Shown in pieces: positions 1 through 64,000 of a stretch of DNA of 64,000 bases. The DNA comes from Phallusia mammillata (lineage: Eukaryota). A program made the position numbers and the translations under genes. Below the pieces are notes generated by a model. That model saw nothing but the letters and a program-made list of their open reading frames with translations. It was not told the origin of the DNA and ran no database searches. The DNA lies in assembly GCA_965637545.1 (NCBI GenBank), contig OZ281494.1, forward strand, positions 13,392,001 through 13,456,000. The letters are read 5' to 3'. Positions within the stretch are counted from its first letter, which is position 1. Every line of letters starts with the position of its first letter.

Positions 1-2342
<2,342 letters not shown>

Positions 2343-3070
2343 TATATGTACTCAAAAAGAAATCCTAACTCTACGTTTGACTACACCTGTATGTACAAGC
2401 CTAACATTATGTTAAAGTGGAAGGTCATACACTGAAAACAAATTAGACACCACATATTTAAAACAATATACCAATCATACAAAAGGTTCGGTTGAAAAAA
2501 TGACTGAAAAAAGCCCAATTTCTTATCAAAACTGATCTTCTTGGCACCGGTCACCATGCGCAAAAAGACTTGTAAGCTGTTTTTTTTGTCAAGCATACTT
2601 AACTGCCAATTTTCTTGCTTTACCGGACTACTTACACACCGATGCTGGATACGATTTAGCGTAAATCATTTACTTTACGGTACTCACACTTTGTTTACTT
2701 AATCTTTTTTTTTGTTGTTGATTCAGTAGTTGCATTAGGTTTGATACTAAATGTCGATTGTCTGTACTGATTTGTGTCAATATGTTTCAAAACTTTATGT
2801 CCTAAATACTATGTCGTTACACATTTTGTAGATATCAATTAACACGTGAGAGATTTTACATACACATGTTCAAATACTTAATGCAGTGTTTTCCTCGTGA
2901 CCTAAAGTTGAGCCTTTTTGTTATCCATCTACTCTAAACTTCGCAGCCATTATTTTTCCCACGGATTTTTTTAAGTGGACTTCCTGAGAGAACCACAGAC
3001 TTAATGCGTAGCAGTAACTAATGAGGGTAGAAACTCATTTTAATGACGTCTGTAGAAAACAATATAACGT

Positions 3071-6696
<3,626 letters not shown>

Positions 6697-7781
6697 GGTT
6701 TGCATTTAAAACTTAATACTAATTATCTGCTTAAAAAAAACGGTTAAGGTTGTTTGCAAAGATGTTTTTGTCCAGTGTACGAATGAGCTAAATCACTAAA
6801 ATAGCAATATTTGCAAAGTCCAACTTTGTACTAAAATGCGGGTTTTGTTGTGCTAAACAAAACACTTTATAATAGCCAAACATAAACAGACAAAACAAAC
6901 ACTTAAATTGTACAATCTTAACAAATGATGTTGTTACATCTAATTATCCTTTTATATCCTACCGGCATAGCTACAAACATTCATCACAACTCTATCAACT
7001 TGGCAACAATACTCTTCTAGCTGGAAACAGTGTTTTGTTCCTCACTATGTAACATATAAGGTCACATCAGTTCAGCTGGTGACGAAACATCGACCGTAAC
7101 GTTTTCACTCAGCGTTTCTGGGCGCAATGTATTGTAAATCATTCACTCTGTGGCGTTTACACTTTGCTTACTTAGCTTTTCAGCTGTCTGAGGTGTTTCG
7201 CGAAAACAACCAACCTTTTTTCTTATAGTTGCTTTGCTTCGTCAGATTCAGTCAACCGCGCAACCGCCGTTTCGTCCAATGGTGTATAGTGGGTGACAAC
7301 CCATGGTGTGTATTCCAAGCGGAATTTATGCTTCTAGTTCAAGCTAGGGCATGAACTTAGTTTACTAAATCTTCATTGACTTTGGAAAAAGATTTTCTAA
7401 ACAAAAGTTCTGCAGATTACTTGGATTCTCTTGTAAAGTTCTAGTGGTTTAGATCGCGTTAGGTTCCCCGAGGTTGGTGTAAGAATTAAACTGAAACCGA
7501 TTTACTCAAATATTTAGGGATCGGATGGGTCCAGTTTCCCGCTACTAGGGCCTTTGTTCCACCGACGAATTGTGACACACTTGACCTTGTCCCTGTGGAA
7601 ACAAATCTCGACAGTTGCGACACAACCTAGTCCTTAACTAGGGTACTGCGTTTTACCAAAATAATTTTTAAAATCACAAATTTTTTATTTACTGAAGGCG
7701 TGTTACCCAGACAAAACGTCAAAACTAAGACCAGTATCTTTGCATGCGCATTCTAAAATAACTGGCATAACTTTCGAAGAT

Positions 7782-8199
7782 GGTAGAGCTACTAACACAG
7801 GAACTCACAGCACATTTTTGCTAATTTTCGGTAGGTGGCGTAACGGAACATTTGTGATGGCAAAAATAGGCAACTCCCACAATGCACCGGGTAACTTGCG
7901 ACGCAAGATAGCTATCTTGCCGCAACTTAGCGTCGCAAGTTATCTATCTTGCCGCAACTTAGCGTTGCAAGTTAGCTAAGTTGCGACAACTTAGCGTCGC
8001 AAGTTAGCTATCTTGCCGCAACTTAGCGTTGCAAGTTAGCTATGTTTCGTTGCAGGTTAGCTATCTTGCTGCAACTTAGCTATCTTGCAGCAACTTAGCT
8101 ATCTTGCAGCAACTTAATTTATTCGACAACGGCGCCCCATAAAAGTGCTTCGTTGCGCCACCTACCTGTGATGTGAGTTCATGGGTTAGTAGCTTTACT
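7782..8199. mobile_element. Long-TIR MITE, possibly Mutator-like, with an internal minisatellite
   Basis: Imperfect TIRs GGTAGAGCTACTAACACAGGAACTCACAGCACA versus the reverse complement of 8167-8199, plus an inner pair GGTAGGTGGCG(T/C)AACG (7830 and 8166). Flanking direct repeat TTCGAAGAT (7773-7781, 8200-8208). Absent from the paralogous segment near 14.6 kb. Confidence 0.7.
7891..8115. repeat. Minisatellite built from GCAAGTTAGCTATCTTGCCGCAACTTAGCGT-like ~31-bp units and shorter derivatives
   Basis: Visible tandem repeats of AGCTATCTTGC and GCAACTTAG, including the perfect palindrome GCAAGATAGCTATCTTGC. Confidence 0.85.
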
Positions 8200-8611
8200 T
8201 TCGAAGATACGATAAAAACTAAAGGAAAAATCATCTATAAGAAAATGCTGGTATTAAACAGTTGCAGAGGCATTGTATCGAGGTTGAGTAAATTATATCT
8301 TTTGTTATATCTTTTCGTGCAACAACAATTTTAATCTTTTGTACAAAATTTATTATTGATTCGCAAAGAATACTAACAAACTGTAAAAGCACACTGTATT
8401 CGCTAACTGCTCGTTGAAGGCGGATAAATTATGTTGTTGCAATTCAGTTTTAGAAAATCGTGTGCATGTACTTATTACGCTTATGGAAATAGTGTGTTTG
8501 CGAAAGCAAGATTAATCGCGTACGCTTTGTTTCTTACACAATATAACGGGGGAAATGGGCAACTTTGATTAATAGGTGTACAGAAAGAGGTGTGTGAAAA
8601 GTGAACATGGC

Positions 8612-11627
<3,016 letters not shown>

Positions 11628-12894
11628 ACCGAAGTCTTTATTTTTTCATGTACCTATAACAGACGTTAACGACATTACACGGTTAAAGTAAGGAACGGTA
11701 ATTTGCTTTATGTAATGGTATTTTACAGCTCACAGGTAGGGGATTTCGGGACTAATTTAAAAAATCCTGCATTGGCACTTTCCAATCCTTTTCCGGGATG
11801 CTGAATAAAATATGTACATTTTAAGTTGTTGTTTTTCCATCTTAACGACATTGTCGCGGAATGTGCGTTGAGTTAAACGCGAATTTTGGTGAGGTGAAAG
11901 CATATTTAAAGAAAATTTGATTGTTCTTTCGGTTTAAATTGTCGTTTAGTTTGAAACGTCCAGTTTAATTTTCTTGTGGGTGCGCAAACCAACTAGCGAT
12001 TTATTGAAAGTTTGTTGACATAAACACCAATACAATACCGTTTTTGTACTATTTTACGAAAACACATCTTCATACCCTAGTTTAATACGTGTCGGAAGTA
12101 CGCACAAATTTCAGCATTATGTTTTATTTTCAACGATAAAACGTCGCCTAGTTTATGCAAGGTTTTCCCTAACTTAACGAAGCCCTACAGAGTGTTATTG
12201 GATTTACTGCAATCCCGGGATTTCAGCAAAAATAATCCCGGGATCGGGATTCAGAAAAAAGCCTCTTACAGTAGGCTAATGATTGCAATCCTGACATTTT
12301 CCAATGTGTTGCAACTTTTTATTTTTACAACTGCTGCACAATTGACGTTTTGCAGAAATATAAAACAAATTGTAGCAATAAAAATTTTCGGTAAGGAATC
12401 CCAACAGCACAATGATATAAATGTCATCTTCACACTAATTCGTAGCTTTGAAAAAAGGGTAGCAAAGCAGTAAGTAGTTTGCAAAAAGAACAACACTGCA
12501 TCTAAAATAAATAACCTTTTTACCTTAATTAACTGATAGCCTACCTTCAATCAATGCAACTAGCAAGGATTAATACACACCTCACAAAAGTATCTATGTC
12601 TAAATAATACTAGCTTGCAGTTGTTGTGAACAGGGAAACAAATGTTACTAACGAAACAGAGTTCAGCACGCAGCTAAACGTTTCCTGATCGTGACCCGCC
12701 TCATCTCAAACATGTCATGGATTTACCAACGTCATTGCGTTTGCTGTCAATCTATTCCGATGTCGTTGCTGTTAAACAATGTTTTAATTCATTGTAAAAC
12801 GTTTGCTGAGACAAAGAAAGGACTTCTGAGGTCTTGTTCATATCCGAATTTTAAAAGGTCAAAACTAACTGAAAAAAATATATGTTTCCTATTT

Positions 12895-13080
12895 CCCTGT
12901 TGCAAACAACGATAGTTCAGCTGACAGTTCCTTGTATAGTTCCCGTTCCAACAGTTGGTGAAAAGTAAAGTAGAAATCCACTTCACAAACATGAATTTGT
13001 AATCTAATCTAATTTTATAGTTTTGTTTTAAGCCGTCGTGGTAAATTTCCTTCCGGCAAACAAGTGCTGTTGTTCATACA
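12895..13080 (-). pseudogene. Collapsed relic of the EGF-fibrinogen-domain gene
   Basis: FTNCWNGNYTRNCQL matches exon 5 ([15 protein letters not shown]), and CMNNSTCLP matches EGF2 (CKNNSTCIP) of the genes at 21-43 kb. Heavily deleted. Confidence 0.7.
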
Positions 13081-15359
13081 TAGTTGATCTTGCCAGATTC
13101 TGTACGATGGATCATTGTTAGATTTTTGGAACAAATCGGTGTTATTCTATCCGATTAGCCAAATGATCTTCGACTAAAATCGATTACAGTACACAAAATT
13201 TCCCCTTTCTTATCAAGCGGTGTTTTAAAACTTGCGATATAACACAGGTTGATTGCAAACGCTTTTTCCGCAAAAATTGAAATTTGAACGAACTAATAGG
13301 GCAAGTTTGTACCTTTTCAGGATTGTTGTATCCAGGTTCTATCAGACAAATTGGAGCAATGTAAAGTGCTTATTTTGGCTGGGGAAGCATTTAGGACTGG
13401 TTGTTTTTAGGTTCTACACTGCTCCACCTTCATGAAGCAAACTGAGGGCAAGCACAGCATCACACGAGAAACTTGGCAGGTTGGGTATGAAATGCAATGA
13501 TTCATACTAAAATTAAGCGGTTGCCATGTATCTGCTAATTCTGTAATCCTGGAAGAAAAATATGGTAGCTCTCGAACCTCTAGTGTTTACTTTGTTTTGT
13601 AAAAAACACAGTATTACCAGAGAAATAAGAAATGTCACAATCTTTCATAGAGCACAACAAACAGTAAACGTCGAGTCACTTTTTTGAAAACCAAATTTTA
13701 AATTGTATTTAAAGAATAGATAATGTAGCGAATTTAATGAAAGTAATAGGCTGGTTCGGTTTTCAAAAATTTCTTTTGACTTTGTGTATTTCATTATGAT
13801 AAGCATTCAGCCAAAAGGTGGTCGGTAAGTTGCATTTTTCTACAACACTTTTTAAAAGAATAAAAAACTAGAAGCATGGTGAAAGAAGCGTTCAGAATAT
13901 AGTCAAAATTGATTCGTTTTGCAGGAGCAGCCCACATTTCGGTTCGTTACGCGATCATCCGTGTCGATCTCTTTTTGATTCCCTTTTTCCTTTCCTTTGG
14001 CAACAATACTCTCTTTACTGCAGACAGTTCACTGTTCCACAAAAAACAACAACATTATCAGCTCACATCAATCCAGCTGGTGAGGAAATATTCACCGTAT
14101 CACTCAGCGTTTCTGGGCGCAATTTATTGTAAATCATTCCTTTTGTGGCTTTTTCATTTTGTTTACGCAGTATTTCAGTTTACTTCTTTCCTCATACTGC
14201 AAATACTTACTTTACTTCGTCAAGTTTAGTCAACGCGCAGCCCTAGATTTGTCCAATGGTGCAGTGGGAGACAGTTCATGACATGTATTCCACGCGGAAC
14301 TTACGCTTCTGCTTCAACAAACGGCATGAACTTAGTCTTTTATAAATTTCTAAAGGTTGTGGTTTCGTTGGGTTCCCTGCTACCAGGGCCTTTGCTAAAC
14401 AAACAATATGTGTCATTCGCAACCTTGCCGCTGTTCAAACAAATGGTGAGAAAAGAGCCACAAGCAAGTTCATAACCAGAGTACAGGGTTTTACCAAAAT
14501 ATTTCGTAAACATTTTTTATTTGCTAAAGGCGTGTTTGCTTGACAAAACTTTAAAAACGCAAACCCGTAGTTTGTATGCGCTTGTCAAATAATGGCATAA
14601 CTTTCAAAAACACTAAGAAAAACTTAAGGACGAGGTAACAGAAAGGTCGTGTAATAAACAATTGCTGATACATGGATATTGCAGCGAGGTCTATCAAAAA
14701 GTAAAGTTTATTTTTTGTTGCATTTTCAGATTTCTGCAACAACAGTCACAAGTTCGCTTTTTTGTGTGGAAACAGATTGCATTGATTTATCTAACATAAT
14801 AACCCTTCGCACAGCATTTATTATTGATTCGCATTGAATACGGACAAATAATAAAAGTACACTGTATTCGTTAACTGCTTATGAATGGCGGTTAAATGAT
14901 TATGTTTCAATTCCGTTCCAAATATGTATGTATGTACTTATTGACAAAAAACACAAAACGATTAAATGCTGCTCATATCACTGTGCCCAATTATAAAAGA
15001 CTTTTAGAAAAAGCAAGAAAATTGTAAATGTAGCCTAACGCTCTTACAAATATTTTTTACTGTACTGTCTTGGTTGTTTAACTTTAACCATAGCCACAAC
15101 AAAATTTTAGAAAGACTTAAAAACAAATTTTGTTGGTCCGGGAGAATGATGTAACTTAATACAAATGGAAAGCTATAGAATAAAAAATGTTCATTTCAAA
15201 ATTGTTTGGAGCAATGGCCTCTTGGCTACGCTAGGGCATTGTATAAAGTTTATGTGCAAAAGCAGGATTAAAATCGTCTGCTTTGTTTTCAAAAAGAGAT
15301 AAATAAGCAACTTTGAATAATATGTGTACAGAACGAGGTGTGTGAAAAGTGAACGTGGT

Positions 15360-19058
<3,699 letters not shown>

Positions 19059-20967
19059 ACAGCACTCTCTATTTTCTCATTTACCTAAACTAGAAGTTAA
19101 CATCAATCCACGTTATTGTAAGCAACATGAGCCGGTTAATGTATTGGTTTTCTGGTGTCGTGTTAGCTGGCGCTTTAAGCAAACATATACTGCCTTTTTC
19201 TTTTTTCTCTCGGTTTTCGTTTTGCGGCATTCACCGACTGCACTCTGCTCTCAGCTTGTTGGGTATATATACGAGTCGCTATGCCCTTATAAGGAAGACA
19301 ATGACATCATGATTTTATCGAATGAAAAAACTTTCACCAAGGATTGCAATCCTGATATTTCCCAATATGTTGCAACCCAAATTTTCACAACTGTTGCACA
19401 ATTCAATCCAAGTTTGCAGAAATCATCAAAAATAATTCTAACACATCTATAAACAAGACATAATTTAAATATAAAATAAAACTCTGAAACGAATGTCAAA
19501 CATCACGGATTTTTAGAGATATGCAAAGTTGCAGTTAATGCTTTTGGATCACTTTTATGTGCATCGAAGCATTAGAAATTCGACGTGTCAAGTCCTAACA
19601 ATTCTACGTAACAAGCACAACAATGAAACGTGTCATCTTCAAGCTGATTTGCAGCTTAGCAAATAAAGTAGCAAAGCAGTATTTTTCATCAAAAGTCACA
19701 TTTTCAGCTTACTTATCTGATAACCTACATTTACAACCAACAGAACTAACAAGGATTATTATTACAGTACATATCCTACAACAGCATCTATGTCTAAATA
19801 ATACTTGTTTGCAATCGTTCTGGACTGAGAAACAAATGGTACTGAAAAAATACAATTTAACAGCCTTACGTCAGGCATCAACGCACATGATTGAGCATAA
19901 CGGTTTAGATGGCATTTTTCAGATCGTGACGCGCTTAATCTTAACGCGTCTGGATTTCAACTTCATACCAACATCAGTGCGTACACAAGTCGTGGTTGGT
20001 TAACAATTAAAACACTTCAACTAAATACTGCTATTCCTGCTTGCGTTCCTGTGACGTTTACATGCATTGATTCACTTGCTCACGTTTGCCTAATTACCAT
20101 TTTAAATTTAACTAAATTTTGACTAGAGGTAAAATAGAAACATCTATGAAACATTTCGGACGAATATGCATACTTTGTAATCTCGCCCTTAATAACAGCA
20201 ACACCCAAGTGCACTTTTGCAAAACAAGTTTCTCTTTAGCGTGCAATTTAGGCATAACATAAATGGCAATATTGGGGCTGCAGTGTTTACTACATAGCAG
20301 AACGGATGAAGGGCTTTGTTGACTTATTAAAGGAAACTTTGTTAAGCTAGTGTCCTGCGCTTCCAGCTTTAGTTGGAAAGTACCGTCGTTTAAAGTCTGA
20401 CAACTGCTGCATCTTTGGCTAAATAGCAAATGCTGACGTGTCGGATCCTACAAGGTGTAACTCCCAAAGAAAGCAATTCCCTGTCGCTCACCAAATGGAA
20501 GCGCGTTGTGAAAAGGAATGTCAAAAAGCGACAGAATCTACAATCATACACTGAAACCACCACTGCTATAAAGTATGCGCATAGTATCCAGAAGATCTAA
20601 CATATTAGCCAGTATACTTTCTGTATAAATGATGTACGCACAGACGATTGCAAACACAGTCACAAATCGAAGCCTATACGCACGTTTAAATTCGTGCAAC
20701 ACAGTATTTTAAACAGATATACACTTTAAAGAGATCTGAGAAGAGTTGAGCAAAAATACGCAATGTATACCTATAAGATTAAGGTATACATTCAAAATGA
20801 ATATAATGTGGGTAAATTGAAATGTTTTCCACGCTATTCAAAGTCATACAAGTTGAGAAGTAATAGCTCAGGCACTTCATGTATGTTAGAACACTACTGT
20901 ATTTTTGTAAACACTGTAATTTGTACAGCAACTTTATTGTGGCTGAACACATTTTGTAACCAAAGTT

Positions 20968-23667
20968 TTATGCACATCGGGTCATGATTTTTGAGAAAAC
21001 AAGCTGGGTGGCGTTGTCGAATGTTCCCCAGTAAAAGTACCGATTAGGAGGTGATGGTGTGTAATTTCCGTTCAAAGGTGTATGGGAACAACTGTTAAAC
21101 CACCAACCGCCTGTGCGACGGGATGCAGCACCACAATTTACGTGTCTGTAAAAAAATCGGTGGTTAGGTTTAACAAAATGGTTTTAATCGCAGCCCGGTG
21201 AAATGTATTTTTAACAAGTTACTTAAAACTCGCAAACTTTCTTGAATCTTCTTCACTTACAATGCTAAGTCATGATCTTGGTCACGTGTAGTAAAACGTT
21301 GGTTGTTGATAACTGTAAATGACGCCAATCCATTCATCGCATTACCAGCAGTCCCTGAATACCCGTCAACGCAGAGACGATATTTATCAGTGGCTGCACC
21401 AACGGAAAAATTGCTGTCAAATAAGCACCTTTTTATTATTATTTTAAAAGAAATAAAACCATTAAAAAAGATGTTATTTCAATACCAACATATAATCATT
21501 GCCACAGAGTATAAATATAGTTCGATAAAATCAGAAGCGTGTTCGAATACAACATAGCAATGATATATAGTAGGGTAAACTATCGCCACCAGAATAAAGG
21601 CGTAATGCTTGTTGTGCTTCAGTAAGTATAACACACCTGTAAACAGCGTAACCAGATATATTGTTCAGACTTTTAAGCTCCACCTGAAGTTTGCATTGGG
21701 AACAAGTGTAAGCTTTGGTCGCTTGATAAAGGTTTTCAAGACCTAATCCAAAAAAACACCAGTTTTAAACATTCAAATACGACTTTAACATTTTCAATAC
21801 CCACCCCACCAAAATTCCCCTGTTGTGCTACCAAATCCTTGTGTGTAATTTGTCCAGTATTGTTCGAAATCAACACTTCCATCATACCGACGTTGGAATA
21901 CCTGAAACACAACATTTGTCCGTTTCCTTGTTTTTTTGAATAATAGTTATAACCAATAAACACATCACGCTGCAAGCAACGATGGGCCCTAATTCAGTGT
22001 AAAAAGTATTGAAAATGAGCACTCAGACTTCTAAAAGTATCATTAGAATCTATAAACCGAATTTTGAAATGTCAAAAGAAACCGTAAAGTTTGTATGTTC
22101 ACTTCTTTTTTACCACGCCCAACTTACCAGCCACCCCTTGTTGCAAACAACGTTAGTTCCTGACTTTAACTGGTAATTTCCTGTCCAGTTTCCAGTCCAA
22201 CAGTTGGTGAAAACTAAGGGAAAAAATGCACTTTACAATACGAGTTTTAATTCAACGGCCTAGTTTGTTAAAGACCATTTTAAGCAATCGTGGTAAAATT
22301 GTAATACGCGTATATTCTACTACAAGCACTTTACTAACTAAAATTGTCCATGTTAACCTTCATGGCGCTTTCATTTGACGAGATTTCAAACCCACCAAAT
22401 CATGTAAAGCCATTTAAAGCCATTTAAGGCTTTTGCGAGTTAGTTAGGTTTTGTTTGTTTTTCCGTGCATTTCTACGTACCCGTTTGACAATATTTTCCA
22501 GCAAATCCTGCCGGACATTTGCAGGTGTAACTTGGATCCCCTGGTATGCAAGTGCTGTTGTTCTTACAAAGACTGTTCTTACATTGGTTAAAGTCTGAAA
22601 TAAGCCCAAAAATGCATAATGTGTTATGTTGATTATGGCACGGTTGATTATCGTTAATTTTTTTAGATTTACTATTAAAAAAAACGGAGAAGCAAATAAA
22701 GGCAGCAAACAAAGGGCTATATATGCAGCTATACGTGTAGCCATCAGCCAGGTTTACCACCTCCTGCAGGATGTTCGAGGCTTTGATCAATGGTAAATAC
22801 GAGATACCCAGGAACTGCCAATGTGCTTTTTCTGCGTACGTATTAATTACCGAGTGTTTTTTACAGCTGCTGTTCAAGCAAGACATTAGTCTTTAGCACG
22901 TAGAGATCTATGTGACGGAATGTACGTACATGTTTCACATCTTGCACCAGTGTAGTTTGCTTTACATGTACAGTAGAACCCATTGATGGCATCTACACAG
23001 GTTCCGTTATTCTTGCAAGCATTTGCCACACAGTCGTTCACCGCTGTAAGAGCACAAACATGCTAATGCTAAATCATTCCATTCTTTGATTTGGCACAAA
23101 ACAAGCTCTAAAACAGTGCGTCGGTCGGTAAAATTTGTGAATGGGACCTGTTGTGTTAGTGTAAACTGTAAACGGATAGGAACAAACAGATGATAATCTA
23201 TTTAGAGTTGTTACTGTGGATATGGTTTAAACCTGTGCATGAAACAAGCGACTTTTTATGCACCTCAATTCAAATTATCTTACTATTAGCGGCTCCTGGA
23301 CTGCAGGATTGACCAGCTTTTGCTGACGGTTCGGATCTGGTGTAATGAAAATATGTTGTCTGGTTTTCTGTGCAAAAAATATACAACCTTGAGAATGCAT
23401 TCTGTAGTTTTACAACTAGGTGCCCGAATAGTAGGTTTATTTGTAAAGTCTTTTTGTTTATAACAAGGCATAAAAAAGTTGTCAATGTACATTTGATGAA
23501 ACTCCATAAAATGTGATGAACTTAAATTGTGATGTCATCATAAAAACATTCTCTTTTTGTCAAAAAATAGATGCTTTTGCTAAAATAGGCAAAATGTTTT
23601 AATGCCGCTCACCTGCTTGGTTGCATAAAGAGCACAGATAAATCGCTACAAAAATCGCCTTGTTCAT
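20968..23667 (-). CDS. Secreted EGF-EGF-fibrinogen C-terminal domain (FReD) protein, copy 1 (344 aa)
   Basis: Exons 23667-23613 (signal peptide [18 protein letters not shown]), 23415-23284, 23043-22930 ([13 protein letters not shown]), 22594-22481 (EGF), 22213-22128, 21901-21805 ([12 protein letters not shown]...GFG...GEFWWG), 21742-21637 (LENL), 21413-21261 (YSGTAGNAM...FTTRDQDHD), 21145-20968 (NCG...GGWWFNSC...LNGNY) total 1035 nt, open. The exon-2 acceptor is the least certain junction. Confidence 0.88.
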
Positions 23668-24277
23668 TTCTCTACTTTATTATTATACTGGTGCTTTGTG
23701 CAATATTATGTAAGTTATAATGCACTGCGTGATGTGTCTCTACCGTCAATTATACAAACATCCGTCTGGCTGCAAAACAATAGCTTATATATTAATGGAT
23801 GTCCTCTCTATGCTTTTGTAACATCCTTTAGTTTTTCCAATGCGAAAATCACAAGCGTACGATCGCGGATTGTGAACCTTACTTATAGAAACAGCGCTGT
23901 TTTGCGGTTCCATACGATATTTTTTTAAATTTTAAACATCACATTTTAAAGGATTACTATTTGCGATATTTGCAAACAAACTTTTTGATTAGTTGCAAAA
24001 TAAGTTATAATTCATTTTATGCCAAAGGTTTAAACCTGATCCCAAACTTTGTTTATACTTCCTGGATAGGTGATGTACGCACAGACGATGCTAAGCATAC
24101 TCACAAATCAAAACCTACGCACGTTTAAAATCGTGCAACAGGGTATCGTAAATTGACATATATTTTCAAGAGATTTGACAAAAATTTAGTAAAAAAGGCA
24201 CATTTTATACCATGAGATTAGGGTAAAAAAATAACACAATGTGGCTGAATCAAAATTTTTGAACACTCTCTTTAGAG

Positions 24278-24758
24278 CAGTGGTTCCCAACCTTTTTACG
24301 ATCCCGTACCACTTGGACGCTCTGCACTGCCGCGCGTACCACCATAGAGCACTATTGGTACCACTTCTTACAGGACAACTAATTTGTTCGAAACATCTTT
24401 TATTCAACACTAGCTTAAGCTACAAAACAGTAGATGATATCTATCAAAAGCAATCATTTGACATAATTAACGCCCACTGTCCCACAGCGTTATACGGCTT
24501 TTCATAAAGCAACTATGCTTTTTGTTGAGAATTGACATGACCTGTATTTTGAAGATCGTAATGATACGAAACAACAGGAATAGTTACGTAACAATGACAA
24601 TAGGCCTGGAGAATGTTTTTTTGTAAACAAAACCAGATAAACAAAATATAAAATTACAAATCGAGGTTTTTGTGAACAAAACAGAAGCTACTCGCGTACC
24701 ACCTGAAAACCCTTTGCGTACCACTAGTGGTACGCGTACCACAGGTTGGGAACCCCTG
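24278..24758. mobile_element. hAT MITE (GTACC-motif family), unit 1
   Basis: CAGTGGTTCCCAACCT...AGGTTGGGAACCCCTG, TSD CTTTAGAG (24270-24277, 24759-24766). Confidence 0.92.
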
Positions 24759-24873
24759 CTTTAGAGGTATGCAAGTTGAGAAGTAATAACTCAGGTACTT
24801 CATGTAAATTAGAAACACAAGAAATACTGCTTTTCGCCACCACTGTTGCCAAACACACTTTATACTCAAAAAT

Positions 24874-24964
24874 TTATACACATCGGGTCATAATTTTTGA
24901 AGAAACAAGAGTGTTAGCGTTGTCTAATGTTGCCCAGTAAAAGTATTGATTGGGAGGTGATGGT
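24874..24964 (-). pseudogene. Orphan 3' tip (91 bp) of the copy-4-type last FReD exon; repeated at 30399-30489
   Basis: Nearly identical to 36757-36847 (...SSKIMTRCV stop) and cut at the tandem junction. Confidence 0.85.
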
Positions 24965-26495
24965 TCTAACACATCTATAAACAAGACATAATTTAAATAT
25001 AAAATAAAACTCTGAAACGAATGTCAAACATCACGGATTTTTAGAGATATGCAAAGTTGCAGTTAATGCTTTTGGATCACTTTTATGTGCATCGAAGCAT
25101 TAGAAATTCGACGTGTCAAGTCCTAACAATTCTACGTAACAAGCACAACAATGAAACGTGTCATCTTCAAGCTGATTTGCAGCTTAGCAAATAAAGTAGC
25201 AAAGCAGTATTTTTCATCAAAAGTCACATTTTCAGCTTACTTATCTGATAACCTACATTTACAACCAACAGAACTAACAAGGATTATTATTACAGTACAT
25301 ATCCTACAACAGCATCTATGTCTAAATAATACTTGTTTGCAATCGTTCTGGACTGAGAAACAAATGGTACTGAAAAAATACAATTTAACAGCCTTACGTC
25401 AGGCATCAACGCACATGATTGAGCATAACGGTTTAGATGGCATTTTTCAGATCGTGACGCGCTTAATCTTAACGCGTCTGGATTTCAACTTCATGCCAAC
25501 ATCAGTGCGTACACAAGTCGTGGTTGGTTAACAATTAAAACACTTCAACTAAATACTGCTATTCCTGCTTGCGTTCCTGTGACGTTTACATGCATTGATT
25601 CACTTGCTCACGTTTGCCTAATTACCATTTTAAATTTAACTAAATTTTGACTAGAGGTAAAATAGAAACATCTATGAAACATTTCGGACGAATATGCATA
25701 CTTTGTAATCTCGCCCTTAATAACAGCAACACCCAAGTGCACTTTTGCAAAACAAGTTTCTCTTTAGCGTGCAATTTAGGCATAACATAAATGGCAATAT
25801 TGGGGCTGCAGTGTTTACTACATAGCAGAACGGATGAAGGGCTTTGTTGACTTATTAAAGGAAACTTTGTTAAGCTAGTGTCCTGCGCTTCCAGCTTTAG
25901 TTGGAAAGTACCGTCGTTTAAAGTCTGACAACTGCTGCATCTTTGGCTAAATAGCAAATGCTGACGTGTCGGATCCTACAAGGTGTAACTCCCAAAGAAA
26001 GCAATTCCCTGTCGCTCACCAAATGGAAGCGCGTTGTGAAAAGGAATGTCAAAAAGCGACAGAATCTACAATCATACACTGAAACCACCACTGCTATAAA
26101 GTATGCGCATAGTATCCAGAAGATCTAACATATTAGCCAGTATACTTTCTGTATAAATGATGTACGCACAGACGATTGCAAACACAGTCACAAATCGAAG
26201 CCTATACGCACGTTTAAATTCGTGCAACACAGTATTTTAAACAGATATACACTTTAAAGAGATCTGAGAAGAGTTGAGCAAAAATACGCAATGTATACCT
26301 ATAAGATTAAGGTATACATTCAAAATGAATATAATGTGGGTAAATTGAAATGTTTTCCACGCTATTCAAAGTCATACAAGTTGAGAAGTAATAGCTCAGG
26401 CACTTCATGTATGTTAGAACACTACTGTATTTTTGTAAACACTGTAATTTGTACAGCAACTTTATTGTGGCTGAACACATTTTGTAACCAAAGTT

Positions 26496-29192
26496 TTATG
26501 CACATCGGGTCATGATTTTTGAGAAAACAAGCTGGGTGGCGTTGTCGAATGTTCCCCAGTAAAAGTACCGATTAGGAGGTGGTGGTGTGTAATTTCCGTT
26601 CAAAGGTGTATGGGAACAACTGTTAAACCACCAACCGCCTGTGCGACGGGATGCAGCACCACAATTTACGTGTCTGTAAAAAAATCGGTGGTTAGGTTTA
26701 ACAAAATGGTTTTAATCGCAGCCCGGTGAAATGTATTTTTAACAAGTTACTTAAAACTCGCAAACTTTCTTGAATCTTCTTCACTTACAATGCTAAGTCA
26801 TGATCTTGGTCACGTGTAGTAAAACGTTGGTTGTTGATAACTGTAAATGACGCCAATCCATTCATCGCATTACCAGCAGTCCCTGAATACCCGTCAACGC
26901 AGAGACGATATTTATCAGTGGCTGCACCAACGGAAAAATTGCTGTCAAATAAGCACCTCATGGTTATTATTTTAAAAGAAATAAAACCATTAAAAAAGAT
27001 GTTATTTCAATACCAACATATAATCATTGCCACAGAGTATAAATATAGTTCGATAAAATCAGAAGCGTGTTCGAATACAACATAGCAATGATATATAGTA
27101 GGGTAAACTATCGCCACCAGAATAAAGGCGTAATGCTTGTTGTGCTTCAGTAAGTATAACACACCTGTAAACAGCGTAACCAGATATATTGTTCAGACTT
27201 TTAAGCTCCACCTGAAGTTTGCATTGGGAACAAGTGTAAGCTTTGGTCGCTTGATAAAGGTTTTCAAGACCTAATCCAAAAAAACACCAGTTTTAAACAT
27301 TCAAATACGACTTTAACATTTTCAATACCCACCCCACCAAAATTCCCCTGTTGTGCTACCAAATCCTTGTGTGTAATTTGTCCAGTATTGTTCGAAATCA
27401 ACACTTCCATCATACCGACGTTGGAATACCTGAAACACAACATTTGTCCGTTTCCTTGTTTTTTTGAATAATAGTTATAACCAATAAACACATCACGCTG
27501 CAAGCAACGATGGGCCCTAATTCAGTGTAAAAAGTATTGAAAATGAGCACTCAGACTTCTAAAAGTATCATTAGAATCTATAAACCGAATTTTGAAACAA
27601 AAGAAACCGTAAAGTTTGTATGTTCACTTCTTTTTTACCACGCCCAACTTACCAGCCACCCCTTGTTGCAAACAACGTTAGTTCCTGACTTTAACTGGTA
27701 ATTTCCTGTCCAGTTTCCAGTCCAACAGTTGGTGAAAACTAAGGGAAAAAATGCACTTTACAATACGAGTTTTAATTCAACGGCCTAGTTTGTTAAAGAC
27801 CATTTTAAGCAATCGTGGTAAAATTGTAATACGCGTATATTCTACTACAAGCACTTTACTAACTAAAATTGTCCATGTTAACCTTCATGGCGCTTTCATT
27901 TGACGAGATTTCAAACCCACCAAATCATGTAAAGCCATTTAAAGCCATTTAAGGCTTTTGCGAGTTAGTTAGGTTTTGTTTGTTTTTCCGTGCATTTCTA
28001 CGTACCCGTTTGACAATATTTTCCAGCAAATCCTGCCGGACATTTGCAGGTGTAACTTGGATCCCCTGGTATGCAAGTGCTGTTGTTCTTACAAAGACTG
28101 TTCTTACATTGGTTAAAGTCTGAAATAAGCCCAAAAATGCATAATGTGTTATGTTGATTATGGCACGGTTGATTATCGTTAATTTTTTTAGATTTACTAT
28201 TAAAAAAAACGGAGAAGCAAATAAAGGCAGCAAACAAAGGGCTATATATGCAGCTATACGTGTAGCCATCAGCCAGGTTTACCACCTCCTGCAGGATGTT
28301 CGAGGCTTTGATCAATGGTAAATACGAGATACCCAGGAACTGCCAATGTGCTTTTTCTGCGTACGTATTAATTACCGAGTGTTTTTTACAGCTGCTGTTC
28401 AAGCAAGACATTAGTCTTTAGCACGTAGAGATCTATGTGACGGAATGTACGTACATGTTTCACATCTTGCACCAGTGTAGTTTGCTTTACATGTACAGTA
28501 GAACCCATTGATGGCATCTACACAGGTTCCGTTATTCTTGCAAGCATTTGCCACACAGTCGTTCACCGCTGTAAGAGCACAAACATGCTAATGCTAAATC
28601 ATTCCATTCTTTGATTTGGCACAAAACAAGCTCTAAAACAGTGCGTCGGTCGGTAAAATTTGTGAATGGGACCTGTTGTGTTAGTGTAAACTGTAAACGG
28701 ATAGGAACAAACAGATGATAATCTATTTAGAGTTGTTACTGTGGATATGGTTTAAACCTGTGCATGAAACAAGCGACTTTTTATGCACCTCAATTCAAAT
28801 TATCTTACTATTAGCGGCTCCTGGACTGCAGGATTGACCAGCTTTTGCTGACGGTTCGGATCTGGTGTAATGAAAATATGTTGTCTGGTTTTCTGTGCAA
28901 AAAATATACAACCTTGAGAATGCATTCTGTAGTTTTACAACTAGGTGCCCGAATAGTAGGTTTATTTGTAAAGTCTTTTTGTTTATAACAAGGCATAAAA
29001 AAGTTGTCAATGTACATTTGATGAAACTCCATAAAATGTGATGAACTTAAATTGTGATGTCATCATAAAAACATTCTCTTTTTGTCAAAAAATAGATGCT
29101 TTTGCTAAAATAGGCAAAATGTTTTAATGCCGCTCACCTGCTTGGTTGCATAAAGAGCACAGATAAATCGCTACAAAAATCGCCTTGTTCAT
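26496..29192 (-). CDS. EGF-EGF-FReD protein, copy 2
   Basis: Near-identical to copy 1 at +5528/+5525; ATG 29192, TAA 26498-26496. No exonic disruption noticed. Confidence 0.85.
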
Positions 29193-29802
29193 TTCTCTAC
29201 TTTATTATTATACTGGTGCTTTGTGCAATATTATGTAAGTTATAATGCACTGCGTGATGTGTCTCTACCGTCAATTATACAAACATCCGTCTGGCTGCAA
29301 AACAATAGCTTATATATTAATGGATGTCCTCTCTATGCTTTTGTAACATCCTTTAGTTTTTCCAATGCGAAAATCACAAGCGTACGATCGCGGATTGTGA
29401 ACCTTACTTATAGAAACAGCGCTGTTTTGCGGTTCCATACGATATTTTTTTAAATTTTAAACATCACATTTTAAAGGATTACTATTTGCGATATTTGCAA
29501 ACAAACTTTTTGATTAGTTGCAAAATAAGTTATAATTCATTTTATGCCAAAGGTTTAAACCTGATCCCAAACTTTGTTTATACTTCCTGGATAGGTGATG
29601 TACGCACAGACGATGCTAAGCATACTCACAAATCAAAACCTACGCACGTTTAAAATCGTGCAACAGGGTATCGTAAATTGACATATATTTTCAAGAGATT
29701 TGACAAAAATTTAGTAAAAAAGGCACATTTTATACCATGAGATTAGGGTAAAAAAATAACACAATGTGGCTGAATCAAAATTTTTGAACACTCTCTTTAG
29801 AG

Positions 29803-30283
29803 CAGTGGTTCCCAACCTTTTTACGATCCCGTACCACTTGGACGCTCTGCACTGCCGCGCGTACCACCATAGAGCACTATTGGTACCACTTCTTACAGGA
29901 CAACTAATTTGTTCGAAACATCTTTTATTCAACACTAGCTTAAGCTACAAAACAGTAGATGATATCTATCAAAAGCAATCATTTGACATAATTAACGCCC
30001 ACTGTCCCACAGCGTTATACGGCTTTTCATAAAGCAACTATGCTTTTTGTTGAGAATTGACATGACCTGTATTTTGAAGATCGTAATGATACGAAACAAC
30101 AGGAATAGTTACGTAACAATGACAATAGGCCTGGAGAATGTTTTTTTGTAAACAAAACCAGATAAACAAAATATAAAATTACAAATCGAGGTTTTTGTGA
30201 ACAAAACAGAAGCTACTCGCGTACCACCTGAAAACCCTTTGCGTACCACTAGTGGTACACGTACCACAGGTTGGGAACCCCTG
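29803..30283. mobile_element. hAT MITE, unit 2 (duplicate of 24278-24758)
   Basis: Same termini and CTTTAGAG TSD. Confidence 0.92.
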
Positions 30284-31946
30284 CTTTAGAGGTATGCAAG
30301 TTGAGAAGTAATAACTCAGGTACTTCATGTAAATTAGAAACACAAGAAATACTGCTTTTCGCCACCACTGTTGCCAAACACACTTTATACTCAAAAATTT
30401 ATACACATCGGGTCATAATTTTTGAAGAAACAAGAGTGTTAGCGTTGTCTAATGTTGCCCAGTAAAAGTATTGATTGGGAGGTGATGGTTCTAACACATC
30501 TATAAACAAGACATAATTTAAATATAAAATAAAACTCTGAAACGAATGTCAAACATCACGGATTTTTAGAGATATGCAAAGTTGCAGTTAATGCTTTTGG
30601 ATCACTTTTATGTGCATCGAAGCATTAGAAATTCGACGTGTCAAGTCCTAACAATTCTACGTAACAAGCACAACAATGAAACGTGTCATCTTCAAGCTGA
30701 TTTGCAGCTTAGCAAATAAAGTAGCAAAGCAGTATTTTTCATCAAAAGTCACATTTTCAGCTTACTTATCTGATAACCTACATTTACAACCAACAGAACT
30801 AACAAGGATTATTATTACAGTACATATCCTACAACAGCATCTATGTCTAAATAATACTTGTTTGCAATCGTTTTGGACTGAGAAACAAATGGTACTGAAA
30901 AAATACAATTTAACAGCCTTACGTCAGGCATCAACGCACATGATTGAGCATAACGGTTTAGATGGCATTTTTCAGATCGTGACGCGCTTAATCTTAACGC
31001 GTCTGGATTTCAACTTCATGCCAACATCAGTGCGTACACAAGTCGTGGTTGGTTAACAATTAAAACACTTCAACTAAATACTGCTATTCCTGCTTGCGTT
31101 CCTGTGACGTTTACATGCATTGATTCACTTGCTCACGTTTGCCTAATTACCATTTTAAATTTAACTAAATTTTGACTAGAGGTAAAATAGAAACATCTAT
31201 GAAACATTTCGGACGAATATGCATACTTTGTAATCTCGCCCTTAATAACAGCAACACCCAAGTGCACTTTTGCAAAACAAGTTTCTCTTTAGCGTGCAAT
31301 TTAGGCATAACATAAATGGCAATATTGGGGCTGCAGTGTTTACTACATAGCAGAACGGATGAAGGGCTTTGTTGACTTATTAAAGGAAACTTTGTTAAGC
31401 TAGTGTCCTGCGCTTCCAGCTTTAGTTGGAAAGTACCGTCGTTTAAAGTCTGACAACTGCTGCATCTTTGGCTAAATAGCAAATGCTGACGTGTCGGATC
31501 CTACAAGGTGTAACTCCCAAAGAAAGCAATTCCCTGTCGCTCACCAAATGGAAGCGCGTTGTGAAAAGGAATGTCAAAAAGCGACAGAATCTACAATCAT
31601 ACACTGAAACCACCACTGCTATAAAGTATGCGCATAGTATCCAGAAGATCTAACATATTAGCCAGTATACTTTCTGTATAAATGATGTACGCACAGACGA
31701 TTGCAAACACAGTCACAAATCGAAGCCTATACGCACGTTTAAATTCGTGCAACACAGTATTTTAAACAGATATACACTTTAAAGAGATCTGAGAAGAGTT
31801 GAGCAAAAATACGCAATGTATACCTATAAGATTAAGGTATACATTCAAAATGAATATAATGTGGGTAAATTGAAATGTTTTCCACGCTATTCAAAGTCAT
31901 ACAAGTTGAGAAGTAATAGCTCAGGCACTTCATGTATGTTAGAACA

Positions 31947-34722
31947 CTACTGTATTTTTGTAAACACTGTAATTTGTACAGCAACTTTATTGTGGCTGAA
32001 CACATTTTGTAACCAAAGTTTTATGCACATCGGGTCATGATTTTTGAGAAAACAAGAGTTGTCGAATGTTCCCCAGTAAAAGTACTGATTAGGAGGTGAT
32101 GGTATGTAATTTCCGTTCAAAGGTGTATGGGAACAACTGTTAAACCACCAACCGCCTGTGCGACGGGATGCAGCACCACAATTTACGTGTCTGTAAAAAA
32201 ATCGGTGGTTAGGTTTAACAAAATGGTTTTAATCGCAGCCCGGTGAAATGTATTTTTAACAAGTTACTTAAAACTCGCAAACTTTCTTGAATCTTCTTCA
32301 CTTACAAAGCTAAGTCATGATCTTGGTCACGTGTAGTAAAACGTTGGTTGTTGATAACTGTAAATGACGCCAATCCATTCATCGCATTACCAGCAGTCCC
32401 TGAATACCCGTCAACGCAGAGACGATATTTATCAGTGGCTGCACCAACGGAAAAATTGCTGTCAAATAAGCACCTCATGGTTATTATTTTAAAAGAAATA
32501 AAACCATTAAAAAAGATGTTATTTCAATACCAACATATAATCATTGCCACAGAGTATAAATATAGTTCGATAAAATCAGAAGCGTGTTCGAATACAACAT
32601 AGCAATGATATATAGTAGGGTAAACTATCGCCACCAGAATAAAGGCGTAATGCTTGTTGTGCTTCAGTAAGTATAACACACCTGTAAACAGCGTAACCAG
32701 ATATATTGTTCAGACTTTTAAGCTCCACCTGAAGTTTGCATTGGGAACAAGTGTAAGCTTTGGTCGCTTGATAAAGGTTTTCAAGACCTAATCCAAAAAA
32801 ACACCAGTTTTAAACATTCAAATACGACTTTAACATTTTCAATACCCACCCCACCAAAATTCCCCTGTTGTGCTACCAAATCCTTGTGTGTAATTTGTCC
32901 AGTATTGTTCGAAATCAACACTTCCATCATACCGACGTTGGAATACCTGAAACACAACATTTGTCCGTTTCTTTGTTTTTTTGAATAATAGTTATAACCA
33001 ATAAACACATCACGCTGCAAGCAACGATGGGCCCTAATTCAGTGTAAAAAGTATTGAAAATGAGCACTCAGACTTCTAAAAGTATCATTAGAATCTATAA
33101 ACCGAATTTTGAAATGTCAAAAGAAACCGTAAAGTTTGTATGTTCACTTCTTTTTTACCACGCCCAACTTACCAGCCACCCCTTGTTGCAAACAACGTTA
33201 GTTCCTGACTTTAACTGGTAATTTCCTGTCCAGTTTCCAGTCCAACAGTTGGTGAAAACTAAGGGAAAAAATGCACTTTACAATACGAGTTTTAATTCAA
33301 CGGCCTAGTTTGTTAAAGACCATTTTAAGCAATCGTGGTAAAATTGTAATACGCGTATATTCTACTACAAGCACTTTACTAACTAAAATTGTCCATGTTA
33401 ACCTTCATGGCGCTTTCATTTGACGAGATTTCAAACCCACCAAATCATGTAAAGCCATTTAAAGCCATTTAAGGCTTTTGCGAGTTAGTTAGGTTTTGTT
33501 TGTTTTTCCGTGCATTTCTACGTACCCGTTTGACAATATTTTCCAGCAAATCCTGCCGGACATTTGCAGGTGTAACTTGGATCCCCTGGTATGCAAGTGC
33601 TGTTGTTCTTACAAAGACTGTTCTTACATTGGTTAAAGTCTGAAATAAGCCCAAAAATGCATAATGTGTTATGTTGATTATGGCACGGTTGATTATCGTT
33701 AATTTTTTTAGATTTACTATTAAAAAAAACGGAGAAGCAAATAAAGGCAGCAAACAAAGGGCTATATATGCAGCTATACGTGTAGCCATCAGCCAGGTTT
33801 ACCACCTCCTGCAGGATGTTCGAGGCTTTGATCAATGGTAAATACGAGATACCCAGGAACTGCCAATGTGCTTTTTCTGCGTACGTATTAATTACCGAGT
33901 GTTTTTTACAGCTGCTGTTCAAGCAAGACATTAGTCTTTAGCACGTAGAGATCTATGTGACGGAATGTACGTACATGTTTCACATCTTGCACCAGTGTAG
34001 TTTGCTTTACATGTACAGTAGAACCCATTGATGGCATCTACACAGGTTCCGTTATTCTTGCAAGCATTTGCCACACAGTCGTTCACCGCTGTAAGAGCAC
34101 AAACATGCTAATGCTAAATCATTCCATTCTTTGATTTGGCACAAAACAAGCTCTAAAACAGTGCGTCGGTCGGTAAAATTTGTGAATGGGACCTGTTGTG
34201 TTAGTGTAAACTGTAAACGGATAGGAACAAACAGATGATAATCTATTTAGAGTTGTTACTGTGGATATGGTTTAAACCTGTGCATGAAACAAGCGACTTT
34301 TTATGCACCTCAATTCAAATTATCTTACTATTAGCGGCTCCTGGACTGCAGGATTGACCAGCTTTTGCTGACGGTTCGGATCTGGTGTAATGAAAATATG
34401 TTGTCTGGTTTTCTGTGCAAAAAATATACAACCTTGAGAATGCATTCTGTAATTTTACAACTAGTTGTAAATACGTGCCCGAATAGTAGGTTTATTTGTA
34501 AAGTCTTTTTGTTTATAACAAGGCATAAAAAAGTTGTCAATGTACATTTGATGAAACTCCATAAAATGTGATGAACTTAAATTGTGATGTCATCATAAAA
34601 ACATTCTCTTTTTGTCAAAAAATAGATGCTTTTGCTAAAATAGGCAAAATGTTTTAATGCCGCTCACCTGCTTGGTTGCATAAAGAGCACAGATAAATCG
34701 CTACAAAAATCGCCTTGTTCAT
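31947..34722 (-). CDS. EGF-EGF-FReD protein, copy 3, with a frameshifted C-terminus
   Basis: ATG 34722. The last exon (start 32190) carries an 8-nt deletion (AACAAGAGTTGTC) that replaces the last 14 aa with 36 new residues ending at TAG 31949-31947. May be non-functional. Confidence 0.78.
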
Positions 34723-35545
34723 TTCTCTACTTTATTATTATACTGGTGCTTTGTGCAATGTTATGTAAGTTATAATGCACTGCGTGTTGTGTCTCTACCG
34801 TTGCAAAACAATAGCTTATAAGTTATATTAATGGATGTCCTCTCTATGGTTTTGTAACATCCTTTAGTTTTTCCAATGCGAAAATCACAAGTGTACGATC
34901 GCGGATTGTGAACCTTACTTATAGAAACAGCGCTGTTTTGCGGTTCCATACGATATGTTTTAAAATTTTAAACATCACATTTTAAAGGATTACTATTTGC
35001 GATATTTGCAAACAAACTTTTTGATTAGTTGCAAAATAAGTTATAATTCATTTTATGCCAAACCTGATCACAAACTTTGTTTCGTATACTTCCTGAATAG
35101 GTGATGTACGCACAGACGATGCTAAGCATACTCACAAATCAAAACCTACGCACGTTTAAAATCGTGCAACAGGGTATCGTAAATTGACATATATTTTCAA
35201 GAGATTTGACAAAAATTAGTAAAAAAGGCACATTTTATACCATGAGATTAGGGTAAAAAAATAATACAATGTGGCTGAATTAAAATTTTTGAACACTCTC
35301 TTTAGAGCAGTGGTTCTCAAACTTTTTTGACCGCGACCCAAATCTGAGTATTATGACCCAAGCCTCAAACATCAAAAAATGTAACAATTTCGAGGCCACG
35401 TGGTGGCCGCACTGGAGTCTGCCCACGAGTTCGATTCGACAATACTACATAACACAACACACATTATGGCTTTGCAGCACCATGATTATTGATAGACGCT
35501 AACTGTTACATCAAGTTTAAAGAGCTCTTCTGGCAAATGTGATTT

Positions 35546-35597
35546 TTATTCCGACGTTTCGACGTCCTATACAGGTCGTCTTCATCAGGGTAAATAA
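35546..35597 (-). ncRNA. Minimal type-I hammerhead ribozyme in the Penelope-like 3' region
   Basis: Minus strand UUAUUUACC-CUGAUGA-A-GACGACCUGUAUAGGACGUC-GAAAC-GUC|GGAAUAA: both core boxes, a pairable stem II, a short palindromic stem III, and a stem I with a 2-nt bulge. Confidence 0.72.
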
Positions 35598-36032
35598 CAC
35601 TGAATGCGACTAGTACAGTGCACGATAAACAAAGGAAAAAAAGGAAAAAATAGTAGAACGCAAGCACGTAACAACGCAACGAAAACACCGCCCGATAACA
35701 AATGATTGACCCTCTAATCTTTAAGCAGGTGCCTGTAGCACGCTGGAAGCATCACGTCTGTTTTGATGTTCATTGTGTTGACCCGTTGGTGAATATTCCA
35801 TGACTCAAGAAATAGTCTTTTCCTGTAGTCAGGCTCCCGGGCCACAACAGAAGCCGCATTGAAATCAATACGGTGGCCTTGTGATACCGCGTGATTGGAC
35901 AGGGCCGACTTCTTTGCGTCGCTGTTGGCAACATCCCGCCGATGTTCTTTTCGGCGGGTGTTGAGTGACCTTCCTGTCTCCCCGATATATATTAACGGAC
36001 AATCGGCGCAGGGAATAGAATATACAACACCA

Positions 36033-36314
36033 CGTTGTTCAAGGGTGTCGATTGGATCTTTCGGGTGACTCAGTAGCTTGCGGAGAGTATTGGCAGGTTG
36101 AACGCCAACCGCTACGCCGAAGTCACGCAACATACGCCGTAGAATATCCGTCAATTTCGGTATGTTTTGTGACACTTCCGTACATACCGAAATTGACGGA
36201 TATTCTACGGCGTATGTTGCGTGACTTCGGTGTAGCGGTTGGCGTTCAACCTGCCAATACTCTCCGCAAGCTACTGAGTCACCCGAAAGATCCAATCGAC
36301 ACCCTTGAACAACG
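36033..36314. repeat. Fold-back inverted repeat: 133-bp arms (36033-36165, 36182-36314) with a 16-nt spacer
   Basis: Arms are reverse complements with one mismatch noticed, which explains the mirrored ORFs 35714..36295(-) and 36052..36366(+). Confidence 0.92.
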
Positions 36315-37760
36315 CTTATATATTGAGCTAACTGTTACATCTCCACGTTCAGTTTTGCATGATTAGCTTTTATTCCCCGTGCTATGACGTAACAATCGCC
36401 ATGTGCGTAACAGTACAATTGGAAGGCTATTGTCAGTATTTTGCAATGATTAGTTCATTTCACTGTACAACGTGGTCGAGTGAGTGGACTTTACTACTAC
36501 TACTACATTAGGTAAATTCGTTTGTGTTTACTTAATGTAGTAATAGTTCGTTTGGGTAGAATTGACCCACCATAGCGCGACCCATTTTTTGACCCTGCGC
36601 GACCCACGTTTGGGTCGCGACCCATACTTTGAGAACCACTGCTTTAGAGGTATGCAAGTTGAGAAGTAATAACTCAGGTACTTCATGTAAATTAGAAACA
36701 CAAGAAATACTGCTTTTCGCCACCACTGTTGCCAAACACACTTTATACTCAAAAATTTATACACATCGGGTCATAATTTTTGAAGAAACAAGAGAGTTAG
36801 CGTTGTCTAATGTTGCCCAGTAAAAGTATTGATTGGGAGGTGATGGTGTGTAATATCCGTTCAAAGGTGTATGGGAACAACCGTTAAACCACCAACCGCC
36901 TGTGTGACGAGATGCAGCAGCACAATTTACGTACCTGTAAAATGATGCTAAATACCAAATGCGTTACTTTCAGTTCTTTTAAACGAGCTTTACAAGGTTA
37001 GATTCTAAAGCAGGGGTGTCCAACCCGTGGCCCGCAGAAAGGTTTTGAGTAGCCCGCGTGGTATTTGTTGAAATAACTTTTATTATTAACCTAATTACCT
37101 ACGTAATTTATGGCGAACTTTCATTCAAATTGGCATTCATTGTTTGCTTTATTTCTTTATTAATGGAGTAATACACAACTGTTCAAGTTACCTTTATTAC
37201 ATCGTAATACACATTGTTACGCATCACAATTTCTACATTGTTGCGTCCACAATTTAACTCGTGTTTTAGGAGTCAGTCAGAAATATTCCTTGCCTTTTTA
37301 AGGTCCACCAGATAATAATCAGAGACCCGCGCAAAACGCGTTTAGCAGTGAAATATCTTCAGCACTCTGCAGTGATACAGATCAGTGGTTCCCAACCTTT
37401 TTTTGACGCGACCCAAATACTTCCCAAATTGTTGTATTGTGATGTCCCGCGACCCATGGACTTACTATTTCGGTTATATTTTTGTCTCTATTTTGTATTT
37501 TTGTATTCTTACTATTTCGGTTGTATTTTTGCCTCTAAATCAGAAAAGCTTTCGAAAATTATTACGCCAGTTTGGAAAATTTAAAAATCAAACAAATACT
37601 ATTCAAAACATTTCCATTTAGCCCGAACTTTGGAGCTATCTCAAAGCATTATCAGCCAATACGACGTCACAAACAGAATTAACCATTATTACGCCAAGTT
37701 GTCTTGAAATTATTTTTGGGCAACAATTTAAAACAGTTTGTTACATCATAGACAAAATAA

Positions 37761-39988
37761 TTTAACGCGCCTTTTCAGTTCGGTCTAGACCTGCAGTTAA
37801 CAGTTGTTGCAAAGTTTATTCACAGTATAAAATCGGGCATATAAAAGTCGACGGGTAAAACACCTCTGCCCGTCATCACCACCAACCACGACTACCACGT
37901 GGATTCCCTGCCACGTCGAGTATCGCCACTTACAGAAAGCACACTGGGGGCGCCACAGAGCACATGTGACGTAATAATTATGTAACACACTCCCCCTACC
38001 ACATAAAATAGAGTGTCCACACTCAATACGACATACCACGAAAACGCATATGACAGCACAGAACGTACGACGTTACGCCACCAGTTTTTACACCAAATCG
38101 CTCTTAAACAAATTAAAGCAATAACTGCATGCGGGCACAAAATAAATAAACATACGACGTGATAAGTGCTTGTGGAACGCATTATTAATTAAATTAAGGC
38201 CCAGAATCAAATACAAGGAACTGGAGTCAGTGAACAATCGTGAAAACATTGTTGTGCAAATAAAAAACACAATAAACTAGCAGTAAATTAACAACAAAAC
38301 ACAGGAAAAACAGTTAAACAAAAACAAGACACAACGCAAAGATTCTATAAGTCTGATTTGAATGACAACAAAAAAAGTGAAATTAAGTGAAACAAAACAC
38401 AAAAACATAACAAACGAATCTATTAGGTCACGGCGGCGGAGTAAAATGGTCTATGATGAACAATACTCGGTGGTCGTATATTAACGCGCTCCACAAACTG
38501 TGGAATATGTTTTCGTGGTGCAAAGTTTGCACCCAGTGATAGAAAACCGTCGGCATTCTTGTTTGCCTCTTCCCATAGATCGTCGGCTTTCTCGTGGACA
38601 CTTTGTTGACAAAATTCACCCCATTTCGGTTCAGGGTTCTTCAAAAGCACAGCACATGTTTTTCTCAACCCTCTCTTAACATGCACACTAGGGACAAAAT
38701 TAGACGTACCCGTGCACCCGTTCCTTTGTGCAAGATATGGAGCTTCGGTAAAGCGATTGCGAGAAACTTTAGCAACATTTACACAACGCGGTAACACTTC
38801 AAGGTTGCCGCCAGAGTTTCCAACTTTTTCTCGTTTGTGGCCGCCTTTGACTGAAGCAACCATGCTTGCGGAACAAATCCTGTCCTTATTGACAACGACT
38901 CGGGTACCTGCGGCACACCCGCCTCTTCTAGTGCGTTCCAATTTTCGTTGGACAGAACATACAGCCGTGCTCTGCAGAGGTGTAGTTGGTTCAGGGTTAT
39001 ATACGTCCCCACAATTTGCTCGATTGTGGCCCTTTTTTCCACAGTGAAGGCACAAGGGTTTGTTATTCTGACAGTTCTTGTCGAAACCAACCTTATCTTT
39101 CAAGTCTTGAAGTTCGTGACGCAGTTCTTCAATCATTTCAAGCAGCACAGCTTGGTTTAAGAAAGATTGGTTGGCTGACATCGCACATATGCCCATATTA
39201 GCTGGACTTTCTGCAAAACACTCCGATTGCAAAACAATTTTACAAGCAGATGAAAAAGAAGGGCTCTCCAGACAAGAGTTTTCCCTTATTATTTTATCGG
39301 CTAAAAAACGATTTTTTAAACCGTTGGTCAGCACCAAAAAACACATTTCATTTCTCAGATTATCGTCATCCGGATATGACCCAACCGGAAAAGCTCCATA
39401 ATAAACATTCTGTCTGTTTCTTCCACTTTCTGGGTCCTTGCTACCAGGTCTTGTTTGGCCTTGTTCCTGAACACATTGCCGCCGGTCACTTTAATTCCAA
39501 GTGCCTTCAGGTCTTTGTAATCAGCCATGTACAAGTCACTGCCGCTTGCTTGCTTCATGTCAAAAATCACATCTTCCGGCAAGCTTGCTAAAAGCGCGTG
39601 GCGCTTGGCCGCTTCGTTAGCATCCACGCTTTGGCAAAAGCTTTCAAAACTTGCCAGAAAATGTACAAAGTTGCCCCCTTTGTCAAAGCGCGGTGGTGGA
39701 TAGTAAAAAGTCATACTGACGGATTAAAATGTTTAAAAAAAGGCATAAAAAATCTTCTCCCTGCAACAACTGAAGCAGGTCCTGGCGTGCTCGCCAATTT
39801 TGTAACGCGCCTTTTCAGTTCGGTCTAGACCTGCAGTTAACGGTTGTTGCAAAGTTTATTCACAGTATAAAATCGGGCATATAAAAGTCGACGGGTAAAA
39901 CACCTCTGCCCGTCATCACCACCAACCACGACTACCACGTGGATTCCCTGCCACGTCGAGTATCGCCACTTACAGAAAGCACACTGGG
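37761..39988 (-). mobile_element. Non-autonomous gag-only LTR retroelement (Ty3/Gypsy-like)
   Basis: Direct repeats 37761-37948 and 39801-39988 (two mismatches seen). 5' LTR ends ...GCGTTACA followed by PBS-like TGGCGAGCACGCCAGGAC (39796-39779). PPT GGTAGGGGGAG (38000-37990) precedes TG at 37989. No pol sequence. Confidence 0.85.
38423..39714 (-). pseudogene. Gag-like ORF split by one frameshift near 39370
   Basis: Capsid-like FLASFESFC...KRHALLASL...LVARTQKVEET..FIMELFRLG, then the zinc knuckle CLHCGKKGHNRANC (CX2CX4HX4C). No protease D(S/T)G seen. Confidence 0.8.
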
Positions 39989-42900
39989 TATTACGATTTA
40001 TGCGCAAACAATACCCTTCTTTTGTTGAAAACAATGGGTCAATAAAGGAGAGGAGAATCCTATACATTCTTGCTGTCGAGATCACAAAAAGCACAATCAA
40101 TCGTCAGTAAAAATATATATTCAAATAGCGGCACGTTTAAGCTGATGCGCGCCTTGTCCCTGGTGTTTGTCTGCAAGACGAATAAAATCTGCTTGTACGA
40201 TAAAGTTAGCTGAGTTTCACAGTTCTTGTAAGCTTGTATCGCCCCCAACTTTAAAAACTGTCACCATCAAACCCTCGTTGGACGAAATACCCATCGTTGA
40301 AGAACCCTGATTTAGCCTTGGGAAATTAAAAAATAACGCTATGAAACGAAGTCAAAGAGTAAATCCTCTTATGTCACAAAAAACAGGCGACCCAACAGAA
40401 TCTTCAGGCGACCCAACTTTGGGTCGCGACCCATAGGTTGGGAACCACTGATATAGATGATGCCAAACCGAAAAGCTAGTAACGCCAACAGAGTATTACA
40501 AGATAGGTGGACACGTGACTTCAAATCCCCTGTAAGATCAGTAATTTCTGACAACCATATGGAAAACTCGCTTCACATTGTTACATCGTCCATCTCACCG
40601 AATATTGCCAAACTTGTAAGAGAAAAAGAGTGCCATACTTTACATTGAAATGTCGACGTGTGGTAAAAACTTTGGGAACTTTACTACATCTTGGTATGTT
40701 TATTGTTCTTAGATTTGTAAACGAGGAGATTAGAATTGCGGTGTGAGGATTTTAATTATGAAACGGCCATTTGTAAGATTATAAATTAGCAATTTTTTTT
40801 GTACAAAGTTGTAAGGACTTTAACTTACGTCACGTTTAAAAGTTTTCGGTTTGATACGATGGTTTTAATAGCAGCACCGTGTAACACGGGTTATTTTTAA
40901 TACTTTTCCTAAAACAAAAGTTCTCATGTATTTTTCACTTACCCAACTGAGTCATTATCTTGGTCACGTGTACTGAACTGTTGATTGTTGATAACTGTAA
41001 ATGACACCAATCCAGTCATCGCATTACCAGCAGTCCCTGAATACCCACCAACGCAGAGACGATATTTATCAGTCGCCGCACCAACGGAAAATTTGCTATG
41101 AAATAAGCACCTCATGGTTATTATTTAAAAAAAAAACAAAAAAAAAACATAACCATTAAAACATGTTTTATTTCCGTACAAACATATACTCATTGCCACA
41201 ATGTTTAAATATAGTTCGGTGAAAGTCAAAACCGTGTGCAAATTCAATATAGCAATGATTCAGAGTATAGGGTAAACTATCGCCACGAAAATTAGGCCTA
41301 ATGCTTGTTGTGCTTCAGTAAGTATAACACACCTGTAAACAGCGTAACCAGATATATTGTTCAGACTTTTGAGTTCCACCCGAAGTTTGCATTGGGAACA
41401 ATAGTAAGCTTTGGTCCCTTGATAAAGGTTTTCAAGATCTAATCCAAAAGAAACAGTTTTAAACATTTAAATACGGCTTTAAAATTTAAATACTTATTAA
41501 AAGGTCGTGTTTTATTAAAAAAAGTTTGACACCCACCCCACCAAAATTCCCCTGCTGTGCTACCAAATCCTTGGGTGTAATTTGTCCAGTATTGTTCAAA
41601 ATCAACACTTCCGTCATACCGACGTTGGAACACCTAAACACAACATTTGTCCGTTTCCTTGTTTTTGAATAACAGATATTACCAATAAACACACCATGCT
41701 GCAAGCAACAATAAGCCCTAATTTCGTGTAAAAAATGTTAAAATTGAGCACTCAGACTTAAAAAGGAATTGTTGGAATCTTCAATCTGAATCTTGAAATT
41801 TTAAAAGAAACCGTAAATTTTGTGTGTTCACTATTTTTTTACCACGCCCAACTTACAAACCATCCCCTGTTGCAAACAACGTTAGTTCCTGACTTCAGCT
41901 GGTAATTTCCTGTCCAGTTTCCACTCCAACAGTTGGTGAAAACTAAGGAGAAATGCACATTACAAGTATGAATTATAAACCAAAATGACCAATTTGTGTT
42001 AAAGACCATTTTAAGCAATCGTGGTAAATTTGTAACACTCGTATATTTCACTGCAAGCACTAACAAAACTGTACACGAAAACCTTTTTGTCGCTCTCATT
42101 TTACGAGATATCAAACTATGTAAAGCTATTTGAGGCATTTACAAGTTGTTTGGTTTGGTTTGTTTTTCCAAAACTTTTACCCGTTTGACAATATTTCCCA
42201 GCAAATCCTGCCGGACAAAGACTGTTCTTACATTGGTTAAAGTCTGAAATAAGCCAAAAAATGCATAATGTGCTATGCTAAAAGTGGCACGATTGATTAT
42301 CGTTAAATTTTTTGATTTTATAAGTTTTTCAAAGACTGGGAAATAAAAACAAAAAGGAAAATGCAAATGAACAGATCCGTATATAGTGTTCCAAAATGCA
42401 AATGGTTATACATGCAGCTACGTGTAGCCATCAGCCAGGTTTACCACCTCCTACAGGATGTTCGTGGCCTTAATCAGTGGTAAATTCGAAATACCCAGAA
42501 ACTGCCAATGTGCTTTTTCTGCGTACGTATTAATTACCGAGAGTTTTTTTGCGGCTGCTGTTTAAGCAAGATACTAGTCCGTAGCACACAGAGATCTATG
42601 CAACGAAATGTACGTACATGTTTCACATCTTACACCAGTGTAGTTTGCTTTACATGTGCAGTAGAACCCATTGATGGCATCTATACATGTTCCGTTATTC
42701 TTGCAAGCATTTGGCACACAGTCGTTTACCGCTGTAAGAGCACAAACATGTCAATGCTAAATTATTCCATTCTTTGATTTAACACAAAACAAGCTCTGAA
42801 ACAGTGCGTCGATCGAGAATTCGCGTCCAAGCTAAATATATTTATAAAACTAAAAATACCTTGGCAAAACTAAACTGTCGAATTACCAACCAAAAATTAT

Positions 42901-44550
42901 TTTTTCTTTTAAAAAGTATTTCTACAACACCACGCACAACAAATTTAGTTTGATGTTATGTTAGATTGTAGAAATACTTTAAGCTCCTCGCAGTCCCTCT
43001 GAAATCGCTTGGCGGACCCCAAAGGGACCGGGGACCCCAGTTTGAGAACCGTTGACTGCAAACAAAGTATACCAAAGACGGAAGATTTGGCGTATAAGGT
43101 AGAAACATACAAATGTAAATCTATTTACAGTTGTTACCGCTGAAATGGATCAAACCTGTGCATGAAACAAGCGGTTTTTATACACCTCAATCCACATTAT
43201 CTTACTATTAGTGGCTCCTGGGCTGCAGGATTGACCAGCTTTTGCTGACGGTTCGGATCTGGTGTAATGGAAATATGTTGTATCGCTTTCTGTGCAGAAA
43301 GTATACAACTTTGAGAATGCATTCTGTAGTTTTACACGTTTACAACTATTTGTAAATACGCGCCAAAACACTGGGTTTATATGTAAAATTCCTTTTTTTT
43401 TAAGTCAAAATATATGCATTTTATGAAACTCCATGAAATGTCATGAACTTAAATTTTGAAGCCGTCTTAAAAAACAATCTCTTTTTGTCCAGAAATGGAT
43501 GCTTTTGCTAAAATAGGCAAAACATGTTTTTTGTTATGTCGCTCACCCGCTTGACTGCATAAAGAGCACAGATATATCGCTACAAAAATCGTTTTGTCCA
43601 TTCCTCTTCGTTGAACTATTACTATATACTGGTGCTTTGTGCAATGTTATATAACGCACTTCGTGTTACTTCTCTAGCGTAAATTATCTAAACGTTCGTC
43701 TGGCAGCCAAGTATGTCCTCGCTATGCTGTTGCTACTTCCTTGAGTTTTGCAGAACAAAATCTCAAGCAACAGCGCCGTATTAGGGTTTTGACATTTTTC
43801 CTTTCTTAATTTTCTCCTCATTTTTTCTGTTTGATCACATGGAAAATGAGTTTAAATCAATTTAATGCCAAACATGACCCCATAGTTTGTTTCCAAGGTC
43901 AAGAATCGCTGAATTAAGTTACGCAAATTGAGATCGAACACTGCAAAGGTTTACCGAGCAAGGTAAATGTGCACCAAGCGATGCATCAAAACGCTCACCA
44001 ACATATGCCAGTAATCCTTTACCCTCACAAGCAGATGTCAGATGCTATTCTTTATACTTCAATGACCTTAACACTTCAACTTGCAATAAAATATACCCAG
44101 ACGTGCGTTTACGGCTGCATAGTATTCAAATATGAATAACAGTTATATTGTATTAGAACAGTCATGTAAAGTGATAAAATTCTACAAGTAGAACCAATTG
44201 CACATTACAATTTACTTCCACCAAACACCTGGTTGTTTACCACATTGTAAGTCGTCGCAGCAACAAACATTGAAATAAAAACGGATAACCAAAACAGATA
44301 TTGCAACACAAACATGTCATACGAGGTTGTCAATAAATAGTGACACTGCATCTGCATGAAGCGAATACGAATGTTGCCCTCGGACGGGATTAAATATGTA
44401 CAAGGCAACGTTGGCTAGGTTCCTCGAAACTGTTAGTATACGAATCATAACACATTTTGGGCCATGTTTCTCAAATTTCTACAAACTGAGCCGGAAAATG
44501 TCACCAGCATCAGCTGATTCAGAAGGAATCTAACCCATTTTGGACCGAAC

Positions 44551-47500
44551 TTAGTTGACGGTGTGCTGCTGGGAACTTGATGTATTGTAGCGTGCTGTGC
44601 GATTCCTTTGGTGATGTTGAGTGGTTTGTGATTGCAACGACACCGTATAAGTACCATGACTGGCAACTGGAAGACGCAACGTACTTTGCACACGAGGTAG
44701 CCACGATTCCCTTACGTCACCTTTTCTCACGCACGTCAAAATAAAAATACTGCAACCCTATATGATAAAGATGGCTATTTTCTAGCAACTTAAGCTATTT
44801 TCTAGCCGCACAAAATATATAAGATTACATAGTAACTTATATAATCTTATGTATTTTGTGCTGCTAAAGTAGGGATTTTCAACCAAAACTACTGATCTAT
44901 TAAATTATTACTTACCTGTTTAACTTAAAATGCTAGCACAAAATCATATGACAAGCTTCGTTTAAACTTAAAAAGGAGTTGAATTGAACGTGAATTCTTT
45001 ATAATACAACAAGGGGTGACAGTTAAATTCGACTCCACATAAATCTCTGCACATAAAATAAAAATGCATATACCTGTAAAGAAGCGGCAATGGAAAATAT
45101 CCAACTCATGACCTCTAGAAAACCCGGACTGTCAGAAATCATCATAAAATATGCAATAAACCAAATCAAGCCAAGAGTTGTGCTGGTTGAAAGCGCAATA
45201 GCCAGGTGGTTTGTTGACGGTTTTGACCGAGGAACGGCATTCTAAGGGATCAGATAAATGCATGGTTACAAATTTGCAAACTTCTAAGAGTTACAATAGG
45301 CACTGTTTTTATCCATTGATTCAAAACGAAACAAACAATTAGACACCCGTTTGTGTGTCATCCTCAAGTGACTGTCAATGCCATTATTGACTTACCCTCA
45401 TGTTACGGCTGCGTCGGACAAGTGACGTTATAACCATGATGAAAACGATGACGTTGAAGACAAGAAAAACTCCGACAGGAAGCAAAAATGCAAAATACAG
45501 AGAAAAGTCTTTGATCCAACATGTGTTTTCAGCCAGATAAGAGGTAGGAAAGGCAGCTGGTGGATCTGTAAAAATGCCAAAATAATAGGAATAAAAGGTT
45601 TTGTGCGTGTTTTTCAGACATCTTAGTTCCAAAAGTAGTAAACGAGCTACCTTGACCGCACATAGGAGGTACATCTGGCATAGGTGCAGTGGCGGCAATG
45701 ACGATGACGTTCGTTGTCACTACAGCCAATGGAAATCCATAGGAAAACACAATTACTTTTGGCATATAATGCCCACCAGTGAAGTGAAACACCTATGCAT
45801 AATATTCTGACTTGAGTTACGAAGAGCTGTTGGCAACAGACGGTGTAAACCAGATTAGGCTTGTAACATTAAACACGCTCCAACATAAGCAAATAAACAT
45901 TCAATGAAAACTGTTACTATGATATTTTTACAGATAACTTACTGACAATAAATATGCAGATGCCCTTTTAGACATTTCTCCCCGCTATTAGCCGTTCAAC
46001 GTAGTCAAAACATTAGCTAACAAGATTTTGTGTAGTAATATATTTTGAACGTTTTTATTAATTCATCTTGTCCAAGTCATTTTACATATAAGTGGAATAT
46101 TAATATAATTGGTATTGACTCGAAAGTCATAAAATGTTCCCCCAGTGTTGCTTACTTGTATAATAGAGCGATAAAGATAGTGCGCATACACCGACATCCA
46201 GCACCAAGCAACCAACAGAAAGTAATGCAACAAGATGGCGCTAGTGACACAGGCTGCATCGTTCGGTCGGTTGTCTATCCCGAGTACAAAGATCAAGTAC
46301 ACGATAATCAGTGTAGCTGAAAGATGCATTAACATCTGCATGGGGCGTCGTCGTCTGATTTCCCTGCATAAATAAACATATAATGTTTGCGGTAAAGTTC
46401 ATTTGCAGTTTAGTTTGCTAGTTCAAACTTACCCAAAAGGTGTACTTATTTTATGAGAACTTTTTCTTACCTCGAAGATAGCAGAACAATGATGGTCATT
46501 AGCAAGCATAGGATTGACAGAGAAGAGCCAACGTAGGTTACTATTTGTAATGAGATTTGGGCCTGGACGCTGTGGATGTTCTGCAAAACGCGTAAGGTCA
46601 GCTAACACAAAATCTATGTTCAGATCACTTGCACCAATTAATGCCTTCTCAAACACAAATGACAGGTCACACTTTGCAATAACCCACCACAAGTAACGCA
46701 AAGTTGGTAAGGTGGTCGCACTCGCAACGTGGAGGGTTTGAATTGGGAACTAAACAACATCCGGATGTTGACCAAGAATCAGTGGTAAAATTCCAAAACA
46801 CGCAGCTTTGATTCACGAACTCTGCCTGAAACACAAATTCCGAAAAGTAGCAAAATAAACATTTACAAAAAAGAAAATGTATCACTCCACTCCACACATC
46901 AATAGGAACACGTATGTAACAAACCCCCGTGAATCGCCATAAACAAATACCTGAAGCGTTTCATCATTTTGATGCATCCCAGCTTCCGTTTCTTCACTGA
47001 ATGAAATTTCAACAGGTTGCTGAAGATTAGTTATCTGTCCGTCACCTCTTACGGCGGCAGAAATTACCTGCGTATATAATTTAATACCTGTATATATTCA
47101 CTTTTTCATGTCGTATCAGTTTCCAGGTTTAACGCATGTTAGAACCCAGCCAGGAACAACCACCGTCTTCAACTCGCACTCTTTGCATTGCAGTAAGTTG
47201 GAAACTTATTTGTTGTGTCTCATGAGCGTAAATTTGCATGTCTTGAACAATTTGCATGTATGCTTGTGTAATATCAGAATGTAATAGAAACACTCAACGT
47301 TACAACTACATGCTCTAAGACTGAAGCATCTCAACAAACACACCAGTAAACTGCGCCTTGTCAACACAACTTACTCTCTACCAGACAGCTCAACTTCTCC
47401 GCAAATAAGAACATTAAGGCTTGAGGTAAATACTCTCTTTTGAAAGGCAAACATATTTTTGTTTTGCGATGCCAACACCGCGCACATTGAGTTATGGGAC

Positions 47501-50500
47501 TGTACTATCCAAAAGGAGCAAATATTCGAATACTTTACTTCACTGAATTGATATTGTTACTCACAACATTGGGAGTTTCAGGAGATGGAAAAAGGTTGTC
47601 CCTGCGGTGAAGAAGAAATACTACGCGGCGGTCGTCAATGTTTCTGCGCGCCAAACGGTTGCTTGTGTTTGAAGGCACCAGTAGCTCCTCTGGAAGCCGA
47701 ATGGATGCCAATACTTCCAGAGTACCATTGTCATTAACAATCTCCGGACTAAAACTGGCCGCGCCGGGGTCTTCCACACTAACCACCTGGTAATTAGATA
47801 AAGAATTTATGGGTATATTTCCAAATAAACACGTCAATTTTTGAAACAATCAGGGCAACGGAATCCCAACCAATCGTGCTAAGGGTAGAACACAGCAGTA
47901 AAAAGTATGTGAACTTCGAAAAAAATTAAAACTGTCATATTAAGCCTGACCATTTCATTTTACCTACAGAACATGCATATCGTGAATTATGTGTATTTTA
48001 TTATTAAAGGACGTTGATTATGAGCTGCAACCATTGTAGGTTGGGAACTATAACATCTAACACACATTAACAACGCTTACAGATTCTTGTTCCTTGTTAA
48101 ACATCAAACTACTTTTAGATTCTGTTTGCTTATTGCACGCTTACTTTTGCTTCGATGTTCGGAGTTGAAGTAATAATCGACGTTTGATTGGGCGCCAAAT
48201 CGATCTGATAAGCCAGGCTTGTCAACGACTGCACCAATCCGGATCGGTTTACCATCAAATTTTCGTCGTTCACTGATTGGTTGAAAAAGTTTGTCACGTG
48301 GTCAGCGATAGCGATCACGTTTTCATAGGATGTGGTCGTTACCTGCACAAAAAATGACAAATCCAATACTTAAATAGTTCATATTTGTTTTGATTTGGTG
48401 CATAATACGGTAGTACAAAGTGCTTTGGTTAAGTCAGTGGTCACCAAACTATAGCCGGCGAGGTCATTTTATCTGGCCTGCGAGAGTATTTGGTCCTAAT
48501 AGATATCTTGGAAAAACAAAAGCTTGAGTTAAAGGTTAAAACATAATTTGATGTAAAAGTATTTCTGCAACAACATGTAGGATTAAGTTTACTTAGTTTG
48601 ATCCAAACGTAGTTTGTTACAAAACGGACCATACTAAAACAATCAATGCCTTTATTATTGTGCCCGAACAAATCTCTTGTTAATTGTGATGAAAATAAAT
48701 GAATTTAGCCTGTAGAAGAGATTCGATAATTTTCAACACAATTTTACCATTTTACAGTAGCACGATCTGACTCTACAAACGATTGCACTCTTGTTGGTCT
48801 TGGAAAACGCGCGTCAGGGTTTGTACCCTATGTGGCCCTCGCAAGATTGTTAATGTTATCCGGCCCGCAATAAAAAAAGTTTGGCGACCCCTGGGTTAAG
48901 TGAAAACAAACTTGGCAGCTTGGCATATATAAAAAAAAACTATTTTAAAAGAAACTACAAAAGTTGTTCATATATCTGTAAATTCTTATAACTTTACCAA
49001 TAATTGATAACAGTGCGTTTCAGTACAAACTCGTTTTGCACATGCATTTTTTCCGTAAAGTTTTTACAGTTAACTCTTATGTACCTCAACGTTGCTGGCA
49101 TTATTTGCCACGTCAACAAGGAAATTTATTGTTGAGCCCACTTCTGTCGTTGTTAGTGCAACCGGATTTGACGTTTGGATGTCTAACTGAACTAAAACTT
49201 CCTGCAGCGTGGAAGCAGTAATGGTTGACACTTCGGTCTGTAAAAAAGAACGTTGTGGCCACAAGTTTTAAACTATAACAAATGTCACCGATCTAAAGAT
49301 CAGATACATTTATAGATATTTAATTTAAGAAAAGTTAGGAGTTGATATGTAAGTTATTGTACATTATGGAGAATCTACAGTATTTGCAGTTGATTAAACC
49401 AACAAAATGGCACGTACTGATTCCACTATAGTTGAGATTGTATTCTGAGTACATTGAACTTCAATAAGGCTCGATGGGAGAAAAAAGGCAAACGATAAAC
49501 CCGATATAACGGTCTCTTGGCATCGTACCGACGCATCTGATTGGTCTGAATAAAATGAAGAATCTTTTTTAGCTTTTTCAGCATAGTTTACGTTTATTGT
49601 TCAACACGTATGTAATAGAGTATCACAAATACATTGCGTTGCTTCTTACTTGTAAACTGGCAAAGTTCGTTTGAATATTGAACAAAACCAGCAAAGACCC
49701 TTGGAAAGTTGAATGTGATTCCGCTGGGAGCTGTGACCGACGAAACATCGCAACTTGCTAAAAATGTTTAAAAGTTGTTTTTACTTTATTACGCTTAAAA
49801 TTTTGTAATTTTACTCCTAAAAAGGAAGCTGAATATCGTAGCTAAGCAAAAATGCCAAGCTACTATTTCGAATGAATTATACTGCAGTAAAACCGACCAG
49901 ATGCTATAAGGGATGCATTAGAAGCTATGCTTTAAAAAGGAACCAATGACTAACCAACGCAATCGCTAGTCTCGCAAGCGCAACGCTCTTCAACTTGTGT
50001 AAGATTTACAAAACCTCCTCCTTCGATTGTAGGGAATCCTCTAGAGTCGACCTGAACAAGCTGTCGTTGGCCGTTTATTGTCGCCAGCAAGTGACATGTA
50101 GAACTTCCCGAACAGTTTCGCAAGCAATAACCTAACCCGAAAATAAGTTCAGTTGTAAAATAAAAATATTGATAATTACGCTGGCAGTTTAGGTAAGGAT
50201 TGAATAGGCAATGAGCGCAAACTACCCGTATTTCGTCAATAATTATTATATTATCAACACATTGGCTCATTTAAAAAACAGAAATGACGTTGCAGGATAG
50301 CGGATCTTTCAACAAAAATATTCATAAAATCTTACTTTCAGTAGAAATTGGTTCGGAAAATTCGGTTAACGATGAAACTACACCGTTGTTGTTTGTACGA
50401 TACGCCACTTGGAAGGATCGACCGGACGGCAAAGGGCCGTTGCAGATGCGAGTTGTGTCGTCGCGATCGCAAGTTTGATCCTGACCTAAAAAAAACTTGG

Positions 50501-53500
50501 TTGTTTTGTAAAGCTGAAAAATATAATTTTTTAAAAATTTTTGACATTAATTACCAACAACAAAGCGACCGTCACCGGTAAGGGCCCTCCTTCGTCGTTG
50601 TGAGCTCGCACACGTCACTGATCCGGTGACGTAGGCCGGTATTGGAACCAAATCGGCTGACGTTGCCCAAACACCGATTGCCGACCCTATATTTTGCAAT
50701 GTTATGTTAAGTTAAATATACGTTCAATCATTTTAGCCAAAATGTTACCAGTAGTAACAGATCCAGCCTCTCTGATTACGATTTCAACAGTTGGATTGGT
50801 ATTTCCATTAAGTGCAAAAAGAGTTTGTACTGAACCACAAGGACTTTGCACCGCAACAGCGTTGGTTCTTGAGGCACCGTTAAAGCTTTGGCTAACTACC
50901 ACGTTTGGTTGAACGCCAGGTACCGGAGAAGGCACTAAAATTATAAGTGAAGAAAGTGTGGTCTAATAAAAAAACTAATATATAGGTTTAAAATACCTGG
51001 TAAAATTGTCTGTGGCACTGTAGAAGACATAGTTGAAACAAAGCTGCTTGATGTCTGCGGTGTTGTTTCCACCGGCGTGTCAATACTTGATGAAGAAGAT
51101 GTGGCACTTGTTGGCATTCGCTCAGTGGATTCTATTGAAGTAGATTGTGCGGGTAATGTGTCAGTTGTGACATCACTGGCCGTAGATACATCAATTAATG
51201 TAACAGCTGTGGATATCATAATTGAAGAAACTGTAATAACATCAGTAGACGCTAAAAGAACGGCAGTGGTGTTCATTTGTCCATCTGTGTTGCTACTCGT
51301 TGTTGCTGCAGTTGAAGAAATTGTTGTAGAAAAAGGGGTTGATGTTGTTGATAAAGTGGTTTCAGAAACAGTCGGATTGGCTGTTACAGCAGCGGCAGTT
51401 GATGAAGAAATTCTTGTCGTGGGCTCAACTGTATTATTTAAAGTTACGACTAAATCTGTTGTTGTTTCTGTTGTAACAACATTTGTAGATGTCGCTGGTG
51501 TTGTTGCATCTCCAAAGCTTGTATTTAAATTTCCTGCAAATTCTGTAGAGGCTGCCGTTACAAAGCCAGAAGTTGGCGATGCAAATGTTGTTACAGCTTC
51601 ATTGGTTGCTGCAATTTCAGTGCTTATATCAGTTGCTGAACGATTTGTGGGTGATACAAATGTTACGTCCAATACAGTTGTGTTTAAAATTGCTTGAAAG
51701 CTCGAAGTTGTTTCTGTAGCGGCGTCGGTTGTGGTTGATGCAGACATTATACCTGAAACAGTTGTGTTAAAACTTTCTGTAAATTCTACAGTTGTTTCGA
51801 TTGCAGCATCGGTTGTGGTTGATGCAGATGTAGACATTGTATCTTCTACAATTGTGTTAAAACTTTCTGTAAATTCTGTTGTTGTTTCCATTGCAGCATC
51901 GGTTGTGGTTGATGCAGATGTAGATATTACTTCTGCTACAGTTGTGTTGAAACTTTCTGTAAATTCTGTTGTTATTTCCATTGCAGAATCGGTTGTGGTT
52001 GATACAGATGTAGATGTTACTTCTGCTACAGTCGTGTTAAAACTTTCTGTAACATCCGTAGTTGCTTCAATTGCAGAATGGGATGTGGTTGATACAGATG
52101 TAGATATTACTTCTGCTACAGTTGTGTTGAAACTTTCTGTAAATTCTGTTGTTATTTCTATTGCAGAATCAGTTGTGGTTGATGCAGATGAAGCATCTTC
52201 TACTGTTGTGTTGAAACTTTCTGTAACATCTGTAGTTGTTTCTGTTGTAGCATCGGTTGTGGTTGATGCAGATGAAGCATCTGCTACAGTTGTGTTGAAA
52301 CTTTTTGTAACATCTGTAGTTGTTTCCATTGCAGAATCAGTTGTGGTTAATGCAGATGTAGATGTAACTTCTGATACAGTTGCGTTGAAACTTTCTGTAA
52401 CATCTGCAGTTGTTTCCATTAGAGCATCGGTTGTGTTTGATTCAGATGTAGATGTAACTTCTGATACAGTTGTGTTGAAACTTTCTGTAACATCTGTAGT
52501 TGTTTCCATTGCCGAATCGGTTGTGGTTGATGCAGATGAAGATGTAACTTCTGATGCACTTGTGTTGAAACTTTCTGTAACATCTGCAGTTGTTTCCATT
52601 AGAGCATCGGTTGTGTTTGATTCAGATGTAGATGTAACTTCTGATACAGTTGTGTTGAAACTTTCTGTAACATCTGTAGTTGTTTCCATTGCCGAATCGG
52701 TTGTGGTTGATGCAGATGAAGATGTAACTTCTGATGCACTTGTGTTGAAACTTTCTGTAACATCTGTAGTTGTTTCCATTGCAGAATCGGTTGTGGTTGA
52801 TGCAGATGTAGATATTACTTCTGCTACAGTCGTGTTGAAACTTCCTGTAACATCTGCAGTTGTTTCTATTGGAGCATCGGTTGTGGTTGATGCAGATGTA
52901 GATATTAATTCTGCTACAGTTGCGTTGAAACTTTCTGTAACATCTGTAGTTGTTTCTGTTGCAGCATCGGTTGCGGTTGATGCAGATGTAGCATCTGCTA
53001 CAGTTGTGTTGAAACTTTCTGTAATATCTGTAGTTGTTTCTGTTGCAGCATCGGTTGTGGTTGGTGCAGATGTAAATGCTGCATCTTCTACAGTTGTGTT
53101 GAAACTTTCTGTAACATCAGCAGGTGTTTCTATTGCGGCATCGGTTGTGGTTGATGCAGAGGTACTTGTTAATTCTGCTTCAGTTCTGTTGAAACTTTTT
53201 GTAAATTCTGTAGTTGTTCCTATTGCAGCATCGGTTGTGGTTGAAGCAGATGTAGATGTTACTTCTGCTACAGTCGTGTTAAAACTTTCTGTAACACCAG
53301 TAGTTGTTTCTATTGTCGTATTATTGTTGAATAGAGATTCTTCTGTACTGACATTTGTATTTGATTCCGTTGTTGTTGGTTCTGTCGTCAACGTTATATT
53401 TAAATCAGTATTGTTGGTCGATAGTGATTCTTCTGTGTTAACATTTGTAGTTGATTCCGTTTTTGCTGGTTCTGTCGTCACAGTTATATTTAAATCAGTA

Positions 53501-56500
53501 CTGTTGTTGAATAATGATTCTTCTGTGTTAACATTTGTAGTTGATTCCGTTGTTGCTGGTTCTGTCATAACAGTTATATTTACATCAGTATTATTGTTGG
53601 ATAATGATTCGTCTGTACTGATACTTGTAGTTGATTCCATTGTTGTTGGTTCTGTCGTCAAAATTATGTTTACAACAGTATTATTGTCAAATAATGGTTC
53701 TTCTGTACTGACATTTGTAGTTGATTCCGTTGTTGCTGGTTCTGTCGTCACAGTTGTATTTGTAACAGTATCATTGTTAAATAATGGTTCGTCTGTGCTT
53801 ACTATTGTGGTTGAATTAGTTGTTGCTGGTTCGGCCGTTGCAGTTATATTTGCATCAGTATTGTTGTTAAATAATGATTCTTCTGTGTTAACATTTGTAG
53901 TTGATTCCGTTGTTGTTGGTTCTGGTTCTGTCGTCACAGTTATATTTACATCAGTATTGTTGTTTGATACTGATTCTTCTGTGTTAACATTTGTAGTTGA
54001 TTCCGTTGTTGTTGGTTCTGGTTCTGTCGTCACAGTTATATTTACATCAGTATTGTTGTTTGATACTGATTCTTCTGTGTTAACATTTGTAGTTGATTCC
54101 GTTGTTGCTGGTTCTGTCGTCACAGTTGTATTTGTAACAGTATCATTGTTAAATAATGATTCTTCTGTGGTAACATTTGTAGTTGATTCCGTTGTTGTTG
54201 GTTCTGTCGTCACAGTTATATTTACATCAGTATTGTTGTTGAATAATGATTCTTCTGTGTCAACATTTGTAGTTGATTCCGTTGTTGGTGGTTCTGTCGT
54301 CACAGTTATATTTACATCAGTATTGTTGTTGAATAATGATTCTTCTGTGTCAACATTTGTAGTTGATTCCGTTGTTGGTGGTTCTGTCGTCACAGTTATA
54401 TTTACATCAGTATTGTTGTTGAATAATGATTCTTCTGTGTTAATATTTGTAGTTGATTCGATTGTTGCTGGTTCTGTCGTCACAGTTGTATTTACATCAG
54501 TATTGTTGTTGGATAATGGTTCTTCTGTGTTCACATTAGTAGTTGATTCCGTGGTTGTTGGTTCTGTCGTCACAGTTGTATTTACATCAGTATTGTTGTT
54601 TGATAATGGTTCGTCTGTGCTGACTATTGTGGTTGAATTAGTTGTTGCTGGTTCTGTCGTCACAGTTGTATTTACATCAGTATTGTTGTTTGATAATGGT
54701 TCGTCTGTGCTGACTATTGTGGTTGAATTAGTTGTTGCTGGTTCGGCCGTTGCAGTTATATTTGCATCAGTATTGTTGTTGAATACTGATTCTTCTGTGT
54801 TAACATTTGTAGTTGATTCCGTTGTTGCTGGTTCTGTCGTCACAGTTATATTTACATCAGTATTGTTGTTGAATAATGATTCTTCTGTGTTAACATTTGT
54901 AGTTGATTCCGTTGTTGTTGGTTCTGGTTCTGTCGTCACAGTTATATTTACATCAGTATTGTTGTTGAATAATGATTCTTCTGTGTTAACATTTGTAGTT
55001 GATTCCGTTGTTGTTGGTTCTGGTTCTGTCGTCACAGTTATATTTACATCAGTATCATTATTAAATAATGATTCTTCTGTACTAACATTTGTAGTTGATT
55101 CCGTTGTTGTCGGTTCTGTCGTCACAGTTATATTTACATCAGTGTTGTTGTTGAATAATGATTCTTCTGTGTTAACATTTGTAGTTGATTCCGTTGTTGC
55201 TGGTTCTGTCGTCACAGTTATATTTACATCAGTATTGTTGGTCGATAGTGACTCTTCTGTGTTAACAGTTGTAGTTGATTCCGTTGTTGTTGGTTCTGTC
55301 GTCACAGTTATATTTACATCAGTATTGTTGTTGAATAATGATTCTTCTGTGTTAACATGTGTGGTTGATTCCGTTGTTGCTGGTTCTGTCGTCACAGTTA
55401 TATTTACATCAGTATTGTTGGTGGATAGTGATTCTTCTGTGTTAACAGTTGTAGTTGATTCCGTTGTTGCTGGTTTTGTCGTCACAGTTGTATTTACAAC
55501 AGTATTGTTGTTGAATAATGATTCTTCTGTGCTATCATTTGTAGTCAATTCCGTTGTTGCTGGTTTTGTCGTCACAGTTGTATTTACAACAGTATCATTG
55601 TTAAATAATGATTCTGCTGTGTTAACATTTGTGTTTGATTCCGTTGCTGCTGGTTCTGTCGTCACAGTTGTATTTACATCAGTATCATTGTTAAATAATG
55701 ATTCTTCTGTGTCAACATTTGTAGTTGATTCCGTTGTTGGTGGTTCTGTCGTCACAGTTATATTTACATCAGTATTGTTGTTGAATAATGATTCTTCTGT
55801 GTCAACATTTGTAGTTGATTCCGTTGTTGGTGGTTCTGTCGTCACAGTTATATTTACATCAGTATTGTTGTTGAATAATGATTCTTCTGTGTTAATATTT
55901 GTAGTTGATTCGATTGTTGCTGGTTCTGTCGTCACAGTTGTATTTACATCAGTATTGTTGTTGGATAATGGTTCTTCTGTGTTCACATTAGTAGTTGATT
56001 CCGTGGTTGTTGGTTCTGTCGTCACAGTTGTATTTACATCAGTATTGTTGTTTGATAATGGTTCGTCTGTGCTGACTATTGTGGTTGAATTAGTTGTTGC
56101 TGGTTCTGTCGTCACAGTTGTATTTACATCAGTATTGTTGTTTGATAATGGTTCGTCTGTGCTGACTATTGTGGTTGAATTAGTTGTTGCTGGTTCGGCC
56201 GTTGCAGTTATATTTGCATCAGTATTGTTGTTGAATACTGATTCTTCTGTGTTAACATTTGTAGTTGATTCCGTTGTTGCTGGTTCTGTCGTCACAGTTA
56301 TATTTACATCAGTATTGTTGTTGAATAATGATTCTTCTGTGTTAACATTTGTAGTTGATTCCGTTGTTGTTGGTTCTGGTTCTGTCGTCACAGTTATATT
56401 TACATCAGTATTGTTGTTGAATAATGATTCTTCTGTGTTAACATTTGTAGTTGATTCCGTTGTTGTTGGTTCTGGTTCTGTCGTCACAGTTATATTTACA

Positions 56501-59500
56501 TCAGTATCATTATTAAATAATGATTCTTCTGTACTAACATTTGTAGTTGATTCCGTTGTTGTCGGTTCTGTCGTCACAGTTATATTTACATCAGTGTTGT
56601 TGTTGAATAATGATTCTTCTGTGTTAACATTTGTAGTTGATTCCGTTGTTGCTGGTTCTGTCGTCACAGTTATATTTACATCAGTATTGTTGGTCGATAG
56701 TGACTCTTCTGTGTTAACAGTTGTAGTTGATTCCGTTGTTGTTGGTTCTGTCGTCACAGTTATATTTACATCAGTATTGTTGTTGAATAATGATTCTTCT
56801 GTGTTAACATGTGTGGTTGATTCCGTTGTTGCTGGTTCTGTCGTCACAGTTATATTTACATCAGTATTGTTGGTGGATAGTGATTCTTCTGTGTTAACAG
56901 TTGTAGTTGATTCCGTTGTTGCTGGTTTTGTCGTCACAGTTGTATTTACAACAGTATTGTTGTTGAATAATGATTCTTCTGTGCTATCATTTGTAGTCAA
57001 TTCCGTTGTTGCTGGTTTTGTCGTCACAGTTGTATTTACAACAGTATCATTGTTAAATAATGATTCTGCTGTGTTAACATTTGTGTTTGATTCCGTTGCT
57101 GCTGGTTCTGTCGTCACAGTTGTATTTACATCAGTATCATTGTTAAATAATGATTCTTCTGTGTTAACATTTGTAGTTGATTCCGTTGTTGCTGGTTCTG
57201 TCGTCACAGTTATATTTACATCAGTATTGTTGTTGGATAATGATTCTGCTGTACTTATATTTGTAGTTAAATTAGTTGTTGCTGGTTCTGTCGTCACAGT
57301 TGTATTTAACATAGTGTCATTTGTGAATGATAGATCCTCTGTACTGACATTTGTAGTTGACTGCATTGTTGCTGGTACTGTCGTTACAGTTATATTTACA
57401 TCAGTATTGTTGTTTGATAATGATTTGTCTGTGCTGGCATTTGTGGTTGAATTAGTTGTTTCTGGTTCTGTCGTCACAGTTACAATTACATCGGTATCAT
57501 TGTTGAATAATAGTTCCTCTGTACTGACATCTGTGGTTGAATTTGTTGTTGCTGGTTCTGTCGTCACAGTTATAATTACATCGGTGTTGTTGTTGGGAAA
57601 TGATTCTTCTGTGCTGATATTTGTGGCATGTTCTACTGTTGTTGAAGTTGAATCATCGTTATCTGTTCTCGGCAAGACTGCTGGTTGATTAGTGGTCTCT
57701 GCATGGCAATAAGATTGTTTTTCAAAAAATATCTAAATAAAATTTCTTGTGTCACTTTTTACCAGTTGTATATGTGATGTTGAATCCTTCTAATGGTTGA
57801 TCTGATGACGAACGGAAGCTAATAAAAAGGGAGTTAACCGACGAAACGTTGACAATGGTTGGATTGCCAACAGAAACAGTTATATTTTGATCCAAGTTGT
57901 CGATATTATTTGATGCTGTTCGTTCTCCAGTGTGCAGAGAAAGTGCGATTGCCCTGCGAGTGGAACTTTGTCACCATTTGAAAACTAAACCATATTTTTA
58001 CCTATGCGTTTTATTATTAGAAACTGGGTGGCATAAATTTGTAACCAAAGCTATAAGCAATGTAGTATGAATAGAAAGCAGTGAAAAAAGTCAAGGAATC
58101 ACTGATAAGGGAAACTTACGTGACAACAGAGAAGAGGTTAGTGTTGATGGTTGTGACAGTTCTGCCTATTGTCACAAAGTCATTAAAGTTGATCTGGATG
58201 ACCTCAAATGTGAAGTGAATTGCTGCAAAACGCCTTTGATTTAGTTCCTGAGTTTTTTTCTTGAAGAAACGGAACAAAGCAACGATTGATTAATTACCAT
58301 ATAATTAGTTTAGTGATATTAAGTCTTTAATCTACTTTGTACTGTAGCGTATAGTAAATTTCATAAGAGTGTTTAACTTATTCAGAATCTCCTGTTGGCC
58401 TACAACTTCAAAATTTTTCATTTTAATCTATTTTGTAACTGATGAAGCAAACAAAATGTATGGACCTAAAACTGTATTGAGGTAATTTAAACAAGAGTTG
58501 CGAAACTCCATTTACTTTTATTTGCTGCAAATTTTAGACGAGCAAAAATTAAATCACAAAAAGCACAAGAAACTTTTTCACAGAGTAACATGAGTAACCA
58601 CGATTAAAAAATCTCCCACGTTTCAAGCCGCTTAGAAATCGCATTCAGTGAAGTCACCTCTGTTTAGTTTAACGGATCTAATAAGTGTGTTAAACCCAGT
58701 CTACAGCACGTATCCAAAATCAAAAATGTGTGACACATTATATCATGTAAATAATTTAAGTTTAAAATTATTGGTAATCAAACCAGAGTTGCAAACACTG
58801 GAGCCCGAAACCCGACCTGAACCCGAATGTTTTTAAAAATCCTGTTCAGGCCCGAAAGTTCGATTGACAGACTTATACATTGAAGCCTCAGGAAAGACCA
58901 AGACAACAAACACAATGGACACTTGTTCTTGAACATAGCGTTTCCTAAGACTGTTTGACATCAGGTAAGGTCCAGCAACTGGCTACGTAGCTAGTTAAAT
59001 ATTTAATAAAAAAATATCGTCACAGAGTGTAAAAAAATACCGAATACCGAACCTGGCATGAACCCGAACCCGGCCTGACCTCCAACTCTGAATTAAACTA
59101 TTATGGTACCACAAAAACAATCAATCGCCGGCAAATTTTTGCCCTTAACATACCTGAAATGGACAGCGATTGATCAAAACTCCATAGGCGGTATCCATCG
59201 GGAATGTTGCCAGGATAAACGTCAGGATAACAAGGCGACAAGATTGTTCCAGTGGGCGCGGAGAGAATTATTACTTCAGGAGTGATTTCATTCGAATTTA
59301 CGCAAGTATGCTGATCTGCACAAAACACACACAGGACTGACTTCATTTTTACAAACAATGTGGGGCTGTTGTAAGCTTTTCGGTGCAAAACATATTTGTA
59401 GCAGAAAGTTATCAACGTGGTATAATTGTTTTGCGACTGTAATTTGGGGCCGATGTACCACTTGTGGTGGGGTTTTCGTTTGTTTCGGACCACGAATCAG

Positions 59501-60372
59501 GTTTCAATGGTAGTTTCTTATCCGTCGTTTTGGAAACAATAGTAGGTTAGCGAAAAGGAAAATTTGTGCACGGCAGTGCCTTTCTCATTCAGTTAACACG
59601 TTTTCTCATTACTGATGGCATTTGTCTGACCTGTAAAGAACGCACACGTTTACAGTGCAAAGTAAAGTGTTGCCGTATTTCAAGCCTTATTTTAAAAACG
59701 TAGATTCTAAATCCTCTAATTCTAAAAATAACATAAGGTATTTTCAGAGCGCTTACTAAAACTATCAAAAAGTTTGGGCCCTTACTAAGTTCAGAGTGGT
59801 TGTTTTTATGCCATATATGTACCATCTTTGTCAACCATGAATATTACACCCAGTTCTTGTCGAGTTTGATATGATTGCGTATTTACGATATGAGCTGAGT
59901 TATGGTTTCTGTCAAGGTTTGCGAGAACGTTACGGCCAACCACAGCCAAAGTCATAATGCCGTAACTGGAAGCTTGGTAAACTGTCGTACTGAAGCGATA
60001 AGAACGAAAAAATCATTTGCTTTGATTTCATAATCTGAGAAGTCTAATATAACCTACGCGGACGCTAAACATGGCGATAAAAAGTTTTAATTTTCTTAAA
60101 ACACTTTTCCTGCCATGTCCTTCTTCTATACACTTTCACACCTGTCGACATTTATTGAGTTTTAAATATTTTATCACGCTATGATGCTTGTCCTTTGTAC
60201 ACTTTTAATGTAACGTATGGTTACAATAAACAGAAACACAATAGGGCCCCTAGACAACATAGTACTTACCAACAAACGTGTAGGCTTGTCCGAAGTCAGG
60301 ATCGGCAATGAATTGGGAGATAGCGCACTGACAAAGGCTAGACAGGTAGAGCAATAACAAAACGGATTTCAT
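44551..60372 (-). CDS. Adhesion GPCR (ADGRG-like), ~3278 aa: signal peptide, CUB, mucin stalk, FN3-like module, Cys-rich/HormR-like region, GAIN/GPS, 7TM
   Basis: 21 phase-compatible exons: 60372-60270, 59315-59154, 58222-58120, 57953-57763, 57698-50997, 50934-50749, 50485-50336, 50131-49955, 49757-49650, 49545-49418, 49237-49085, 48342-48145, 47786-47565, 47067-46951, 46825-46688, 46580-46471, 46363-46156, 45792-45657, 45565-45396, 45241-45074, 44757-44551 (9837 nt). GPS CVFWNF...WSTSGC...CECDHLTNFALL; family-2 TM motifs LLHYFLLVAWCWM, CWI, FLLPVG..LVFN, LGLIW, SLQG. Confidence 0.88.
48435..48893. mobile_element. hAT MITE in a GPCR intron
   Basis: CAGTGGTCACCAAAC...GTTTGGCGACCCCTG, perfect TSD GGTTAAGT (48427-48434, 48894-48901). 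Confidence 0.9.
51650..57610 (-). repeat. Coding tandem repeats: ~47 x 90-bp unit (EESLFNNNTDVNITVTTEPATTESTTNVNT) and ~18 x 90-bp unit (TESFNTTVAEVTSTSASTTTDSAMETTTDV)
   Basis: Visible in ORF 50941..57675. Includes a higher-order 1452-bp duplication (marker GCTATCATTTG at 55531 and 56983). Unit counts are estimates from span/90. Confidence 0.92.
58784..59090. mobile_element. hAT-type MITE with ACCCGA subterminal repeats in a GPCR intron
   Basis: TIR CAGAGTTG / CAACTCTG; TSD AATCAAAC / AATTAAAC (7/8 match). Confidence 0.78.
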
Positions 60373-60789
60373 GACAAATCTTCACGTATCAAATTGTCTC
60401 AAAAATAAAACATTTATCTTGTCTATTTCCATAGCCTGCAACACAACACAGCTTCTTGACACAAATTACTCAACCGTGTCCACCGCTTTCAAGAATCCCT
60501 GCGTAACCATACATGATTCACGCTAGTTTCGAATTGTGATGGTAAACACCACGTTGTTCCCCGGGATTTACGTGCGACTTATTTTTTTTCCAAACTTAAA
60601 AGTATAGGGTTTGAACTTATGTCCAACCGGCATTATATATATATATATCGAACACATATGCCTACTAGGCTGATAATACTCATTTTAGTCCCACAAAATC
60701 TGTTTGGAGCAGCTTTAAAAACCAATCTATAATATGTAAAGTATTACTTACCGGTATGTCACGACCGACAGTATACATACGTTGTAGCA

Positions 60790-60836
60790 TACGGTCGCAT
60801 AAACTCGTCCCTGCGACCGCAGGTTGTGCACCCCTG
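60790..60836. mobile_element. Solo right end of a hAT MITE
   Basis: ...GCAGGTTGTGCACCCCTG resembles the other hAT termini here; no partner end found. Confidence 0.4.
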
Positions 60837-62334
60837 GTATTTACGATAAAGGTTTTGCCGTTATACACAGTTTAAATGTTCCTTTTTCCAACAAATCGTA
60901 ACAAATACCAGTTTTATAAACATACATTTGCTGCCGGACGTGCAGGTCTACAAACACATTTTCTTCTTATCGAAAGACTTATCTTGCAAAAAAAGTGTTA
61001 TTAACCTCTTGGGCGCTTAATTTCAAATTTGCTGATCGTTTCCTGACATATTTCCACTATGCTGTAACCTGTAAACGGTATGTTGATAGTGTACATGCGA
61101 TATATTGCAGCAAGTAGCATGGTTTAAACCAAGTACAACATGACATATTTCTCAAGCATCAACATGCCAAAACTTATGCTTTTTTTCTGGTGAAGAACTT
61201 TGGTTGTCTTAACTCTTCTCCTGGTTAAGAACTTCGGTTGAAACATATTTAATTCAATCAAGCAATATCATAAATCACCGCAGAAGTAACTGGTCATATG
61301 GTACTAACTGCCATAGACTAGACTTGAAAACAGACTACCTGTTCAGTCAGCTGTTTTATGTCACCAGGAAATTTCTGCCCGAGCAGGCACGTGGCTATGG
61401 GGGTAAAGTCTCCTGCGTGGTTCCCCCCAACCCGACTGTTTTGGGAAATTTGCGGCGCGCAAAAAACGTAAATTACCCCTAATCGATTTTTTGCTCCAAA
61501 TTTTTGACAGAATATAGCCAACAAGTAAATGAAAACACTAATTTCTGCCAAGTTGTATATTACCGACAAAAGTTCATACTTTTTAAGTAACTCTGCACTG
61601 ACAGTTTTGGTGTACTCAGCCAAAGGTTGTCCAAAATATATCACCTGTGTTTCATTTCTGTCCTTTGTTCTGCAATACCTACATCTCTGGAAAAAAACAA
61701 GTCTCCCATAAGCCCGTCGAAAAGTAAATCTCACCAGTATTTAGTTACATTGCGTTTTATACACACACAAACAATTGGTAAAGAAAGTCGAAAATGCGTT
61801 TTGATTTACTGATACGAAACCCTGACCCCACAACCGCAGCCTTTTTGATGGTTACAGCCCAAACTAGTGAGACATTCCTCCGTGATTTATGGTACTCACA
61901 CTTTTCTCACACTCTACATTATAATGTAGCAGAGCGCGTTGCCCGTTTCAAATGGACATTGAGCATAGTGATGACTCCGTACTTAAAAACAATGTAAAAG
62001 TATAAGCCATACAGCAAAAAGACTGAGAAACGCATGGGCAAAAAGTCAAGAAAATAATACAGATTTTTTCCACCACAAATTGTAAACGTGTTTTAATCAC
62101 AAAGGTATAAAAACATTGGGGGAGAGGATATTGTTACGTTAAGTTTTCCAAACAAATCGATGTTCAGAATTTAGCAGAAAATGTCCGAACCTACAAAAGC
62201 CAGCAACGCGATTGTCTGACCCTTAGTTGTGTGTTTTTCTTTCACATGCTGATGCATTCAGTTGGAAAAAAATGTTCTAACCCGTGTATAGACATAACAC
62301 AGCACAAAATTTAAGCGCGTTTTCTACAGTGTTT

Positions 62335-62495
62335 TTAATTTTTTTGGTTGCGATAGCGGAACATCTCTCTCGATAGACCTTGTCGTACTTGAACATTTGC
62401 CACGCAGTAAACCAGAAAGATAAAAACACCCTGGACTCCGTTGACAATTGCATTGAAGTACATGAAAACTTTGGATGCCAGCTTGTCATCGGTAC
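62335..62495 (-). CDS. Terminal exon (TM7 plus short tail) of a second adhesion/secretin-family GPCR; upstream exons not located
   Basis: After the TTTTCAG acceptor: TDDKLASKVFMYFNAIVNGVQGVFIFLVYCVANVQVRQGLSREMFRYRNQKN stop, matching the family-2 TM7 consensus (NxxQGxFIFxxYCxxNxxVR). Confidence 0.78.
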
Positions 62496-62876
62496 CTGAA
62501 AATACAGTGTAAGGAAAAACTAAATACTAACAAGAAAATAGTAACACTATAGTAGCAAGTTCTAAGTTAGCAGATTACAAGTTAGAGCTGCAAGCCGTGG
62601 CTAGATTATCGGGTTTAAGTTAAAATCGCGTTTAATTCGGGCTTGACTTTACACTCTCAGGCATATTTGTGTAGCAAGTTTACTTTGGTAAACCTAACTT
62701 TGCGATTTACTCGAGCTTTAAACGCAACATCTCGAGCTAGGGCCGGGTTTCGGTTTTGTTTTGTAAAAAGATGCCATTTTCCAACATCATTCTTCGGCTA
62801 TTGACTTTATAGAGATTTTTTGCTGCGATATCTTAAAAGTCGTGCGGGATGCAACGATTTAAAAACAAGTTATTTC

Positions 62877-63495
62877 CAGCGGCTCGTGCTAGGGTGCTGC
62901 GGAGCTGCAGCACCCCCTAGATATTTTTACTTAAAATTCCCACCACAACATTACAGATAACTTTCATGATACTTATTTTTTATTCTAAAGTATAATTTTT
63001 ATAAGTAAGATTTCCGCCTTGATCGGCATTTTTTTCATTTTTTGAAAAAAATTATGGCATTAATATGTTATCTATGGTGGAACTGCAGCTCCAGTTTCAT
63101 GACTAATCGTGACGTTTCATGACGTTTTGCACTTGTGCGCATGCGCACTTGGGAAAGCTACATGCCGGGCGAAATAGGCGACAGGGTGCTGCGGCTCGCG
63201 CAGCTCCACCAATCACGCAGCGTGTGAACCGGCCTGTAGTTCAGTGTTGTCTGTTCCGGGTTTACTGTGCTACAAAACCAAACCCGTTTGCTATATTCTT
63301 AAGTTCGACTGTGAGTACAGTTAAATAATTGTTTTGTCATCTTTTAATTTATTCTTTGAAGGTTAGTCGTGGCTTTTTTAAGATGACTGTAAGTGGGCTT
63401 TAGTTTTTGCAGTGATCATTGAATTAAAAAGGGTGAAAAACAGTGTATCTACCCAAAAAAGTGTATCTACTTAAAAAGTGTATCTACCACCTTGA
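62877..63495. mobile_element. Probable degenerate DNA-transposon fragment
   Basis: Repeated AGGGTGCTGCGG motif (~62893, ~63183), palindrome GTGCGCATGCGCAC (63135-63148), three tandem AGTGTATCTAC copies (~63445-63490). Ends and TSD not resolved. Confidence 0.35.
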
Positions 63496-64000
63496 AAAAG
63501 AAAAAAAGGTCATCTAACCGTTTGAAAAGTCACGATTAACCTTTATAATAAAAACCTGAATAAAAAGTTAAGAAAACTGGGATAAAACATCCGCTATTCC
63601 TAATATGTCATGCAGGAATAAGCAACCACAAGAACTACTCAGTTTTAGTTTTGAATGCTAACAAAGAAAAAATAGCTTTGTGACTGTGAAGTTAAATGCC
63701 TTACTGAAATTTAGGCAATATTAAATGCAGAACAAAAAATTGCACAAGCAACAGGAATTTTGAAATATCTTAGTGATGACAATTTCAAGTTTTGGTTTCT
63801 TAACACACCATGTGGACAGTATTTGCAGCCAAGTGCAATCTTGTGTATTGATATAATGGACATGTACTGTTTCTCTAAACAGTAGCTGCTAAATTGCTTC
63901 ACAGGAAATGTTTCTCAAGAATGAACATTCTACAGGGGAGATAGTAGTTACCACCAAGCATATCCTGTTGTTAGAAAAGTTACTGAAACTTTTAAAAAGA

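What the first reader, a model, noticed from the sequence alone, without database searches (positions are those of the whole stretch)
24270..36649. Two different hAT MITEs occupy exactly the same 8-bp target in paralogous units
Units 1 and 2 carry a 481-bp element (CAGTGGTTCCCAACC, GTACC motifs). Unit 3 carries a different ~505-bp element (CAGTGGTTCTCAAA, GGGTCGCGACCC motifs). Both are flanked by the same CTTTAGAG duplication in the same context (GAACACTCT...GTATGCAAG), ~115 nt past the copy-4-type stop codon. The paralogous position near 20835 is empty. Explanations include independent insertions at a strong hotspot in two haplotypes, or element replacement by excision and gap repair from a non-allelic MITE.
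Basis: partly seen in the sequence, partly recalled or inferred. Interest (0 to 1): 0.7.

Follow-up and report, generated by a model that had tools for sequence, protein, structure and literature searches.

The report
Two jumping-gene families, one target site
Two related but distinct small hAT transposons occupy the same 8-base target in neighbouring copies of a duplicated gene segment, most likely because that target closely matches what their transposase prefers; this is a known kind of insertion hotspot, not a new mechanism.

Summary
A three-unit tandem array spans 19436-36846 with a period of about 5.5 kb. Units 1 and 2 carry a 481-bp MITE; the two copies differ by 1 nt. Unit 3 carries a different element at the same CTTTAGAG duplication with identical flanks. 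As assembled it is 1,334 bp: a 505-bp MITE interrupted by an 829-bp Penelope-like insert.

The two MITEs share only the 14-15-nt terminal repeat and the subterminal layout. Their interiors are unrelated. Both families are abundant in this genome, and all 53 sampled copies have 8-bp duplications of the form nnnTAnnn, which is the Buster-type hAT pattern.

The focal site scores about 470 times the average position under the joint target motif. It ranks 21st of 63,500 positions in the window. The shared 20-nt end has 4,436 exact copies genome-wide, so a second hit at such a site is expected about 1% of the time. Separately, seven places in the genome show two such elements separated by exactly one 8-bp nnnTAnnn.

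Best reading: independent insertions at a preferred target. The same thing is called "parallel insertion sites" for carrot Stowaway MITEs. A route through an already occupied site is not excluded. The assembly could not be checked with reads. A first-stage note elsewhere in this genome reports a similar pile-up.

The parts
19436..24963 (.). Tandem unit 1 (5,528 bp). It holds a minus-strand EGF-EGF-fibrinogen_C gene and a truncated 3' end of the neighbouring gene type.
   Evidence: Self-BLAST, junction reading, Pfam hits
24964..30488 (.). Tandem unit 2. It is 0.12% diverged from unit 1.
30489..36846 (.). Tandem unit 3. It is 0.4-0.46% diverged from units 1 and 2 overall. In the last 877 bp before the MITE site it shows 1.25% substitutions plus 7 indels. 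Its right end runs into the intact last exon of the next gene.
24270..24277 (+). Left target-site duplication CTTTAGAG, unit 1. The right copy is at 24759-24766.
24278..24758 (+). Family-A hAT MITE, 481 bp. The subterminal motif is GTACCAC, with a palindrome near the 3' end. The 5' terminal repeat has T at position 4, seen in none of 26 other sampled family copies.
29803..30283 (+). Family-A MITE copy in unit 2, 1 nt different from the unit-1 copy. Its duplications are at 29795-29802 and 30284-30291.
35300..35307 (+). Left target-site duplication CTTTAGAG, unit 3. The right copy is at 36642-36649.
35308..36641 (+). Family-B hAT MITE. The 505-bp core is 35308-35512 plus 36342-36641, with subterminal CGCGACCCA motifs, and it is interrupted by a nested insert. 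The closest relative is on another chromosome, 1.2% diverged.
35513..36341 (-). Nested Penelope-like fragment, 829 bp including one copy of its 15-bp duplication (35498-35512 = 36327-36341). It has a minus-strand ORF with a weak GIY-YIG match and a 133-nt inverted repeat.
36757..36759 (-). Stop codon of the fibrinogen-related gene whose 3' UTR holds the site. It lies 115 nt from the element's edge.
   Evidence: compare
20828..20845 (.). Old intra-unit paralogue of the site (73-75% identity); it is empty.
37383..40450 (+). Another element of the same end type, 740 bp from the site. It has family-B-like subterminal motifs, the family-A-like end CAGTGGTTCCCAACC and the duplication ATACAGAT/ATATAGAT. 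It carries a nested LTR-like insert.
4625..5086 (+). A third related MITE family, 462 bp, with a perfect duplication TTTTAGAT.

Best explanation
Two non-autonomous hAT transposons of sister families inserted independently into the same 8-bp target in two paralogous copies of a 3'-UTR segment. They have the same terminal repeat type and the same Buster-type target rule, so probably the same or closely related transposases. The order inferred is as follows. A non-homologous tandem duplication first made two copies of the site. The family-A element then entered the left copy and the family-B element entered the right copy, which is the one attached to the intact gene. The left unit, already carrying its MITE, then duplicated again by unequal exchange. 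Later a Penelope-like element landed inside the family-B copy. The coincidence arises because the site nearly matches the palindromic 14-bp target preference of these elements. Shown here: the anatomy, the family identities, the target motif, the strength of the site, and genome-wide re-use of single targets. Inferred: the order of events, and that the site was empty when each element arrived.
For: 1. The unit tree is ((U1,U2),U3). U1-U2 divergence is 0.12% and the two family-A copies differ by 1 of 481 nt. U3 differs by 0.4-0.46% overall, and by 1.25% plus 7 indels in the 877 bp next to the site (Fisher p = 3e-5). The unit-3 copy of the site has therefore had its own history.
2. Both unit junctions are identical and show no homology at the breakpoints.
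3. All 53 sampled insertions of the two families have 8-bp duplications with a central TA, and both families share one palindromic motif, W-Y-C-n-T-n-TA-n-A-n-G-R-W.
4. The focal site has about 470 times the mean weight. It ranks 21 of 63,500 positions in the window and 3 of about 5,000 in the unit. It falls at the 77th percentile of occupied sites in a leave-one-out test.
5. The shared 20-nt end has 4,436 exact copies in the genome against 0 for the control. That gives about 0.9% expected second hits at such a site.
6. There are 31 places genome-wide where two outward-facing ends lie 0-30 nt apart. Seven of them are at exactly 8 nt of the form nnnTAnnn (Poisson p about 8e-5), and they include mixed end types.
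7. Insertions are young relative to the elements themselves. 50 of 56 duplications are perfect although copies lie 2-5% from their family majority (p = 2e-4 and 6e-5). An old family-A copy could therefore have moved in recently by cut-and-paste.
8. Precedent: 1.6% of carrot Stowaway sites are 'parallel insertion sites', mostly holding two families with similar termini (PMC6881990). P elements also hit the same nucleotides repeatedly (PMC1592238).
Against: The sequence-only model gives only about 1% for a second hit at this site, so the case is expected only because the whole genome was scanned. The family-A copy is 3.8% from its family majority and has no relative closer than 4.7%, so it could have been resident before the duplication. 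Its 5' end carries T at position 4, like family B and unlike 26 other family-A copies. That hints at some exchange between elements at this site. The assembly of the near-identical units was not checked with reads.
Confidence: 0.66

Rival explanations
1. Occupied-site route. The family-A element was already at the site before the first duplication, so all units inherited it. In unit 3 the family-B element inserted into the regenerated 8-bp duplication beside it, giving a tandem pair. The family-A copy was then lost precisely, for example by deletion between the 17-nt direct repeat CTTTAGAG+CAGTGGTTC. Alternatively it was replaced in one step, as in P-element targeted transposition.
For: Tandem re-use of one 8-bp target is seen at seven places in this genome. 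The family-A copy looks older than the unit split: it is 3.8% from its family majority, while the flanks differ by about 1.2%. Its unusual T at position 4 lengthens the direct repeat shared with the family-B left end from 11 to 17 nt. For P elements, targeting to a resident element gave 32 tandem insertions and 2 precise replacements out of 34 (PMC3887531).
Against: It needs an extra, exact deletion that leaves no footprint, and the flanks in unit 3 are identical to those of units 1 and 2. hAT excision removes the whole element and leaves hairpinned flanks, so the end homology that drives P-element replacement is absent (established hAT chemistry, my own knowledge). Perfect duplications and conserved ends show that element age overstates insertion age in these families.
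Confidence: 0.17
2. Assembly or haplotype artefact. Unit 3 is really the other allele of unit 1 or 2, placed in tandem by the assembler. The two MITEs would then be allelic alternatives at one locus and not paralogues. It would still be a parallel insertion, but the framing and the inferred history would change.
For: The U3 versus U1/U2 divergence, 0.4% overall and about 5% including indels in the last 378 bp, is in the range of allelic divergence in highly heterozygous marine invertebrates (my own knowledge).
Against: The window has no gaps. Both internal junctions are identical, and the array ends cleanly inside an exon that then continues intact. A misplaced haplotig would not be expected to reproduce the non-homologous junction exactly.
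Confidence: 0.1
3. Gap-repair replacement. After excision, the break was repaired by copying a non-allelic MITE of the other family, using only end homology.
For: This mechanism is known for P elements (PMC3887531). The two families share 9 to 20 nt at their ends.
Against: The right ends share only the last 3 nt before they differ. hAT excision leaves no element sequence at the break. The closest family-B relative lies on another chromosome. A paralogous unit carrying the original element would be a far better repair template.
Confidence: 0.04

Closest known systems
Parallel insertion sites of Stowaway MITEs in carrot (PMC6881990)
   Same: Different MITE copies, mostly from two families with similar terminal sequences, sit at exactly the same position in homologous DNA. 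The sites are often near genes. The pattern is attributed to a shared transposase and to hotspots.
   Different: Those are Tc1/mariner-type MITEs with TA targets in a plant, compared between individuals. Here they are Buster-type hAT MITEs with an 8-bp target in an animal, compared between tandem paralogues within one assembly.
Buster-clade hAT elements and their MITEs (TcBuster; Mar in Drosophila; PMC3499496, PMC3517528)
   Same: They make 8-bp duplications with the consensus nnnTAnnn and have short terminal repeats beginning with CAG.
   Different: No autonomous partner was linked here, and the families themselves appear to be specific to this genome.
P-element hotspots and targeted transposition or replacement (PMC1592238, PMC3887531)
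   Same: The same nucleotide is hit repeatedly. Tandem insertions and precise replacement occur at a resident element that has the same ends.
   Different: This is a different superfamily with a different cleavage chemistry, and replacement is not demonstrated here.

Membership tests
hAT superfamily (non-autonomous members) | 8-bp target-site duplication | tested here: met
   50 of 56 sampled copies have perfect 8-bp duplications. The three focal copies are perfect.
hAT superfamily (non-autonomous members) | Short terminal inverted repeats beginning with CAG | tested here: met
   The repeats are 14-15 nt, of the form CAG(T/G)GGTTC(C/T)CAA(C/A)C, at both ends.
hAT superfamily (non-autonomous members) | An autonomous element with the same ends encoding a hAT transposase | not tested
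   The genome has at least 522 candidates for the hAT dimerisation domain, including intact ORFs of 600-895 aa.
Buster clade of hAT | Duplication consensus nnnTAnnn | tested here: met
   53 of 53 sampled sites have T at position 4 and A at position 5. The criterion comes from PMC3517528 and PMC3499496.
MITE | Short, non-coding, high copy number, with terminal repeats and a target duplication | tested here: met
   The elements are 481 and 505 bp. No coding-looking ORF was seen inside them; the one ORF of 80 aa or more overlapping the family-A copy, 24241-24507, starts in the flank. The first look found at least 960 and at least 484-665 candidates for the two families. The shared end has 4,436 exact copies.
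Parallel insertion site (as defined for carrot Stowaway) | Different elements at precisely the same position in homologous sequence | tested here: met
   The duplication and flanks are identical while the element interiors are unrelated. Here the homologous sequences are paralogous units, not alleles.
Parallel insertion site (as defined for carrot Stowaway) | The elements come from families with similar termini | tested here: met
   12 of 15 terminal positions are identical and the subterminal layout is the same.
Transposon replacement (P-element type) | The resident element is shown to have preceded the new one at the same site | not testable with these tools
   This needs population or outgroup alleles.
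Penelope-like element (the nested insert) | GIY-YIG endonuclease domain | tested here: inconclusive
   The Pfam GIY-YIG match has E = 0.00099 and 19.8 bits, below the 22.6-bit cut-off.
Penelope-like element (the nested insert) | Hammerhead ribozyme in the terminal repeat | tested here: not met
   No Rfam hammerhead family matched at E <= 0.1 in 35300-36700. A CUGAUGA...GAAAC motif is visible by eye on the minus strand near 35546-35597.

The most novel reading that the evidence does not exclude
hAT elements in this animal home to sites already occupied by a relative with the same ends. They first give tandem pairs that share one 8-bp duplication. They sometimes end in clean one-for-one replacement. 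That would be a hAT counterpart of P-element targeted transposition, caught here between paralogous units.
Probability: 0.12. Interest if true: 0.6.

Novelty: new member of a known kind. Interest (0 to 1): 0.3.

Why it matters
The case shows, in numbers, that target-sequence preference is enough to make two transposon families land on the same 8 bases. That is a caution for anyone who treats shared insertion sites as homoplasy-free markers of common descent. It also yields a 14-bp palindromic target motif for a large Buster-type MITE superfamily in this genome. The array is also a small natural record of duplication, insertion and gene conversion in a fibrinogen-related gene cluster. The phenomenon itself is already described for other transposon superfamilies.

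Tried and rejected
- One family with an internal rearrangement: rejected. The interiors do not align above shuffles, and each element groups with its own abundant family.
- The flanks being part of a larger repeat that attracts MITEs: rejected. The flanks occur only at this locus.
- Mutagenic break repair as the cause of the divergent tract left of the unit-3 element: judged implausible in size. An older history or a gene-conversion boundary fits better.
- A clean unequal-crossover model for the third unit: the variant patterns are mixed and do not fit it.
- Rfam search for the hammerhead: no hit. The only weak hits were microRNA-like matches caused by the 133-nt hairpin.
- Abutting ends in the loci already fetched: none found, so the genome-wide pattern search was used in its place.
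Full report
**What is there.** The window is a gap-free, 38% GC stretch of chromosome-scale contig C1 of a 240-Mb animal genome. A self-comparison shows three tandem units: 19436-24963, 24964-30488 and 30489-36846.

Each unit holds a minus-strand gene with EGF and fibrinogen C-terminal domains. The right end of each unit is the 3' end of the next gene of that family. In unit 3 this runs into an intact last exon ending at the stop codon 36757-36759. In units 1 and 2 only the last 27 codons remain, cut off by the unit junction. The two internal junctions are identical and show no homology between the breakpoints. The first duplication was therefore non-homologous, and the third unit arose later by exchange between units.

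**The observation.** The flank-plus-duplication strings occur exactly three times each, and never in shuffled sequence. Units 1 and 2 carry a 481-bp element, and the two copies differ by one base.

Unit 3 carries a 1,334-bp element between the same CTTTAGAG copies. It is a 505-bp MITE with an 829-bp insert at 35513-36341, bounded by a perfect 15-bp repeat. A 516-bp copy on another chromosome lacks the insert and runs straight across the insertion point.

The insert has a minus-strand ORF with a weak GIY-YIG match and a 133-nt inverted repeat. It is probably a Penelope-like fragment. Rfam found no hammerhead ribozyme in it.

The old intra-unit paralogue near 20835, at 73-75% identity, is empty. 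The flanks occur nowhere else in the genome.

**What the two elements are.**
- They share the first 20 nt apart from two positions.
- Their 3' subterminal regions have the same layout, a repeated motif followed by a palindrome: GTACCAC in one family and CGCGACCCA in the other.
- Their interiors do not align better than shuffles.
- They lie in the same orientation.

Each belongs to its own abundant family. The first look found at least 960 candidates for one and at least 484-665 for the other, and sampled copies are 74-99% identical to the focal ones.

From 56 sampled copies with flanks, 50 have perfect 8-bp duplications. All 53 used for the motif have T and A at positions 4 and 5. The pattern nnnTAnnn is the published mark of the Buster clade of hAT elements (PMC3517528; PMC3499496).

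The genome is rich in hAT transposase genes, some with intact ORFs.

The shared 20-nt end, allowing its three variable positions, has 4,436 exact copies in the genome and none in the control. Six of the eight possible end variants appear in the 100 listed matches. The window itself holds two more elements of this superfamily, at 4625-5086 and 37383-40450. Both have TA-centred duplications, the second with one mismatch that falls on the central T of its left copy.

**Why the same site.** Both families show one palindromic preference that extends three bases beyond the duplication on each side. I built a motif without the focal site. Under it, the focal site has about 470 times the mean weight. 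It ranks 21st of 63,500 positions in the window and third in its unit. In a leave-one-out test it lies at the 77th percentile of occupied sites. With at least 4,436 elements in 240 Mb, the expected number of further hits at such a site is about 0.009.

A separate test came from asking how often two ends of this type face each other across a short spacer. There are 31 such places with spacers of 0-30 nt. Seven of them have exactly 8 nt of the form nnnTAnnn, where about one per spacer length would be expected (Poisson p about 8e-5). One of the seven pairs a family-B-type end with a family-A-type end. A uniform model predicts about 0.1 such abutments. The seven observed imply an effective site weight of about 90 or more, which is of the same order as the motif estimate.

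Re-use of one 8-bp target by different families therefore happens in this genome at roughly the rate the sequence preference predicts. The same behaviour is published for carrot Stowaway MITEs: 1.6% of sites are "parallel insertion sites", mostly holding two families with similar termini (PMC6881990). It is also published for P elements in heat-shock promoters (PMC1592238).

**History.**
- Units 1 and 2 are sisters at 0.12% divergence. Unit 3 differs from them by 0.4-0.46%.
- The difference is uneven: 6 substitutions in the first 3,970 bp, against 11 substitutions plus 7 indels in the last 877 bp before the site (Fisher p = 3e-5). I read this as gene conversion of the gene body, with the site region keeping the older divergence.
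- The family-B copy is 1.2% from its nearest relative, which matches the flank divergence.
- The family-A copy is 3.8% from its family majority and 4.7% from its nearest relative. Taken alone, that would suggest it predates the duplication.
- Across both families, however, duplications and terminal repeats are far better preserved than the element bodies. The bodies are therefore older than the insertions, as expected for cut-and-paste movement.
- The timing therefore allows both elements to have arrived after the first duplication.

**What remains open.** The family-A copy has T at position 4 of its left end, like family B and unlike all 26 other sampled family-A copies. Together with the duplication, this makes a 17-nt direct repeat with the left end of the family-B element.

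One rival fits that detail: the family-B element entered the duplication beside a resident family-A copy in unit 3, and the family-A copy was then deleted. It also fits P-element targeted transposition, where both tandem and replacement outcomes are seen (PMC3887531). But it needs an extra, exact step. I give it about one chance in six.

Copy-in from a non-allelic MITE by gap repair is unlikely. hAT excision leaves no element sequence at the break, and the right ends share only three bases.

If unit 3 were a misplaced allele, the two insertions would be allelic and not paralogous. The main conclusion would stand.

**Earlier notes.** An unchecked first-stage note elsewhere in this genome (s1-403156) reports several hAT elements piled into one 8-bp site. 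My genome-wide abutment count agrees with the general claim, but I did not examine that locus.

**Verdict.** It is expected somewhere in a genome with thousands of these elements and a strong target motif. It is a well-documented example of a known phenomenon in a superfamily and an animal lineage where, to my knowledge, it has had little attention.

Noticed in passing
window 35513-36341: A Penelope-like fragment is nested in the family-B MITE. It has a perfect 15-bp duplication, a minus-strand ORF with a weak GIY-YIG match and a 133-nt, 99% complementary inverted repeat at 36033-36314. The weak microRNA-like Rfam hits come from this hairpin. No Rfam hammerhead matched, although a CUGAUGA...GAAAC motif is visible near 35546-35597 on the minus strand.
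   Followed up: partly
window 37383-40450: A 3,068-bp element with perfect 18-nt inverted ends of the same type holds an LTR-like insert. The insert has 193-nt direct repeats, 98% identical, at 37756-37948 and 39796-39988. It also has a minus-strand ORF with a CCHC zinc-knuckle motif but no Pfam hit.
   Followed up: partly
window 23400-24277 versus 34400-35307: Divergence between unit 3 and units 1 and 2 is about eight times higher in the last 877 bp before the MITE site than in the rest of the unit. This suggests gene conversion of the gene body or a different haplotype origin for that tract.
   Followed up: partly
window 24281 and 29806: The family-A copies here have T at position 4 of the left terminal repeat. 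All 26 other sampled family members have G at both ends. T is the family-B state.
   Followed up: partly
L009 (G000:C3:16910092-16910558) and L012 (G000:C7:18042538-18043032): Two family-A copies sit at the same TA of a short host repeat on different chromosomes. The homologous flanks are about 46 bp and the duplications are GTCTATGC and GCCTATGC. This is either another parallel insertion or a composite that moved as a unit.
   Followed up: partly
G000: C1:81912, C2:28617258, C4:406978, C6:14452397, C7:7170380, C8:9308229: Six places give identical scores to the hAT dimerisation domain, each inside an open frame of 660 aa. They look like a recently active autonomous hAT element, but their ends were not read.
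   Followed up: no
window 9052-11696, 15744-19126, 40859-43654: These are older, 78-90% identical paralogues of the fibrinogen-related gene. The three-unit array is therefore the youngest layer of a larger tandem gene family.
   Followed up: no
window 51660-57640: A long array of about 90-bp tandem repeats at 80-93% identity. It belongs to the mucin-like receptor gene covered by another finding.
   Followed up: no

What the first reader, a model, noticed from the sequence alone, without database searches (positions are those of the whole stretch)
44551..60372. Giant adhesion GPCR with an unusual CUB / mucin / phosphatase-like FN3 / GAIN architecture
The complete ~3278-aa model has a cleavable GPS (HL|T) and a Stachel-like TNFALLV. 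Just after the stalk, exons 50934-50749 and 50485-50336 encode ...GQDQTCDRDDTTRICNGPLPSGRSFQVAYRTNNNGVVSSLTEFSEPIST. This resembles the juxtamembrane FN3-like domain of R3 receptor phosphatases and SUSD1 (CxGPLxPxxxYxVxxR...FSxPxxT). I do not recognise that module from any vertebrate aGPCR. The CUB domain is divergent, apparently lacking the second disulfide. It may be a lineage-specific, exon-shuffled mechanosensor or surface-barrier receptor (inference).
Basis: partly seen in the sequence, partly recalled or inferred. Interest (0 to 1): 0.72.

Follow-up and report, generated by a model that had tools for sequence, protein, structure and literature searches.

The report
Giant mucin adhesion GPCR, phosphatase-type domain
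This is an intact-looking sea-squirt-type adhesion receptor gene with a CUB tip, a 2,233-residue sugar-coated stalk and, before its self-cleaving GAIN domain, a furin-cleavable domain of the kind that normally sits next to the membrane in receptor tyrosine phosphatases; this domain combination appears to be undescribed, and expression is unproven.

Summary
The gene is real at the sequence level. I built a minus-strand model of 22 GT-AG exons (60372-44551), 3,324 codons, with no internal stop. It encodes a signal peptide, a divergent two-cysteine CUB, one 6.7-kb mucin exon, a three-exon module, a Cys-rich stretch, GAIN/GPS (CDHL|TNFALLV) and an ADGRG-like 7TM.

It lies inside the "FN3-like" module and carries an invariant R-[KR]-[KR]-R furin-type site.

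The module (exons A-B-C, all phase 1) occurs 12 times in this genome. All copies are on the same chromosome, and where a downstream gene body was identified it is a paralogous adhesion GPCR.

A profile of exon C searched against 1.8 billion proteins found related exons on marine eukaryote contigs. One is the exon just before the TM and phosphatase exons of an FN3-type receptor phosphatase gene (E 5e-5; hhalign E 5e-11). Pfam PTP_tm is the only family hit, and always below its cut-off. A language-model search points to Fn3_PTPRU and PTP_tm.

SUSD1, the fold, expression and function remain untested. No RNA run held the gene.

I rate it a new variant of a known kind, of moderate interest. Earlier notes of this scan report another outer module shared between GPCRs and phosphatases elsewhere in this genome.

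The parts
60270..60372 (-). Exon 1: ATG and signal peptide (MKSVLLLLYLSSLCQCAISQ...), ends in phase 1
   Evidence: Direct reading; donor TTG|GTAAGT
59154..59315 (-). Exon 2: N-terminal third of the divergent CUB (GTILSPCYPDVYPGN)
   Evidence: PDB phmmer hits only CUB proteins, cubilin E 2e-4. Conserved at 48% identity in the paralogue at C1:11265589
58120..58222 (-). Exon 3: middle of the CUB (IHFTFEVIQINFNDFVTIG), with no Cys where CUB C3 would be
   Evidence: Phase-consistent GT-AG exon; no family hit on its own
57763..57953 (-). Exon 4: C-terminal third of the CUB (SLFISFRSSSDQPLEGFNITY)
   Evidence: Pfam CUB E 0.09, profile positions 75-110/110; cubilin E 0.12; conserved in two paralogues
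50997..57698 (-). Exon 5: mucin-like stalk of 2,233 codons; 31% Thr, 11% Ser, 12% Asn, 137 N-x-S/T sequons. It holds 90-nt repeat arrays at 51758-53315 and 53318-57624
   Evidence: Single ORF; TRF; composition. An exact 1,471-nt tandem duplicate, 54242-55712 = 55694-57164
50749..50934 (-). Exon 6 = module exon A (PNVVVSQ...SPC...VEIVIREAG), phase 1-1
   Evidence: 11 paralogous copies; weak colinear match to an RPTP exon on L058 (hhalign E 0.01)
50555..50686 (-).
   Evidence: Conserved between A and C in the other copies with AG/GT borders: 9 by the genome search, the other 2 by tblastn
50586..50597 (-). Furin-type site RRRR inside exon B
   Evidence: R-[KR]-[KR]-R is present in 12 of 12 copies. 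The L058 RPTP exon has GRKKRE at the matching place
50336..50485 (-). Exon 8 = module exon C (C-x8-C-NGPL-x4-S[FY]xVAxR...T[ED]FSxP[IV]xT), phase 1-1
   Evidence: Profile A2; library hit to an RPTP juxtamembrane exon; PTP_tm in 6 of 12 paralogues; Atlas Fn3_PTPRU/PTP_tm
49418..50131 (-). Exons 9-11 (50131-49955, 49757-49650, 49545-49418): Cys-rich linker, 10 Cys, no family assigned
   Evidence: Phase-consistent GT-AG exons; no Pfam hit; only exon 10 is weakly conserved in a paralogue
46951..49237 (-). Exons 12-15 (49237-49085, 48342-48145, 47786-47565, 47067-46951): GAIN domain upstream of the GPS exon
   Evidence: Conserved in 5 paralogues directly upstream of their GPS exons; no Pfam hit by exon; assignment by position
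46688..46825 (-). Exon 16: GPS motif. The cleavage triad HL|T is at 46714-46706 and the Stachel TNFALLV at 46708-46688
   Evidence: Pfam GPS E 6e-14; PDB ADGRF1/L3/G3 GAIN
44551..46580 (-). Exons 17-22 (46580-46471, 46363-46156, 45792-45651, 45565-45396, 45241-45074, 44757-44551): seven hydrophobic helices, cytoplasmic tail and stop
   Evidence: 7tm_2 by exon; best PDB hits are ADGRG6, G2 and G4 (E 1e-10); exon chain checked

Best explanation
What it is (shown at the sequence level): an intact, 22-exon adhesion GPCR gene of a lineage-specific paralogue family. The genome is said by earlier notes to be that of the ascidian Phallusia mammillata.

The product, in order:
- a signal peptide;
- a divergent two-cysteine CUB;
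- a stalk of about 2,230 residues, rich in Thr, Ser and Asn, that is probably heavily glycosylated;
- a module of about 155 residues encoded by three phase-1 exons;
- a Cys-rich linker;
- GAIN with a canonical HL|T site and a TNFALLV tethered agonist;
- an ADGRG-like seven-helix domain.

The module is a relative of the long, membrane-proximal FN3-like domain of receptor tyrosine phosphatases (Pfam PTP_tm / Fn3_PTPRU type). It was moved by exon shuffling in front of a GAIN domain. It carries an invariant furin-type site in the loop between its middle and last parts.

How it probably works (inference from how ADGRG6, R2B phosphatases and other adhesion GPCRs work):
- The receptor is cut twice in the secretory pathway, by a furin-like convertase in the module and by autoproteolysis in GAIN.
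- It reaches the surface as three non-covalently held pieces.
- The CUB tip binds a partner and the long stalk transmits pull or shear.
- Force either sheds the CUB-mucin piece at the cleaved module or removes the whole N-terminal fragment at GAIN.
- Removal at GAIN exposes TNFALLV, which activates the 7TM.
For: Gene model: 22 GT-AG exons with consistent phases, 9,975 nt, no internal stop.

Domains:
- GPS E 6e-14 and 7tm_2 by exon.
- The 7TM is closest to ADGRG6/G2/G4.
- CUB.
- Stalk repeats and composition.

The module is a real unit: 12 A-B-C copies with conserved splice phases, 4 invariant Cys and an invariant R-[KR]-[KR]-R.

Link to phosphatases:
- Profile A2 hits P0017 at E 5e-5 over its whole length.
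- P0017 lies on L058 between FN3 exons and the TM and Y_phosphatase exons.
- hhalign gives 97%, E 5e-11.
- That exon matches PTP_tm at E 5e-4.
- PTP_tm is the only Pfam family for the paralogue exons.
- The Atlas gives Fn3_PTPRU/PTP_tm.
- This genome's own R2B-type exon matches PTPRM FN4 structures 2V5Y and 8A16 at E 1e-11/2e-12 and aligns to A2 at E 1e-4.
- That R2B-type domain is also split into three exons at similar profile positions.

CUB and mucin belong to the same gene:
- The mucin exon ends and exon A starts in phase 1, 62 nt apart.
- Exon A's frame has no ATG between the upstream stop and the acceptor.
- The paralogue at C1:11.27 Mb has the same order, CUB...short mucin-A-B-C-GAIN-7TM.

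Precedents for furin-cleaved but associated ectodomains: PTPRK (PMC12067748) and GPR126 (PMC6954182).
Against: - No RNA: the RNA-labelled runs of this species held none of the gene's words, and only an intron repeat was laid.
- All PTP_tm hits are below Pfam's cut-off (at most 14.6 of 26.3 bits). The window's own exon C gives no Pfam hit.
- Exons A and B match the phosphatase exons only weakly (E 0.01, 0.034), and exon A has no Atlas neighbour.
- The fold was not predicted, because the joined module has no reference.
- Three exon peptides given as separate chains did not reach the mark in complex prediction. That is no verdict.
- In phosphatases the domain abuts the membrane; here it does not.
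- Furin cleavage, glycosylation, ligand and G-protein coupling are all untested.
- The stalk length may be off by 484 residues if the exact 1,471-nt duplicate is an assembly artefact.
Confidence: 0.6

Rival explanations
1. The A-B-C module is a SEA-type (ferredoxin-like alpha/beta) domain. On this view it is the counterpart of the furin-cleaved SEA domain between the N-terminal domains and GAIN in ADGRG6/GPR126, and its likeness to phosphatase FN3 domains is confined to a short strand motif.
For: - The position and logic are the same as in GPR126: an N-terminal CUB, a domain with an (R/K)-X-K-R site upstream of GAIN, and a 7TM closest to ADGRG6.
- GPR126's SEA was itself invisible to sequence methods and was found only by structure (PMC6954182).
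- Exons A and B lack significant FN3 or PTP matches.
- Membrane mucins typically pair a mucin stalk with a SEA domain (my own knowledge).
Against: - No SEA hit in Pfam at E up to 10 for any exon or paralogue.
- No PDB hit to 6V55 or any other SEA chain with the three exon profiles.
- Exon C matches RPTP membrane-proximal FN3-type exons over its whole length. Its centre matches the generic FN3 E/F-strand motif in many FN3 proteins.
- There is no GSVVV-type motif.
- Exon C is rich in Gly and Pro, with no helix-like stretch where SEA has its second helix (direct reading).
Confidence: 0.12
2. The model is not one transcript, or the gene is not used. Either CUB-mucin is a separate secreted product (the mucin ORF read through its donor stops 17 codons later at 50944) and the GAIN-7TM part is a separate or dead gene, or the whole locus is an unexpressed recent duplicate.
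For: - No RNA support in the runs available.
- The genome holds at least 150 GPS exons, many in tandem arrays where broken copies are expected.
- Earlier notes of this scan report many broken copies in neighbouring receptor arrays.
- The exact 1.47-kb duplicate shows that the stalk is evolving fast or is misassembled.
Against: - All 22 exons are open with GT-AG borders and matching phases.
- Exon A's frame has no ATG between the upstream stop and the acceptor, and no signal peptide of its own.
- The same CUB-to-module order is kept in the paralogue at C1:11.27 Mb at 35-50% identity, which implies long-term constraint.
- The invariant Cys and furin site are kept across 12 copies.
Confidence: 0.1
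3. The module is a lineage-specific domain of its own, unrelated in descent to phosphatase FN3 domains. On this view the shared C-x8-C-NGPL...Y-x-V-x-x-R...FS-x-P motif is convergent or a chance similarity.
For: - Only about 45 residues carry the significant similarity.
- Pfam thresholds are never reached.
- This genome has no phosphatase gene with a close copy of exon C.
- Intron positions differ by about 5 residues from those of the phosphatase genes.
Against: - The match to the L058 exon covers the whole profile, with both Cys, NGPL, Y-x-V-x-x-R and S-x-P-I-x-T in register, at E 5e-5 against 1.8 billion proteins.
- The two preceding L058 exons carry the W...Y-x-A...C...RKKR and V-I-V-x-E motifs in the same order.
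- Two independent methods, HMMER against Pfam and language-model features, name phosphatase membrane-proximal FN3 families and nothing else.
Confidence: 0.08

Closest known systems
ADGRG6 / GPR126 (vertebrate adhesion GPCR)
   Same: - An N-terminal CUB.
- A furin-type (R/K)-X-K-R site in a folded domain upstream of GAIN, giving a potential three-piece receptor.
- A canonical HL|T GPS.
- The 7TM exon's best solved relative is ADGRG6 (E 1.4e-10; PMC6954182).
   Different: - No PTX or HormR was found. Pfam and the exon-profile PDB searches gave no SEA match, but the fold was not tested.
- The cleavable domain is a phosphatase-type FN3-like module instead of SEA.
- A 2,233-residue mucin-like exon is inserted.
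- The CUB has two cysteines instead of four.
R3 receptor tyrosine phosphatases (PTPRJ/DEP-1 type), juxtamembrane domain, Pfam PTP_tm PF18861
   Same: - The signature C-x8-C-NGPL-x4-[FY]-x-V-x-x-R...S-x-P-[IV]-x-T.
- PTP_tm is the only Pfam family hit (profile positions 79-106).
- An FN3-type RPTP gene on L058 has the same exon just before its TM exon.
   Different: - Here the domain is followed by a Cys-rich linker, GAIN and 7TM, not by a single TM and a phosphatase.
- Scores stay below the Pfam cut-off.
- Vertebrate R3 sequences themselves were not available to compare.
- Whether a furin site is a feature of vertebrate R3 enzymes was not examined; the one RPTP gene seen here, on L058, has RKKR.
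R2B receptor tyrosine phosphatases (PTPRM/K/T/U), fourth FN3 domain, Pfam Fn3_PTPRU PF23144
   Same: - A long (145-position) FN3 domain encoded by three exons.
- Basic furin-type sites in an internal loop; in PTPRK, cleavage gives E and P subunits.
- The motif F-x-[VI]-G-D...N-x-P-L-x-P-x-x-x-Y-x-[IV].
- The Atlas neighbours of the window's exon C are Fn3_PTPRU clusters.
   Different: - R2B domains have no Cys pair before the N-x-P-L motif.
- The basic sites lie one loop earlier.
- hhalign to this genome's R2B-type exon is only E 1e-4 over 23 columns.
- No Fn3_PTPRU hit by hmmscan for the module exons.
ADGRG4/GPR112, ADGRG2/HE6 and membrane mucins (MUC1 type)
   Same: - A very long Ser/Thr-rich, probably glycosylated stalk encoded by one giant exon, on a G-family 7TM (my own knowledge for GPR112/HE6).
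- The 7TM exon also hits ADGRG2 and ADGRG4.
- The mucin-plus-cleavable-domain logic of membrane mucins.
   Different: - The stalk is poor in Pro (3.7%) and rich in Asn (12%, 137 sequons), so N-glycans may matter as much as O-glycans.
- CUB replaces PTX at the tip.
- The cleavable domain is not SEA.
'Unclassified Adhesion' GPCRs of Ciona (Kamesh et al. 2008, PMC2396169)
   Same: A tunicate-specific expansion of adhesion GPCRs without vertebrate orthologues. 21 of 24 such Ciona models had only the GPS recognised, so their outer domains were unassigned.
   Different: That paper reports no CUB, mucin or phosphatase-type FN3 module. Orthology to this family was not tested.

Membership tests
Adhesion GPCR (class B2) | GPS motif with the Cys/Trp pattern and an H-L-T/S cleavage triad at the end of a GAIN domain | tested here: met
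   Pfam GPS 52.7 bits (cut-off 22.5), E 6e-14. The sequence reads SCVFWNFTTDSWSTSGCC...RCECDHL|TNFALLV. PDB GAIN chains are hit.
Adhesion GPCR (class B2) | Secretin-type seven-helix domain directly after the GPS | tested here: met
   7tm_2 by exon: 41.8 and 25.6 bits (cut-off 20.6), plus 16 bits for TM1. Seven hydrophobic segments are read in exons 17-22. 22 adhesion GPCR chains in the PDB are hit.
Adhesion GPCR (class B2) | Actual autoproteolysis and tethered-agonist signalling | not testable with these tools
   This needs protein expression and signalling assays.
ADGRG6/GPR126 orthologue | CUB-PTX-SEA-HormR-GAIN ectodomain | tested here: not met
   A CUB-like N-terminus is present. There is no PTX, SEA or HormR hit in any exon at E up to 10. 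A mucin exon and a phosphatase-type module stand in their place.
ADGRG6/GPR126 orthologue | 7TM groups with family G in a phylogeny | tested here: inconclusive
   One exon ranks G6, G2 and G4 first among solved chains. No tree was built, because the joined 7TM was not used.
CUB domain (PF00431) | Score over Pfam's gathering cut-off | tested here: not met
   The best exon gives 13.5 bits against 21.4. The domain is split over three exons, so each exon sees only a third of the profile.
CUB domain (PF00431) | N-terminal G-x-I-x-S-P-x-Y-P-x-x-Y and C-terminal F-x-S-D...G-F motifs, in order | tested here: met
   Exon 2 aligns to the starts of cubilin, MASP1, C1s and neuropilin CUBs (E 2e-4 to 0.07). 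Exon 4 aligns to CUB ends.
CUB domain (PF00431) | Four cysteines forming two disulfides | tested here: not met
   Only two Cys are present (HTC and SPC), both in exon 2 and both kept in the paralogues. There are none in exons 3-4.
RPTP membrane-proximal FN3-like domain (PTP_tm PF18861 / Fn3_PTPRU PF23144) | Score over Pfam's gathering cut-off | tested here: not met
   PTP_tm gives 12-14.6 bits against 26.3 in 6 of 12 paralogue exons, and none for the window's copy. Fn3_PTPRU gives no hit.
RPTP membrane-proximal FN3-like domain (PTP_tm PF18861 / Fn3_PTPRU PF23144) | Significant sequence link to the domain in a bona fide receptor phosphatase gene | tested here: met
   A2 against P0017/L058: E 5e-5 in the whole library, hhalign E 5e-11. 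The gene context is FN3 exons - this exon - TM exon - Y_phosphatase exons. That exon matches PTP_tm at E 5e-4.
RPTP membrane-proximal FN3-like domain (PTP_tm PF18861 / Fn3_PTPRU PF23144) | FN3-type beta-sandwich fold | not testable with these tools
   The module is split over three exons in every copy found, and a joined sequence has no reference, so it was not folded. Indirect support: this genome's R2B-type exon links A2 (E 1e-4) to solved PTPRM FN4 (E 2e-12).
RPTP membrane-proximal FN3-like domain (PTP_tm PF18861 / Fn3_PTPRU PF23144) | Lies next to the single transmembrane helix | tested here: not met
   Here it is followed by about 140 Cys-rich residues, GAIN and 7TM.
Mucin-type domain | Long tandem repeats rich in Pro, Thr and Ser | tested here: inconclusive
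   65 repeats of 30 aa with Thr 31% and Ser 11%, but Pro only 3.7% and Asn 12% with 137 sequons. Glycosylation is untested.
SEA domain | Pfam SEA match or a G|S-V-V-V autoproteolysis motif | tested here: not met
   No SEA hit for any exon or paralogue, no PDB SEA hit, and no GSVVV in the sequence. The fold itself was not tested.

The most novel reading that the evidence does not exclude
The receptor is a three-piece mechanosensor with two force-sensitive joints in series. The first joint is a furin-cleaved, phosphatase-type FN3 domain that releases the CUB-mucin 'antenna'. The second is the GAIN domain that releases the tethered agonist. The FN3-type joint would have been recruited independently of, and would work like, the furin-cleaved SEA joint of vertebrate GPR126. 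The rapidly expanding stalk (an exact 1.47-kb duplicate) would tune reach or force threshold. This would make cleaved-but-associated FN3 domains a third class of mechanical fuse beside SEA and GAIN.
Probability: 0.25. Interest if true: 0.65.

Novelty: new variant of a known kind. Interest (0 to 1): 0.45.

Why it matters
Adhesion GPCRs are thought to sense force through ectodomains assembled by exon shuffling. This gene adds a domain type that I could not find reported in the receptor class: the furin-cleavable membrane-proximal FN3 domain of receptor tyrosine phosphatases.

The domain sits where vertebrate GPR126 has its furin-cleaved SEA domain. That gives a natural test of whether a pre-cut but still associated domain upstream of GAIN is a recurrent design principle.

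The finding also assigns a family to one of the unrecognised outer parts that tunicate adhesion GPCRs may carry. In addition it shows a phosphatase-type outer domain on GPCR genes of this genome; earlier notes of this scan report another module shared between the two receptor classes.

The practical value is limited until expression and cleavage are shown.

Tried and rejected
- **Joined model.** Every search used single exons by reference. This is why the module's fold and a 7TM tree are missing.
- **Word search.** A search with the non-repetitive tail of the mucin ORF (length class 1,245-3,960 aa) gave no hit. The gene's own annotated protein is therefore not in that collection at that length.
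- **PDB profile searches.** Searches with exon profiles A1, A2 and A3 gave only chance hits at E above 0.5.
- **Multi-FN3 proteins from the large search.** None of the 11 scanned is a phosphatase. Apart from two with no FN3 (P0003, P0024), they match only the generic E/F-strand motif.
- **PF18861 in this genome.** Only an ordinary FN3 exon and a broken frame were found. The weak A2 hit at C4:29460183 is the wrong frame of a lectin-type gene.
- **RNA.** The RNA-labelled runs of the species held 0.00 of the words. Laying four of them gave only a 38-86-nt dispersed repeat in an intron at 48808-48893.
- **Complex prediction.** Exons A, B and C given as three chains scored 0.27 against a mark of 0.34. 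This is no verdict, neither for nor against.
- **ESM Atlas with exon A.** No usable hit.
- **Further genomic DNA.** The 3-kb loci from the search were used instead.
- **SUSD1.** No SUSD1 sequence was available by reference, so it was not tested.
- **Literature.** 'PTP_tm' and 'PF18861' gave no relevant paper.

Full report
**Scope and method.** The window is animal DNA with short introns. It is C1:13392001-13456000 of a 240-Mb genome that holds at least 150 GPS exons. Earlier notes of this scan call the genome the ascidian Phallusia mammillata; I did not check that. I left out every search or fold of the joined protein. That is why there is no fold of the three-exon module and no tree of the 7TM.

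**Gene model.**
- I rebuilt the model on the minus strand from open frames, GT-AG sites, phase continuity and conservation in paralogues.
- It has 22 exons from the ATG at 60372 to the stop ending at 44551. The total is 9,975 nt, or 3,324 codons plus stop. Every junction is phase-consistent and there is no internal stop.
- Introns around the module are 62-69 nt long.

**Known parts.**
- The GPS exon scores 52.7 bits (E 6e-14) and reads RCECDHL|TNFALLV.
- Three 7TM exons match 7tm_2. Seven hydrophobic segments can be read.
- The best solved relatives of the TM2-3 exon are ADGRG6, ADGRG2 and ADGRG4 (E 1e-10).
- The N-terminal domain is split over exons 2-4. Exon 2 aligns to the first strand and the YP motif of cubilin, MASP1, C1s and neuropilin CUBs (E 2e-4 to 0.07). 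Exon 4 aligns to the last strands (Pfam CUB E 0.09; cubilin E 0.12).
- The CUB has only two cysteines, HTC and SPC. Both are kept in two paralogous CUBs at C1:11.2656 and 14.2703 Mb.
- Exon 5 (57698-50997) is one 2,233-codon exon of 90-nt repeats. It is 31% Thr, 11% Ser, 12% Asn and only 3.7% Pro, with 137 N-glycosylation sequons.
- Inside exon 5, 1,471 nt are repeated exactly in tandem: 54242-55712 = 55694-57164. This is either a very recent expansion or an assembly artefact, so the stalk length is uncertain by 484 residues.

**The module.**
- Between them lies a third exon, 50686-50555 (B). It is 132 nt, phase 1-1, with AG and GT borders. It encodes SAIGVWATSADLVPIPAYVTGSVTCASSQRRRRALTGDGRFVV.
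- Searching the whole genome with each exon found 11 further copies of A and of C, and 9 of B. A tblastn of the fetched loci found the remaining two B copies. The order is always A-B-C, and all copies are on C1 at 11.27 and 14.21-14.41 Mb.
- Where the gene body was identified, the copies sit upstream of GPS and 7TM exons that are 50-75% identical to this gene's. Some loci hold several modules ahead of one GPS exon.
- Splice phases are conserved.
- The alignments show four invariant cysteines (one in A, one in B, two in C). They also show an invariant R-[KR]-[KR]-R a few residues after the Cys of exon B.
- A profile search with exon C finds only these 12 copies in the genome.

**What the module is: Pfam and the large search.**
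- By Pfam, the window's own three exons give nothing.
- Among the 12 exon-C sequences, six hit one family only, PTP_tm. That family is described as [quoted passage not shown]. The hits have E 0.04-0.25 at profile positions 79-106, well under the cut-off.
- The exon-C profile against 1.84 billion representatives gave 31 hits.
- Eight are short exon-level ORFs from marine metagenome or read-assembly contigs, and they match the whole profile. Most of the rest that I scanned (9 of 11) are multi-FN3 proteins that match only positions 17-38, the FN3 E/F-strand motif.

**What the module is: the phosphatase gene on L058.**
- One short hit, P0017 (E 5e-5), lies on a 698-kb eukaryotic contig, L058. It sits downstream of FN3 exons, about 0.9 kb upstream of a TM exon and about 2 kb upstream of the phosphatase-domain exons.
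- hhalign of the profile to that exon gives 97% probability, E 5e-11. Both Cys, NGPL, Y-x-V-x-x-R and S-x-P-I-x-T are in register.
- The exon itself hits PTP_tm at E 5e-4.
- The two exons before it carry, in the same order, V-I-V-x-E and W...Y-x-A...C...GRKKRE. These align weakly to exons A and B (E 0.01 and 0.034).

**What the module is: independent lines.**
- The ESM Atlas neighbours of the window's own exon C are Fn3_PTPRU clusters (0.92, 173 shared features) and a cluster carrying both PTP_tm and Fn3_PTPRU.
- This genome's only Fn3_PTPRU locus (C4:17.757 Mb) is an R2B-type phosphatase gene. Its last domain exon matches the solved PTPRM FN4 (2V5Y, 8A16) at E 1e-11/2e-12. The same exon also hits PTP_tm and fn3 weakly, and aligns to the exon-C profile at E 1e-4.
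- That domain is likewise spread over three exons at similar profile positions and has RRRR-type sites in an internal loop.

**Conclusion on the module.** It is a relative of the long membrane-proximal FN3-like domain of receptor phosphatases and is closest to the PTP_tm type. The FN3 fold is inferred, not shown.

**Other contexts and the family.**
- Related exons on other contigs sit next to an EGF_CA exon (L060), or in a locus with no GPS exon in the roughly 2 kb downstream before the next gene (L051). The module is therefore mobile.
- The paralogue at C1:11.27 Mb reads CUB - EGF - FN3 - short Thr-rich exon - A-B-C - GAIN - 7TM.
- The layout is thus a family trait, and the window's gene is its giant-stalk member.

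**One gene or two.**
- The mucin exon ends and exon A begins in phase 1, 62 nt apart.
- Exon A's frame opens right after a stop, with no ATG before the acceptor and no signal peptide.
- The paralogue keeps the same order.

These points argue for one transcript, but no RNA was found. The RNA-labelled runs of the species held none of the sampled words, and only an intron repeat was laid.

**Mechanism (inference).**
- A furin-type site kept in 12 of 12 copies, in a loop of a folded domain, suggests cleavage in the secretory pathway with the halves staying together.
- There are precedents. PTPRK is cut by furin into E and P subunits (PMC12067748). Human GPR126 is cut in its SEA domain upstream of GAIN (PMC6954182).
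- With GPS autoproteolysis this gives a three-piece receptor.
- Pull on the CUB tip or drag on the stalk would shed either the CUB-mucin piece or the whole N-terminal fragment. Shedding the latter would expose TNFALLV.

**Rivals.**
- SEA-like fold: 0.12.
- Not one expressed gene: 0.10.
- Unrelated lineage-specific domain: 0.08.

**Novelty.**
- The Ciona repertoire paper lists 24 unclassified adhesion GPCRs, 21 of them with only the GPS recognised (PMC2396169).
- A vertebrate survey mentions neither fibronectin nor mucin domains (PMC8584163).
- I found no report of a phosphatase-type membrane-proximal FN3 domain in an adhesion GPCR.
- Earlier notes of this scan describe another outer module shared between a GPCR and phosphatases in this genome (s1-394848).

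I rate it a new variant of a known kind, interest 0.45.

Noticed in passing
window 54242-55712 and 55694-57164: An exact 1,471-nt tandem duplicate (unit 1,452 nt, about 16 repeats of 90 nt) lies inside the mucin exon. It is either a very recent expansion or an assembly artefact.
   Followed up: partly
window 51731-57688 (+): A 1,985-aa open frame lies antisense to the mucin exon (rich in Val, Ser and Asp). I take it for a by-product of the in-frame 90-nt repeats, not a gene.
   Followed up: no
window 19623-20003, 25151-25531, 30676-31056 (+) and 22473-22886, 27998-28411, 33518-33931 (-): Three near-identical tandem units of about 5.5 kb. Each has an ORF ending in an EGF-like motif ([27 protein letters not shown]). 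They belong to another gene or array upstream of the GPCR.
   Followed up: no
window 35714-36295 (-) and 38423-39346 (-): Two ORFs that look like mobile-element remnants, judged by eye only. The second carries a C-x2-C-x4-H-x4-C (zinc-knuckle-like) motif.
   Followed up: no
window 48808-48893 (intron 12): This is the only part of the gene region matched by contigs of RNA-labelled runs. The matches are 90-95% alike and the contigs run on into unlike sequence, so it looks like a dispersed repeat.
   Followed up: partly
G000 C1:11265589-11279000 (L038, L046): A paralogue with the layout CUB - EGF - FN3 - short Thr-rich exon - A-B-C module - GAIN - 7TM. It is the same family with a roughly 60-residue stalk instead of 2,233 residues.
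   Followed up: partly
L058 7647-13692 (ENA ERZ24900295 ctg6123l): An FN3-type receptor tyrosine phosphatase gene of an unidentified eukaryote. Its juxtamembrane domain has the same C-x8-C-NGPL signature and a GRKKRE site. Whether phosphatases of this type are furin-cleaved there is untested.
   Followed up: partly
G000 C1:13458685-13458810 (-), 2.7 kb beyond the window's end: Another GPS exon (E 5e-8), so a further adhesion GPCR gene lies just upstream of this one.
   Followed up: no
window 49418-50131: Exons 9-11 encode about 140 residues with 10 cysteines between the module and GAIN. They have no family match and are barely conserved in the paralogues; HormR was not detected.
   Followed up: partly
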